The notes: a model not told the origin generated them from the letters alone. A DNA stretch of 64,000 bases from an uncultured Phycisphaerales bacterium (GCA_963758525.1 CAVWVQ010000003.1:4576001-4640000); one strand, 5' to 3'. Numbered from the stretch's first letter, positions 1 through 64,000 are shown. Numbers and translations are program-made.

Positions 1-432
1 CAGATAGTTGACCAGAACCTCCGCGCCCGTCTCGCGAAGGACGCGGGCCACGTCGACCGGCTTGTCGCCGGCCGGCACGAAGCGTTGATCGGCCGGAAAG
101 TCGGCCATGTGGGGCGCGACGCCGTCGAGGATTTCGCCCATCTGCACGACGACGCCCGTGGAGACAACCTTTGGGAAAAAACGCTTGGTGTTGTTGGGCG
201 GCGCAAAGATCGCCTCTTCCAACGGCCGGCCGACTTTACGGGCGTCGATGTCGAACGCCGCGACAGGTTGAATGTCGCCCACGCGATATCCACCGAGCAC
301 CGGATGCATTAAACCCAGAGTCGGCAGCTTGCCGTCTTCTCCCAGAGAGGAGTAATAGGAGATGCCTTGGAGCAGCGAACTGGCACAATTTCCCACACCG
401 ACAATCGCAACACGGATTCCACGCATAGCCAT
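1..432 (-). CDS. ino1: Inositol-3-phosphate synthase (myo-inositol-1-phosphate synthase), 5' part, runs off the window
   Basis: Manual translation, not in the ORF track: MAMRGIRVAIVGVGNCASSLLQGISYY...LMHPVLGGYRVGDIQPVAAFDIDARKVGRPLEEAIFAPPNNT...TGAEVLVNYL, typical of bacterial MIPS. Confidence 0.92.
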   Translation of the reverse strand, partial: MAMRGIRVAIVGVGNCASSLLQGISYYSSLGEDGKLPTLGLMHPVLGGYRVGDIQPVAAFDIDARKVGRPLEEAIFAPPNNTKRFFPKVVSTGVVVQMGEILDGVAPHMADFPADQRFVPAGDKPVDVARVLRETGAEVLVNYL

Positions 433-624
433 CTGTTCCAAAATGAGCCCCCGAACTCGCTCCTTCTATTGTACGACGCCGACGGCCTGAGTGTTGCCAC
501 GTTATTCCGCCGCCGGCTTTGGCGCTTCGTGTGGGCGTGAAACCGCGTTTGCACATAACCGAAACGACAGGAATAAAGCTCGCGACCGTTGACCCCGCAG
601 GCCTTTGCCGGGAATAATCAGGTG

Positions 625-993
625 ATGGCCACTTTCCTTGAATCGCAGATCGGACTGTTGGAGCAGGAATCGGTATCTGCGGACATTCCGGGGGTTGAAG
701 ATCTGATCGCTTTTTCTCTTACAGCCCTGGAACGACTTGAGAGCCATCTCGGATGCGGCGGGTTGGCCGAACGTGACCGGCCGCTTGTGCCCTTGTTTCA
801 GCGCTGGCTCAGCGCGGCCGGCAAGGTGAAGGAGATGGCGCGGCACCTGAGGAGCGCCGGGGAGACGATAAGCGGCTATGACGATCTGTTGCGCACTATG
901 AATCGATCCAAGCCCGTCGCCGAGAGATTTGACTATTTTGTGGAGCTGAATCGCCGTTTGGCAAGCGGGGAAGGTGCGTCGAACGGTGGTTGA
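625..993 (+). CDS. Hypothetical helical protein, candidate antitoxin
   Basis: ORF 589..993, likely ATG at 625; stop lies 3 nt before a RelE-like gene. Confidence 0.5.
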   Translation: MATFLESQIGLLEQESVSADIPGVEDLIAFSLTALERLESHLGCGGLAERDRPLVPLFQRWLSAAGKVKEMARHLRSAGETISGYDDLLRTMNRSKPVAERFDYFVELNRRLASGEGASNGG

Positions 994-996
994 ACG

Positions 997-1268
997 GTGA
1001 CCTACATTCTCAAGTTCACCCCGGCAGCGGAGGCCCAATTGAGGGCCTTTCCGGTGCAATTGGGGCAGTTTGTCCGCGATCAACTCGCACGTCTGGGTGA
1101 AAGCCCCTCCGCCGTGAGTAGACTACTTCGGTCCTGCAGCCGCGTGGGCAACTGTTTGAGCTTTACTACGATAGTGGCGGTGTTGCCGTCTGGGTGAGCG
1201 TTATATTCCGTTTTGGCCAAGATGAGCAAACGCTTCATGTCGAGGACATTGCAGCCGAGTTTGGCTGA
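997..1268 (+). CDS. RelE/ParE-like small protein (one frameshift near 1120)
   Basis: N-term MTYILKFTPAAEAQLRAFP resembles the RelE beta1-alpha1 start; a second frame continues ...PRGQLFELYYDSGGVAVWVSVIFRFGQDEQTLHVEDIAAEFG*, giving ~90 aa. Confidence 0.5.
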
Positions 1269-1279
1269 GGCGACTCACG

Positions 1280-1852
1280 CTAAAGACCGCTGAGGTTTGA
1301 TTGCTTTGGCCGTAGAAGGGCGAGGACCTCAACATTCCCCTTCGCTCCCCTAATGGGGCTGACTACCGTCTGCAGCACATCAAAGCCGACGGAATGAACC
1401 GTACCCTTTACCTTGTTTATCACAGCTTCCACATCCTGCTCCGCAAGCACGCCATTCTTCAATTGCGAACGACCCGCTTCGTAATGCGGCTTGATGAGGG
1501 TTATGATCATGCCACCTTCGGCGAGCAGTCGGAACGCGGCGGGAAGAATTTTCTCCTGCCGGGTCCAGGCGACGTCAATCGTCGCCAGGTTGACCGCTTC
1601 AGGCAGAACCACATGCATCGCGTTCGTCCGCTCCATCGTAACCACTCGAGGATCGCGGCGCAGTTTCCACTCCAGAGCGCCGTAGCCGGTGTCGACGGCA
1701 TAAACCTTCGCGGCCCCGCGAGAGAGAAGGCAATCCACAAACCCGCCAACATTGCATCCCAGATCCGCGCAGATCATTCCATTGACATCGACGCCAAAAA
1801 CGTTGAGGGCATGTTCAAGCTTCGTGCCGGCACGGGAGACGAAAGCGCCCAT
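1280..1852 (-). CDS. TlyA/FtsJ-family RNA 2'-O-methyltransferase lacking the S4 domain
   Basis: FVSRAGTKL, DLGCNVGGFVDCLL, AVDTGYG, LIKPHYE, SPIRGAKGNVE motifs. Confidence 0.88.
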   Translation of the reverse strand: MGAFVSRAGTKLEHALNVFGVDVNGMICADLGCNVGGFVDCLLSRGAAKVYAVDTGYGALEWKLRRDPRVVTMERTNAMHVVLPEAVNLATIDVAWTRQEKILPAAFRLLAEGGMIITLIKPHYEAGRSQLKNGVLAEQDVEAVINKVKGTVHSVGFDVLQTVVSPIRGAKGNVEVLALLRPKQSNLSGL

Positions 1853-1856
1853 CGCG

Positions 1857-2912
1857 TTAACGTCCCTCGCTGAGCAAATCGACGGTGCATTCGATCACCG
1901 GCGCGGGGCACGACCAGACCAGCAGGAACATTGCCTCTCGCGCCAGCCGTTGCGCCGGATGATCGCTCAGCAGAGCAGCGCCCTTGTAGAGGGCGACAGC
2001 CGCATGCGCGGCCCTCAACGTCAGGTCGCTGCACTGACCCCGCACTCGCGAGGACGCAGCGGTGGCGTCCGCCTCCCGGCCATCCTGCGAGAGGGCGAGA
2101 ATCTCGTCGCGCAACTCCGTCAACTGTGTCTCAAAACGCGCAGTGCGCCGAGCGTGCTCCGGCCGAGCGATGCTGGGCGATCAGGTCCAGCGCTCCCCTG
2201 CACAGCCCCAAAGCGAGAAACGCCTGTCCGAGCGGAAGCGAGTTCCTGCGTCCGGTGAGGACCTTCTCCATCGGACCGCGCAACACGGCATCCGATTCCA
2301 CGCGCACGGCATCGCAGGTGATTCGCCCCGTCCAACTCGACCGCAGCGCCACCAGCGGCAACGACCCCTGGGCGACCACGCCCGAAAGAGACATCCGCAG
2401 CGCAATCAGCAATTGCCGGCCATCGGGGATCACCGCGCCGACGACGACCCAGTCTGCCTTGGCCGCCCCGGTTGCCCAGGGCACGATGCCGTCGAGTTGC
2501 CAGCCGTCACCAGTCGGGGTCGCCCTCAGCGCGGGCGGTCCTCCCTGCCTGCTTGTGGTGAGCTGCGCGATTCCGATCGTCGCAAAGATGCGATCGTCAG
2601 CGAGCTTTGACAGTAAATCCGCCGCAAGCGGCGACGGAAGCGCGCTCTCCAGCAATCCTGCCGCCGAGTCGCGCTGTGAAAGAATCAGCGCAACCGACAT
2701 CGATGCGCCGGCCAGCATTTCATAACCGAGATACAACTGCAGCGCCGACCATCCCTCGCCGCCAGCGGCTGCCGGAACGGCCCAGCGCATCGCCCCCGCG
2801 CCGCTCAGCAGCGCCAGGTCCTCTTCGGGCCATGCGCCACCTGATCCAGCACTGTTGCTCGACGCCCCAGCGCCGGAAGTAAAGCGACGAGTGATGAAAG
2901 AGGATCTTGCAC
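1857..2912 (-). CDS. Acyl-CoA dehydrogenase family protein (frameshifts near 2845 and 2130)
   Basis: Three joined frames: MQDPLSSLVALLPALGRRA..., WPEEDLALLSGAG...ILSQRDSA...GWQLDGIVPWATGA..., ...KGAALLSDHPAQRLAREAMFLLVW. Confidence 0.8.
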
Positions 2913-2921
2913 CCGCGTAAC

Positions 2922-3038
2922 GTACCACGGGTTTCCAACCCGTGCGAAGAGCGCCAGAACTTCCTCGCGCGCCCGATTTTCCAAAATGCGGATTCCTTCC
3001 GTCCGGGGCAACTCGCACGGGTTGGAAACCCGTGGTAC
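2922..3038. repeat. REP/REPIN-like inverted doublet
   Basis: GTACCACGGGTTTCCAACCCGTGCGA and its perfect reverse complement TCGCACGGGTTGGAAACCCGTGGTAC; each arm is itself a hairpin. Confidence 0.85.
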
Positions 3039-3069
3039 AACCCGGCCACCCCGGATCATCCGGTGACTC

Positions 3070-4617
3070 ATGAGCAATACTTTCTACATCACGACGCCGA
3101 TCTACTATCCGAACGCGGATCCGCATCTGGGGCACGTCTACACGACGATCGCCGCCGATGTTTTGGCTCGCTACCACCGCCTGCGCGGCGACGATACGTG
3201 GTTCCTGACCGGCACCGACGAGCATGGGATCAAGATGGTGAAAAGCGCCGCCGCCGAAAACGTGGAGCCGGCGGAGCTTTCAGAGCGGGTGGCAGCGGTC
3301 TTCCGCGATCTCTGGAAAGAGCTGGAGATCACAAACGACGATTTCATCCGCACCACCGAGCCGCGACACAAAGCCGGCGTCAATGCGATCGTGCAGAAGC
3401 TGGTTGCCAACGGCGACATCTACCTTGGCGGCTACGAGGGGTGGTACGACGAGGGGCAGGAAGAATTCGTCACCGAAACCGACGCCAAGCTCAATGCATA
3501 TCAATCCGCCATCAGCGGCCGGCCGCTCACGCGGTATAAGGAATCGACGTATTTCTTTCGCCTCACGAAGTACGTGCCGCGCGTTCTGGAATATATCGAG
3601 GCCCATCCCGATTTCATTCAGCCCGAATCGCGTCGCAATGAGGTGGTGAGCAAGCTGCGCGCTGGGGTCGATGATCTCTCGGTGAGCCGGGCCACGCTCA
3701 AGTGGGGCATTCCGATGCCGCACGATCCGGAGCATACGGTCTACGTCTGGATCGACGCCCTGAGCAATTACATCACCGCGTTAGGTTACGGCAGCGCCGA
3801 TGACTCGAAGATGAAGCGATATTGGCCCGCAAATGCGCATCTGATCGGCAAAGACATTCTCTGGTTTCACTGCGTCTATTGGCCGGCAATGCTCTTCGCG
3901 CTGGGGCTTGAGCCGCCAAAGGCAGTGGTGGCGCATGGATGGTTCACCACAGAGGGCCGCAAGCAGAGCAAGTCGTTGAAGAACTTCATCGACCTGTCAA
4001 AGCTGCGCGAAAAGAACGCGATCTATGGCCCCGACGCGCTTCGCTACTTCCTGCTGCGAGCGACGACTTTCGGCGCCGACCCTGACTGGAGCGACGCGGA
4101 CTTTTCCAAGGCATACAAGGAACTGAAGAACGTCGTCGGGAATTGCCTGAATCGGCTGCTCGTGATGCTCGGGAAATACCGCGACGGGACCATCCCTGCC
4201 GCCGGGAAGCTTGAGGAGATCGACCATTCTCTGGTCGCGGCCACCGCTCGATTGCGCGGCGCGCTGGAAGGGGCGTACGCGCGCTTTGAGCTGCATCATT
4301 GCGCAACGCTACCGATTGAGCTAGCCCGTGCCGTCAACGGCTATATCGATGCGACCGAGCCGTTCAAACTGCAAAAAGATCCCGCGAAGAAGCAGCGCCT
4401 CGATACGGTCCTGAATCTCGCCGCGCAGGCGATGTTCCAGGCGCTGGTCGGCCTGCTTCCGGTGCTCCCTCACAAGGCAGCCCAAGGGCTGACGCAGCTC
4501 AATGTGCCGATCGAGGGAAAGACGCTTTCCACTTTGGCGGAGTTGGTATTACTGCCGGGACATCAGACCGGAACGCCCAAAGGCTTATTTCCGGACGTTG
4601 AGGAAAAGCCGGCCTGA
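3070..4617 (+). CDS. metG: Methionyl-tRNA synthetase
   Basis: FYITTPIYYPNADPHLGH, FLTGTDEHG, YVWIDAL, IGKDILWFHCVYWPAML, KMSKS-equivalent KQSKS. Confidence 0.97.
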   Translation: MSNTFYITTPIYYPNADPHLGHVYTTIAADVLARYHRLRGDDTWFLTGTDEHGIKMVKSAAAENVEPAELSERVAAVFRDLWKELEITNDDFIRTTEPRHKAGVNAIVQKLVANGDIYLGGYEGWYDEGQEEFVTETDAKLNAYQSAISGRPLTRYKESTYFFRLTKYVPRVLEYIEAHPDFIQPESRRNEVVSKLRAGVDDLSVSRATLKWGIPMPHDPEHTVYVWIDALSNYITALGYGSADDSKMKRYWPANAHLIGKDILWFHCVYWPAMLFALGLEPPKAVVAHGWFTTEGRKQSKSLKNFIDLSKLREKNAIYGPDALRYFLLRATTFGADPDWSDADFSKAYKELKNVVGNCLNRLLVMLGKYRDGTIPAAGKLEEIDHSLVAATARLRGALEGAYARFELHHCATLPIELARAVNGYIDATEPFKLQKDPAKKQRLDTVLNLAAQAMFQALVGLLPVLPHKAAQGLTQLNVPIEGKTLSTLAELVLLPGHQTGTPKGLFPDVEEKPA

Positions 4618-4651
4618 AGCGGCGGGGTGTTGCGCCGATTGATGATGAGAG

Positions 4652-4875
4652 ATGGTGATTGGAAACGTGAGAGGGGTGATTGGTGATTGGAACGTGACAA
4701 GAGGGTATGAAACGTGAAGACGTGAAACGTGAGAGGGGTGATTGGTGATTGGAACGTGACAAGAGGGTATGAAACGTGAAGGCGTGAAACGTGAGAAGGG
4801 TGATTGGTGATTGGAACGTGACAAGAGGCATTCCTGTCACGTTTCAATCACCAATCACCCGGGCCACCAATCACC
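4652..4875. repeat. 62-bp tandem repeat (~2.7 copies) built of GGTGATT and GAAACGT submotifs, with a terminal inverted arm
   Basis: Unit GAAACGTGAGAGGGGTGATTGGTGATTGGAACGTGACAAGAGGGTATGAAACGTGAAGACGT; inverted arm TGTCACGTTTCAATCACCAATCACCC at ~4835-4860. Confidence 0.9.
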
Positions 4876-4914
4876 TGGCCCGCACGCGATTTGTTGAACC
4901 GAAAGGGATCCTAG

Positions 4915-6307
4915 ATGTTGGACCGTATCTTCAAGGCCTATGACGTTCGAGCAACCTACCCCAATCCACTGAACGAGGAGGTTGCCTGGAAAGTCGGCCA
5001 TGCCACGGGACAGTTTCTGCAGCGCAGCCGGGCGTCCATACCCGACAGTCAGAAAGTGAAACGCGAGGACACGCTGGTCGTCGGCCGCGACATGCGCCCG
5101 CATTCCCCGGCGCTGGCGGCGGCGTTAATCGATGGGGTGACCTCGACAGGGCTCAAGGTCGTCGACGTCGGCATGATTGACACGTCGATGATCTATTTCG
5201 CGATCAACCAGGTCGACGCCGTCGGCGGAATCCAGACGACTGCTTCCCACAATCCGATCAACTACAACGGCTTTAAAATCAGCGGCCCCAAGGCCAAGCC
5301 GATCGGATCAGCCAGCGGCCTGGACGACATTAAACGGATCGCCTCGACGCTGCGCGTCGGACAAACCGGCATCAAAGGCGCCGTCGAGCACCTCGATCTT
5401 TGGCCGCAATATCGCGCACACGTTCTGAAGTTTCTCAAGCTCCCGCGCAAGCTGCGTGTCGCGATCGACGCCAGCAACGGTATGGCTGGGAAGATGGTTC
5501 CCGCGGTCTTTGGCAACGTGCCGAACCTCGAAATCGTGCCGCTGCTTTTCGAAATCGACGGCAAGTTCGTCCACGAGCCTAATCCGCTGGTCGATTCCAA
5601 CCTCGACATGCTCAAGGCGAAGATGAAAGAGACAAAAGTCGACTTCGGCGTCTGCTTCGATGGCGACGCCGATCGCTGCTTCTTCGTGGACGAGCAGGCG
5701 CAGACGGTCGGCTGCGACATGATCACGGCGGTCTTGCGCGCGCGACTTCCTCAAGGCGCCGGAGAACAAGGGGGCGACGATCGTCTACGATCTGCGCTCC
5801 AGCCACGTGGTTGCCGATGAAGTGAAAGCAGCGGGCGGCGAGCCCCGCCGCGAGCGCGTCGGGCATGCGTTCATCAAAAAGACGATGGCCGAAACCAAGG
5901 CCGTCTTCGGCGGCGAGCTTTCCGGTCACTTCTACTTCCGCGACAACTTTTTCGCGGATTCCGGGGCGATTGCGTTTGCGCGTCTGCTTTCCGTGATGGC
6001 CGCGCAAAGCCAGCCGCTGAGCAGCCTGATCAAGCCTTTGACGCGTTACAGTCAGAGCGGCGAGATGAATTTTCAGGTTGAGGACAAGGAAGGGAAGATT
6101 CGCGAGCTGGCCGATGCCTACAAAAAAGCGCAGATCGACTATCTGGATGGCGTCACCATCGACCTGGGCGACTGGTGGTTCAACGTCCGCAAGAGCAACA
6201 CCGAGCCGCTGCTGCGTCTGAATCTCGAAGCCAGCACCGTGGCGTTGCGGGACGAAAAGCTCAAGGAATTGAAGAAGTATCTCGGTGAGCCGGCGGTAGG
6301 GCACTAG
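4915..6307 (+). CDS. Phosphomannomutase/phosphoglucomutase (frameshift near 5740)
   Basis: IFKAYDVR, TASHNP phosphoserine loop, FDGDADR metal loop, GGELSGH, RKSNTEPLLRLNLEA. Confidence 0.93.
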
Positions 6308-6341
6308 TGGATGATTCCCGTCGAAAATTCCGTTGGACAAC

Positions 6342-6411
6342 GTAGGGCGGGATTCATCCCGCCGCGCCTTCTGTGAGACGACAGACCACGGCGGGATAAA
6401 TCCCGCCCTAC
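6342..6411. repeat. GTAG-type REP doublet (REPIN), copy 1
   Basis: GTAGGGCGGGATTCATCCCGCCG ... CGGCGGGATAAATCCCGCCCTAC; same family at 61472. Confidence 0.88.
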
Positions 6412-6497
6412 AGGAGATCGCACTGCAAGTTCAGATCGAATGTACTACCAGCGCACGGCGCGGGTACACTCATCTTTTGAGATTGGTACCCAGCATT

Positions 6498-6604
6498 TCC
6501 CCCTCCCCTGCTATTCCGGGGGAGGGCTGGGGTGGGGGTCGAACTCGCAATCGGCGCGGTGTGCCCCCACCTCGATCCTCCCCCGGAGTACCAGGGGAGG
6601 AAGG
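6498..6604. repeat. C/G-rich palindromic intergenic element (CCCCTCCCCTG...GGGAGGGCTGGGGTGGGGG doublet)
   Basis: Two inverted imperfect palindromes; related single copy at ~9198-9243. Confidence 0.65.
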
Positions 6605-6642
6605 AAGAGCGGTCTTCTCGAAAGCTCTTTCGGTTTTACGAC

Positions 6643-9185
6643 GTGCTTCCTCTTCCCATCGATCGCAGTCTGCCCGAGATCGTCGCCGCGGCGCACCGAG
6701 CGCGCTCGCTGGTGCTCATCGCCGAGCCGGGAGCGGGAAAGACAACCCGCGTCGCGCCGGCGCTGCTGGCGGCTGGGGTTATCGATCCCGCTCACCCAAC
6801 CATCGTGATGCTTCAGCCCCGCCGCGTGGCGGCGCGGGCGGCGGCACAGCGCATCGCCGATGAGCAGGGGTGGGACCTTGGCCGCCAAGTCGGCTACCAC
6901 GTTCGCTTCGACCGTCGGATTGGACGAGATACGCGGCTGCGCGTGCTCACGGAGGGCATTCTCACCCGCCAGCTCGTTGACGATCCGTTTCTCGAAGGCA
7001 TCGGGGCCGTACTTCTCGATGAATTCCACGAGAGAAACATCCACTCGGACCTGGCCATCGCGCTGCTTCGCGAGGTTCGCCAGACGGTTCGGCCGGACCT
7101 GATTCTGATCGTGATGTCGGCGACGCTCGAGGCGGAGCCGGTGGCACGATTTCTCGGCGACTGCCCGATCATCCGCGTGGAAGGCCGCACCTTTCCCGTT
7201 GAAGTTGCACACGTCGCATCTTCGGTTGGCATGCGCGCCGACGCGATCGCGAACGCGGTTGCAGATGCGCTCGACGCCGAGCTTCGAGCAGAGCGCGACG
7301 CGGGAGACATACTCGTTTTCCTGCCCGGCGCTGAAGAAATTCGCAGGTCAGCCGCAGCTGTCGACCGGCTCGCCGCCGAACGCGATTTGCTCGTGCTGCC
7401 GCTCCACGGGAGCCTGACGGCGGAAGAGCAAGCGGCCGCTTTGCGCCCGCGTCGCGCCGAAAGGTGATCCTGGCGACGAATATCGCCGAAACGTCGCTCA
7501 CCATCGACGGCGTGCGCACCGTCATCGACAGCGGTTTGGCGCGCGTGGCCGGATATGACGCGCGGCGCGGGATGGATCGGCTGGAGTTGTCCCGGATCAG
7601 CCGCGCCTCGGCCGCGCAGCGTGCCGGGCGTGCCGGCCGTACCGCGCCTGGGAAGTGTGTTCGACTCTGGACGATCGCAGAGGAACGGACGCTTGAGGCG
7701 TTTGAGCTCCCCGAAGTGCGTCGCGTGGATCTCTGCGGCGTCGTCCTCTCGCTGCACGCGTGGGGAAAGAGCGATGTCCGGTCGTTCGGCTGGTTTGAGC
7801 CGCCCAGCGACGAAACGATTCTCGCAGCCGAGAGATTGCTCGCGATGCTGGGCGCGCTCGACGCCGAGACGGATGGAATGATCACGGAGCTCGGTCGGCG
7901 GCTCCTGGCGGCGCCAGCGCATCCAAGATTGGCGCGACTGCTGGCGCAGGCTGCGGAGACCGGAATGCTGGCCGAGGGGGCGACGCTGGCTGCGCTGATG
8001 GAAGAGAGAGACATCCTCCTTCGCGAGTCCGCATTCGTCGCGCCCGTTGCCGGATCGTCAGACTTGCTGTGGAGAATGCAACTGCTGGAATCGCACGGCG
8101 ATGTCGATCCGGCGGCGGCCCGCCAGGTGATGAGGGCTCGCGACTCGCTCCTTCGCGCTGGTCAGGTGATCTCCTCGCGACGGGGTTCGCCGCCATCGGA
8201 TCGCGAAGCGGCGATGCTGCAATTGATTCTGCTCGCGTATCCCGATCGCGTTGCCCGGCGGCGCGTGCCCGGAGCGGGCGCGGCGGCCATCGTCGGCGGC
8301 GGGGGAGTGAAGCTCGCGGCGGAATCCGTCGTCCGCCAGGCGGAATTCTTTGTCGCCCTCGACGCGCGGGAGGATCAGCGCAGCCAGACGCGCAAAGCGC
8401 TGGTGCGAATCGCCAGCGCCGTGCGCGTCGAATGGCTCGAAGAGCTGTTTCCGCAGTCGATTCGCCGGGAGCGGGAAGTGGTCTTTGACGAAGGCCGTCA
8501 GCGCGTAGTCGGGCGTGGGCGCGTCTGGTATCGCGATTTGCTGCTGCGGGAGGACCAGGACGCGCCGGTGGACGCCGAACGGGCAGCCGAAGTTCTCGCC
8601 CATGCACTCGCGCCCCGAGCGGCGGAAATCTTCGAGGCCGACGCATCGGCCGGAGATTGGCTTGCTCGACTGCGCTTCGTCCAGAAGCATCTTCCCGAGC
8701 ATCCCTGGCCCGCAATGGACGCGGCGCAGCTGGCCGCACTTCTCTCGCTGGCCTGTCGCAACAAGCGCGGACTGGAGGAACTGCGCCGATCCCCCCTGGT
8801 CACCGTGCTGGCCGGATCGCTGCAATACCCGTTGGACCGACTGTTCGAAGAGCAGGCGCCGTCAGAGCTGATCGCGCCGACCGGGAGCCGGGTTCGGCTC
8901 GACTATCGCAGCGGCGCCCGGCCGGTGCTGGCGGTGCGATTGCAGGAGGTTTTCGGCTGGGTCGATACGCCAAAGATCGCGATGGGCCGCGTCGCGGTGC
9001 TGCTGCACCTGCTCGGACCGAACTTTCGTCCGGTGCAGATCACCGACGATTTGCGGAGCTTCTGGAAGACGACTTACTTCCAGGTGCGCAAGGACCTGCG
9101 TACGCGTTATCCAAAGCACGCCTGGCCCGAGGATCCGCTCACGGCAAAGCCCGAAGCCAGGGGGCGCCATCGTGCGCCCAAGTGA
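6643..9185 (+). CDS. hrpB: ATP-dependent RNA helicase HrpB (frameshift near 7460)
   Basis: EPGAGKTT, LQPRRVAARA, DEFHER, MSAT, ATNIAETSLTIDG, QRAGRAGR, C-term FWKTTYFQVRKDLRTRYPKHAWPEDP. Confidence 0.94.
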
Positions 9186-9190
9186 ATCCG

Positions 9191-9946
9191 CTAATTACCC
9201 CCCTCTCCTGGTACGCCGGGAGAGGGTTGGGGTGAGGGGGAGGGAGCACGCCGTCGAAGGTTCTCAACCTGATCTGAGATAAGCGGCCCGCGCGCATGCT
9301 TCTTCAGTCTGCCATGACGGAGGTGATGCACGTAGCGCAGATCGCCCGATTCCCGATCGGCCAGCGCTCCGCGGATCGTTTCCTTCCCGTCTTCAGTCAG
9401 TTCGAGCACGAGCTTGAACGGACCGACCCGCGACATCCCCGGGATGTTCACTTCGCTGGACTCGATGAGCTGATGCGCAAGCGTCCTGGCGATGCCGGGA
9501 TTTTGCGTGTTGTCACTGTCGACATAGTCAGCCAGTGCAGCAGGCAGGCGTTCAACCGAATCCCCGATGAGACTGGCAATCGACAGCGTTCGCAGCAATG
9601 TTTCACCTTGCGGATCCCTGGCATCCGCGTGGAGGTCGTCGAGCGGATTGTCGTATACAAGTTCCACCGCGTCGTCGGGCCCCATCATCAGCAGCGAGCC
9701 AAAGGGGAAGCATTCGATGGTGACCTTGTCGATCGTGAGATAGCACATCTCCTGATCCGCCAGGATTTGATCCGCTTCGCCGGAAGTAATTCTCTGGCTG
9801 GGATCAATGATAAACCGCATCCGTGTATCGTCGCCTTGAAGGCTCAGCTCGGATGGTTGCGGTGGTCCGCCGGAGCTGGCGGCGCAGCCGCTCAGCAGCG
9901 CCACGCAAAGCAGACCGATGACTCGAGGAGGCGGCTGCATCTTCAC
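9191..9946 (-). CDS. Hypothetical lipoprotein
   Basis: Hydrophobic signal and lipobox LSGC; the last codons run into a palindromic repeat, so the true C-terminus is uncertain. Confidence 0.6.
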   Translation of the reverse strand: MKMQPPPRVIGLLCVALLSGCAASSGGPPQPSELSLQGDDTRMRFIIDPSQRITSGEADQILADQEMCYLTIDKVTIECFPFGSLLMMGPDDAVELVYDNPLDDLHADARDPQGETLLRTLSIASLIGDSVERLPAALADYVDSDNTQNPGIARTLAHQLIESSEVNIPGMSRVGPFKLVLELTEDGKETIRGALADRESGDLRYVHHLRHGRLKKHARGPLISDQVENLRRRAPSPSPQPSPGVPGEGGN

Positions 9947-10039
9947 CGGGAATTGTAGGAGCCCGAGGATGCGGGGCCACAGCCGAGACGGCTGTGAAAC
10001 TTGATTGCATCACTCATGGTTCCAGTTTGATCGCGGAGA

Positions 10040-12068
10040 TCACTGTCCGACGACCGCGGCGGCGATGAACTGCTGCGCGAGTTGATCGATCTCTTGCTGC
10101 GCGTCAGCCAATGTGGTGACGAGCTTGACCGTTTCGTCGCTGGAGATGCGCTTGCGAGCACGCTCCAGGTCAGACTTGAACGTCCAGAGGCCGACGACCA
10201 GTGAAACGTCCGGGAAGCGGACCCGCAATCGCTTGGTGAGGTAGCGCGCATCCGAGGTGGCGGTGGGAGGCAGCGCCGAGATGCAGGCGATCTTCACCTT
10301 GTTTTTTTCGACGAGCTCCAGCACTTCCCCGCTGAGCACTTCGTGACTCACCGCTTCGGCGCAATAGCCCCGCAAATTCAAAAGCTGTGCCAGCATCATC
10401 CCCACCAACTCGTCGGCTTCATCGCGCGGGAAGACAGCAGACCTGCACCTGACAATCCTTCGGAAGACTCACCCGCGCATGGGCCAGCCGCGACACCGCG
10501 GCATCCTTCAGCGACGAGTCCGTCGAAGCTGCTGCCGCCTTGGCCGCCTCCGCGCGCGCCGCTGCCGCCTGCTCGCCCACCTCTTCGATCAGCTCGCGCA
10601 ATCCCTTGTGAACAAACTCCTGCCGCTGCTCATCAAGCTCCTCGTGCTGGCGATCGCGCTCGGCCATCGCAAGCGCGGGAATGAGGAGTTGGTCATACAC
10701 CTCTTCGAGTGATTTTTCCTTAAGGGACTGTTGCACTAATTCCGCCGCCTCTTCCTGGTCCAGCGCGATCAACCGCTGATACAAACGCACCGGCGGTTCG
10801 AGCACCGGCTCATCCCCCAGCAGGACGTTGAGGAACTCCAGTTGCGGAACATATTTGCCCAGAACCAGCAGGCATACTGTCATGGGCGTTGAAAGCAGCA
10901 GTCCGATCGGTCCCCACAGCGCCGTCCAGAAGACCGCCGAGATCAATACCGCCAGTGCCGACATTCCCGTGCTTGAGCCGTAGAGATAGGGTTCGACGAA
11001 CTGGCTGACCGTCACTTCAAATACAACGAATAATGACACGGTGGCGAAGAAAATCGCGTTGCCGGTGAACAGCGCAAACGAGACGGCGACGGGCAGCAGC
11101 ATCGCGATCCAGATGCCGACATATGGGATGAATCGAAGCAGGGTGCAGAGCAATCCCCAGAGCAGCACATTGGGGAATCCCTCATCGGCATGGCCGAGGA
11201 TGCGCCCGATCAGCCACAGGCCGCCGCTGACGGCGGCGCCGTAACAAATGTTGACCACCGATTGCGCCACGAGGTATCGCGTGATGCGGTGGCCCGCCTC
11301 GTCGATCGCCTGGGTCGTGAGATTCAGTTGTCCGTGTCCGAAGAGCCGGATCATCCTGTCGCGCAGGTCTTCGCGACCCAGCAGCATGAAGATCACCAGC
11401 ACGACGACCACGCTGGCTGTCGCGAGCGGCCCCAGCACCGACTGCAGATACTCCCACATGGCCGCAATCGGAGATTGCGGCGTGACAACGCGCACCGGTA
11501 CGGGATTCTCATCCGCGGGCTGAGTGGCCGGAGCCTCGCCCTGGTCCCCAGGACGCGCAGGGGAACCCAAGTTATGCGGCGATGGCACACCGAATGTTGC
11601 CCCAGGAACGTTCTCATGCAGCAGCGGGACGCCCGAAGGCGCCGAGCTTTGTGTTGTCGCCGGCTGGGTCGTTGGCTGCGCCGTGGCCACCACGCGCTCG
11701 ATTTCGCCCGTGGCTTTCTCGAAGGGCTTGAGAAACGCCCACACTCGCCCCAGCTTGTATTGAATGTTGGTCTTCGCCCGGGGAATTTCGTCGTTCCAGA
11801 CGGATTCCGCCTGCCACTTCACCACGTAGCCGATGCCCGCGAAGACAGACATCGACAGGAGTACAACCGTCAGCGTCGCCGCGGCGCGGTTGAACTTCCA
11901 TTGCTCCAGTTGCCTGACGATGGGAAACAGTGCGAAGGTGATGAGCGTCGCCAGCGCGATCGGGATCAGCACATCCCGTCCGACATAGAGCGCGGCGATA
12001 AAGACGCAGATCGCCGCCACGATGATCGAGCGCGACCCTTTCCCCAGTTGCACTTCTCGGCGAGCCAT
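10040..12068 (-). CDS. AI-2E family transporter with a C-terminal B12-binding-like domain (frameshift near 10420)
   Basis: Multi-TM; DLRDRMIRL, LRFIPYVG, EPYLYGSSTGMS, WGPIGLLLSTP; second frame ...ACISALPP...RLRVRFP. Confidence 0.88.
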
Positions 12069-12134
12069 CCAGTTTCCGATCTCCCGCGCCAGCGCGGGAA
12101 AGTAGAGCAGTAATCAGCAAAAAGATTCGCCCCC

Positions 12135-12261
12135 GTCCCTTCGTCCCACTATCGCTTCTTTCCTCGTACCCTCTATCCCTTCGTCCCTCTGTCCCTCCGT
12201 CCCTCTTCCCTTCTTGCCTTCGTGCCTTCGTGCCTTCGTGCCTTCGTGCCTTCGTGCCTTC
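12135..12261. repeat. 8-bp-period simple repeat (five perfect GTGCCTTC copies at 12222-12261 plus degenerate GTCCCTTC units)
   Basis: Read directly; lies between the divergent AI-2E and GT2 genes. Confidence 0.9.
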
Positions 12262-12319
12262 CCCCCCCATCCTACACCACTCGCACGCCGAAGCGGGATG
12301 GGTAGAATGTGACCGGCGC

Positions 12320-13078
12320 ATGATCGACTTGCCTTATCTATCTCTGGTAATCCCTGCCTACAACGAGGAGGAGACAATCAGCGTCCTGCTGAAGCGGTCC
12401 GGCGAAGCGCTTGCCGCGATCGGCCGGCCCTTCGAAATCCTGCTGATCGACGATGGAAGCAGCGACGGGACCCCGCGATTGCTGCACGAGGCGTTGTCGC
12501 AATACCCCTGGCTGCGCGTCCTGCGCATGGCCCGCAACGGCGGCCAGAGCGCCGCGTTTGACGCGGGATTTCGCGCCGCGCGCGGAAGACTCATCGCCAC
12601 AATCGACGCCGATCTGCAGAATGAGCCGGAGGAAATTCCCCGTTTAATGGAGCTCCTGGACGATTGCGACATGATCACCGGCTGGCGTCAGCATCGCAAC
12701 GACACCGGCTTGCGCCGCATCCAATCGCGCATCGCCAACTTCATCCGCAACTGGATCAGCCAGGAAGACATTCACGACTCGGCCTGCAGCCTCAAGGTGT
12801 ACAAGCGCGAGTGCCTGGAAGGAATGCAGCTATTCAAGGGAATGCACCGCTTCCTCCCCACGCTGGTCAAAATGCGCGGCTTCCGTGTCAAGGAAGTCCC
12901 CGTCTCGCATTGCCAGCGATTCGCCGGCACCCCCAAATATGGATTTCGCAACCGTGCCTTTCGCGCCTTCATCGATCTTCTGGCCGTCCGCTGGATGAAG
13001 AGCCGCTATATCCGCTACAGCGTGACCGAGGTGGTCGCCGAGCCGGCAATAGCAACCGCCACGGTCGCCGCTCGTTAG
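12320..13078 (+). CDS. Glycosyltransferase family 2 (polyprenol-phosphate glycosyltransferase-like)
   Basis: SLVIPAYNEE, IDDGSSDGT, NGGQSAA, DADLQN, MHRFLPTL. Confidence 0.92.
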   Translation: MIDLPYLSLVIPAYNEEETISVLLKRSGEALAAIGRPFEILLIDDGSSDGTPRLLHEALSQYPWLRVLRMARNGGQSAAFDAGFRAARGRLIATIDADLQNEPEEIPRLMELLDDCDMITGWRQHRNDTGLRRIQSRIANFIRNWISQEDIHDSACSLKVYKRECLEGMQLFKGMHRFLPTLVKMRGFRVKEVPVSHCQRFAGTPKYGFRNRAFRAFIDLLAVRWMKSRYIRYSVTEVVAEPAIATATVAAR

Positions 13079-13135
13079 GGGTCAACGCTCCCCAAGCCCG
13101 AATGTCGGAGCTTCGTCATTCGGATTTTCCCGCCC

Positions 13136-14170
13136 TCATGCAGTCACGCTCTGGCTCAGCGCATTGGACGTGCTGCCGGTGAAATCCGTGTCGCCGCTGT
13201 AGACGGCCGTCACCGAATGGCTTCCGATTGCCAGTGACGTTGTTGTCAGTGTGGCAACGCCGTTGTTCAGCGTTCCCGTGCCAAGTTCGTTTGCGCCGTC
13301 CATGAAAGTGATGGTCTGGGGAGCGGTGGGGGCGCCGCTGCCGGGACTGACTGCGGTCACCGTCGCCGTAAACGTCACGCTCTGGCCGAAGTGAATGGCG
13401 GTGGTCGTGTTCTTGGTCAGCTTTGTCGTGGTAGATGCCCGAATGACGGTCTGGGCGAGAGATCCGGAAGTGCTGGTAGTGAAGTCGGTATCACCACTGT
13501 ACACCGCTTTGATCGAGTTGCTTCCCACGGGAAGCGAGGTCGTGGTGAATGTCACAATACCACTAGTGACGGTTTTGGTGCTGAGAAGCGTGGCGCCATC
13601 CATGAACCTGACGGTGCCGGCTGGTGTGCCCGCGCCGGGGCTGACCGCCGACATCTTCGCCGTAAACGTCACGCTCTGACCGAACTTCAGCGCCGTGCTG
13701 GAACTCTTTGTGAGTGCAGTTGTCGTGGCTGCCTGATGGACCGTCTGGGTAAGAGAGCCGGATGTGCTGGTCGTGAAATTCGCATCGCCGCCGTAGACGG
13801 CCTTGATGGAATTGGAGCCTGCGGGAATCGTGGTCGTCGTCAACTTTGCGGTGCCATTGGTGAGCGCGGCGGTTCCGAGGACGGTCGAGCCGTCCATGAA
13901 AGTGACCGTCCCGGTCGGCGTGCCCGCGCCGGGGCTGACCGAGGCCGTTGCTGCCGTAAGTGTCACGCTTTGTCCATATGTAATGGCGGAAGTCGTGCTC
14001 TTGGTCAGCCTCGCGGTGGTCGCCGCCTGCCGCACGGTTTGGATCAGAGCGCCCGATGCGCTGGTGGTGAAGTAGGTGTCTCCGCCGTAGCGGGCAGTGA
14101 TCGCGGGATGGCTTCCAGCGGCCAGCGCGGTGGTGGTGAATGTTGCGATGCCGGCGCTGAGCGCGGCAGT
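13136..14170 (-). pseudogene. Orphan array of ~3.5 bacterial Ig-like (group 3) repeats with no N-terminus
   Basis: The open frame starts mid-domain (TAALSAGIATFTTTALAAGSHPAITARYGGD) 7 nt after the giant gene's stop, in a different frame; GQSVTFTA...TPTGTVTFMDG...YSGD repeats. Confidence 0.75.
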
Positions 14171-14177
14171 GACGCGA

Positions 14178-17100
14178 TCAACTGATCACCAGCGAATCGA
14201 GGTTCGGTCCATCGCTGCCGGTGACGGTGAGAAGGATTACATTGTTGCCGCTCAACAGCGTCGTGCTCAAAGCTGTTGTTGTCCAGGTGGTCCAGGAGCC
14301 GGTCGGGGCAAACGAGAGCGTGGAGACAACCGTCCCGTTGACGGAGAGGCTCACGGGGCGGGCGGCGGTCGAGCCGTTCGCGTAACGGAAGGTCAGCGTG
14401 GCCGCGCCGGCCGCACCTGCGGTCACGTTGAACTGAACCGTGGAATTCTGATTGCCGAAGTCGGCGTAGCCGGCTCCCGTATACCCGGCATTCGCGTGGG
14501 CGGCGACAGTTCCACCGCCGAGTGTGGCGTTCTCGGCTTCGTAGGTGACGGGGACTCGGACGAGCAGGGAGTCGAGGTTGGGTCCGTCGCTGCCGGTCGG
14601 CTGAAGCAAGATCGTGTTGTTCCCGCTCAGCAGGGTGGCGTTGAGTGTTGTCGTGATCCACGTGGTCCACGAACCAGTTGGAGCAAATGAGACGGTTCCG
14701 GCGACGGTGCCGTTGATGGTGACGGTCACCGGACGAGCGGCCGTAGATCCGTTGGCATAGCGGAAGATCAAAGCCGCCGAGCCGGCGCCGCTGGTCGCCA
14801 CGGTGAATTGGACGGTGGAATTCTGGTCCCCCATATCCGCGTAGCCGCTCCCGGTGTAGCCGCTATGGGAGTGCAGGGCGACGGTCGTGCCGCCGAGAGC
14901 GGCATCCTCCGCCTCGAACAGGACGGGAAGCACGGTCTGGCTGAGGGAGCCGGAAGTGCTGGCGGTGAAGTTGGCGTCGCCGCTGTAGACGGCGGTGATC
15001 GCTGAATGGCTGCCGACGGCAAGAGCAGTGGTGGTAAAGGCCGCCTTGCCGGCGCTGAGCATGGCGGTGCCGAGCGACGTGGTGCCATCCATGAAAGTGA
15101 CGGTGCCGGTTGGCGTGCCGGACCCCGGGCTGACGGCGAGCATCGTTGCGGTAAACGTGACGCTTTGGCCGTAGCTGATGGCGCCTGTGCTGCTCTTGGT
15201 CACCTGCGTGGTCGTCGCGGATTTGCTCACCGTCTGGGTCAGTGCGCTGGAAGTGCTGACGCTGAAGTTGGTGTCCCCGCCATACACGGCCGTGATCGAA
15301 TGGCTGCTGACTGCCAATGCCGCGGTCGTGAATGTGGCGATGCCGCTGATGAGCGTTGCCGTACCCAAAGTGCTCGAGCCATCCTTAAAGGTCACCGTTC
15401 CCGTCGGTGAGCCGGCGCCCGGGCTTGTTGCCATCGGCGCGGCGGTGAACGTCACGCTTTGACCGAACTTCGTGGCGGCGGTGGTATTTTTCGTCAGCTT
15501 CGTGGTCGTGGCGGACTTCGTCACGGTCTGAGTCAGCGTGCCGGACGTGCTGGCGTTGAAATTGGCGTTTCCCGCATAGACGGCGGTAATGGAGGTATGG
15601 CTGCCAATGGCCAGCATGCTGGTGGTGAAAGTTGCCTTGCCGGCGCTGAGCGCGGCGGTGCCGAGCGTCGTGGCGCCGTCCTTGAACGTAATGGTGCCAG
15701 TGGGTGTGCCGGTTCCCGGACTGACGACCGCCGTGGCGGCCGTGAAAGTAATACTCTGGCCATAGACGGCCGCCGCCGTGGTGCTCTTGGTCAGCGTGGT
15801 TTTGGTGTTCGCGACCGTAGAAACCACCGTCTGCGTGTCTGCGGAAGCGGGAGCGGCCTCGATATTCCCGACGTTGTCGGTTGCCACCGAGTAGAACGCG
15901 TAGGTATGTCCCGCCACGCCGGTGAAGTTCGACGTCGTGAGCGCGGTGTTCGTCAGCCAGGGTTTGAACGCTCCGCCATTATCGGAGTCGTAGATCGTGA
16001 AGCTTGCCACGCCCGAACTGTTCGTATCCGTGCCGCTCCACGAAACGGGGAAGCTGGTCGTCGTGGTGGTTGGCGGCAAGGCGCTGACCGCGCTGACCGG
16101 CGGCGAGGAATCGATCGTCACCAGATCCTGTTTGGTCGTGTCGATCCCCTTGCTCGGATCCTCGTCATCCGCCTGGTCCGTTGTGATCGGCGCGGCGCCA
16201 TCGAAGACAATGCTCGCGACGTTGGTGATCTGCGTTCCATTGGCGAGATTCGCCTTGGGCGCGACGGTGTAGCTGATGTACCCCTGCCCGCGGCCGGTGC
16301 CGTCTTCGGGCGGAAGGAACCCCGCCAGCACGCTGGGCGGCAATTGCGTAGTGGGGTCGATCGAGAAGAAGTTCGCGTATACCTCGCCGGTGCTGGTGTG
16401 AATGCCGACGTCGACCCCGACGTTGAATGTGATCCCGTCATACGTCATCGGAACCGTCGTCTGGTAGGTCTGTGAGCCTGCGGGGATGATGATGTTCGTA
16501 TCTCCGAAGCCAATCTGCGAGAGCTGGAACGTGCTCCAGTTGAGGTTGGGGCTGAGTTGATCGGTGATGTTCACTTCCTGAGCGGGCGCTGTCGCGGAGG
16601 AGCCGTTTTCGAATTCGATGTTATAGGGGAAGCTGCCGGCATCGGCGACGTAGTTGGCCGTACCGTAACCGGAGGGGCCGATTTTGGCGTTGGGATCGTG
16701 GGAATTTACGGCTTTGATGACTGCGCTAAGCAGATTCTGGGCAAGACGACCGAGTAAGTCGTTCAGCGTATCCAGTGTCTTTCCAGCCAACAGCCGGTAC
16801 AACTCGACATTACTGTAAATATTCTCCAGCAGCGCCCCGTCTGCATAGTGAAACGCTTCTTCGACGGCCGCATTACCGAGTCTCTCGATTGTCTTGGAAA
16901 AAGAGCCTCCAATCGCACCAAATGCGATTGACTCGACAAACTCAGCAGGCTTGAAGTCGTTGTTAAAATGCCCGATTAAATAGCCGTATTCGCTGCCAAT
17001 TGCGCTATAAAAGGCAGCTGCTCCGGCGGTCAGTTCTGCTCCGGCGGCTTCGACGGCGATAATTCCCGTGCCGTCGATCAAGAGAGAAGCGCCTCCGGTC

Positions 17101-20100
17101 AGACCGGCCAATCCGCCGGCAATCGCTCCACCGGTGACATCCCCTCCGAATTCCTGCCAACTAAAATCCTTGCCTGTCACCAAATGCTCGACCCAATATC
17201 CGGCCCCTCCGATCACACCGCCGGCAATCGCCCCGACGACCGCAGCGGCGACCGTGATAACGTGGCCGCTTGGATCGACAAAGTTCGTTGGCGAATTTTT
17301 AGCAAATCGGTAGAAATTTGGATCGCCTCCCCCAATGTTTATCGAGTCTGCACTTTGAAAGCGACCGGTCGTTGGATCGTATAGGCGAGCCGACATGATA
17401 TACGAGCCCGATGCCGCCGCAATGGCACCCATGCTCGCGTCAAACGTTTGTACTTGAGCGCCTGAGCCGGATGATTGCAGGAGGTCGCCGAACGGCCGGT
17501 AGGAATATGAATCTGCATACGTCCCAGTCGATCCCGAAACACCGGCTGTAGAGCCCATGTTGTCGAAGTCGAAGTACTGCTCCGCACCGGCGGTAACTGC
17601 GGCGGTTAGTCCGTATCCTACGACTTCATGCATAATCCCGGCCGTGGAGATCTCGTCGGCGATCAGACCCCCTGTTGGGTCGTAGTCAAATCCGGTCGTC
17701 ACGCCGGCAGAGGTCGTGGAAACACGCTGCCCCAGCGCATTGAACACATAGTTCGTCGTAACTCCCGAGGTCAACGAATTGGTCGTTCTGTTGAGCGAGT
17801 CATAACTGTCGGTTGTCACCCCGTTCGAGATGAGATTGCCGTCTTTGTCGTACGAGTAGGTAATTCCGCCGACGCTCGTGTACTCGTTCATCGAGTTGAC
17901 GGTGTATGTCGTGGTGACCCCGTTGATAACCGTGCTCGTGCGATTCCCCACCGCATCATAATTGTACGTCAAATCCTGATTCGCAATGTTCGAGTCCGTT
18001 GACGCGAACACCGCGTGCGTCAATTGGCCATCGCCGTCGTAGGTGTAGGTCCACGTGCCGTCTATTGTGGCTTCCGTCGCCACCTTGCCGAGGGCGTCGT
18101 AGGTGTAGTCGAATCGGCTGTTCACCGTCGTGCCGTTCGGGGCATAGTTGATCAGGTGCAGCACGTTGCTGTCGGCGTCGTAGGCGTAGGTGGTGCTCGT
18201 GCCGTTGCCGTTGACTTTTTTGCTCAGCCGGCCAACGGCGTCGTAGGTGTAGGTGACGACGGCGGCGCCGCTGCCGTCCGTCAGCCCGCTCAGTCGGCCG
18301 GCGGTGTCGTACTGGTAGTTCGTGGTGAAGCCGGTCTGGTCGACCATCTGGGTGCGCTGGCCGTCGGCGTTGTAGGTGAACTTGAGGTACAGGCTGCCGG
18401 GGTAGACGACCTCGGTCAACTCATCCTTGCTGTCGTAGGTGAAGGTCGTAGTGCCGGTGGCGTCGACGGCGGTCAGCAGGTTGCCGTGGGCGTCGTAGGT
18501 GTAGGCGTAGCTGGTTCCATCGGCGAAGCCTTCCTTCGTGAGCTGGCCGGCGGTGTTGTAATTGTAAGTGATCGCCTGGCTGTTTTGATTGAGAAACGAA
18601 ACCGGCTCGCCTAGCGGATTGAACGTGCTGGTGGAACTCGTGCCATCGGCGTAGGCGGTCGAAAGCAGGTCGCCCGTTGCGTTGTACGAGTAGCCGGTCG
18701 TGTTGCCCCTGGCGTCGGTCAGAGCCGTGAGCCGGCTGTCGGAGCCGTAGGCGAACTTCGTGGTGTTTCCCAATGAGTCGTTTAATGCAGTGACGTTTCC
18801 ATTTCCGTCGTAGGCGTAATTTTCCGTCAGCCCGGTGGAACCGGTGGTTTTGACGAGATTGAAAGACTGGTCATAGCTGGCGTAGGTGGCGTTGCCGAGG
18901 GGGTCAACACTCTTGGCGAGCAGGCCGTTGTCGTCGAAGTATTCCGTGCTCGCATCACCCAGCGAGTCCGTGGTTGTGACGCCGCCTTCGCTGTAGCTGA
19001 AGCTGTTCGCCTCGGCGTTGCCATCGGCGTGGGTCCCCGCGAGCCGGCCCTGGGCGTCATAGGTAAAATAGGAATGCAGCCCGCCAGGGGAGGTGATCGT
19101 GGTCAACTCGTTTTGGGCAGCGCCGCTGGTGGCGGTGCTGTAGGCGTAGCTCGTAGTCCTGCCGGCGTAATCCTTGACCGTCGTAAGCTGCTCGGCGGCA
19201 TTGTAGGTGTAGCTCGTGGTTCGGCCCGTCGAATCGGTTATCGAGCTGATCAGGCCATTACTGTTATATGCAATCGACAATGACTGACCGGACGAGTGCG
19301 TCAGGCTGCTGAGTTGGTTGCTCGTGTAGCCGGCGGTGATGCGGTTGCCGTCTGTGTCTTGAATGTAATGCAGTGCGCCGCCAGAGCTGAAATCCGTGAG
19401 ACTGCCATCGGGCGCGGTCAGAAGATAGCCACCGGCGCCGTCGGCGGTGAGCTTGTTGTGGTCTCCGGTGGAGGAGAAGTAGACACCGGCGTACCGGCTG
19501 TCGGGCTGGAAAACTTCTTCCGAATCGCCGCCGCCGAAAATGGTGGCTGTCCCGTCAGAGTCTATCAAGGCGTGGGCTTCCCATGGCGTCGACCAGCCAT
19601 AGCCGAGGATTCCCAGCGTATCGCGTCCGGTGATGGAACTGCTGAAGGACCGGCCGAAGGTGATCGACGCGCCCGGGGCGGTGACGCTGTCGTCTGCTGC
19701 CGACGTCAGGGTCGGCCCGATCGCGCTGACACCGTCGTCGGCCTGCTGCAGCTCGAATCCCCAAAGGCTCTGAATGTCGCTGACATTCTCACCGAGGCGG
19801 CCGAGATATGTCGCGCTGTTGTCGAGCATCTGCACGTAGCTCCCGGCGGTCGTACCGAGCTTGGCGAGCAGGTTTGATGAGATTGCGCTCCAGGCAGCAG
19901 TGCCGATCGTGGCCGGCTGCAAGCCCGCGAGCGTTGAGCTCCAGTTGACGGCGGTGGTATCTGTCGGTTGAACGGCGGAGAGGGAGAAGTTGATCGTTGG
20001 GTCGTTGAAGTTCCACTGGCTCTGAAGCCATCCGGCGTAATAAACGGGAATCCGCTCGGATTCGCCGGGCTGCAGGACGCCGGGGGTGTTCCCTTGCGCG

Positions 20101-23100
20101 AGAATTTCCACTGAACTCGAATAGCCGGCAGGGGTCGCCGACGTCCAATAGCCGGACGTGATGAGCGTTGGGTCGAGCGTCATGAACGCGCCGTGCAATT
20201 GCGTCGATCCGTCGGCGCTGGGACGCGATGCGTCGAGCGTCAGCAGTGGCGCGGCGATGGCGGCGGTTCCAGTATTGGAGTAATCGACGTAGAGCGTGGC
20301 GGCGATGTGATTTCCGATGGGATTGGGAATCTCGAGGTTCGTTGTGAGCGTTCCCGTTCCGCTGGCAACCATGGTGAATGCAGCGGCCAGTTGCGTCGTC
20401 GTTCCATTTTCAGCCACCTGCACGGCGTAGGTGCCGGCCGGCACGCTGCCGGCGGCGAAGGTCGCAGTCATCTGCGTCGGCAGATCGACCACCGACGAGC
20501 TGGCGGCGTATTTGGTGCCGCCGCTGGAAACCAGGCTCACCACCGCTCCGGCGGTGAAGCCCGCGCCCTGGAGGGTGAGCGTGGTGGCAGCCGTAGTAAC
20601 ACCGGTCGCCGGCGCAGCCGACGAAAGCACGGCGTGCGCAGATTGCACAAGCAACGTGTAGGTCGCCGGCGGCGAGGCCACCGATTCGTTGTAAACCAGC
20701 ACGTACAAGGTGCCCGGCTTCGAGCTTGGAATCAGCAGACTTTGGCCGGCGCCCGCGCCGGAAATGCCATAGTCGTATGCCGCGCACGTCGGGGGCTGAT
20801 TGAAGCTCGCATACAACTCATTATGGTCCGACGTATTGGCGTCGCTGAGGGCGATTGAGATTGGATCAGCCGATGTGATCGGGATCGCGAAGAGCTGCGC
20901 CTGATCGCTGCCAGTTGCGGAGCCGGTGTACATCGTGCCTAGTGCCAGGCTGGTCTGGTTCGTCTTCAGCAGCGTGAAGCCATACTTGCCCGCCTGTCCA
21001 TTGGCACCCTGAACCGTCAGCGTATAAGCCCCATCCGTCGGAAGGTTAATCAACGCGGTGGATGCGGTGACGTTGCTGAAAATGATCGCGCCATTTGGCC
21101 CCGTCAGGGTGTATGACAGAGACGAGCTGGACCCGCTGGCGAGCTGCAATTGCACCTGGGTATTCGCCGTCGCTGAAAAAGTATATTGGTCATAATCAAA
21201 CGGCGTGGTGATGTTGCCGACGACGCTCTTATTCAGGTCCAGCGTCTGGGCATTGGGAGTCGAGTTGAAAACACCAACAACATAGTTGCCGGTTGCTGTC
21301 GAGAAACCGGTCGCCGCGTTCACGCTGATCGTATAAATGCCATCAGTCGGAAGCTTGACGCCATTTACGGTGAGCACCTGTCCGGCGGCGGTGGCATTCT
21401 GCGTACCGAGGACAGTCGATCCATCAGGCGCAATCAGCGAAACACTCCCGTAATTTAATACGGGAGAGAACGCACCGAGAAAATTAGCCGCGTAGCCCGT
21501 GGTTGGATTGAGCAGCACCGACACGCTCTGCCCGGCACGGCCGAAGAAAGTCCAGGAATCGTTTTCGCCCGATGTATTGATGCGGCCGATGACCGGTGTG
21601 TCGAGGGGAAGCGAGGTTGGCGTGATCGGGCCCGTCGTCGGGGCTTTGATCATCTCGACGTCGTAGGCGCCACCGACTTCCCCGCCGCCGTAATCCTGCA
21701 CGACGATCGTGTAGGTGCCGGCCGTGGCCACCGAGGCAACCACTCCTGCGGACGTGTTGGTGGACGGACTGCCGGCGAAGCCTGTCCCATTGTTGTAACC
21801 GTAGCCATTGCCGGCCAGCGCACCGTCAGGCCCATAGAGATGCAACTCCGGCTCGAACGCGCTTGTCGGTGTCGCATCCTCGACGCCGGCATTGATTGTT
21901 TCCCCGGCCGCGGCGGTGAACGTGTAGACGTCCAGATCGCCGTAGTGGTTGATCGTCCCGGCTTTGGTCTGTCCGCTGGTGATAGTGCCACCGTCGCCAT
22001 CAGCGTCGGCGGCTTGTGTCGCCGGAGCGCCGTCGACCTCCAGATCGTAGGCGCCGCCGACCGTCGCGCCGCCGTAGTCCTGCACGACGATCGTGTAGTT
22101 TCCTGCTGTCGCCGCGGAGACGATCACCTCAGCGGAGTGCTGCGTTCTTGGGTCATCGGCGTAGCCTGTACCGCTGTAGTAACCGTAGCCAGCGCCGGCG
22201 GGCGCTCCATTTGGATCGTAGACACTCAGTTGCGGGTGGTATGTGCTGTCCGAGGTCGCGTCCCCAACGTCGGCGGTGATCGTTTCCCCGGCGGTGGCGG
22301 TGAACGTATAGACGTCCAAGTCGCCGAAGTGATTGATCGTTGCGGCCTTGGTCTGTCCGCTGGTGATGGCGCCGCCGTCACCGTCGGCGTCAGCGGCCTG
22401 TGTCGCCGGGGCGCCATCCACCTCCAGATCGTAGGCGCCGCCGACCGTCGCGCCGCCGTAGTCCTGCACGATGATCGTGTAATTCCCTGCCGTCGCCGCG
22501 GAGACGATAACCTCAGCGGACTGCTGCGTTCTCGGGTCATCGGCGTAGCCTGTCCCGCTGTTGTAACCGTAGCCAGCGCCGGCGGGCGCTCCATTTGGAT
22601 CGTAGACGCTCAGTTGCGGGTGGTACGTGCTGTCCGAGGTCGCGTCTCCGACGTTGGCGGTGATTGTTTCCCCGGCCGTGGCTGCAAATGTGTAGACGTC
22701 CAGGTCGCCGAAGTGATTAACCGTGCCGGCCTTGGTCTGGCCGCTGGTGATCGTGCCACCATCGCCGTTGCTGTCGGCTGCCTGCGTTGCCGGAGCGGCG
22801 TCGACCTCCAGGTCGTAGCTGCCTCCGGTCTCGTTGCCGCTGTAGTCCTGCACGATGATCGTGTACGTTCCTGCGGCCGCCGCGGTGACGATCACCTCAG
22901 CGGAGTGCTGCGTTCTTGGGTCATTGGCGAAGCCGGTCCCGCTGTTGTAACCATAGCCGTTGCCGGCGAGCGCTCCGTTGGGGCCGTAGACAGTCAGGTC
23001 CGGCGCGTACGTGCTGACGGAGGTCGCATCGCCAACGCCAGCGATGATCGTTTCCCCGGCTGTTGCCGCGAACGTGTAGACATCGAGATCGCCGTAGTGG

Positions 23101-25151
23101 TTGATCGTGCCGGCCTTGGTCTGGCCGCTGGTGATCACGCCACCGTCGCCATCGCTGTCGGCCGCCTGCGTCGCCGGGGCGGCGTCGACCTCCAGGTCGT
23201 AGCTGCCGCCGGTCTCGTTGCCGCTGTAGTCCTGCACGATGATCGTGTACGTTCCTGCGGTCGCCGTGTAGACGACCACTCCCACGGAGTGCTGTGTTCT
23301 CGGATCATCGGCGTACCCTGTCCCGTTGTTGTAACCGTAGCCGCTGCCGGCGAGCGCTCCGTTGGGGCCGTAGATAATCAGGTTCGGCGCGTAGGTGCTG
23401 GTGGAGGTCGCATCGCCAACGCTGGCGCTGAACGTCTGCCCAGCTGCCGCGCTGAAGGTAAAAACGTCCAGGTCGCCGGGTCGGCCAATCGTGCCGGCTT
23501 TGGTCTGTCCGCTGAGAATCGGCCCACCGTTGCCGCCGGAGTCTGCCGCCTGGGTCGCGGGAGCTGCCGCGAGTTCGACCGTGTAAGCGCCTACGTTCGT
23601 GGCACCATAGCCTTGGACAATGGCAGTATAGGTTCCCCCGTCAGTCGATGGCACATTATAGGTTCCACGCACAGATGAGCTGAGGCTGCTGCTGGATGCG
23701 TTGTACACCTGTGTGCCGGCAGGATTGTAGATCTGTAATTGCGGCAAAAATGTGCTTGCGGAACTGGCTGCTCCCAGGGACAACTCAAAAGTCTGTCCCG
23801 CAGTTGCGGTGAAAGTGAAAACATCGAGATCGCCAGGTCGACCGATCGTTCCGTTTTTAGTTTGCCCGCTGCTGATCGTTCCGCCGTTGCCGTCAGCATC
23901 TGGCGCCTGTGTCGCCGGGGCGGCGGCGACTTCCAAGTCGTACGTGCCGCCGGTTTCAGCTCCGGCGCGGTCCTGCACGACGATCGTGTAGGTGCCGGCG
24001 TTCGCCGCAGAGACGGTTACTTCGGCTGACGTGCTGTTGCGGTAATCACCCGCGTAACCGGTGCCATAGTAGTATCCGGAGCCGGAGCCTGCCGGCGCAC
24101 CGCTGGGATCGTAGACATTCACATACGGCTGATAGGCGCTGCTTGACGTCGCGTCCCCAAGGTCAGCGATGAACGTCTGCCCGGCGGCGGCGGTGAAGGT
24201 GTAAATATCCAGGTCGCCATAGTGGTTGATCGTGCCGGCTTTGGTCTGCCCGCTGGTAATCTTGCCTCCGTCCCCATCGGCATCCGCCGCCTGCGTCGCC
24301 GGGGCGGCGGCGACTTCCAAGTCGTACGTGCCGCCGGTTTCAGCTCCGGCGCGGTCCTGCACGACGATCGTGTAGCTGCCGGCGGAGGCCGCGGAGACGG
24401 TTACTTTGGCCGACGTGTTGGTGCGGTAGTCACCCGCGTAACCGGTGCCATAGTAATATCCGGAGCCGGAGCCCGCCGGCGTGCCGCTGGGATCGTAGAC
24501 ATTCATATACGGCTGGTAAGCGCTGCTCGACGTCGCGTCCCCGATATCGGCGATGAATGTCTGCCCGGCGGCGGCTGTGAACGTGTAGACGTCAAGATCG
24601 CCGAAATGATTGATCGTGCCGGCTTTGGTCTGGCCGCTGGCAATCGCTCCGCCATTGCCATCGGCATCCGCCGTCTGCGTCGCCGGGGCGGCGGCGACTT
24701 CAAGGTCGTACGTGCCGCCGGTTTCGGTTCCGCCGCGGTCCTGCACGACGATCCTGTAGGTGCCGGCGGTGGCCGCCGAGACGGTTACTTCGGCTGACGT
24801 GTTGGTGCGGTAGTCACCCGCGTAACCGGTGCCGGAGTAATATCCGGAGCCGGAGCCCGCCGGCGTGCCGCTGGGGTCGAAGACACTCACATACGGCTGG
24901 TACACGCTGGTCGACGTGGCGTCGCCGACGTCGGCGATGAATGTCTGCCCGGCCGTGGCTGTGAAAGTGTAGGTGTCCTGCTGACCTGCCGTAGTAATCG
25001 TTCCGGCAATGGTTTGCCCCGACGTGATCGGTATCCCCGTCAGCATGATTCGCCGCTCCAGCGGCTCGATCACCAGCCGGCACACGGAGTCAATTGCGTT
25101 GAATCGGCGTTTGGACGATAAGAAAGCACTCGTTTTGAGCGACTTCTGCAT
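14178..25151 (-). CDS. Giant secreted RHS/YD-repeat protein: LEPRxLL signal, 9 PPC-like repeats, IPT-like domain, YD shell, RHS core, internal cargo, SxDPN domain, Ig-like repeats, 2 CBM6/35-like domains
   Basis: IEPLERRIML; 128-aa repeats (384-bp period); many YxYDxxGxL; ARLYDPTTGRFQSAD...NSPTNFVDPSG; SHDPNAKIGP; FEAEDAALGG/YEAENATLGG...RYANGS...TGSWTTW...GPNLDSL. Confidence 0.92.
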   Translation of the reverse strand: MQKSLKTSAFLSSKRRFNAIDSVCRLVIEPLERRIMLTGIPITSGQTIAGTITTAGQQDTYTFTATAGQTFIADVGDATSTSVYQPYVSVFDPSGTPAGSGSGYYSGTGYAGDYRTNTSAEVTVSAATAGTYRIVVQDRGGTETGGTYDLEVAAAPATQTADADGNGGAIASGQTKAGTINHFGDLDVYTFTAAAGQTFIADIGDATSSSAYQPYMNVYDPSGTPAGSGSGYYYGTGYAGDYRTNTSAKVTVSAASAGSYTIVVQDRAGAETGGTYDLEVAAAPATQAADADGDGGKITSGQTKAGTINHYGDLDIYTFTAAAGQTFIADLGDATSSSAYQPYVNVYDPSGAPAGSGSGYYYGTGYAGDYRNSTSAEVTVSAANAGTYTIVVQDRAGAETGGTYDLEVAAAPATQAPDADGNGGTISSGQTKNGTIGRPGDLDVFTFTATAGQTFELSLGAASSASTFLPQLQIYNPAGTQVYNASSSSLSSSVRGTYNVPSTDGGTYTAIVQGYGATNVGAYTVELAAAPATQAADSGGNGGPILSGQTKAGTIGRPGDLDVFTFSAAAGQTFSASVGDATSTSTYAPNLIIYGPNGALAGSGYGYNNGTGYADDPRTQHSVGVVVYTATAGTYTIIVQDYSGNETGGSYDLEVDAAPATQAADSDGDGGVITSGQTKAGTINHYGDLDVYTFAATAGETIIAGVGDATSVSTYAPDLTVYGPNGALAGNGYGYNSGTGFANDPRTQHSAEVIVTAAAAGTYTIIVQDYSGNETGGSYDLEVDAAPATQAADSNGDGGTITSGQTKAGTVNHFGDLDVYTFAATAGETITANVGDATSDSTYHPQLSVYDPNGAPAGAGYGYNSGTGYADDPRTQQSAEVIVSAATAGNYTIIVQDYGGATVGGAYDLEVDGAPATQAADADGDGGAITSGQTKAATINHFGDLDVYTFTATAGETITADVGDATSDSTYHPQLSVYDPNGAPAGAGYGYYSGTGYADDPRTQHSAEVIVSAATAGNYTIVVQDYGGATVGGAYDLEVDGAPATQAADADGDGGTITSGQTKAGTINHYGDLDVYTFTAAAGETINAGVEDATPTSAFEPELHLYGPDGALAGNGYGYNNGTGFAGSPSTNTSAGVVASVATAGTYTIVVQDYGGGEVGGAYDVEMIKAPTTGPITPTSLPLDTPVIGRINTSGENDSWTFFGRAGQSVSVLLNPTTGYAANFLGAFSPVLNYGSVSLIAPDGSTVLGTQNATAAGQVLTVNGVKLPTDGIYTISVNAATGFSTATGNYVVGVFNSTPNAQTLDLNKSVVGNITTPFDYDQYTFSATANTQVQLQLASGSSSSLSYTLTGPNGAIIFSNVTASTALINLPTDGAYTLTVQGANGQAGKYGFTLLKTNQTSLALGTMYTGSATGSDQAQLFAIPITSADPISIALSDANTSDHNELYASFNQPPTCAAYDYGISGAGAGQSLLIPSSKPGTLYVLVYNESVASPPATYTLLVQSAHAVLSSAAPATGVTTAATTLTLQGAGFTAGAVVSLVSSGGTKYAASSSVVDLPTQMTATFAAGSVPAGTYAVQVAENGTTTQLAAAFTMVASGTGTLTTNLEIPNPIGNHIAATLYVDYSNTGTAAIAAPLLTLDASRPSADGSTQLHGAFMTLDPTLITSGYWTSATPAGYSSSVEILAQGNTPGVLQPGESERIPVYYAGWLQSQWNFNDPTINFSLSAVQPTDTTAVNWSSTLAGLQPATIGTAAWSAISSNLLAKLGTTAGSYVQMLDNSATYLGRLGENVSDIQSLWGFELQQADDGVSAIGPTLTSAADDSVTAPGASITFGRSFSSSITGRDTLGILGYGWSTPWEAHALIDSDGTATIFGGGDSEEVFQPDSRYAGVYFSSTGDHNKLTADGAGGYLLTAPDGSLTDFSSGGALHYIQDTDGNRITAGYTSNQLSSLTHSSGQSLSIAYNSNGLISSITDSTGRTTSYTYNAAEQLTTVKDYAGRTTSYAYSTATSGAAQNELTTITSPGGLHSYFTYDAQGRLAGTHADGNAEANSFSYSEGGVTTTDSLGDASTEYFDDNGLLAKSVDPLGNATYASYDQSFNLVKTTGSTGLTENYAYDGNGNVTALNDSLGNTTKFAYGSDSRLTALTDARGNTTGYSYNATGDLLSTAYADGTSSTSTFNPLGEPVSFLNQNSQAITYNYNTAGQLTKEGFADGTSYAYTYDAHGNLLTAVDATGTTTFTYDSKDELTEVVYPGSLYLKFTYNADGQRTQMVDQTGFTTNYQYDTAGRLSGLTDGSGAAVVTYTYDAVGRLSKKVNGNGTSTTYAYDADSNVLHLINYAPNGTTVNSRFDYTYDALGKVATEATIDGTWTYTYDGDGQLTHAVFASTDSNIANQDLTYNYDAVGNRTSTVINGVTTTYTVNSMNEYTSVGGITYSYDKDGNLISNGVTTDSYDSLNRTTNSLTSGVTTNYVFNALGQRVSTTSAGVTTGFDYDPTGGLIADEISTAGIMHEVVGYGLTAAVTAGAEQYFDFDNMGSTAGVSGSTGTYADSYSYRPFGDLLQSSGSGAQVQTFDASMGAIAAASGSYIMSARLYDPTTGRFQSADSINIGGGDPNFYRFAKNSPTNFVDPSGHVITVAAAVVGAIAGGVIGGAGYWVEHLVTGKDFSWQEFGGDVTGGAIAGGLAGLTGGASLLIDGTGIIAVEAAGAELTAGAAAFYSAIGSEYGYLIGHFNNDFKPAEFVESIAFGAIGGSFSKTIERLGNAAVEEAFHYADGALLENIYSNVELYRLLAGKTLDTLNDLLGRLAQNLLSAVIKAVNSHDPNAKIGPSGYGTANYVADAGSFPYNIEFENGSSATAPAQEVNITDQLSPNLNWSTFQLSQIGFGDTNIIIPAGSQTYQTTVPMTYDGITFNVGVDVGIHTSTGEVYANFFSIDPTTQLPPSVLAGFLPPEDGTGRGQGYISYTVAPKANLANGTQITNVASIVFDGAAPITTDQADDEDPSKGIDTTKQDLVTIDSSPPVSAVSALPPTTTTTSFPVSWSGTDTNSSGVASFTIYDSDNGGAFKPWLTNTALTTSNFTGVAGHTYAFYSVATDNVGNIEAAPASADTQTVVSTVANTKTTLTKSTTAAAVYGQSITFTAATAVVSPGTGTPTGTITFKDGATTLGTAALSAGKATFTTSMLAIGSHTSITAVYAGNANFNASTSGTLTQTVTKSATTTKLTKNTTAATKFGQSVTFTAAPMATSPGAGSPTGTVTFKDGSSTLGTATLISGIATFTTAALAVSSHSITAVYGGDTNFSVSTSSALTQTVSKSATTTQVTKSSTGAISYGQSVTFTATMLAVSPGSGTPTGTVTFMDGTTSLGTAMLSAGKAAFTTTALAVGSHSAITAVYSGDANFTASTSGSLSQTVLPVLFEAEDAALGGTTVALHSHSGYTGSGYADMGDQNSTVQFTVATSGAGSAALIFRYANGSTAARPVTVTINGTVAGTVSFAPTGSWTTWITTTLNATLLSGNNTILLQPTGSDGPNLDSLLVRVPVTYEAENATLGGGTVAAHANAGYTGAGYADFGNQNSTVQFNVTAGAAGAATLTFRYANGSTAARPVSLSVNGTVVSTLSFAPTGSWTTWTTTALSTTLLSGNNVILLTVTGSDGPNLDSLVIS

Positions 25152-25436
25152 GGGGCGCCAGCCTTTGCAAAGAGTTGTTGCGATCTGGTCCAGACTGAAT
25201 TGGATGCGATTGCGATCCGCCGCCCCACTAAACTAGGGGTCTTGGGAACTGAGTCTTTGGCGCAGGCGCCTCCCCATCCTCCGGATTTTGCCGAGCATAC
25301 TTCCGGCTTCTCAGATTTCAACAACGAAACTTATTCTTACGTCACCGCGCACGGCGCTGGTGATGCGGTGACGCGAGAGGAAACCGGGATCGAGCGTTCG
25401 GGTTCCGCAATTCGCACTTCCGCCCGAAGGCGCGGC

Positions 25437-27074
25437 TCAGTGTTCGGCGATCGCGCCTTCGGAGAATCTGAGCTCTTCCAAGTCGAGATCGTGCTCGATG
25501 GTGCGAAAGGTTTCGTCGCTGATGCTGCCGCGATTGCGGAGAATCAATACTTGCTCGCGCTCGGATTGAATCAGCTCCTGGTGGAGCGCTTGCCGGCGAA
25601 CGATCAGCTCCTCGGTTTCTGCGTCGAGGGAGACTTCCTGACCGTCGGCGGGGGGAAGCTCGCAACGGCCGGCGAGGAGCTTGTAGCGGTCGTCGTAGTA
25701 GTGCCTGATCAGGGCAAGCGTGGGCATGTGGGCGTTGGGATCGCCGGCGAGTTCTTCGAGCCGGGACATCGCGACCTTGATGGCGCGGAAGCGGGCTTCG
25801 TGCTCTTCACAGGGAGAAGAGTCTTCGTCGGCCTGGAGGCCCAGCGCGCGGATGAGCCAGGGGAGGGACAGGCTCTGCACGACCAGTGTGAAGAGAATCA
25901 CGGCGAAGGTGAGGAAGATGATGAGATTGCGCTTGGGAAAGGGAGCGCCGGCGGCGGTGACGAGAGGAAGCGCCAGTGCGGCGGCGAGGGAGTCCACGCC
26001 GCGCATTCCGGTGAAGGCGACGAGGAAAATGGATTGCCAGGGGGGAGTGGGATCTTTTCTGCGAATGGAAGGGATGAGCCAGCGCGGGAGATAGCTGGCG
26101 GGGAAGACCCAGATGATTCTGACGATGACGATGACGAAGCTGAAGATGAGCGAGTAGACGATGCGGTCGCGGGTGGAGTCGGCGGCGTCCTGCTCGATGA
26201 TGAAGCGCATCTGCAGGCCGATGAGGATGAAGACCAGGCCGTTGAGGAGAAAGGTGACGATGTTCCAGACGGCGACGGCCGTGAGGCGCGTGCGGGACGA
26301 GAAGAGGCGGCTGCTCCGCCGGCTGAGATACAGGCCGCAGACGACCACCGCGAGCACCCCCGAGACGCCGAGGGCCTCGGCGATAAGGTATGCGCCAAAT
26401 GGAGTAAGCAGGGTAATGATGGTCTCGACGACGGGATCATCGAGCATCAGATGGAGGCGCGCGACGAGGAGACCCAGGATCCAGCCGAGCGCGATGCCGC
26501 CGAGGGAGGCGAAGCAGAAGAGGGCGGTTGCGGAGGTGAGGGAGAACGTTCCGGTGGAGGCGGCAACGACGGCGAATTTGTAGATAGTGAGCCCCGTGGC
26601 GTCATTGACGAGACTTTCGCCCTCGAGCACCGTGATGATGCGGCGCGGGATGCCAAGGCGCGTCGCGATGGCGGTGGCGGCAACGGCATCGGGCGGGGAG
26701 ATAATCGCGCCGAGCGTAAAGGCGGCGGGCCAGGACATCGCGGGGATGATCGCGTGGGCGACCGCGCCGACGGCAACGGTCGTGAAGACGACAAAGCCTA
26801 CGGCAAGCATGGTGATCGGGCGCAGATTGGCGCGGAAATCCCGCCAGGAGGTGTACCACGCGGCGGCGTAGAGAAGCGGTGGAAGGAAGAGGAGAAAGAC
26901 GGCCTGCGGATCGAGATGCACGTCGGGGAGATGGGGAATGAAGCAGATGCCTAAGCCGCCCAGCACCATGACGGTGGGATAGGGAAGATGGACTTTCGTC
27001 GCGGCAAGCGAGAGCAGCGTGACGACCACGAGGAGGCCCAGAACCGTGGCGACTTGGAGATGGATGGCATCCAC
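25437..27074 (-). CDS. Na+/H+ antiporter, CPA1 family
   Basis: FLPPLLY, GAIISPPDAVA, LEGESLVNDA, SGVLAVV, GMRGVDSLAAAL; GTG start inferred. Confidence 0.92.
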   Translation of the reverse strand: MDAIHLQVATVLGLLVVVTLLSLAATKVHLPYPTVMVLGGLGICFIPHLPDVHLDPQAVFLLFLPPLLYAAAWYTSWRDFRANLRPITMLAVGFVVFTTVAVGAVAHAIIPAMSWPAAFTLGAIISPPDAVAATAIATRLGIPRRIITVLEGESLVNDATGLTIYKFAVVAASTGTFSLTSATALFCFASLGGIALGWILGLLVARLHLMLDDPVVETIITLLTPFGAYLIAEALGVSGVLAVVVCGLYLSRRSSRLFSSRTRLTAVAVWNIVTFLLNGLVFILIGLQMRFIIEQDAADSTRDRIVYSLIFSFVIVIVRIIWVFPASYLPRWLIPSIRRKDPTPPWQSIFLVAFTGMRGVDSLAAALALPLVTAAGAPFPKRNLIIFLTFAVILFTLVVQSLSLPWLIRALGLQADEDSSPCEEHEARFRAIKVAMSRLEELAGDPNAHMPTLALIRHYYDDRYKLLAGRCELPPADGQEVSLDAETEELIVRRQALHQELIQSEREQVLILRNRGSISDETFRTIEHDLDLEELRFSEGAIAEH

Positions 27075-27092
27075 ATGAGGGAATATACGGGG

Positions 27093-27130
27093 AAGGCACG
27101 TAGGCACGAAGGCACGGAGGCACGGAGGGG
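27093..27130. repeat. 8-bp AGGCACGN tandem repeat (reverse complement of the 12222 repeat)
   Basis: aggcacgt aggcacga aggcacgg aggcacgg. Confidence 0.75.
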
Positions 27131-27163
27131 AAGGCGGGAGGGGGAGAAGCCGGGAGCAATCTA

Positions 27164-27994
27164 TTAGATTCGGCCGGCGCTATCCTTGGTTACGTCAGGC
27201 TGCTGGACCTTCTGCATCTTATCGCGGAGCCGGGCGGCTTCCTCGTAGTTCTCGTTCTCGATGGCGCGCCGCAGCTTGCGGGCGAGTTGTTCGAGCGGAT
27301 CGACGGGAAGCCGCTTGCGGATGTCCCTCGCGAGGCGCTTGAGCACGCGCACTTCATTGGATTCGCCGTAGCCTTCTTCCCGGCCGAGGCGCTGGAAGAA
27401 TTTTTTGATCTCGGCCAAGCCCGCTTCGACGGTCTTCAATGCCTCGTTGTGTTCGTTTTCCCGCAGGTGAACTGATGCGCGTGCGCGGGCGTGCATCATC
27501 ACGATGTAGGGGCGATATTGCTCCAGCACGAGCCGGTCCTGTTCGTCGTCGGCAAAGGCGCCGCACAGGTCGAGCACGCGCAGGTTGCGGGCGGTATCGC
27601 GGATCACGCCGGAGAAATCCTCGAGTACGAAGAGACTGAGGTACCGTTGGTAATACATGACCGCTTCCTCGCGGAGGGACTGACACTGCGCACTGGTCAG
27701 ATGGAAGCCGTCCTGTGTGCCGACCTCGCGCTTGTGCTCGGCAAGCTGATTTTCGTAGTACTCCAGAAGCGATTCGAAGCCGTGCGGACGCGTGCCGTCG
27801 GGTCGGCCGGCGATCTCCATCTGCAACAGGCCCAGATCCAGGCGCATCTGCAGCTTCGGAAGGCCGTCGAGCCCCGTCACCTTGCGAACGTTGATGGTTC
27901 CCGGCTCGTAGTCCCAGCCACGCAGCGTGGGCGTAATGTCCTTATTGGATGCCTTGCCTTCGGAAATTGGCTCGGGCGATGATTCTTCGCTCAT
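27164..27994 (-). CDS. UvrB/UvrC-motif-containing protein
   Basis: LQMRLDLGLLQMEIAGRPDG; C-terminal UVR motif LRRAIENENYEEAARLRD. Confidence 0.82.
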   Translation of the reverse strand: MSEESSPEPISEGKASNKDITPTLRGWDYEPGTINVRKVTGLDGLPKLQMRLDLGLLQMEIAGRPDGTRPHGFESLLEYYENQLAEHKREVGTQDGFHLTSAQCQSLREEAVMYYQRYLSLFVLEDFSGVIRDTARNLRVLDLCGAFADDEQDRLVLEQYRPYIVMMHARARASVHLRENEHNEALKTVEAGLAEIKKFFQRLGREEGYGESNEVRVLKRLARDIRKRLPVDPLEQLARKLRRAIENENYEEAARLRDKMQKVQQPDVTKDSAGRI

Positions 27995-28165
27995 TGCAGT
28001 TCTTCTCTCCAAACGGGTTGCGACCTTCCGGCAGGGTCAATTGCCGGCGACCGCATCAAGTTGCGCCCGCGGTCAGCGAATTTTAGACCGTTCATTTGCA
28101 AGAGACAAAATCTTCATGCCGTCGTCACAAGCTTCGACTCGGAAGAGGGAAGCGGGGCAAGCGCG

Positions 28166-28171
28166 TATAAT
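28166..28171 (+). promoter_or_regulatory. Consensus -10 box (TATAAT) 7 nt before the ygfZ-like ATG; likely leaderless promoter
   Basis: GCGTATAATggtccccATG, no Shine-Dalgarno. Confidence 0.6.
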
Positions 28172-28178
28172 GGTCCCC

Positions 28179-29315
28179 ATGGGCGACCCATTGCCGAATC
28201 CGCTTTATGAGTTGCATCAACAGGCTGGGGCGGAATTCCAGCAATACGCGGAATTACCAATCGTCAGCACGTTCGGCGAGCCGCAGGCGGAATATGCGGC
28301 GATCCACAAAGGCGCCGCCCTGATGGATCAGCCCTTCCGCGGCTTCCTCGAACTGACCGGGAAAGACCGCCATTCGTTTTTGAATAATCTCATCACCAAC
28401 CAGGTGTGGGATAAGGAAAAGAAGAGCGGCCTGACGACGGGCCAGGGTGTTTACGCGTTCTTTCTGAACACCAAAGGACGCGTGGTGGGGGAGATGAACG
28501 TGCTGGAAATCGGGGAGAGTCTGCTTCTGGAAATGGACGCGAGATTCGTGGAGCCGACGCGCCTTGCGTTCGAGAAATTCCGCTTCGCCGAGAAAGTCGC
28601 GCTCGGCAACTCGGTCGGCAAACGCCATGCGCTGGGCGTTTACGGTCCATCTTCCGGGCTGGTGCTCGGACTGACCGAGCCGTTGCAGCCGCTGGAGAGC
28701 CGGGCAATCAAATTGTTCGACGCGGACACCATCGTCTGGCGGGACGATCCAACAGGACACCCCGGCTACCAGATCATCGTCGACACTGGCAGCGCGCAGT
28801 CGCTCTGGAAGAAGCTTTTGGAATCCTTCGGCCAAGCCACCGGTATCGGCAAGCGCCCTCTGCGTCCGATCGGCTGGGCCGCGTTTAACGCCACGCGGAT
28901 CGAAGCCGGCCGGCCGTTCTTCGGCATTGATTTCGACGAAACGGTGTTGCCTGCCGAGACCGGCCAGCTTTCAAGGGCCGTCAGCTTTACGAAGGGGTGC
29001 TATCTCGGCCAGGAAGTCGTCGCCCGCATGCACGCGCGGAACGTGGTCGCGCGGCAAATCGTCGGCATCCGCATGAACGACGACAGCCTGCCGATCGCCG
29101 GCACGCACATCTTCGCCCCCGACGGCTCCGCCAACCAGATCGGCGGAATTACCAGCAGCACGGTTTCGCCGATTCTGTCCAATGCGTCGATCTGCCTGGG
29201 AATTGTGAAAAAGGCGTACACCGCGCCGGGGTCGATCGTGGAAATTCCTGCGGAGGGGGCGATGCGGAAGGGGACGGTGGTCGCGGTGCCTTTCACGAAC
29301 GAAACTAAAGTGTGA
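28179..29315 (+). CDS. Folate-binding YgfZ/GcvT-family protein
   Basis: RIEAGRP and the YgfZ signature SFTKGCYLGQEVVAR. Confidence 0.9.
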   Translation: MGDPLPNPLYELHQQAGAEFQQYAELPIVSTFGEPQAEYAAIHKGAALMDQPFRGFLELTGKDRHSFLNNLITNQVWDKEKKSGLTTGQGVYAFFLNTKGRVVGEMNVLEIGESLLLEMDARFVEPTRLAFEKFRFAEKVALGNSVGKRHALGVYGPSSGLVLGLTEPLQPLESRAIKLFDADTIVWRDDPTGHPGYQIIVDTGSAQSLWKKLLESFGQATGIGKRPLRPIGWAAFNATRIEAGRPFFGIDFDETVLPAETGQLSRAVSFTKGCYLGQEVVARMHARNVVARQIVGIRMNDDSLPIAGTHIFAPDGSANQIGGITSSTVSPILSNASICLGIVKKAYTAPGSIVEIPAEGAMRKGTVVAVPFTNETKV

Positions 29316-29336
29316 GTCCACCGGAGACGAATTCGG

Positions 29337-29360
29337 AGCCTCGGATGTACATCCGAGGCT
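29337..29360. terminator. Perfect 24-bp palindrome between convergent genes, possible bidirectional terminator
   Basis: AGCCTCGGATGTACATCCGAGGCT followed by TCTTT. Confidence 0.55.
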
Positions 29361-29411
29361 TCTTTATCCGCGAATCTAGCAAAAGCCCGCCCTGAGCGTC
29401 TCCTTTCAGGC

Positions 29412-31475
<2,064 letters not shown>

Positions 31476-31487
31476 CGGTCCGGGAGG

Positions 31488-31544
31488 TTGTGGCGCAGGG
31501 TTTCAGCCCGCTTTAGAAGGGCAGGCTGGAAGCCTGCACCACAA
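31488..31544. repeat. REP-like inverted doublet
   Basis: TTGTGGCGCAGGGTTTCAGCCCGC ... GCAGGCTGGAAGCCTGCACCACAA. Confidence 0.7.
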
Positions 31545-31567
31545 TAAATGTCAAAATCGCCCGGGCG

Positions 31568-32224
31568 TTACTCGGCTTGCCACCCTTCGTGACCAATGAG
31601 CTTCACAAATCGGCAAGGACAGACATTGAGCGTTTTCAGTTCGGCACCCTCCCGACGCACCTCGACGAGCATCTGTTCGTCGATCGGCCCCACGGGTAGC
31701 ACGGCGATGCCGCCTTGGGCCAGTTGCGAGAGGAGCAGTTCCCGCGGCAGTTTTGGCGCGCCCGCGGTGATGATGATCCGGTCAAACGGAGCCGCGTCGG
31801 GCCAGCCGAGCGTACCGTCGCCGAAGCGGTAATGGATGTTGCGCAGCCGCATCGAGAGAAGCCGCTCAAAAGCGCTGTCCAGCAACGGCTTGAGCCGCTC
31901 GACGGTGTACACATCGCGGGCCAGATGCGCAAGGATCGCCGTCTGGTAGCCGCTTCCCGTGCCGATCTCCAGCACACGGCTGTGTGACTTCACATCCAAA
32001 CGCTGGGTCATCAGCGCCACAATGTACGGCTGGCTGATCGACTGGCCCAGGCCGATCGGGGCGGCGCTGTCGGCATAGGCCTCGCGGCGCGATTTTTCGG
32101 GAAAGAACTGTTCGCGCGGCACCGCACGCAGGGCGGACAGGACGCGTTCGTCGTGGATTCCCTTTTCGATGATCTGCTGCTGGATCATCTGTTGCAATGG
32201 TGAGAGTTCTTCAACGTCATTCAT
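31568..32224 (-). CDS. pcm: Protein-L-isoaspartate O-methyltransferase
   Basis: GQSISQPYIVALM, VLEIGTGSGYQTA, GDGTLGWPDAAPFDRII. Confidence 0.96.
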   Translation of the reverse strand: MNDVEELSPLQQMIQQQIIEKGIHDERVLSALRAVPREQFFPEKSRREAYADSAAPIGLGQSISQPYIVALMTQRLDVKSHSRVLEIGTGSGYQTAILAHLARDVYTVERLKPLLDSAFERLLSMRLRNIHYRFGDGTLGWPDAAPFDRIIITAGAPKLPRELLLSQLAQGGIAVLPVGPIDEQMLVEVRREGAELKTLNVCPCRFVKLIGHEGWQAE

Positions 32225-32309
32225 CGGTATGCCATTGTAGGATCAATTCCGCTCAAAAGTAGAGCGCCGCACTGTTGCCGCGGGAAATTGTCACGTCTAT
32301 CTTGAATCG

Positions 32310-33068
32310 ATGGCCGCCGCTTCTTTGCGCCCGATCATCACCTTGACCAGCGACTTCGGCACGCGTGACAGTTACGTCGCCCAGATGAAGGGGGTTCTGC
32401 TGCACTATTGTCCGGCGGCCCATCTGGTGGATATTACGCACGAGGTTCGCGCATACGATATCGTGGCCGGCTCAATCGCAATTGAACGAGCGCTGCACAG
32501 TTTCCCGGCTGGCACTATCCATCTTGCGGTGGTCGATCCAGGCGTCGGCAGTCATCGCAAGCTGCTCGTAGCGACGATCGCAAAGCAGACCATCATCTGC
32601 CCCGATAACGGCCTGATCACCTGGGCGTGGCGCCTGCGCGGCGGTGGCAAGGGGTTTGAGCTCACCTGGCGGCCCAGCAGCTTCAGCAATACGTTTCACG
32701 GCAGGGACATCATGGCTCCGGCCGCGGGGATGCTCGCCGCCGGCAGGAGAATGCGCGACCTGGCTTGCCCATTCGAGGCCCCGAGGCTGCTCGACATCGC
32801 GCCAAGCAACTCAGACGCGGGCCGGGTGTTGCACGTCGATCATTTCGGCAACGCAACGACTAATATCCCGGGAAATAGCGTCGGCACGCGAGCCGTCCGA
32901 ATCAAAGGAAAGTCCATCGGACTGCTTCGGGTCACCTATTCCGATGTTGCCAGGGGCAGGTTGCTGGCGCTGATCGGAAGCAGTGGTCTGGTCGAGATCG
33001 CCGTCCGCGAGGGATCGGCGGCAAAGAAGCTCAAGCTTCAAGTCGGTGACGAGGTTCGGCTTGTCTGA
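32310..33068 (+). CDS. SAM hydrolase / SAM-dependent halogenase family protein (DUF62)
   Basis: ITLTSDFG, VVDPGVGS, PDNGL, SNTFHGRDIMAP, VDHFGNATTNI. Confidence 0.92.
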   Translation: MAAASLRPIITLTSDFGTRDSYVAQMKGVLLHYCPAAHLVDITHEVRAYDIVAGSIAIERALHSFPAGTIHLAVVDPGVGSHRKLLVATIAKQTIICPDNGLITWAWRLRGGGKGFELTWRPSSFSNTFHGRDIMAPAAGMLAAGRRMRDLACPFEAPRLLDIAPSNSDAGRVLHVDHFGNATTNIPGNSVGTRAVRIKGKSIGLLRVTYSDVARGRLLALIGSSGLVEIAVREGSAAKKLKLQVGDEVRLV

Positions 33069-33080
33069 AGTACCCGGAAC

Positions 33081-34427
33081 ATGCATACCACAGAGCAACT
33101 CAGAAACCTCGATCGGCAATACCTCTGGCACCCGTTCACCCATATGAAGCAATGGCTCGCGGAGGAGCCGCTGGTCATCACCGATGCCGACGGTTGCTAT
33201 TTGATCGACAGCGACGGCAACCGGTATCTGGACGGCGTCAGCAGTCTCTGGTGTAACGTGCACGGCCATCGCGTCCCGGAAATAGACGCCGCGATTCGAG
33301 GCCAGTTGGACAAAGTCGCTCATTCCACCATGCTTGGCCTGGCGAGCGAGCCGGCGATCCGTCTGGGCGAGCGATTGATGCAGATTGTCCCGCGATCGCT
33401 GAAGAAGGTCTTTTATAGCGACAGCGGGGCGACGGCAACGGAAGTCGCGTTCAAGCTTGCCGCCCAGTACTGGTTCAACATCGGGCGGAAGGAAAAGTGC
33501 GAGTTCGTCGGCTTTTCCGAGGGATACCACGGAGACACGGTGGGGGCCATGTCCGTGGGACGGATGCCCGCGTTTCATGCGCCGCATTTTCCGATGTTGT
33601 TCCCCGCTCATTTTTGCCCTTCGCCATACGTCTTTCGCAGCCAAACCCCTGACGACCCGCAGGCCGTGAAACGATCGTCTCTCGACGCGCTCAAGCAATT
33701 GCTGGAGACGCGCGGCCAGCACATCGCCGCCGTATGCATCGAGCCGACCGTCCAGGGCGCCGGCGGAATCATCGTCCATCCCGAAGGGTTTTTGCGCGAG
33801 GTCCGGCAGCTCACTTCCGCCCACGACGTCCTGCTGATCGCCGATGAGGTTGCCACCGGCTTCGGGAGAACCGGACGCATGTTTGCGTGCGAGCATGAGG
33901 ACGTGGAGCCGGATTTGATGTGTGCCGCCAAGGGAATCAGCGGCGGTTATCTCCCCCTGGCGGCGACATTCGCCAGTCAGCGGATCTTCGAAGCATTTCT
34001 GGGCGAGCCGTGGGAAGGCAAAACTTTTTTCCACGGGCACACGTACACCGGCAATCCGCTGGCGTGCGCCGCCGCGCTGGCGTCGCTCGATTTATTTGAG
34101 AAGAACCAGCTTGTCGCCCGGGTCGCGAATAGCGCGTTGTCGCGTTTGCTGGATAAGTTCCATGAGTTGCCGTGGGTTGGAGAAGTGCGTCAAAAGGGGT
34201 TCATGGTGGGGATTGAACTCGTTGCCGACCGCGAACGGCGCGAGGCGTTTGACCCGCGCAAACGCATCGGCGCGCTGATTTGCTCCCGCCTTCGCCGCCG
34301 TGGCGTGATCATTCGTCCGCTGGGCGATGTGCTCGTTCTCATGCCCCCGCTTGCGATCACCGAGGAGCAGCTTCAGACGCTGGTCGATGCGGTGTTCGCG
34401 GAGCTGGCGGACTTTCATGATTATTAA
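33081..34427 (+). CDS. bioA: Adenosylmethionine-8-amino-7-oxononanoate aminotransferase
   Basis: LWHPFT, DGVSSLWCNVHGH, YHGDT, DEVATGFGRTG, AKGISGGYLPL, HGHTYTGNPL. Confidence 0.95.
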   Translation: MHTTEQLRNLDRQYLWHPFTHMKQWLAEEPLVITDADGCYLIDSDGNRYLDGVSSLWCNVHGHRVPEIDAAIRGQLDKVAHSTMLGLASEPAIRLGERLMQIVPRSLKKVFYSDSGATATEVAFKLAAQYWFNIGRKEKCEFVGFSEGYHGDTVGAMSVGRMPAFHAPHFPMLFPAHFCPSPYVFRSQTPDDPQAVKRSSLDALKQLLETRGQHIAAVCIEPTVQGAGGIIVHPEGFLREVRQLTSAHDVLLIADEVATGFGRTGRMFACEHEDVEPDLMCAAKGISGGYLPLAATFASQRIFEAFLGEPWEGKTFFHGHTYTGNPLACAAALASLDLFEKNQLVARVANSALSRLLDKFHELPWVGEVRQKGFMVGIELVADRERREAFDPRKRIGALICSRLRRRGVIIRPLGDVLVLMPPLAITEEQLQTLVDAVFAELADFHDY

Positions 34428-34533
34428 TTGAGAGAGGCAGCGCGATTCGCGACCAGAAATAAAGAGTCGATCAGGCGCAAGGCGCGAAGACAGACACGAA
34501 GGGCGGAAAGTCGGTTCGTCTTCTTTCTCGCGT

Positions 34534-35490
34534 TCAAATCGAAGTGGACGACGGTATCGACATATCAACCGGCTTCATGAAATCGGTGCTGCCGCGGCGG
34601 ATTTTGAGGGTTTCAAAGTCGAGCTCGCTGTTAATTTCAGCGCCGATCAGCAGCACCAGGGCATCGATGTAAAAAAAGAGCATAAGAATGGCGACTCCGC
34701 CGAGGGTGCCGTAGGTCTTCTCATATCCTTTGCCGCCGATGCGGTCGACGTAGAAGCGGAACGCCATTGCCAGAATCACCCAGACGACCACGCTGAAGAC
34801 CGCGCCGGGGGAGAGCCAGCGGAACGGGTGACGGATCGCCGGGCCTTTGTAATAGATGATCGAGAGGAGGGTCATCATGAACAGGAGGGAGAGTGCCCAG
34901 CGCGCAATATCAAACGCGATGATCGGGAGCGAAAGGCGCGTGGCATAGTCGATGTGAATCACCCATAGCTTGATGGCACTTCCGATGGGAAGCAGACACG
35001 CGACCAGCAGCAGAAGAATGATGACGATGATCGTGAGGAGAAGCGCCAGCGGTCGTTGGATGTAAAAGGGTCTGCCGCGTTCGACTTCGTAGCACCGATC
35101 GAGCGCGGACATAGTCATCGCCACGCCGCTGCTGGCAGCCCAGAGCGCCACGCCCAGGCCGATGTAAAGAAGCTTGCCGCGCGGCTGATAGAGGAGGCTC
35201 AGATAGTTGTCGTTGATATTGTGCCAGATCATGTCGGCAGACTCGGGGATCATCTGCCTGAGCTGGGCATGAATCTCAGATCTGGCCCGGGCCTTGGCGT
35301 AATTCGGCAGGTAGGGGAGCAGCGTCAGCAGGAAGATGAAGAATGGAAAGATGGCAAACAGCCACGAATAGGCCAGCGCCGCGGCCCAGGTCAGCAGATT
35401 GTCTTTCATTGTTTCATCGGCTACCCGCTTCAGGAAGCGGTACCAGCCGATACTCTTGACGACGCGCGGAAAATCGGAGAGCCGGGCCAT
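34534..35490 (-). CDS. YihY/BrkB family membrane protein
   Basis: AAALAYSWLFAIFP, LSPGA, YEKTYGTLGGVAILM...LLIGAEINS. Confidence 0.92.
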   Translation of the reverse strand: MARLSDFPRVVKSIGWYRFLKRVADETMKDNLLTWAAALAYSWLFAIFPFFIFLLTLLPYLPNYAKARARSEIHAQLRQMIPESADMIWHNINDNYLSLLYQPRGKLLYIGLGVALWAASSGVAMTMSALDRCYEVERGRPFYIQRPLALLLTIIVIILLLLVACLLPIGSAIKLWVIHIDYATRLSLPIIAFDIARWALSLLFMMTLLSIIYYKGPAIRHPFRWLSPGAVFSVVVWVILAMAFRFYVDRIGGKGYEKTYGTLGGVAILMLFFYIDALVLLIGAEINSELDFETLKIRRGSTDFMKPVDMSIPSSTSI

Positions 35491-35543
35491 TGGGGCATTG
35501 TTTTCAACGTGCTGCGTTTGTCCATGACGCGGCCCACCTCTCC

Positions 35544-35859
35544 CTAGCCCCGCTCCGCGGCCGCGAAACGCAGAAGATTCGGCAGGAGTCGATCGGCGGC
35601 GGGATCGACGCCGAGGTTTTCAAGGATTTGCAATGCATTGAGCACGATGCTGCCGGCTCCGTGGTCGTGGACGGACAGCAGCACGCCGGAGCGGTATTCA
35701 TCGGGATGAATCCGGCAGAGGTGGGCCGCGCAGATGATCTGTCCGCCGGCGTCGACGTCGACAAAACCGGTGAGCGGAAGCAACCGGGCGAAGATGCGGT
35801 CGTCGAGGAGGCCTTGTGCGCCCAGGCCGTCGAGAATCGGGTGGTTGATTCCCCACGCG
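35544..35859 (-). repeat. 316-bp direct repeat, copy A: orphan 3' end of the GH2 gene
   Basis: Matches 49103-49418 at offset 13559 with about 6 mismatches counted by eye. Confidence 0.95.
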
Positions 35860-36420
35860 GCAGCACCGCCGACGGATTGGCGTTGAGAATCGCCCGGCCG
35901 CTGCTGTCGTACTCGGTAAACGTGCCCCACATCTGGCCGGTGGTGGTGTCCATAGCAGCCCGTGGTTAAAGTCCCGCGCTATCCGATGCGCCGCGGATTC
36001 GGGCCGGGATCGAGGCGTCGAGACGCAGCAGTATTGCAGCTAAATACGGGGAAGTCTCGACAACGAAGAGCCCGGCCCGAAGTCGCAAGCAGCGGCCGCG
36101 CGACTTTAACCACGGGCTGCCAAAGACCGAAAGCATCAACTGGCCGTTGGAGTTGTAGTAGCTGATGTTCTGATTGCCGTCCGGCTGTGTTTCGACGGTT
36201 TTGTTCTGCCAGCTGTTGACTCCGGGGGCATTGCCGCTGACGGAGTAGCTTTCGGTGTAACTTCCCTGCCCGCCAGTGCAGGCGGAGCAGCCTTCGCCTT
36301 GCAGCGTCCGGCTCACCACCTGATCGGCCGAGTTATACCCCAGCGCGATGTCGGCATACGGCGCGATCTGGGCATCGGTCAGCGAATCGAGCGAAGTCGT
36401 CGGATACGCGGCCACGATGC
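35860..36420 (-). pseudogene. Internal fragment of an RHS/YD-type gene, interrupted by a 168-bp element
   Basis: ...QIAPYADIALGYNSADQVVSRTLQGEGCSACTGGQGSYTESY...KTVETQPDGNQNISYYNSNGQLMLSVF|MDTTTGQMWGTFTEYDSSGRAILNANPSAV; both halves are in the same frame. Confidence 0.65.
35954..36121. mobile_element. 168-bp MITE/REPIN-like insertion with terminal inverted repeats
   Basis: GCAGCCCGTGGTTAAAGTC ... GACTTTAACCACGGGCTGC; excision restores GTC TTT ATG GAC in frame; a second right half lies at ~36427-36494. Confidence 0.8.
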
Positions 36421-36689
36421 GGGCCAGCCTCGATAACGAAGAGCCCCCCCGAGGACACAAGCAACGGCCGCGCGACTTTAACCACGGGCTGCCAGGGGGC
36501 ATACAGCCGCTTTACAATCCGGGATAACGCGAGTGACCGCTGGGCGGTCAACCCTTGTTTGTCGCTCGGAATCAGCCGTTCGCTTTACACGACTTTACAG
36601 AATTTTACGTGTTCGAGCGGTGCGTAAATAACAAGAAACCGCTTTCGTTACGACAATAAACAGATACGTTTCCCCGCCGATTCGGTGCT

Positions 36690-36855
36690 GGAATTCATCC
36701 GGCAGTTGCCGCGGTTGAGCACATGGAATACGTGATTGTCCGCCGAACATCTTGTACGCCGCGGCATTGCCGCAGATTATCCCGAGAAATGGCCACCGTC
36801 AATAAGTACGAGTGTCCCCCTTCGCGTTTTTCGAGTGTCCCCCTTCGCGTTTTTC
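36690..36855 (-). pseudogene. 5' remnant of an HUH/Y1 (RAYT-like) transposase with its upstream terminal motif
   Basis: ATG at 36767: MPRRTRCSADNHVFHVLNRGNCRM; upstream AATAAGTA(CGAGTGTCCCCCTTCGCGTTTTT)x2. Confidence 0.75.
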
Positions 36856-37042
36856 GCCGGTGCAGGCGGAGCAGCCTTCGCCCTGCAGCGTCCGGCTCAC
36901 CACCGGCAGCGTGAGGACGCAAATGTCGAATGTATGTTTTTGAAAAAGTCGACGCCTCCCCTGACAGATCCCGTATACGAAGGCAAGTTCAGTGGCTGGT
37001 TTTGAGGCGCCCGGTGACACTTGGCAATCCCCGTGTAGCCCC

Positions 37043-37624
37043 CTACGGCCCCGATTTTCCAAAATCAGGGTCCGCCGTCTCAACTGTGATGACTGCGACA
37101 GGTGATACAACTTCTCCAGACTCCAAGATCTTTTCGATCGGTGGTCCGTCAAACTTTGGGACATTGCGAGAAACCCGGAATCGGTAGCTCCCTACCAAGG
37201 TCATATCCCACTCACGACTAATGTCGAGTTTATACTCGCGCCAGTCGCCCGGCCGTAGCTCGGGAAAACCAGTTGCCGTATCAAGCGCAATGCCTCCATC
37301 CTCTAGAAAGTGCCCGAAAGCTGTTCTATGTACAGGCTCGTCGTCGCGCCACATTTGCACTTGAAAATCCGACATCGCCCCAGTCTCCTTAAATGACAGC
37401 GGTCGCGCCGATACATTCTGAATTCTCACGCGGACAAGAACCTGTGAACCCGCCTGAGCGCCGCTTGGCGGGAAGATCATCAATTTAAAACCGTCGCCGA
37501 CGGCCTCCTCTGGTCCAGATGCGGCCAGGCCGCCGGTTCTTTTCTCACGTGAGCAGCCGCCACTAACCAGGCAAGTCACCGTCATGATCGCGACAAGAAT
37601 CAAGGATTCTCTAAATACGAACAT
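37043..37624 (-). CDS. Putative lipoprotein with a beta-rich domain; candidate partner/immunity protein
   Basis: Signal ending SGGC; RIQNVSARPLSF...LRPGDWREYKLDISREWDMTLVGSY; lower GC than the backbone. Confidence 0.7.
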   Translation of the reverse strand: MFVFRESLILVAIMTVTCLVSGGCSREKRTGGLAASGPEEAVGDGFKLMIFPPSGAQAGSQVLVRVRIQNVSARPLSFKETGAMSDFQVQMWRDDEPVHRTAFGHFLEDGGIALDTATGFPELRPGDWREYKLDISREWDMTLVGSYRFRVSRNVPKFDGPPIEKILESGEVVSPVAVITVETADPDFGKSGP

Positions 37625-37677
37625 CTTTAACCTCCGGACTCGCCGGCGCTACAAAACATCACAAAAAGTCACGTTCC

Positions 37678-37830
37678 CTAAAACTCAGTCGGCAGCGGTG
37701 TTACAGGTCCAGCTTCGTTGATAAAGAGGTTCCCATTACCTTGGGCAGAAAGCCAACTAGGCTCTGCCGTTGGCACCTCGCCCTTTGGGTTAACCGTCCA
37801 TTGAGGTACAGAATCCATCATCCAAGAAGC
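37678..37830 (-). pseudogene. Orphan C-terminal tip of an unknown protein
   Basis: Open frame ASWMMDSVPQWTVNPKGEVPTAEPSWLSAQGNGNLFINEAGPVTPLPTEF* begins at the transposase inverted repeat and ends 53 nt before the lipoprotein gene. Confidence 0.45.
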
Positions 37831-38587
37831 TGTTAAGGTGACATCCACCGTTTTTATCTGCGTTTTTCCGGCATCTTCGGCCTGCCTCTCGGATTCAGAG
37901 TGTACTGCAGCCCCATCCGGCCCGCCATTTTCAGGGTCCAGGGATCGCTTCCCAGCGGCCGGCCACGCTCGAAGCTAAGTGCCACCCGTTTCACGGCGGC
38001 CGGATCCATCGGCTCGTTCACCAGCGCCGTCCAGTTTCGCGGGCGGTCGATCGGCCAATCGTCGAGCAGTTGTCTCGCCAGCTCTTTCTGGCAGCCCAGG
38101 CTCGACCAGTGCCAGTCCTGCGCCCGCTCCACCATCTTCGCCCGCAATGGATTGGCTTCCACATAACGCAGCAGTGTCAGCAAATGCCCATCTTCCTGGA
38201 CAACGAAGCTCTTGTAGCGGCCCTGATAGAGATGGCCGCTGGTCCGCCGATAATGAGCACGGTACCGCTTCGCGTGCGTATTGGTCAGCCAGGAGAAGTA
38301 CCTCGCCAGGTCCTGATCCCGACGCGGCCGCACCACCATGTGCCAGTGGTTGGACATCAGGCAGAAGCCGAAGACTTCGATCTCGGCCTCTTCCTTGGCG
38401 TCGACCATCAGATCGCAAAACGCCAGGAAGTCTCCCGGCTTGCGGAAGATCTCCAGCCGGCCGTTGCCGCGATTGAGAACGTGGTAGACAAGACCGCCGA
38501 CAGCTGCGCGGGACGTGCGGGGCATAGTTGGATCATAACTACGGCAAAAAGTCTGTCGATCAAAGATGGATGTCACCTTAACAGCTT
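37827..38587. mobile_element. Y1-transposase unit bounded by a perfect 21-bp inverted repeat
   Basis: AAGCTGTTAAGGTGACATCCA (37827-37847) and TGGATGTCACCTTAACAGCTT (38567-38587). Confidence 0.82.
37854..38525 (-). CDS. HUH/Y1 tyrosine transposase, RAYT-like (IS200/IS605 superfamily), intact
   Basis: YHVLNRGN, FCLMSNHWH (HUH), HLYQGRYKS, RYVEANP (catalytic Tyr), WHWSS. Confidence 0.93.
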   Translation of the reverse strand: MPRTSRAAVGGLVYHVLNRGNGRLEIFRKPGDFLAFCDLMVDAKEEAEIEVFGFCLMSNHWHMVVRPRRDQDLARYFSWLTNTHAKRYRAHYRRTSGHLYQGRYKSFVVQEDGHLLTLLRYVEANPLRAKMVERAQDWHWSSLGCQKELARQLLDDWPIDRPRNWTALVNEPMDPAAVKRVALSFERGRPLGSDPWTLKMAGRMGLQYTLNPRGRPKMPEKRR

Positions 38588-38591
38588 TCCT

Positions 38592-38787
38592 AAGATCAGC
38601 GGCGGGAGCCGCAGCAGAAACGGCGCGGCGGCATGGGCGACGCTTTGCTCGCTGCTCCGCACGGCCGATCAGCAGGGCCAGAATCTGCTCGAGACGATCA
38701 AGGCGATGTTAATTGGAGCATGGGCCGCCAAGCGGCCGCCGACCATGCCGGCGGGGCCGTGACTGGAGCGGCACGCTAAACAGTTAC
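38592..38787 (+). mobile_element. IS66-family 3' remnant (transposase C-terminus plus right end)
   Basis: KISGGSRSRNGAAAWATLCSLLRTADQQGQN; end GCTAAACAGTTAC (IS66 GTAA/TTAC terminus). Confidence 0.72.
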
Positions 38788-38869
38788 CGGGGTTTACGGG
38801 CCATACCATCAGCTCAATCGGCAGGAAAGGCTGATGACCCCTTTCCTCACCCAGAAGCTGGCCTGACCC

Positions 38870-39056
38870 CCTTCGCATTTTCCGCTCGAAGGCGGCAAAG
38901 TCGCTGTCCCGGCGGAACATGACCATCCGTCCCACCGCGATTGAGCACATGGTAGACCAGACCGCCGGGAGCGACGCGAGGAGGGCGAGGCATGCTGAGA
39001 AAGGTAAATTCCGGAGCACCCCGTGTCAAAATAACTAGCTGCGTCCCCGTTTCAAT
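38870..39056 (-). pseudogene. Second 5' remnant of a RAYT-like transposase with its terminal motif
   Basis: ATG at 38993: MPRPPRVAPGGLVYHVLNR/..GRMVMFRRDSDFAAFE; upstream AACTAGCTGCGTCCCCGTTTC; truncated at GCTGGCCTGACCCCCTT. Confidence 0.8.
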
Positions 39057-39059
39057 TTT

Positions 39060-39268
39060 CTGCAAACGGCCAAGCTGCACGGAACGAACGCGATTCAATT
39101 CATGGTGAAGCTGCTGACCGAGCCGACAGAGAAGGCGATGGCCGCGCTGTTTGCCAGCGGCCCGTGAGCCTGCGGGCGCGGCCTTCCCCCAGAATTAAAA
39201 ACGACTCGAATTCGCCCCGACGAATCTCGATCTACGCCGTCACGCGTGCGCTGGGGCTAAACTGTTAC
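39060..39268 (+). mobile_element. Second IS66-family 3' remnant
   Basis: LQTAKLHGTNAIQFMVKLL...SGP*; end GGGGCTAAACTGTTAC. Confidence 0.62.
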
Positions 39269-39299
39269 CGGAAAATGACGGATGTCACGTTTGCAGCTT

Positions 39300-39415
39300 C
39301 CAAGTTTCTACAGAGAGGTTTCAGTAATGCTTCAGCTTTGCATGACATCCTCCTCTCGCGAGCTTAACTTGGCGCAATCCCGTTAGAATTTTCTGCGCGG
39401 CGGCTAAACTGTTAC
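39300..39415. mobile_element. Third IS66-type end, overlapping the stop codon of the 39404-39997 gene
   Basis: GGCTAAACTGTTAC at 39402-39415, same terminus as 39255-39268. Confidence 0.5.
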
Positions 39416-39997
39416 GCTGCCGGAATTTGTTTCTACCGGGCGTCCGCACTCGGAACAGCGGATCGGATTGCCTCGGAGATCGTAACCGCAATTCCTGCAG
39501 CGACCTTCCACCGATCTGTGACGTTTGAACGCCCGGACAAGCAGCAATAGCGTGACGGCGACGAGAAAAGCTTCGGGCCACCAGAGCGATAGCCTTAATA
39601 GACAGACTGAACCTCGAACGTTCATATACGAGAATCCCAAGAACGAAAAATTTGTTCCGTTCCGCGCCGAGTATTTTGGAGCTGGGCGCCAGCCGCCTAA
39701 GGTTCGAGGACGCGTCCACGCAATTATTATGTTCCCCTCTGCGACGGCAAGGTCCTGGGGGCCTTCCACCGAGTAGGACCATGCCGATGAACCGGTCCAA
39801 TCAGACCCGATGAAGAGCAGCGCCTCACGGTTGGAGGTGAATAAGCCGAGTTTCTCATCCCCCGACATCGTCATGCTGAGCATGTCTGTCACAAAGGCGC
39901 CTCGGATAATTTCGAAGGACAAAAGCACGAGTAGGCAGATCAGTAAAACCAACGCTGCCATAGCTCGAACAGAAGTTCCTTGTCGCAAACGCGTCAT
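39404..39997 (-). CDS. Two-TM membrane protein with a C-terminal Zn-ribbon; candidate partner/immunity protein
   Basis: Two hydrophobic helices; CRNCGYDLRGNPIRCSECG; starts 16 nt after the giant gene's stop; low GC. Confidence 0.75.
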   Translation of the reverse strand: MTRLRQGTSVRAMAALVLLICLLVLLSFEIIRGAFVTDMLSMTMSGDEKLGLFTSNREALLFIGSDWTGSSAWSYSVEGPQDLAVAEGNIIIAWTRPRTLGGWRPAPKYSARNGTNFSFLGFSYMNVRGSVCLLRLSLWWPEAFLVAVTLLLLVRAFKRHRSVEGRCRNCGYDLRGNPIRCSECGRPVETNSGSVTV

Positions 39998-40013
39998 CGG
40001 CCAATTCTCGGCG

Positions 40014-43000
40014 CTATTTGTTCTTCAGCACGTCTGTCCAAGTAACGGGCCCGGATATCGGCAGCGGTCCCGCGAGCGCGGGGGGCGGAGGCGTGCCGAC
40101 TGCGACGTACTTACCGCCCACAACCTTCACCGTAATGGCGTAATTCCAAGCATAATATTCGAGGGGAACCATAACGCTGTTCTCGCCAGCAGGGCGGTAC
40201 ATGATAAATGTCTTGAACGCGTCTCGGGCGTCTGCTCCCAAAACTCCTGGATCTACTCCGTCTGTGGAGGGACTATCCCAAAAGAACTGAGGCGATGACC
40301 CATCGGCCGGAAAATCCATTGTGCCTGCAGTCGTCGGAATGAGCTGTGCGGGGAGTAGGTTGTCTAGGTCAAATCGCCCGCGGGTGTCATACACGGTTTT
40401 CGGTACCAAGCCAAATTCACGGCGGACAGAACGAACAAGTTGCACAAAGTTCCATATTCCAGAGTTATACCAGGGCTCGGTCACGTTGGCATTGATGGTG
40501 AGCCCATACGACCCGGCGCCGGTTGAGAACAATCCGAACGAGGAACCACCTGCGGTGACCCGAGCTGTGCCGATAGCTGCGGATGACTCCACGAACGGCG
40601 AATCTAAGTCGAATGCGGACCCCGCTTTGATCACCACGCCATTGGCAAGAGTGACTTGCAGGCCAAGATTCTCCGTCTTGTACCCGGCCGCCGGTCCCGT
40701 CTTTTGTAACCAGTAGAAATAAATGCGCCGCTGGTTGGTGCCGGTATGCTCATCCATCACATCGGCTCCGTCATCGGGCTGCAACGAGGTAGATTGCGCG
40801 GCCTTTACGTATGCACTATAACTGTGATACGCAACGCCCGGGTCGGGTACCGCCCAACTATATCCAGCGCCAACCAAAAGCCCCGCAGGGGCCTCTACGA
40901 CAGCGCTGGCATCAACGATTTGCCCTACCAGCCATCTGTTTTCTTCGTTCGAGATATCTGTGTCCGCAAGATGGTCACCATTCGGATCATCGTTGAGAAT
41001 CATTTTGAGGCGCACTGCCGTTGCCGGCTCTGAAATGGCGCTGGCGATGGGTGGAAGCACGCCGGCGGTTGCCGGCTGCTGATCGAAGAGCGTAAATTGG
41101 ACGTCGCCAAGTCTTGTACTCCCACCAGTGACGCCGACGTAGAGCGTGTCTGGAATTGCATCAGTTCCGACGGTCCAGATCTTTACACCCCCGGTGCCCC
41201 ATGGAACCTGGTGGTAAACGCCGTCCGGGGATTTGCTCCATAGATCAACGATGGCAGAATTTGTTGCGCTCAGTACTACGGTGGTTCCGGCGGGCTGATT
41301 CTGCGGAAGCGTGAATGTTAGCGGCACCAAGTTCGATTTCCCGTCACCGCTGCCCTGCAGAATGATGCCATCGGAGCCGTCACCGAGCTTGACGCTCAAT
41401 CCATGGGAAGCATCGACTACCGGCGCTTCCACAGCGCTAAACAGGTAGCCGGCTCCGGCCAAAATACTCGCTTTTAATATTGAGCCGATATCTGGCGTTG
41501 TATTGACGGGCGTGACGGGTATCACCACGTCCTGCTCGCCGGCACCGAAATTCACCTGCGTCGGCAAAGCGCTGTAATCCGTGCCCGCAACTGCGGTGCC
41601 GGCGTAGTTGGCAGTCACTGTCAGCGGGGAACTCGGATCGCCGGTGCGGTGGAAGTCGAGGTAGCCGTTCTGCGGGTTGCCGCCGGGGCCGGCGAAGGTG
41701 GCGGTGATCGGGAGGGCCGTGACGCTGACAGTTGGAAGAGTTACCAGGGCGCTCGCGGTGTTCGAGAAAGCGGACGAGCCGCTGCTGTTGGTCGCTTCAA
41801 CTTGGTAGTAGTACGTGACGTCCGGCTGCACGGAAGTGCCGGAGGTTCCAGTCGCATCGAGATAGCTCGTCACGTCAGCAGCGACGGTGAAGGTCTGCAG
41901 ATCGGTTGAAAAGTCGGCGCTGGTGCTGCGCTGGATGGTAAACCCGGTTTCATTAGCCGAAGTGTTGTCCCAGAGCAGCCGGATGCCGCCGGAAGTCGGG
42001 GCGGCCGAGAGGCCGTTCGGCGTGACCGTGCGCCGCCCGAGAGCGTGGCGGCCGCGGAGAATTTCGATTCCTCCAAATATCCTCCGTCCTCGTCTGGCGC
42101 TGTGGTCATCGCGGTGACCACATAGGTCGCACCGGCCTGGCCGTAGAGTTCGGCGCTGGTCGTGGAAGAATCGACAAACGTCTCCGCGCTGCGGGTTCCG
42201 TCGGCGTCCGCCTCATAGACCATGAAGCCGACCATGTTCGGCGTGTCCAGATCATAGGACCAGCTGACGTCTGCCGTATCGGTCCCGGAGCCTGGAACGA
42301 CGGTGATGCCGGTCGGCGCGGAGGGAAGCGTGCCGGGCGTTGTGACGGTGACCAGCGAGGGCGCGGACAGGGCCAATGTAGACGGATCCATCGCCTGTGC
42401 CCAGATCGTGTACGTTGTGTTCGGGTTTACCGAGAGCACATCATTGCCGTAGCCCCACCACCAGTTGCTGTCCAGCCCAGGATATTCAGGACTGCTGAGG
42501 GTGAGAATAAGCAGGTCACCGTTGGAGTCCGAGACGGAAAATGAACTGGGCTGCAGGTCGCTGATCGTCAGCCCGGTGGGCGCGGCCGGCCCACCGGGGT
42601 CGCCGGTGAGGAACTGCCCCGAAGAAGTGCTGGCCGATTTGACGGCGGAGTAAATCATTTCCCCTCCCTTGTCGGCCCGGAGGCGGAAGGAATAATTCAT
42701 GTCGCTGGCCAGTCCGCTCACCACGTAACTCTGAGCGCTGGATGCCGTGGAGCTTCCCAAGTCGGCTATTTTATGAAAGTTCGGATCGCCAGGCCCCGTC
42801 TGCTCGAGCTCCAGATGGGACCCGTCGGAAGCCGAATACGAAATCTGGATGGACGATGTTGAGGCGGCCGCGGCGCTGATGAGAATCGGCATGACGGGAG
42901 CCGAGGTCGCGGGGGCCGACGGCGTCGTGACCTCCGACGCCCCGGTCGCCGCAGAATCTCCGGTGGAGTTCGACGCAGATACCTCATAGGTGTAGGTCGT

Positions 43001-46000
43001 GCTCGGCTGGGCGTTGGAATCCACATAATCCGTGGTCCCGGAATCGACCGGGATCGACTCGCCATCGGGGGCTCCATCCAAAAGCCGTTGCACGTTGAAT
43101 GTCGTTTCGCTGGAAGATTCGTTCTGCCAGACCACTTCCACGCTGCCGGAAGACAACGCGACTGCGGCGACGTTGCTTGGAGCAATCAATGGCGTCGCCG
43201 CCGAAGCAGAGGGATTGGTTCCATCCGCCTCGCCGGAATCGTTGTAGGGGATGACTTGGTAGGTGTAAGCGGTGCCGTCGCTCAAGCCGGTATCGGAATA
43301 GCTTGCGCTCGCGCCAGAGGGCTGATCGACTGAATCGATCGCTTCAAACGTGGTGTTGACGGGGTCCTTGCGGTCGATCTCGTAGCCGGTTGCGCCGGTG
43401 ACGGGCGTCCAGGTCAGCGTGATTTGCGATGCGGAATCGGCTGACGCGGCGAGGCCCGCGAGGGACGCGGGAGTCGTGGTTGCGCTCGTCGAACTTGAGG
43501 CGGCGGAGGTTGCCGACGAAGTGGTCGCCACGACCTGATAAGTATACCCGGTGCCGGGGGAAAGGCCCTCGTCATCGTAAGTGGTTGTGTCGGAATCCGT
43601 GGTTCCGATCGTCGTGAAGTGAACGCCGTCGGTGGAGCGCTGAACGGTAAAGCCGGTCGCGCCCGACGAGTTGTTCTCCCAAGTCAAGTCGATCTCCGTG
43701 CTGGAGATCGTGTCGGCGGTGAGCTGATCGGGAGCAGCGATCGGCGTAGTGACGGCGCTGGACATGGCAGCCGCGGAATCGCCGACGGCGTTGCTGGCCA
43801 GAACCTCATACGTGTAGGCAGTGCCATCCGCCGCGCCGGTGTCGGCATACGTTGTCGTCGAGCCGTCCACCTGGTCGTAGGGAGAGAAGGTCGTGCCGTC
43901 GGTGGACATCTCGATGATGTATTGATCGGCTCCGCTGGCGGCCGTCCAACTCAAATCGACCTCGTTGCTGCCGTTGACGGCGGCGACGAGGTTCGACGGA
44001 TTGGACGGAACGGCAAGCTCGGCCGCCGCGCTGCTCTCGGCGGACGCGACGCCTTCGCCGGAGGGATAGGTGGCAGTCACGGTGTAGTAGTACGGCGTGG
44101 ATGTAGTCTGCGCATCCGTGTAGCCGGCCTCGGTGAGGCCGGTCTGGTATGGGGTTGTCCCTTCACCGCCGGTCGTGGTTGAGCGGTAGAGATTGTAGCT
44201 GGACGCGCCCAGCGCCGAATCCCAACTGATATCGATGGCGTGATCGCCCGGCGTTGCCCACACTTCGCCTGGCCCGACCCGGCCGGGAGCCGCGTTTGCT
44301 TCGGCGCTGGCCGAGCTCATTCCCAGCGGATTGATCGCCTGAAGCGTGTAGTAATACGTCGCGCCATCCGTGAGGCCCGTGTCGGTGAAGGTCGGATCGC
44401 TCAACCCCGAAGCGACAGGCGTCGCGCTCTCGCCGCCGGCGGTTGTCCCGCGATAGACATCGTAGCTGCCGGCGTCCACGCCGCTGTCCCAAGTGAGAAC
44501 GACGCCTTGCTCCGCGGGCGTCGCAGTGACCCCGGTCGGAGCGTCAGGCGCGGTGGTCACATCCGAGGCATAAGCCTGACCCGTCAGCGAATCCGCCGAG
44601 TCGGCGACGTCGATCATATCCAAGCCGCCGGCCCCGCCGGCGGTATAATCCCCCGTCGCGGTGATCGTTCCCCCTTCGCCATCGCTTTCGACCGACCACG
44701 TGAACGTCGTCGGCTGGGTCGTCATCGCGTTGCCGAACTGATCGGCTTCCACTGCGACAAACGGCTCGGACATTCCCGCCACCAGCACCGGCCCCGCTGG
44801 CGTGACATCGATGCTGGTTGCGATCTGCGTCACCGTCAGTGACACGCTGCTGGTCACGGCCAGTCCCGCCACGTTGGTGATCGTCGCCTGGAACGTGTAA
44901 TTGCCCGCGACCTGGAAGAACGCGAGCGCGTCTTTGGCCGTGTTCGTCCCGGCGTCGGTGAACGTCGGAGCCGGCGCACCCGACGGAGCGGAGGTGGTGG
45001 TCCACGCGTAGGTCAAACCGCTCTCGCCGTTCGCATCCGCGCCGAGCACATTGAGAGTTGCGTAGGTGCCATCAGTCGAGAGCATCGCTGTCGAAGCGGT
45101 GGCAACCGTCGGAGGGCCTTCGGCAACGGTCGCCGATGCCGAGCCCGTCACGGACCCCGACGTTGCGGTGATGGTCGTGGAACCGACCGACGTCGGCGCG
45201 GTGTAAAGGCCGGTCGAGTTGATCGAGCCGGCTCCGGTCGCGGACCAGGTAAACGTCGGCTGCGTCGTCAGCGCCGTGCCGAACTGATCGAGACCGCTGG
45301 CGGAGAACTGCGTTGCCTGGTTCTCGTTGATTGTCGGAGTCGCTGGCGTCACCGCGATGCTTGTGAGCGTCAGGCTGACCGTTACGTTGACGGCACTGGA
45401 CGTGCTCGTATTGTAGTTCGCGTCGCCAGCATAGACGGCGGTAATCGAATCGGTGCCAACGGGGAGGGCCGTCGTCGAGAAACTGGCGACTCCGGCGGCG
45501 AGCGTGGCGGTGCCGATGGTGGTGCTGCCGTTCTTGAACGTCACCGAGCCGGCGGGTGTGCCGGCGCCGGGAGCGACGGGGCTCAGCGTTGCGGTGAAGG
45601 TGATGTTCGCGCCCGCGGCGCTGCTGGAGAGCGCGGTGGTGGTCGAGGAGTGGTTGACGGTCTGAGTCAGCGTGTTGGAGGTTTTGGAGTTGAAGTTGCC
45701 GTCGCCGGCGTAGACGGCGGTGAGAGCGGTATGGCTGCCCGCCGGGAGCGTCGTGGTGGTGAACGTGGCGACGCCGCCGGAGAGCGTGGCGGTTGCGAGC
45801 GCAGTCGATCCGTCCATAAAGGTGACGGTTCCGGTGGGCGTGCCGACGCCGGGGCTGACGGCTGAGAGCGTGGCGGTGAATGTCACGCTTTGGCCGTAGC
45901 TGATGACGCCGGTCGTGCTCTTGGCAAGCGATTCGGCCGTCGATGACGGGTTGACGGTCTGGGTGACGGCGCTGGAAGTGCTGGTGCTGAAGTTGGTGTC

Positions 46001-47436
46001 GCCACTGTAGACGGCGGTGACCGGGTGCGACGCGGCTGCCAGCGAGCTGCTCGTGAAGGTGGCAGCGCCGCTCGAAAGCGTAGCGGTGGCCAGCGTCGTC
46101 GATCCGTCCATGAAGGTGATCGTCCCCGTCGGCGTTCCCGCGCCGGGGCTGACGGCGGCCATCGTCGCGGTGAAGGTCACGCTCTGGCCGTAGATGATCG
46201 GCGCGGTGGTGCTCTTGGTGAGAGTCGTGGTGGTCGAAGACTGGTTGACGGTCTGGGTAGCGGCGCTGGAGGTGCTGGTGTTGAAGTTGGAATCGCCGCC
46301 GTAGACGGCGGTGATTGATGGATGGCTGCCGGTGGCAAGGGAGGTTGTGGTGAAGGTTGCGACGCCGCCGCCAAGCGTGGCGGTTCCGATGGCTGTGGAC
46401 CCGTCCTTGAACGTGACGGATCCCCAGGGCGTTCCGATTCCCGGGGAGACTGCCGCCATCGTGGCGGTGAACGAGACGCTCTGGCCGAACCTGATGGCGC
46501 CGGTGGCGTTTTTGGTCAGCGCGGTGGTGGTCGATGACTTGTTGATCGTCTGGGTGAGGGCGTTGGAGGTGGCGGCGGCGAGGTCGGGACTTCCGCCGTA
46601 GATGGCGCTGAGCGAATGCACGGCCGCTCCCAGCGACGCGGTGGCGAGCGTCGCGACGCCGCCGCTGAGCGCAGCGGTTCCCAGGACGGTGCTGCCGTCC
46701 ATGAACAGGACGCTGCCGGCGGGCGTCTCCACGCTGCTGGAAAGCGTGGCGGTGAAAGTGACGCTCTGCCCGAAGGTGATGGCGGTGCTGGTGCTCTTCG
46801 AGAGCGTCGCGGTCACCGCGCCGGATGCGGCGCTGTTGCTGACGGCTCCGCTGATGATCACCTTGCCGGTTCCCGCGACCGTCAGCGAGTGCCCTTTGGT
46901 GTCGATGTTCCCGCTCAGCGTCAGCGGGTTGGCAATATCATCATTGTCGGTAACGACCAGATTGCTATCGAGGCTGATCGGCGCGGCGATCGTCGCGCCC
47001 GCGACCGTGCCGCTGGCGAGGGTGAGCGAGGCGGACGAGCTTCCGTTGTCGAACGTGAGTATATTCCCAGCCGATATCGTCTGTGTCTGCCCGACGCCGC
47101 CGGTGAGCGCGGTATCCCCAAAAAGGGCCGATTGCACCGTGATATTCTGGGCGAGTGCGATGCTCTGAGTCGTTGTTAGATCAGCACTTAAGTTCGCCGA
47201 GTCGGCCGACGAATTGGGGAACGCGCTGCTGGGACTCCAACTGGCTGCCGCCGCCCATGTTGGGTTGGCGCTCGCAAGATTTTGCCACGCGTAGGCGGTG
47301 AGCATCTGGCGCGATTCGAGGGATTCCACGACCGCATTGACGGCCGGCCGTAACGCGGCGGCGCGAGGAGGGGATGGCTTGCTCTTTTTGCCCGATCGCT
47401 GCGCGCGGATCTTCCCGCTGAATTGTTGGATTGCAT
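40014..47436 (-). CDS. Giant LEPRxLL surface protein (~2470 aa): Ig-like repeats, FN3 repeats, Calx-beta-like domain, low-GC C-terminal domain (frameshifts near 47350 and 42040)
   Basis: VESLESRQML; GQSVTFTA Ig repeats; FN3 LTWENNS...GFTVQRSTDG; across 42040 the frame continues as TVTPNGLSAAPTSGGIRLLWDNTSANETGFTIQRS into ORF 40014..41873. Confidence 0.85.
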
Positions 47437-47868
47437 AAAGGGCCCGGTTTTGCTGACTATCCGCCCAAAGAAGCGACTCGCGGCGAGTGCACGTGAGGCA
47501 CCCGTCGCAATGAAAACAACGCGGCAGTGAGGCTCACCTCACGGGCCACAACAAAACTAATCAAAACGGAGGAGGAGAAAGGACTTCGTTCAGCCCCCGA
47601 GCCTTCCCATTCGTTACGGGCGATAAATTAAACTTCGATCTCAAAGGTGTCAACAATAATCTTTTTTGGTTTTTCGGTTTGCAGATTATTGCTGTATCAG
47701 GCCGCTGGATGTGCAAAGCGAACCGGATGATGTGTCCGCCGGCGGCAGCCGGTTGCTGCATCCGCCGGCGATCCGCCATCGTCGGTTAGAATCACATACG
47801 CCGCGAAACGGGGCGGCGCGGTTTGGAGCGTTGGCTCTTGTCGAACTGGAAAAAATAATGTGCCAATT

Positions 47869-47898
47869 CGTGCCATTTCGTGCCATTTCGTGCCACTT
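47869..47898. repeat. 10-bp tandem repeat GTGCCATTTC
   Basis: gtgccaattc gtgccatttc gtgccatttc gtgccacttt; array begins near 47859. Confidence 0.6.
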
Positions 47899-48434
47899 TA
47901 CGGGTGAAGCTGAGGTCGGGGCTTTCTTGTTCAAATTCGGGCGGCAGTAAAGGTCGCACCGCAGACGGGGGATTTCAGCCACGAGTCAGGAGTTCGGAGA
48001 CAATCAGGCTGCGCCGCAGCCGCAGAGCGCTTCCGACGGACGGTCCGTTGGCTTTGGGAGAATCACAATCAAGGTGGATTGCCGTCTGCGAAATCTGTTA
48101 GAGACGGTTTGGATGGATAGCTCATCATGGAAAGCGGAGAGCGCCGTCGAGGATTCTCGCGGAAGTCGAGGAATGGTCCGCACGGCGGCTCGACGCTTTC
48201 GGCCATTCGAGGCGTACCTTAGGAGCCGCCGAGCGGACCCTACGTTTCTGGAACAGAGGGAATCGTCGGCACAGGAGAAACCGGAGCCAATCAATGTCGC
48301 ACGGGGGCGAGCGAAAAGGATACCGTGATGCAATCACAACAGATCGGCGTGGACAGCCGCAGGCTCAGCACCAAGGCGCACACCGATTGGCAATGCGCGG
48401 AGGCTATGGCCGAGCGCATTGAAATCAATGAGCG

Positions 48435-48566
48435 AATGGCCACAAAAAACACAAAAACACAAAAAGGAAATAGAGCGGCGACACGCAATAGCAGAAAGTG
48501 AGCCGGAAGCTGCTCTCGTCCCCAGGCTCTCTTTTTTTGTGTCGTTTGTGTTGTTTCGTGGCAATC
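48435..48566. repeat. Inverted element with A-rich 9-bp subrepeats
   Basis: GCCACAAAAAACACAAAAACACAAAAA ... TTTTTTTGTGTCGTTTGTGTTGTTTCGTGGC. Confidence 0.65.
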
Positions 48567-48962
48567 ACTCTTTTGGGCTGGCGCGGCTGGAGGGCGGCGA
48601 AGGAGGCGCGTCGTACGCGGCGAGCGTGCGGGGATACCCCGTTTTCAGCAAAGGCGCGCAACTGTTGCGCGCGGTGTCGCGCCAGGCTGGAGAGCATCCC
48701 GCGGAAGGAAAAGGAGTTGCGCGGCGGATGCGACATGCGGCGCTGCAAAATCTGTCGCGCGATGTCGCATGAGCGGTAAAGGAGAGCGACGGAAGCAAGG
48801 AAGACAGTTGGGGGCTGTCATGCTCGCTTCACGAAGCACGCCGGGGTGGGAAGGACAGGATACGCGCGGATCGGCATTTGTTCCGCGGGGAAAATGAGAA
48901 GTCCGGCCGATGTAGACCTCCCGCGGGTGGCATCGTGGTAAGCTCATGGCACCGGGAAGCGC

Positions 48963-49100
48963 ATGGACGACACGACTATTCATCAGGCACTGGAGACAGC
49001 GGAGGCGCATCATCGGGCGGGGGAACTGCCGCAGGCGGAGGCCATTTATCGGCAGGTGCTCTCGCTGCATCCCAACGATGCGGACGCGCTGCAGAAGACT
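48963..49100 (+). pseudogene. Truncated TPR-protein N-terminus
   Basis: MDDTTIHQALETAEAHHRAGELPQAEAIYRQVLSLHPNDADALQ; the TPR pattern stops where the GH2 3' repeat begins. Confidence 0.72.
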
Positions 49101-49102
49101 GG

Positions 49103-49418
49103 CTACTCCCGCTCCGCGGCCGCGAAGCGCAGAAGATTCAGCAGGAGTCGATCGGCGGCGGGATCGACGCCGAGGTTTTCAAGGATTTGCAATGCATTGA
49201 GCACGATGCTGCCGGCTCCGTGGTCGTGGACGGACAGCAGCACGCCGGAGCGGTATTCATCGGGATGAATCCGGCAGAGGTGGGCCGCGCAGATGATCTG
49301 TCCGCCGGCGTCGACGTCGACAAAACCGGTGAGCGGAAGCAACCGGGCGAAGATGCGGTCGTCGAGGAGGCCTTGTGTGCCCAGGCCGTCGAGAATCGGG
49401 TGGTTGATTCCCCATGCG
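49103..49418 (-). repeat. 316-bp direct repeat, copy B (current 3' end of the GH2 gene)
   Basis: Matches 35544-35859. Confidence 0.95.
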
Positions 49419-51914
49419 TCAATCGGCTGCCCGGCGGCGCGCAGGGCGGAAATGGTCGCAAGCTCGCCGGCAGTCAGCCAGCCGTCGGTCTCGGAAGAGC
49501 GGAAGAAGTCAGGCGTGAGAACGAGAATGACCGACCCTTCGTCGGCTCGCTCGCTGAGCGAGCCGAAGGCGGTTGCGGGGTCGATTCCCTCGGGGGTGCT
49601 GGTGACCAGAACCACTTCTCCGCGCTTCCCGCCTGGGTCCTGCGCCGTCGTATGGGAGAATGGAATCCCGCGTTCGTTGAGCCAGCGGGCGAGAATGGCG
49701 TTCTCGCCCACGAGTTTGAGGTGGGATGGAACGTACGAAGCGAGCGGCGGGGCGACGAGAAATTCGAGTTCGTCCGCCGCGGCGGAAGCGCCTTGCTCGA
49801 ACGTCGCGGTCAGCCGGTATCGGCCGGGCGTCGTCTCGATCGTCAGGTCTTCGGCCAGGACAGCGTGCGCACGCGGCGAGCGGCCGGCTGGAACATCGAG
49901 GAGCGTTCGCCGTTCGAACACGATCGCGTTGGTCGGATCAAACACCTGAATCAGGAGCGGATAAGCCGCCGGCGGGAGTGAATGTTCGGTTGCCAGCAGC
50001 GCCTCGATGCGGACGCTTCCCCCCTGCGCCACGAAGCGCGGCTGGGCAAAGAGACACCATCGAACGGGCGAAAGACCTTCGGCGACGCCCGCCATGGTGG
50101 TTTGGCGGGGATCGCGGAACGCAGTGAGGACTCCCGAGCCGCTGCCGATGTCGTCTGTCATCCCGAGCGTGAGGCCCACGATCCGCGGATTGGCGCAGGG
50201 CGGTCAGCACCTCGAGCATTCGTTGCTCGGTTCGGGCCGCAGCCCGCGAGAAAAAGTCCTCGGCCCTGCCGAAAACATGCTGCATGCCCCATGCGTCCCA
50301 ATCGCGGAGGAATTGTTCCAGCCCCGCCGCCCACAGGCGCGCATCCTCTGAGTCGCCTCTTCCGGTCTGCTCGAATCGGCGATGCGCTTTGAGAAGATTC
50401 ACGGTCCCGGGCGTCCGCCAATCGGAAACGAAGACCGGGGTCTGGTCGGCCTCTCCGAGCGAACGGATGGTGTCGGCGTCGGTATCGCTCAGCGGCAACG
50501 GCACGGAAAGATGGAAGTCGCCGCCGAGCGGCAGCACGTTCCACTCAGCCGAGCCGGGATTGCTCATAGACGCGAAGTCCGGGTTGTCGTCGTCTCGGCC
50601 GCTGTTGAGCGCGATCATCCGCGAATCGTCCAGAAATGCAGCCTGCGGGAGCGCTTCGGTTGCGTGCTTGAATACCAGCCGATCGCTGGTGTCGGTGAGC
50701 AGGCCCCACATAACGACAGACGGATGATTGCGATCGCGAAGGATCATCTGCCGGAGGGAACGATCGAAGTGTTCTTCCAGCGCATCGGACGGCTGCATGT
50801 TCCACGCCGCGTAGTTCTCCTCATAGACCAGCAGTCCCAGCTCATCGCAGAGATCGAGTTGCGCGGGAAGCGCCAACCCCGCCATGAAGCGAACGGCATT
50901 AAATCCCATGGCTTTGAGGCAGAGCAATTCGTGGCGAAGCACGTTGGCATCAAGCGGAACGGCTTGCCCGACTGGAAAATGGTTGAGCGTCCGCGCGCAT
51001 TTCCAGTACAGCCGGCGGCCATTCAACCGAAACTCGTTTTCCGCAAATCGGAAATCACGGAATGCGAACCGGGCGGAAACCTCGTCGCCGCGTCCTCCTG
51101 ACTCTGGAAGGACTCGCGCGGTGAGCCGGTAGAGATATGGATCGTCCGGCTCCCACAGCCGCGCGGCCGAGATTGGCACCTGCGTTTCAAACAGCGTCTG
51201 CCCCGGTTGAAGCGTGCGGCTGGTGTTCCCCGCCTGTAATGTTTCTCCTCCGGTCGAGGCGGCGACGCTGAACTTCAAATTGGCGGGGACCGCCGCCTCG
51301 GTTGTATTCAGCACCAACGTCAGCACGTTCAGTATCCCGTTTTGCGGGTTCGGCTTGGCAATCAGTTCGGAGATATAAAGAGCAGGCCGGCAGAGAATCT
51401 CGACCGAGCCGACGATACCGCCAAAGTTGAAGGACGACCCGACGGCTGGCACGTCTGACTTGTTGCGGTGGGGAATCTGATGGAGCGACAGGCCGTCGAC
51501 CGCCTGATTCGAGGGGTTCAGGACGCGAACGCACAGGAGATTGCGTTCGCCGGGCCGGATCGAGTCGGAAATATCGAGGACGAACGGGCTCTGCGCGCCG
51601 TCGTGAGTGCTGATGCGCTCGGCATTGACCCAGACGTCCGCGCGATAATCAACCGCGCCAAAACGGGCGAGATAGCGGCCCTGCGGATGCGGATTGCGGG
51701 CGGGAATAAATTCGCACCAGTACCAGGCGATGCCGTGGTAGTCGGGATAAACCTGCTGGATCGTGCCGGGGACTGGCGCCGGGTGCGCGTCGTCGCGGGC
51801 GGTGGTGTACCAGCGCTCGGCTATGCCCAGGTTGTTCGGATCGACGGCGCAGGACCAGGTTCCGTCAAGCGATTCGACGCCGCGGTAGGTGCCGCTACGG
51901 TGCGGAAGGTTCAT
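49103..51914 (-). CDS. Glycoside hydrolase family 2-like protein (frameshift near 50180)
   Basis: SLDGTW, FGAVDYRADVWVN, LWEPDDPYLY, KAMGFNAVR, LCDELGLLVYEE, RDRNHPSVVMWG. Confidence 0.88.
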
Positions 51915-52172
51915 GCACGCGGTTTCCCTGGAAAAACGTCAGGCAGGCGCGGCGAACAACACCACAACCCACTTTGCCGCCGGATTATAGTCGATGGGAA
52001 ATGAGCCTGCGAGGATGACGCCCTCTTATCGGACGAGCCGTCGCGATCTCTCCAACATACCGCACGTCATGCTAATATTTCAGCGGGCGACCTCCGCTTC
52101 CGCGGCCTAACCTGCGAAGCGGCCGACTGTCAGATATTGTGGCGAACGGGTCGATTGGAGAGCATTTCGGCG

Positions 52173-53390
52173 ATGCTGAGATTTTTGTTGGGCATTTTCA
52201 TCTGTCTGGCTGGCGCGGGAGGTGCGTTTGCCGACGATTCCATTCGCCGCTCTGAAGTCGCAGCGGCCAGCGCGGATGCCCAGGAATCGCTGCGGCAGGA
52301 AATTCTTGCAACAGAAATCGAACCGGGACTGACCGTCGCCGACTTTGTTGCCACGAATGGCGGACCACAGGCGTTGCAGCCGGCGGTGGCGGCCGCCGAT
52401 CAGATTGGGGGAACGCGGTGGATCGACGATCAAACCTGCCAGATTCAGCTCGATGTGGATTCGAGAATCGTGCGCGACTTGCTGCTCAAGATCGCCAGCG
52501 ATCATCCGGATCATCTTCCGCTTCCCCTCAAACGTCTCAAGACCCGCCTGGGCAACTGGAGCCACCGCTCGTTTTCAGGAACCGGCACCAGCACCGCGCT
52601 GGTGGCAGCGGAGCAGCTTCGGCCCGCGGCCGGGCAGGCGGCCTGGGCTGTCGTGCAGGATGAAGACCGCCGCGCCGCGATCGCTGCCGCTCGACGGAAT
52701 GCGGCAACGCGGGTTCTGGACAGCATTCGCCCGATCACGATGCCCGACGGCAAATCCCTGGGCGACGCGCTGGACCAGCCGGGCGTTCAACCGCTAGTAA
52801 GCAACTGGCTGGCGACTCGCCCGATTACCACCGTTGAATTTCGCGACGATCTGGAAGTTCGCCTCACCATCGCCGTCGACAACAGCGACCTTTGGCAGGT
52901 GCTTCGCGATGCATTGCCCCGGCAAAACGCCGTGAAACTTCCCGCCGGGGAAGAGGGTTGGAAGCGGTTGAGGGAACAGGTCGAACGGCGCGCGGCCATT
53001 CCAGTCGGTCATGGCATCGTGGCGGTGAACGCTGCCGCTCCTGCGCAGCCGGCCGCGATTGTGCCGCAGCAGCCCCCGGCGTGGGTGGCGCAATCGATCG
53101 ACGCCGAAGGCATTTCCCGATCGGCGGGGCGACTGCTGAAGACGGCGCGCGTTGCCGAAGCAGTAGCCGACGAGAAGCTCGCCGCGAAAGTTAACGACCT
53201 TCCGCTCGGCCCGCATCTGAGCGTGGGACAAGCCTCACAACAGGACCCGCGCGTTGCTGAGGCCGTCTCAAGAGCGTTGGGAAGAGCCAAGGCGTTCAAG
53301 GTCGATTATGACTACCCTGAAACTGGGGCGGTGCGTGTCAAAGTCGGGCTCGACCTTGCCGATCTGTGGCAAGAATTGAACAACCGCTGA
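52173..53390 (+). CDS. Secreted hypothetical protein, possibly with LPP20-like repeats
   Basis: Signal peptide MLRFLLGIFICLAGAGGAFA; about three alpha/beta repeats ending ...C/V-x-V/I-x-L. Confidence 0.65.
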   Translation: MLRFLLGIFICLAGAGGAFADDSIRRSEVAAASADAQESLRQEILATEIEPGLTVADFVATNGGPQALQPAVAAADQIGGTRWIDDQTCQIQLDVDSRIVRDLLLKIASDHPDHLPLPLKRLKTRLGNWSHRSFSGTGTSTALVAAEQLRPAAGQAAWAVVQDEDRRAAIAAARRNAATRVLDSIRPITMPDGKSLGDALDQPGVQPLVSNWLATRPITTVEFRDDLEVRLTIAVDNSDLWQVLRDALPRQNAVKLPAGEEGWKRLREQVERRAAIPVGHGIVAVNAAAPAQPAAIVPQQPPAWVAQSIDAEGISRSAGRLLKTARVAEAVADEKLAAKVNDLPLGPHLSVGQASQQDPRVAEAVSRALGRAKAFKVDYDYPETGAVRVKVGLDLADLWQELNNR

Positions 53391-53496
53391 CGGTTGCCAT
53401 TGCAATAACGGCCCCTCCCCCGCGTATTGATCAGTACGAGAGGCCGGGTAGTCCACAGATCGCCCCCAACACCGATCGAATTGAGGAGAAAGCCGT

Positions 53497-53919
53497 ATGT
53501 CTCGCCTGACCAAGCCGTTTGTCACAGGATTATCCTGTATTTTGCTTCTATGCCTTGGGTCGACAGTTGCCTGGGGCGATTCAACCACCAGCCCTGCTAC
53601 CGGCACCATCAGCGGAACGGTAACTGGGGTGAACGGGCCGACCTCTGGGGTCACCATCAAAGTTTTCCCGTTCCATGGGAAGGGTGCCCGGTCTGCGGGA
53701 ACAGCCACGACCGGGAAGCATCGCAAACACGGCCCCGCAGCTGGCACGGCGGTTACGGATACCAATGGCGCGTTCTCCATCCCGAATCTCCCCGACGGCA
53801 ATTACATCGTTGTTGCCATTCTCAAGGGTGTTGGAACGGGTCACGCCAAGGCAGATCTCTCGGGAACCACTGTCTCGGTCAGCATCACACTGACGAATCA
53901 CCGCGCAAAAAATAAGTAA
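53497..53919 (+). CDS. Secreted carboxypeptidase-regulatory-like beta-sandwich protein
   Basis: Signal peptide; TGTISGTV...TDTNGAFSIPNLPDGNY. Confidence 0.75.
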   Translation: MSRLTKPFVTGLSCILLLCLGSTVAWGDSTTSPATGTISGTVTGVNGPTSGVTIKVFPFHGKGARSAGTATTGKHRKHGPAAGTAVTDTNGAFSIPNLPDGNYIVVAILKGVGTGHAKADLSGTTVSVSITLTNHRAKNK

Positions 53920-54253
53920 ATTATTGGAACCTGAATGTGGTGATGGGCGTATCTGTGGGGATGTGTCTTCCGGAGGCGGTCGTCTTGCCTCGGCTCGGTG
54001 AGTGATAGTTTTCAACTCTGAGTCGGTGTTTCTGATGATCCAGAGGCGTCGTGCTGTTGCGCGACGCCTCGTGCTTTGGCAGGGAGCCCAGATGGCATCC
54101 GAAAGTGATGCTCGATTTAACGCAAGGCGTTTCGAGTCGTTTTCCGGCATGGGATGGCGCCGCTCGCTTCGCGTCGTCGCGGATCGTGGACGAAGCCGCA
54201 GGGCCCGGCACGTCGATCCTCGCTCCTTCCCGCTCGGCAATATGCCGCTGTCC

Positions 54254-56179
54254 TCACCGGCCACCGGGGTCTGGCGCCGAACGCAGTCTCTGCAACTCGA
54301 CCTGAGCCATATTGTATTCGTCGTAATTCTGCTGGCCGGTTGCAATACATTTGGCGAAGTACTCAGCGGCGGTCTTGTCGTCGCCGGCGATCGATCTGAT
54401 CTTGCCGGCGTAATACCAGGCTTCGCAAAGGTTGCCGCTGCGACTTGACGCGTCCGATGCCTCAGCCGCGGCCAAAAGGTCGGGCTCTTTTAACTGGCCA
54501 AGGAAGAACGCGATCAGTGCGGCATGCCATTCGTGAGGGTCCTTCACGTCGCGCATTTTCTGGTACGCCGCCAGATCACGGTCTGCCGCTTCCTTGTCGC
54601 CAAGCTGAACGCGCGTCATCCAGATCCACAGTTTTGAGTAATAGAAGTTCTGGTCATTCGGTTGGAGGCGCTTCGCATATTGTTCGAGGTCCGGCAGAGC
54701 ATCCTTTGCATCTCCGCTGGCTTGCAGCCGCAGGCCGCGAGCCTTGAAGGCGCCGGCCACCGCAAGTTCCTCGCCCGGCATGTGGATCAGCAGTTTGAAC
54801 GCGGGATCATGGTTTGCGTTTAGCACATCGTTCTGCTGCTTAACTATCTCGCTATGGCCATTCGACTCAGCGGCCGCACGGTAGTCCATCCGCGCGCTCA
54901 CCGCCTGGGGGTTGTATGCCAGATACCCCTCGTAGAGATTCTGCACGTCCTTCCACGTGGAAGGCTCTACCTTGTGCAACTCGGCAAGCGCCTGCTCCAA
55001 CACATGCTGCCGTTCCCACTCCGTTTGCGCGGTGGCAGACAGCTCGCGAAAGCGGTCCTCGACAATGTTCTTTTGCGATTGCAGCAGCAGGAAGGGAATA
55101 CGATCGTCCCAGCGTTTGGTAGCAAGGCACTCCCGGCCAAAGGCGAGTTGATCATCGGCAGTCCCGTGCCACTTCGGCGCGAGCCAGTAGAGCTTTCTGT
55201 CGTAAGCGGCATAGCAGCCTGGATCGGCAGCGATCGCGCGCTGGAAGTATTTTTCCATCTCCGCGCGATTTCCGTCGCTGCCAAGCTGTACGCTGATCAT
55301 TTCCGCTGCCGCCGCCGCGCAATTTGGATCTTTGTTCAGTGCGGCATCCAACGCCTCTTTTGCTACAGCAAGCCGCTCGGCAAACCGCCGCCAGCCTTCG
55401 GCGGTGACGGTCCCCGCAAATCCATTCCCGCGCGCATCCCACGCATATTTGCGGTAGGCAATTCCTTTAAACAGCTCAGCCAGCGGCGCATCCGGCTGCG
55501 CCTTTGCCATCATCTGGCTGATTCGATCAATCGTTGGCTTGCGATCTCCGTCCGGTGCCAGTCCCATCTCGGTCAGGTCGACGCAGATATCGGCGAGCTT
55601 GGCTTGCGGAATCTCCCGTTCGGCAAGCATTCCCGGAAGATTGTCCAGCGCCTCCCGCATGAGGCGCTGCCTGGTCTGGGTTGCGTCGGACCACAGGCCC
55701 GCCATCCACTGCGCGTACCTGCCGAGCCGAATGAACGTATAGGCTTTGAGAAATGGAGCGTACTTGGAACCAGTCGCGTTGCTTTCGAGGTCCTTGAGTA
55801 TGTCGGGGTCCGGATAGACGCCCGATGGCGAGGCCATCATTGCATGCATTTGGTTGTAGAGCACGAGCGGGTCACGGCATCTCTCCAGGACCGCATGGTC
55901 GGCATAATAGAGTATCTGGACGTCAATATCCGGATCGGCCATCGACAGCATCCACCGCCGGACCGACAAATCGAGCGCCTTGCGCGCATCGGAATCCCAA
56001 CTCGGATCATGTTGGCCGACCTTCTCGTAGGCATCGACAATATTCTTCCGAAAGAATGCCTCCCGCCGGGCGGTCTCCGCCGATGCAGGCGGTGTGTCGG
56101 CATCCCCTTTCTCGCCGCTCGCCGCAGCGCTGACTCCCAGAGCAACAACAATGGCAAAAGCAGTGATCAAGTGTCGCAT
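54254..56179 (-). CDS. Secreted DUF4034-like/TPR protein with an NlpI-like C-terminus
   Basis: Signal peptide; AWDARGNGFAGTVTAEGWRRFAERL, LAPKWHG; C-term LCEAWYYAG. Confidence 0.72.
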   Translation of the reverse strand: MRHLITAFAIVVALGVSAAASGEKGDADTPPASAETARREAFFRKNIVDAYEKVGQHDPSWDSDARKALDLSVRRWMLSMADPDIDVQILYYADHAVLERCRDPLVLYNQMHAMMASPSGVYPDPDILKDLESNATGSKYAPFLKAYTFIRLGRYAQWMAGLWSDATQTRQRLMREALDNLPGMLAEREIPQAKLADICVDLTEMGLAPDGDRKPTIDRISQMMAKAQPDAPLAELFKGIAYRKYAWDARGNGFAGTVTAEGWRRFAERLAVAKEALDAALNKDPNCAAAAAEMISVQLGSDGNRAEMEKYFQRAIAADPGCYAAYDRKLYWLAPKWHGTADDQLAFGRECLATKRWDDRIPFLLLQSQKNIVEDRFRELSATAQTEWERQHVLEQALAELHKVEPSTWKDVQNLYEGYLAYNPQAVSARMDYRAAAESNGHSEIVKQQNDVLNANHDPAFKLLIHMPGEELAVAGAFKARGLRLQASGDAKDALPDLEQYAKRLQPNDQNFYYSKLWIWMTRVQLGDKEAADRDLAAYQKMRDVKDPHEWHAALIAFFLGQLKEPDLLAAAEASDASSRSGNLCEAWYYAGKIRSIAGDDKTAAEYFAKCIATGQQNYDEYNMAQVELQRLRSAPDPGGR

Positions 56180-56341
56180 GAAGACTCCCTCCAGATCTTT
56201 CATGGTCCTCAAATCGTAAACTCCATCAAGTTTTCGCCCGCTTGGAGGGCATGCAACCAATCTATCCACAGGGCGTCCTGCGCCTGGCTAACCATTGGCA
56301 GAGACCGTCGTGTACCCCCACTGTCATCTCGTTTTCCGGCC

Positions 56342-56980
56342 TCAGCTCAGCGCCGCCTGGACGTACGGGTTGTGCGCGCGTTCCTCGTCGAGCGTGCTGG
56401 CATGCCCGTGACCGGAAAGAAGACGCGTCGCCCCCGGAAGCTTCATCACGCGGCGAATGGACTCGTTGAGCGCCTCCGGGTCGGAATCAGGCAGATCGGT
56501 GCGTCCGACGGCGTTCATGATGATCAAATCTCCGCCGATCAACACCTGCTCTTTGGGAAAGTGAAACATCACGTGCCCCGGGGCGTGGCCGGGAGTGTGA
56601 ATCACCTCCAGTTCAAGTGATCCGATTTTCAGCTTCTGCCCGTCATGCAGATGCGCGTCTGCCGAGCGCGCCGGGATGACGAACGGAAGCGGGAAAAACT
56701 TGCTTTGCGGCTTCTGCAGCTTGGGCTCATCCAGCGGATGAATCAGCAGCTTCGCATCGGGAAATCGTTGTGTGACGATCGCATGATCCGCGAGATGATC
56801 GAAGTGACCGTGCGTGAGCCACAGGCCGATGACCTGGTATCCGCGTGACTCGGCCTCGTCGAGCAGGGGGGCGACGGTGTCGTTGGGCGCATCGAAGATC
56901 ACGGCCTGCTTTGTCTGGTCGTCGGCGACGAGATAGCAATTGGTGACGGCAATGCCGCCGGTATTGGCGATGACTGTCAT
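56342..56980 (-). CDS. Metallo-beta-lactamase-fold hydrolase (glyoxalase II-like)
   Basis: THGHFDH, HTPGHAPGH, GDL, GRTDLP; ATGA overlap with the upstream gene. Confidence 0.92.
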   Translation of the reverse strand: MTVIANTGGIAVTNCYLVADDQTKQAVIFDAPNDTVAPLLDEAESRGYQVIGLWLTHGHFDHLADHAIVTQRFPDAKLLIHPLDEPKLQKPQSKFFPLPFVIPARSADAHLHDGQKLKIGSLELEVIHTPGHAPGHVMFHFPKEQVLIGGDLIIMNAVGRTDLPDSDPEALNESIRRVMKLPGATRLLSGHGHASTLDEERAHNPYVQAALS

Positions 56981-58000
56981 TGGGGACTTCCGATCGCGGA
57001 AAGCAGCGCCATCAGCGTTCGCATGGTGCCGATGGAATCGGCCCGCGTGACTCTCGGCGGTGCGCCGTCCAGAACGCTGGCGGCAAAATCGTCGGCTTCC
57101 AGCGCGTAGAGCCCGCCGGGGGAGCTGACGGAAAACGTTTCGCGGGGCGGCACGGTTCCAATGAAGAGGCCTTTGGCCTTGTCCATTCGGGGCGGAGTGG
57201 AAAACCCCAGATGCCATTGCGCGTTCTCCACAGGCGGTTTCCACGGGACGGGAATTTCGATGTATCCCCCGCTGCCGCTGAGCGTGGCGGCGTTGTCCGC
57301 CTGTAAGCTCATGCCGCAGATAAAAGTGGCAATCACACCGCCTGGGAATTGCATCGCGCCGCCGGCGATTTCATCGACGCCATTGGGATGAAATTTCGCA
57401 TAGGCGGATACCGCCTTGGGCTCTTCGCCGGTGAACAGACGCGAGAAGTCGACGCAGTAACAGCCGATATCCATCAGCGCGCCGCCGTTCAATTCCGGTT
57501 GGAAGCGGATGTTATTGTCGATGCGCGCGGTGCGGTAGCAGAAGCTGGTTCGGATGGTTTTCAAATCCCCGATCGCGCCGCGCCGAACCGCTTCGAGCAC
57601 GGCCAACGTCTGGGGATGCGAGCGATACATGAATGCCTCGACCAGCACCCGTCCCGCGCGCTGCGCAACGTCGAACATCTCCTGGGCCTCTGCAACGTTC
57701 GTTGCCAGCGGCTTCTCGCAAAGGACGTGCTTCCCCGCCTCGAGCGCCTTGATCGTCCATTCATGATGCATTGAGTTCGGCAGCGACAGGTAAATCGCGT
57801 CAACATCCTTGCGCGAGCAACTCCGCATAGGAGCCGGCCGCGACGGGAATCCCATTTGCCGATGCGAAGGCGCTGGCCGTTTCGGCTTTGCGGGATCCGA
57901 CTGCCTGCAACTGGCATCGGCTTGCATTCCGCAGATCGGCGCAGAATTGCCGTGCGATGTTTCCGGTGCCCAGAATTCCCCAGCGCAGCGTTTCGCTCAT
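56977..58000 (-). CDS. Gfo/Idh/MocA oxidoreductase (frameshift near 57810)
   Basis: LRWGILGTGNIA, GKHVLCEKP, EAFMYR, GGALMDIGCY. Confidence 0.92.
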
Positions 58001-58046
58001 GGCGTGCAGAATACACTGGCGTTGCAACCGCTGACAATCCGCAAGG

Positions 58047-58643
58047 CTATTGGGCGTGTTGCAGAACCAGCGGTTTGGCGCCCGGGAGGTTTGTGCCGTC
58101 GGGCGCCATGGGGATGAAGGTGATCTGCTCTTTCGCGAAGGTGACGCGCCAACGGTTGTGTTTCTGATCGTCCGCGGTGGAATTGGTCCACATTTCGACA
58201 ACATCATCGGAGGGCATGGCCCAATGGCCGGCTTCGTGATGCGGGGAAGTGAGCCACGATTGCTGATAGGTGCCGTTGTCGGCGAATTCAGTAATAAAGG
58301 CGTTGCCGTCGCGCAGGTTGCCTCCCTGCCAGCGTCCGACCAATTTTGCCGACGGACCGGTGAGCGCCGAAGCTGTGGCGGCGGGATTCGTCGTGGGGGT
58401 TGCGATGGCAAGCGCCTCGCGGAGCTGCGCAACCTCACGGGAAAGGTCAGCGTTCTCCTCGCGCAGACGGCGGTTCTCGATTCGCAGCCGCTCAACCTCG
58501 CTGAGCGGTTGAGTGGAGGCCGGCCGGGTCGTCAGCTTCTCGTGAAGCCGGCGCTGCGCCTCCTCAATCGAGACCTGGGCCGAGGCAACCGCCGCCAGCA
58601 CCAGCAGAATCGGAATGGATATGCGTCCACGCATCATCATCAT
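58047..58643 (-). CDS. Secreted hypothetical protein with a coiled coil and a beta domain
   Basis: Signal peptide; EVERLRIENRRLREENADL; LVGRWQ. Confidence 0.7.
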   Translation of the reverse strand: MMMMRGRISIPILLVLAAVASAQVSIEEAQRRLHEKLTTRPASTQPLSEVERLRIENRRLREENADLSREVAQLREALAIATPTTNPAATASALTGPSAKLVGRWQGGNLRDGNAFITEFADNGTYQQSWLTSPHHEAGHWAMPSDDVVEMWTNSTADDQKHNRWRVTFAKEQITFIPMAPDGTNLPGAKPLVLQHAQ

Positions 58644-59763
58644 CAGTTCGCTGGTTCGGGAACGTCCCCCGAGTCCGCGCCCGTGGCATTCTGGGCTGCT
58701 GCGGCGGCACCAGCCAGGAACTGGCGCACGTGAAGCATGTTGAGCACCGCAATGGCGATCAGCACGAGTGCGACCGCGAACAACGCGATCGACATCCAGA
58801 CCGGGAAGTCCGAGATCGGCGATTCCTCTCCGACGACAAACTTCAGCGCTCCGGCGACAACGAACATGAAACCAGAGACGAGCAATACCGGAATTGCGGT
58901 CTGCCGCGCGTCGATGGATTTCGTGTTCAGCATCGCGAGGTGCGCCCTCGGCGCGGCAGCGCGCGCATGTCCCAAATATTCCATCGGCGCGGCCGGCACA
59001 TTCACGGAGTCGTCGCCCTCAACCACGTGCGTCATTGCCTCGGCCTGCTCCGCGTGCTGCGTTTCCGCATCGACCGGTTCTTGCTGCTCAGGAACGGTGA
59101 TCTCATCGGAGCGCATCGGCGAAGCAGCGCGCGCGGGTCCGGCGGATCGCGTGGGATCGACGGCGCGCTGCTGCCGGGGGGGGGCATTTTTGATCGGGGC
59201 GGAAGGTTCGCGGGTCTGCCGGGGACAGCCCGAGGTGCGGCGGGACGTGCGGGTGGTGTCGATGCGGGGTCCGCCGCTCGAGCGCCAGGCGAGGCGGCGC
59301 GCGTCGGGGCGCCTGGCGCCGCAGGTCGACCGGAGCTGCCGGGAGCGGCGCTACGCGCTGGCCCGCCGGGCGCGGCAGGGCGGACGGCGCCGCCCGCGGC
59401 AGCGCTGCGCGCTGGCCCGGCGGGCGCAGCAGGGCGGCCAACGCCGCCCGGCGCGGCGCCGTGCGCTGGCGCGCCGGGAGCAGGCGGGCGGACGGCGCCA
59501 CCCGGCGCGGCCGCGCGCGGCGAGGCGCCTGGCCCGGGCGGGCGCGCTGGGGTGCCTCCTGCCGGAGCAGCGGCGCGCGGGGTTCCGGGAGCGGGAGCGC
59601 GCGGGGCAGCCGAAGCCGGTCGCGGGGTGCGCGGCGGCGCGGGAGGCGATGGCGGGGGATCGGAATACGTTTCCCCCGCTGCACTATCGGACGGCTCGGA
59701 ATGCTCTCCGCTGGCCAGACCCTCCAAGGCGCGGGCGAGGTCGTCGTTGCTTTGATTTGCCAT
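58643..59763 (-). CDS. Pro/Ala-rich hypothetical protein with two C-terminal TM helices (frameshift near 59110)
   Basis: ORFs 59032..59790 and 58643..59116 join; MANQSNDDLARALE start. Confidence 0.6.
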
Positions 59764-59882
59764 CAGCGTTTCTCCCGACGACCCATTCATCTTACGCCAT
59801 TTATCGCGTTCCGAGAAGATTAGGGTGTCGCAAGCGCGTTTCGGATTGTTGCGTCTGAAGCAACCTGATTATAGTGCCTCCC

Positions 59883-60776
59883 GTGGCTGGGCCAAGGGAG
59901 CAATCCGTTCGGCAGCCCGCCGTGGCCGGGACGTTCTATCCTGCCGACGCCGCAGGATGCCGCGATTTGGCTCGCTCGTACCTGCAACCGAGCGACAAGC
60001 TCCCGCCCGACATGACCCGGCTGTGTGGGGCGATTGTGCCGCACGCAGGCTGGATCTGCAGCGGCGCCATCGCGGGCGAAGCGATCGGAACTGTGGCTCG
60101 GTTCGCTCCAGCCGACGTGGTGGTGGTGTTTGGCGCGGTGCACACGCCGGTGAAGATCGGATGCGCAGCGCTGGATATCGACGACTGCTGGCAGATGCCC
60201 GGGGAGGCGTCCGACGTCGCGGTTGACGCCCGGCGAGCATTGGAAAAAGCAAGTGAATTCTTCCGCGTCGATGCGCGCCTGCATGTGCAGGAGCATGCAG
60301 TGGAAGTCGAGGTGCCGCTCATTCAGGCCGCATGGCCTGGTGTTCGGTTGCTTCCGATCGAAGTGCCGCTCATTCACGCTGCGGCAGAGATCGGGAAGCG
60401 CACCGCCGAGCGGGTGCTGGACAGCGGTCAGCGAGCCGTGTTTTTGGCGAGCAGCGATCTGACGCACTATGGGCCGGCGTACGGGTTCGCCCCTGCGGGG
60501 GTCGGTTTGCAGGGACTGCAGTGGGCTGGCGAGAACGACCGCCGGTTGTTGTCGCTGGTAACTGGAATGTCGGCAGAGCAGGTGGTACCGGAGGTTCAGG
60601 AAAGGCGTAACGCCTGTGGCGGCGGAGCGATCGCTGCGATGCTGGCGGCGTGTCGCGTTGCCGGGGCTGGCAAGGGCTGGGTGTTGCGTCACGCCAACAG
60701 CGTTGAAACGCTGTCAACCGTGGCCCCCCAACCGCCAACGGACGCGGTTGGATACGCCGCGGTGGTGATCGGATAA
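59883..60776 (+). CDS. amrB: MEMO1-family protein (AmmeMemoRadiSam system protein B)
   Basis: RQPAVAGTFYP, PHAGW, EHAVEVEVP, ASSDLTHYG, ACGGG, VGYA. Confidence 0.92.
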   Translation: MAGPREQSVRQPAVAGTFYPADAAGCRDLARSYLQPSDKLPPDMTRLCGAIVPHAGWICSGAIAGEAIGTVARFAPADVVVVFGAVHTPVKIGCAALDIDDCWQMPGEASDVAVDARRALEKASEFFRVDARLHVQEHAVEVEVPLIQAAWPGVRLLPIEVPLIHAAAEIGKRTAERVLDSGQRAVFLASSDLTHYGPAYGFAPAGVGLQGLQWAGENDRRLLSLVTGMSAEQVVPEVQERRNACGGGAIAAMLAACRVAGAGKGWVLRHANSVETLSTVAPQPPTDAVGYAAVVIG

Positions 60777-60981
60777 GTGTCAGTGCGCAGAACATCAACG
60801 TACGCGGGTGAACAGCGGTGTTTGTAAGCAACATGCGTGATAAACCTCAATCGGAGGCGGCCAAGGGATTGGCCCAACAAAGGTCATTTCCGCTGCTGGC
60901 TGCGGAAGGGCGACCTGCTGAAGCGGCTGCATGGATGTGGAATGCCATTTGCCAAGCATAACTTCGTAAGGACCATCATCC

Positions 60982-61247
60982 ATGAATGAGCACGAATTTC
61001 AGTCCAAGTTGGCGGAGCTGATGGGAGAAATCAGCACGCTTCCAGCCAGTGAGCGGGTCAAGCTGGAAAAGCTCGCCGTCGAAACGCGCCAGCGCCATGG
61101 CGCCTGCGCCAGACCGTCAGCAGCCTTCAGGAGAGCCTCGATTACCTGCGGCTGAGCATCAAATACCTGGTGTTCGACCTCGAAGCGACGCGGCGCGAGA
61201 ACGGGTACCTCCGCAAGATGCTGGAAGAGACGCACGGCAATGATTAA
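60982..61247 (+). CDS. Small coiled-coil protein (frameshift near 61100)
   Basis: MNEHEFQSKLAELMGEISTLP.../LRQTVSSLQESLDYLRLSIKYLVFDLEATRRENGYLRKMLEE. Confidence 0.75.
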
Positions 61248-61389
61248 ACGAGCGAGCGCGGGAGCACACTCCTGGAAAATGCGATGAGACTTCGACGGGA
61301 TCACTGAGTATACGATCTGAACGGCCGCGAGAAGCGCGGACGCGAGCGACCACATCAACCGATCTAGGGGGTATTAGATCTGCATCCGA

Positions 61390-61419
61390 CAGGCGTCCAT
61401 TCGGACGCCTGGTTTATTT
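61390..61419 (+). terminator. Rho-independent terminator
   Basis: CAGGCGTCC-ATTC-GGACGCCTG followed by GTTTATTT. Confidence 0.7.
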
Positions 61420-61471
61420 GATTTCCATGGGGGTGTAACTTTTATTTGTGGCGATTGCAGATTTTGCGATC

Positions 61472-61539
61472 GTAGGGCGGGATTCATCCCGCCGTTTTCT
61501 CAGCCGGCCAACAAATCGGCTGGATGAATCCCGCCCTAC
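61472..61539. repeat. GTAG-type REP doublet (REPIN), copy 2
   Basis: GTAGGGCGGGATTCATCCCGCCG ... CGGCTGGATGAATCCCGCCCTAC; left arm identical to 6342, different spacer. Confidence 0.88.
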
Positions 61540-61780
61540 TCGGAGCCGATCGCCACTTTCGAGCGCCACACCCTTTCCATGGTGTTGCGTTTTCCAGCGA
61601 TTGACTTGCGCAAAAACGACGATATATGCAGTTCTACGCACCGTTGAAGAAGCTGAAGGTGGCGCCGCGAAGCACGGTTTTTCAGCTCCCTGCGGCGCGC
61701 ACTCTGCCCGATTGCTCCATGAGGTTCAGGTTGGACGACCTGAATATATCCGGCCGGAGCCACCACGACGGAGTTTACTT

Positions 61781-62083
61781 GTGAGCGATTGGATCACCGC
61801 GGCGGTCACGGCGCTGGCATGCTTTGCCATCACTGGCGGCTGCGTCGTTTATCTCTACAAAGCGTCAGGGCGTCTCCGCTGGTCGCGACGCAGCAAAACG
61901 CTGGTGCTGCGTCACCCGCTGCCTGTGGTTTTCTGGACCAAGATCATCGTCGTCGGTGCTGGCGCTCTGCTCTGCCTGTCCATGGGAATCCTGCTGCTCG
62001 TCTTTCATGGTCACCGATTCCTGCATTCGGCAGATTCTCAGAAACCGTTGTTTGAACAAGTGCGACCTGACGCGAATCCATGA
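61781..62083 (+). CDS. Small two-TM hypothetical protein
   Basis: GTG start after GGAG; two hydrophobic segments. Confidence 0.5.
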   Translation: MSDWITAAVTALACFAITGGCVVYLYKASGRLRWSRRSKTLVLRHPLPVVFWTKIIVVGAGALLCLSMGILLLVFHGHRFLHSADSQKPLFEQVRPDANP

Positions 62084-62200
62084 CACGCTGATTAGATCGC
62101 CCGCTCCCCCGGGATTACTGCGCTGGGCGGATTACTGCGCTTTCCGCTTCCCCGCGAAGCGGCTACCATCGCAGCGGGCGGCGGTATCAACGGAGTCTGC

Positions 62201-63616
62201 ATGAGTCGAGAGAAGTTTGCCTGGCTGGTTAGCATCATTCTCATCGCGATGCTCGCATTTCACCTGCCGGGCTCATTCGCGCCGGGACGACGACTACAAC
62301 TTCGTCCGCACCCTCATCGACATTCATCGCGAAGTCTCCACGAACTACGTCGACCCCGTCGACGAGGACAAACTGGCTCAGGGAGCCATCGATGGGATGC
62401 TGGGCACCCTCGACCCGTTTACCGTGTATGTTCCGCCGGGGCGGAAGGACGACTTTGACCGGCTCCTCGAGGGAAGCTTCAAGGGTGTCGGCATTCAGTT
62501 GGATCAACTGGAAAACGGGGACATTGAGGTCGTCACGCCGATCGACGACAGCCCCGCCTTCAAGGCGGGCGTTCTCGCCGGCGACAAGATTCTCAAGGTC
62601 AACGGCGCTGATCTGCGCAACACGCGCCTCGACGATGTGATCAAGCGCATCACCGGCCCGATCGGCAGCGAAGTGCATCTGACCATCCAGCATTCCGACG
62701 GCCAGATCGTCGAACTAACGATGAAGCGGCAGGAAGTCGTCGTGCCGACCGTGAAGGGGTATCAGCGCAACGCGGATAATTCGTGGGACTACTATGTCGT
62801 GAAGGATCCCAAAATCGCTTACCTGCGCATCACGCAATTCACCAGCGACACGTTCGACAAGCTCAAGGGTGCACTTGGCCCGTTGCTCCAGGATGGGATG
62901 AAGGGGCTGATCCTCGACCTGCGATTCAATCCCGGCGGCAGGCTGGATCAGGCGAAGGACGTGGTGAATCTGTTTGTGCGCGACGGCGTGATCGTCGTTA
63001 CCAAGGGGCGCAATCGAGCCGAGGAAATCACCCGCACAAGCCGGAGGAGGCGCTGCCCGATTTTCCGATGGTGGTGCTGGTCAACGAGCATTCCGCCAGC
63101 GCGTCGGAAATCGTTTCAGGCAGCCTGATGGACAATCATCGCGCGCTGGTGATCGGGACGCGCACCTACGGAAAAGGATCTGTGCAGGAACTGATTCCGC
63201 TGGAAGGCGGCGGCGAGCTGAAGATGACCGTCGCCTATTATTATCTGCCAAGCGGCCGGCTCGTGCATCGCAAGAAGGATGCGAAGGACTGGGGCGTGGA
63301 GCCGCAAATCGTGGTGCCGATGGACGAACAGGGCGAGAAACAGGTTTTGCAGGATCATTACGAGCAGGAGCTGTTTCACAAACCACTGACCAAGCAGACG
63401 ACGCGGCCGACGCCCGGCTCAACGCAGCCGGCGGTGCCCGCGACGCAGCCGATCGATCCGCAGTTGGAAGCCGCCATCAGCACCATGATCGGCCACGAGA
63501 TTTTGAGCGGCCGTGTCGAGCTGCCGGCCGCGCCGGCGCAAGCGCCACCGGCGCCATCGCCGATTCCGGCTTCGGCGCCATCCACTCAGCCGACGACGGA
63601 TCCTGGGGACAACTGA
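62201..63616 (+). CDS. S41 carboxyl-terminal processing protease (frameshifts near 62275 and 63040)
   Basis: [41 protein letters not shown]. Confidence 0.93.
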
Positions 63617-63636
63617 GTGACCATCTTGACCGCGGA

Positions 63637-63933
63637 ATGAGCAGAGGCAAGAATCCGTCGGTCGAGAGCGACGGAACGATGCGTCTGATCGCAAGGAGAT
63701 GCATGTCACTGAAATCACCAGCTCGGAAACTCCGGAACAAGCGGCCCCGTGCTCAGGCGCGCACGTCAACTCATCCATCGTTCCCAGCGCTTGACCCCAA
63801 CGCGAATGCTCTTCCGTTCAGGGTAACGGCATTAGCGGCAGCCGCCTTTAAGCCGCCAGCAATTTCTGATGCGATCGAAAGCCTGCCGCTTTTCGACAAA
63901 TCGAAGGCAGTCCGCGTCGCCAAGAAGAAGTGA
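63637..63933 (+). CDS. Basic hypothetical protein
   Basis: ORF only, no recognisable motif. Confidence 0.3.
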   Translation: MSRGKNPSVESDGTMRLIARRCMSLKSPARKLRNKRPRAQARTSTHPSFPALDPNANALPFRVTALAAAAFKPPAISDAIESLPLFDKSKAVRVAKKK

Positions 63934-64000
63934 CGAAGCTTATTCTGAGGTGGGATTGGCTCCTTTACGACCTGATTACCGCCACGGCAGGATAGTCATA

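Follow-up and report, generated by a model that had tools for sequence, protein, structure and literature searches.

How do the ends of old genes, together with their partner genes, come to lie stranded behind a giant gene that is still in place? The question is raised by a locus of an uncultured Phycisphaerales bacterium, analysed here in a window of 64,000 nucleotides (the whole stretch of DNA; GCA_963758525.1 CAVWVQ010000003.1:4576001-4640000, positions counted from its first letter). A preliminary description, made from the sequence alone, saw there a dedicated integron-like system, in which HUH nucleases of the Y1 type cut and rejoin DNA at short junction motifs behind a giant surface protein gene. 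The gene order and minus-strand orientation behind that gene agree with this description; the likely agent is a mobile element that joins its two ends separately rather than a dedicated integron. Our main reading, to which we give a probability of roughly 55%, is that a pile of TIRtrons has joined two ends at separate places, leaving an old tip and its partner stranded behind the element.

The giant protein, its tip and the partner genes

The locus (Table 1) is organized as a polymorphic toxin locus: a large trafficking protein with a downstream partner is followed by orphan tip and partner cassettes. The giant gene is split into two open reading frames (47329-41870 and 41873-40014) by a single frameshift at ~42040-42210, possibly an assembly indel; the source genome (G000) is 90.9% complete with 6.1% contamination and carries frameshifts. 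The protein had been called a LEPRxLL protein: its N-terminal motif is of planctomycete type and reads ESLESRQML, with a match to PF07595 below the cut-off (E 0.0097). As described earlier, GC content drops from 0.62-0.68 to ~0.55 across the C-terminal tip, whose family occurs C-terminally, or close to the C-terminus, in fn3/PKD/Calx-beta proteins. The AlphaFold model of the tip has a pLDDT of 93.5, and its best fold matches (Z 7.9 and 6.3) are generic beta-sandwiches, all with Z under 8; comparison with the Atlas gave a best score of 0.76, and the first homologue search returned the protein itself only. No toxin signature was found with Pfam or NCBIfam, nor a clear fold match. Judged by sequence and predicted structure, the tip is an unclassified all-beta domain for which a toxin role would be hypothetical.

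Table 1. Features of the pile behind the giant gene, in window coordinates
Feature	Position	Strand	Remarks
Copy of GH2 gene 3' end	35549..35862	-	98.4% identical to 49108-49421
Internal fragment of planctomycete RHS gene	35863..36430	-	interrupted by 178-bp inverted-repeat element (35950-36127)
Multi-copy ~300-bp repeat without assigned gene	36392..36700	.	11 other places, 77-92%; no Rfam match
Family D left TIR with 23-nt stutter (36801-36854) and 5' Y1 remnant (ATG 36767)	36694..36854	-	
RHS scrap	36855..36904	-	abuts family D left TIR; 96% identical to 36271-36320
Partner gene 2	37043..37624	-	predicted lipoprotein, 193 aa, behind orphan tip
Orphan tip	37678..37826	-	begins at right TIR tip of family A element; EPxW motif
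Intact family A TIRtron	37827..38587	-	761 bp, 26-nt TIRs, without target duplication
TIRYT Y1 transposase	37854..38525	-	223 aa; PF01797 E 2.6e-14, over cut-off
IS66 transposase 3' scrap	38592..38769	+	truncated at most 5 nt from the left TIR tip of family A
Family C left TIR (38826-38853) and further left-type tip (38860-38882)	38787..38882	-	
Left TIR of family B (39034-39056) with its 5' Y1 remnant (ATG 38993)	38882..39056	-	
A-like TIR tip, left-end orientation	39272..39300	-	outside flank recurs at another TIRtron cluster
Partner gene 1	39404..39997	-	membrane protein, C-terminal C4 zinc ribbon
Remainder of giant protein past frameshift	40014..41873	-	final 330 aa: conserved all-beta two-domain tip
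Giant surface protein, N-terminal 1819 aa	41870..47329	-	Pfam: 5 Big_3_5 and 4 fn3 stretches; planctomycete-type N-terminal motif

Genes resembling partner gene 1 stand behind pieces of the giant protein's tip family at C3:222-224 kb of the host genome (one with 36% identity) and, by eye, in the related genome G002. At the former place two right TIRs each abut a piece of the giant-protein tip family, recognized by an HMM match at C3:223704 and by eye, through an EPSW motif, at C3:222063; a zinc-ribbon partner gene comes next in both cases. The orphan tip of the window probably represents the final ~50 residues of a homologue of the C-terminal domain of the giant protein, to judge by a modest HMM match of 4.7 bits (positions 327-365 of 372; 17 of 2000 shuffles score equally high, p about 0.009). 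It is a relic: just ~50 tip codons are left and no repeat is held in common with the main gene, so the partner lipoprotein is likely what is kept in this cassette. A sequence homologue search found none for that lipoprotein, and its look-alikes by feature are mostly unnamed, a BsuPI fold being the lead.

The pile lies in a 13.2-kb island bracketed by the two GH2 3'-end copies, a 314-bp repeat whose joints carry no TIR. The RHS fragment shares 58% identity with the N-terminal portion of an RHS gene from a genome of the same genus. Both genomes of that genus are distant from the host (YihY 57%); in one of them, G001, GH2 and YihY lie on different contigs, so that no empty site was seen. Among the sequencing runs listed, none shares half of the query words and none is an RNA run; contigs from such runs match in short stretches and give no reliable joint, which counts neither for nor against. 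Rfam gave no match at E 0.1 across 35400-49500. The absence of a tyrosine recombinase, asserted earlier, is borne out among the 42 window ORFs scanned, including the long ORFs of 35.5-47.3 kb, none of which matched an integrase family.

The intact element and the ends stacked beside it

The intact element is a TIRtron, a Y1 HUH gene (TIRYT) between terminal inverted repeats (TIRs), and the earlier view of the protein as a TIR-associated HUH enzyme with the motifs as its ends is upheld by its 26-nt TIRs, the PF01797 match and the HuH and tyrosine residues. The TIRs (37827-37852 and 38562-38587) are 92% complementary, and six further near-full copies, 84-99% identical, are harboured by the genome. 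The HuH motif is H60-W61-H62, invariant in the alignment, and Y121 occupies the catalytic position in Y---NP (Y121-V-E-A-N-P). The enzyme matches PDB 4ER8 (E 2.8e-6) and has a conserved C-terminal extension of ~80 aa, in which Pfam gave no HTH match; the accessible text of PMC6006769 describes the extension of subclass 2.1.2 as HTH-like. An inverted repeat scoring 12 or more was present in 55 of the 69 related loci with flanks. From sequence the enzyme likely belongs to TnpA-Y1 subclass 2.1, which corresponds to RAYT group 1 (Quentin et al. 2018, PMC6006769; Bertels et al. 2017, PMC5581495), which, in the available portions of these papers, resembles IS elements more than any other true RAYT group does (6.3% duplicates).

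None of the eight full copies has a target site duplication, the longest repeat being 1-3 bp, and apart from 1-3 pyrimidines next to the tip no target consensus is shared by the 29 family A tips. REP hairpins were not found at the ends: the folds of eight end sequences are no stronger than those of shuffled versions (z -0.9 to +0.8). Although the HuH-Y core is shared with TnpA-REP (PDB 4ER8) and IS200/IS605, the element fits neither. GTAG-tagged REPs and subterminal hairpins are lacking and the NF047646 score is 63 bits against a cut-off of 80, which sets it apart from REPtrons; IS200/IS605 elements have asymmetric ends and a fixed tetra- or pentanucleotide target, whereas here the TIRs are symmetric, with no hairpin and no target consensus.

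Beside the intact element are stacked the left ends of at least three further TIRtron families. The junction motifs reported earlier are real but do not form one site: they are the family-specific TIRs of several TIRtron families. The GGGGWSAS core is exact in family D and in the 38860-38882 tip, has one mismatch in B and C and two in A. The Y1 genes do differ and are co-oriented, but four families are present rather than three, the fourth being family C, with a 6-codon stub (ATG 38804). Several pieces recur elsewhere in the genome: the family B region (38851-39058) is 98.6% identical to C3:224536-224745, the outside flank of the A-like tip (39301-39393) is 98% identical to C1:311698-311790 in another TIRtron cluster, and family D has a second copy at C3:934 kb; in the window the ~300-bp repeat stands in place of the rest of element D. 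One of the two IS66 scraps claimed is confirmed, with 98% identity to C3:2710142-2710319 and 55-61% amino acid identity to IS66 transposase, whereas the second, near 39060-39170, has no match; the RHS scrap is present, 50 bp long rather than 48 bp.

TIRtrons in the host genome and beside RHS genes of relatives

A genome scan of the kind suggested earlier places 26 of the 27 copies of GATGTCACCTT no more than 3 kb from a Y1 piece, in a region that makes up 2.6% of the genome, a concentration beyond chance; looser motifs are less specific (17/56 and 4/23). Neighbouring Y1 pieces are co-oriented in 18 of 20 cases; relative to neighbouring genes their orientation across the genome is unbiased (35 same, 33 opposite). 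As to a replication-strand bias, the GC skew of the genome is so flat that it gives no position for the origin. A detectable RHS piece is close to just 3 of the 25 TIRtron clusters, and neither of the two intact RHS genes has a TIRtron within 16 kb. Past 15 of 49 outermost tips a homologue continues beyond the tip, as counted in a small local database, with some matches being ORFs on repeats and one row resting on the unpublished genome G004. Among nine local direct duplications (two-copy, non-Y1, within 30 kb), three start at a right TIR: C1:205991 (432 bp, 96.5% identical), C3:819869 (480 bp, 99.4%) and C3:2842401 (742 bp, 94.9%), one of which belongs to a dispersed repeat family.

In 23 related genomes, 8 of 48 RHS loci have a Y1 transposase within 5 kb where about 1.0 is expected, an enrichment of about 8-fold over uniform placement, the genomes being related to each other and G002 contributing three of the eight loci. 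The predicted enrichment next to RHS genes thus holds against uniform placement and, counted per hit, against DDE transposases (15/239 Y1 hits versus 2/178 DDE hits, Fisher p 0.010); per locus the comparison (8 versus 2 of 48) is not significant (p 0.09). Outside these relatives, RHS occurs in 8 of 79 TIRYT loci on genome contigs of other taxa, with about 0.3 expected. A generic TIR regex is not enriched at RHS loci (0.75 versus 0.67 per 10 kb).

Often a TIR tip coincides with the very point at which an RHS core is cut, and the earlier placement of the ends at cut points of surface-protein and RHS genes holds here and in relatives. In G001 and G002 (L035, L036, L049) the right TIR is joined directly to an orphan RHS core that is 51-73% identical to the RHS gene upstream; in G013 and G016 it is joined to truncated RHS cores, and in two Planctomycetota MAGs (L097, L111) the left TIR tip is the one joined. 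Elements near RHS are co-oriented in 12 of 13 cases in relatives (hand count) and, with RHS, in 5 of 8 in the wider sample of other taxa. TIRtrons are at most one route to orphan arrays, since a nearby Y1 gene is missing from most RHS loci (40/48) and from 5 of 10 multi-core loci, one of these five having TIR tips alone.

Proposed joining of separate ends, and the alternatives

The elements are multi-copy, with neither target duplication nor target consensus; their tips abut truncated genes and start local duplications 0.4-0.7 kb long, and their own ends are repeated as stutters. It is likely that they make the non-homologous joint that leaves old tips and partner genes stranded. HUH chemistry, with a 5'-phosphotyrosine and joining to a 3'-OH, is established for IS200/IS605 and TnpA-REP. 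On this model TIRYT would nick each TIR tip, forming a 5'-phosphotyrosine, with one end cut on each strand because the repeats are inverted. Each end would then be joined to a free 3'-OH that replication or recombination supplies, no fixed target being needed; if the two ends are joined at separate places, the DNA between would be deleted or duplicated. A right end joined upstream, inside an RHS core, would give a direct duplication or a circle of core, tip, partner and TIRtron. A RecA crossover at the core of a related gene could then place a new tip on the main gene and leave the old tip and partner behind the TIRtron; a layout of the form X-Y-TIRtron-X'-Z, as such a crossover would leave, is present in the data. 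Later elements would land in the same pile and trim it.

The same arrangement of main gene, partner, TIRtron, orphan tip and partner, repeated in G000, G001 and G002, and the co-orientation inside piles could also be produced by a domesticated Y1 enzyme that recombines motif with motif and shuffles whole tip and partner cassettes behind the giant gene. Such a dedicated system is improbable: several unrelated TIR families, five or more TIR types in all, share one pile where an integron has one kind of attC-like site and whole-gene cassettes, the joints link a TIR to random DNA rather than site to site, the elements copy themselves, and the Y1 gene is multi-copy and scattered. Cargo genes are truncated internally, and scraps of IS66, group II intron, alpha-galactosidase and DUF4058 are among them; these scraps, with the intact RHS genes that lack TIRtrons, make a mobile element the likely agent.

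That indiscriminate cargo is also what would be seen if selfish TIRtrons simply survive in the dispensable tails of RHS and surface-protein genes, with orphans made by RecA and homology-facilitated illegitimate recombination and the elements landing later, trimming by adjacent deletion. Other mobile DNA also lies within 5 kb of TIRtrons in the host (IS5 3/9, IS630 2/6, group II intron 3/7), the per-locus DDE control falls short of significance and many orphan arrays have no TIRtron. However, few DDE transposases lie close to RHS cores, the duplications that start at right TIRs are not accounted for by adjacent deletion alone, and left TIRs often stand behind a main gene or partner that is intact, the right tip opening an orphan core of the same clade; we consider passive accumulation rather unlikely. 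Misassembly around a repeated element, to which the contamination and frameshifts of this metagenome-assembled genome might point, is highly improbable, given that the copies differ (84-99%), junctions of these types are found again in assemblies made independently from other genera and phyla, and the window lies inside a 5-Mb contig.

The preferred reading, the joining of separate ends by TIRtrons, touches several known systems. TIRtrons as described by Di Nocera et al. (2013, PMC3733652) likewise have a Y1 HUH gene between TIRs, no REP hairpins, a GGGGWSAS-like core, given for some TIRs, and repeats in dimers or clusters; the accessible portions of such accounts contain no self-copying at this scale, absence of target duplication, flank duplication, stacked left ends, link to RHS or orphan tips, or activity test, and TIR-cleavage assays are proposed there as future work. 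C-terminal displacement at rhs/T6SS effector loci yields the same strings of main gene, partner, then orphan core, tip and partner, and a circular intermediate with crossover at the core has been proposed (PMC2935791, PMC5361080; Koskiniemi et al. 2014, PMC3967940; Zhang et al. 2012, PMC3482391). In the parts available, Jackson et al. (2009, PMC2935791) leave open how the circle first arises, and Kirchberger et al. (2017, PMC5361080) invoke unspecified illegitimate recombination with no evidence for an integrase; here, in contrast, a defined end-repeat and a candidate enzyme are found at the non-homologous joint, and the window tip is no known toxin. TnpA-REP genes of subclass 2.1, likely the same subclass, also accompany the diversified prochlorosin genes as full and truncated copies, and diversifying recombination was proposed for them (Laurenceau et al., bioRxiv 10.1101/2020.03.09.984088), but there no inverted repeats were found and the genes face each other; in a note added after submission the authors state that causation is neither strongly supported nor strongly contradicted. 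A search confined mostly to journals without subscription found no paper linking TIRYTs or RAYTs to RHS or orphan tips, nor do the accessible portions of PMC3150448 and bioRxiv 2024.07.17.603846.

ISCR/IS91 elements, through one-ended capture, and integrons carry or stack neighbouring DNA, as the TIRtron pile does; unlike them, the pile has no oriIS/terIS asymmetry, no IntI match and no single cassette site.

Subclass 2.1 is the second largest TnpA-Y1 subclass, present in 14.9% of strains (PMC6006769, accessible text), where cleavage and ligation are described for IS608; for subclass 2.1 the available portions of PMC6006769, PMC3733652 and PMC5581495 report no activity. We suggest only tentatively that TIRYTs form a widespread HUH class that joins its ends independently and that, in Planctomycetota, Nitrospira and others, they could be the missing enzyme of C-terminal displacement, circularizing core-tip-immunity segments into orphan toxin/immunity arrays that RecA later uses. 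If so, an HUH enzyme ligating a short defined end to arbitrary DNA would be a new mode of transposition and a possible tool. The locus supplies an intact enzyme, a 26-nt putative substrate and many natural junctions, so that the activity of TIRYTs and the origin of orphan modules can both be addressed in one assay. Two minor observations concern the element ends: in-frame reading from the GTG of the TIR into the cargo, seen by eye in 4 of 6 cases, is not significant, and a promoter scan returned a single good site, which lies at the left end of family A (38559, 10/12).

Organization of the island and its transposable elements

The source genome (G000) comprises 6.47 Mb on six contigs, and the window is C3:4576001-4640000 of it. 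N-terminal protein motifs and close relatives of its TIRYT transposase suggest Planctomycetota; the class is probably Phycisphaerae, as the preliminary description has it. The minus-strand gene order that the preliminary description had claimed behind the giant surface protein was borne out by sequence reading, ORFs and repeat comparison. A 314-bp direct repeat of the 3' end of a GH2 gene (35549-35862 and 49108-49421, 98.4% identical) brackets the whole 13.2-kb island. Neither a terminal inverted repeat (TIR) nor an integrase was seen at this repeat, which looks like the outcome of single-crossover integration.

Features of the island, in minus-strand order (window positions)
Feature	Position	Strand	Remark
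Giant Ig/fn3 protein	47329-40014	minus	one frameshift
Membrane/zinc-ribbon gene	39997-39404	minus	first partner 3' of giant gene
Stacked transposon left ends	39300-38787	minus	
IS66 scrap	between left-end stack and intact Y1 gene		
Intact Y1 gene	38525-37854	minus	
50-codon tip	between intact Y1 gene and lipoprotein gene	minus	
Lipoprotein gene	37624-37043	minus	
50-bp RHS scrap, then further left end and gene remnant, then RHS fragment	3' of lipoprotein gene	minus	

The intact Y1 gene is flanked by 26-nt inverted repeats (37827-37852 and 38562-38587), and no hairpin folding was found in a fold test of the end sequences. Alignment reveals an HuH motif and a Y---NP tyrosine in its protein, which matches PF01797 and, weakly, TnpA-REP 4ER8, and scores under the RAYT equivalog cut-off. 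This element, family A, fits the TIRtron, a small element with a Y1 HUH transposase (TIRYT) between TIRs, as outlined in Di Nocera 2013 (PMC3733652); in Quentin 2018 (PMC6006769), it is tentatively equated with subclass 2.1 and RAYT group 1. Seven near-full family A copies are 84-99% identical, an eighth is internally deleted, and Y1 pieces or TIRs form 25 clusters in G000. The short motifs noticed earlier at the junctions are element ends, and not a single type of site: full copies elsewhere in G000 identify those other than A and D as left TIRs of families B and C. The three Y1 genes originally described do differ, and a fourth Y1 remnant, with a second copy at C3:934 kb, follows motif 36801-36854 (family D). 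Among 41 genomes searched, the Y1 query matched in 31, a count that includes G000 and the unpublished G004, and relatives have TIRs of their own.

Other repeats accompany these elements. A short one at 38774-38791, 39255-39272 and 39394-39415, possibly the end of another element, recurs near TIR stacks and at C3:2872.5 kb. A MITE-like element, 178 bp long and with inverted ends of ~30 nt, interrupts the RHS fragment (35950-36127; other copies at C3:934.8, 3984 and 4547 kb), and a ~300-bp repeat (36392-36700; 11 other places, 77-92%) is joined to half of the 178-bp inverted-repeat element. Positions 47800-48776 are occupied by a repeat of ~900 bp to which no gene is assigned; it has many partial copies (80-95%), several of which adjoin TIRtron clusters at C3:302-303, 2840-2843, 3466-3467 and 4263-4264 kb; neither of the two latter repeats has an Rfam match. 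The stretch 48140-49093, which takes in repeat DNA and the first part of a TPR protein gene, is 95% identical to C1:307775-308730, just upstream of another TIRtron cluster; in the window the TPR gene is truncated at the GH2 repeat.

Junctions at TIR tips and the C-terminal tip family

Target duplications longer than 3 bp are absent at all eight full copies, and the 29 family A tips display no target consensus beyond 1-3 pyrimidines; the outer part of a TIR is often stuttered at its tip. For 15 of the 49 outermost tips, a homologue extends beyond the tip, so that the neighbour has been cut mid-sequence; the database used was small, with some matches to repeat-borne ORFs and one row from G004. 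RHS, IS66, a group II intron, alpha-galactosidase and DUF4058 are among the neighbours cut in this way. G000 contains 69 direct duplications of at least 200 bp within 30 kb. Of these, 10 rows, representing 9 events, have two copies and are free of Y1; three of the nine events start at a right TIR. The 50-bp RHS scrap of the window, which recurs 584 bp away on the far side of element D, seems to bear this signature too. Flanking DNA is also shared between clusters: window 38851-39058 recurs at C3:224536-224745 (98.6%) and 39301-39393 at C1:311698-311790. In locus L011 (G000:C1:200000-212000) a family C TIRtron sits at a duplication of 432 bp, and small immunity-like genes (Imm22, DMP19) form an array with two group II introns; at C3:1060-1095 kb (L020, L021) toxin-antitoxin genes (MqsA-like antitoxin, BrnT) follow family C and B TIRtrons immediately downstream.

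The last 330 aa of the giant protein (40017-41006) are a member of a family that has 104 representatives, most of them C-terminal in fn3/PKD/Calx-beta proteins. The predicted structure is confident and all-beta, and a fold search with this model returned generic matches only, so a toxin role is no more than putative; adhesin or kin-recognition functions may equally apply. The orphan tip matches the final 45 positions of the profile, with the EPxW motif; of 2000 shuffles, 17 reach its score. At C3:222-224 kb two more right TIRs abut pieces of the same tip family (one HMM match, one by eye), each piece being followed by a zinc-ribbon partner gene, and locus L040 of the related genome G002 holds a full family member and an orphan piece near TIRtrons.

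Association with RHS loci

All three broken RHS regions of G000 touch TIRtrons, and the two intact RHS genes lie 16.9 and 38.6 kb from the nearest one. Only 3 of the 25 clusters are near RHS, against a permutation mean of 0.27 (P 0.0014, the window itself counted). Enrichment in relatives, suggested as a check at the outset, was sought from the RHS side in 23 same-family genomes (G004 left out), where 62 TIGR03696 matches make up 48 loci. A Y1 match lies within 5 kb of eight loci (~1.0 expected), whereas the DDE control (DDE_3 + DDE_Tnp_1) lies near two, a per-locus difference that is not significant (p 0.09). Counted by matches, 15 of 239 Y1, some of them weak and probably not Y1, are near RHS versus 2 of 178 DDE (p 0.010). 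The analysis also covered forty further stretches around these RHS loci. By eye, TIR tips or a stub are present at four more loci (G003, G005, G013, G015). From the TIRYT side, 8 of 79 loci hold an RHS core (drawn from the best 80 of the 574 confirmed in genome_contigs, together 638 kb) where ~0.3 would be expected from family-level RHS density; at two of the eight the cut core meets the left tip, which symmetrical ends would permit. All these figures are rough both ways, as the genomes are related and hence not independent, and as TIRtron repeats are where fragmented assemblies break.

Individual loci vary. In the window's intact 3657-aa protein (14178-25151), Big_3_5 and CBM6 domains, not a terminal toxin, come after an internal RHS core; no TIRtron lies within 16 kb of it. 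In L025 (G000:C3; 12699-16760) a 1353-aa ORF begins at a right TIR and contains two RHS cores, the orphan core being fused in frame with a longer RHS piece. Locus L043 of G002 (10554-12131) places the first ~50 TIRYT codons in frame with an orphan RHS core and tip, a fusion that could supply the orphan with both promoter and start codon. L036, also in G002, carries an orphan RHS core running from the right TIR with a Tle1-like phospholipase tip (13258-15237), and ankyrin genes between modules.

Proposed origin of the orphan modules

The element is multi-copy and has no fixed target, its tips lie at cut points and start duplications, and it is enriched at RHS loci. In HUH chemistry the tyrosine retains the 5' end and the free 3'-OH attacks. 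Reasoning from this chemistry, the TIRYT tyrosine would hold the 5' end of the TIR tip while the free 3'-OH attacks; inverted ends would then be joined on opposite strands, not necessarily at one site, and staggered joining of the two ends could yield deletions or duplications. A right end joined upstream would circularise core, tip and partner together with the element. Crossover in the core would then leave a main gene that carries the new tip, followed by the new partner, the TIRtron and the old core piece with its old tip and partner. We slightly favour, at a probability of about 0.55, the reading that TIRtrons join their two ends separately, making circles and stranding old tips at RHS/surface loci. 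The same layout is explained in Jackson 2009 (PMC2935791) by a circle whose first origin is left open there; Kirchberger 2017 (PMC5361080) ascribes it to illegitimate recombination without a known integrase, and Koskiniemi 2014 (PMC3967940) shows that orphans are used later via RecA-type recombination. The TIRtron/TIRYT family itself is already known; its junction behaviour and link to orphan RHS/tip modules were not found in the literature searched.

Several points count against separate end joining: TIR tips adjoin cargo of any kind, no TIRtron is present at most RHS loci, the per-locus comparison with DDE is not significant and the outer repeat of the island lacks a TIR. A tentative alternative of lower probability is that TIRtrons passively settle where insertion is tolerated and do not build orphan modules; the per-locus control speaks for it, the tip-started duplications against it. 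The dedicated integron-like Y1 system first proposed, diversifying tip and partner set, appears unlikely: enrichment near RHS is there, but the motifs are TIRs of several families. A picocyanobacterial precedent (Laurenceau et al., bioRxiv 10.1101/2020.03.09.984088) has been softened by its own authors. That the junctions are an assembly artefact is highly improbable; both G001 and G002 have exact joints between a right TIR and an orphan core that shares its clade with the gene upstream.
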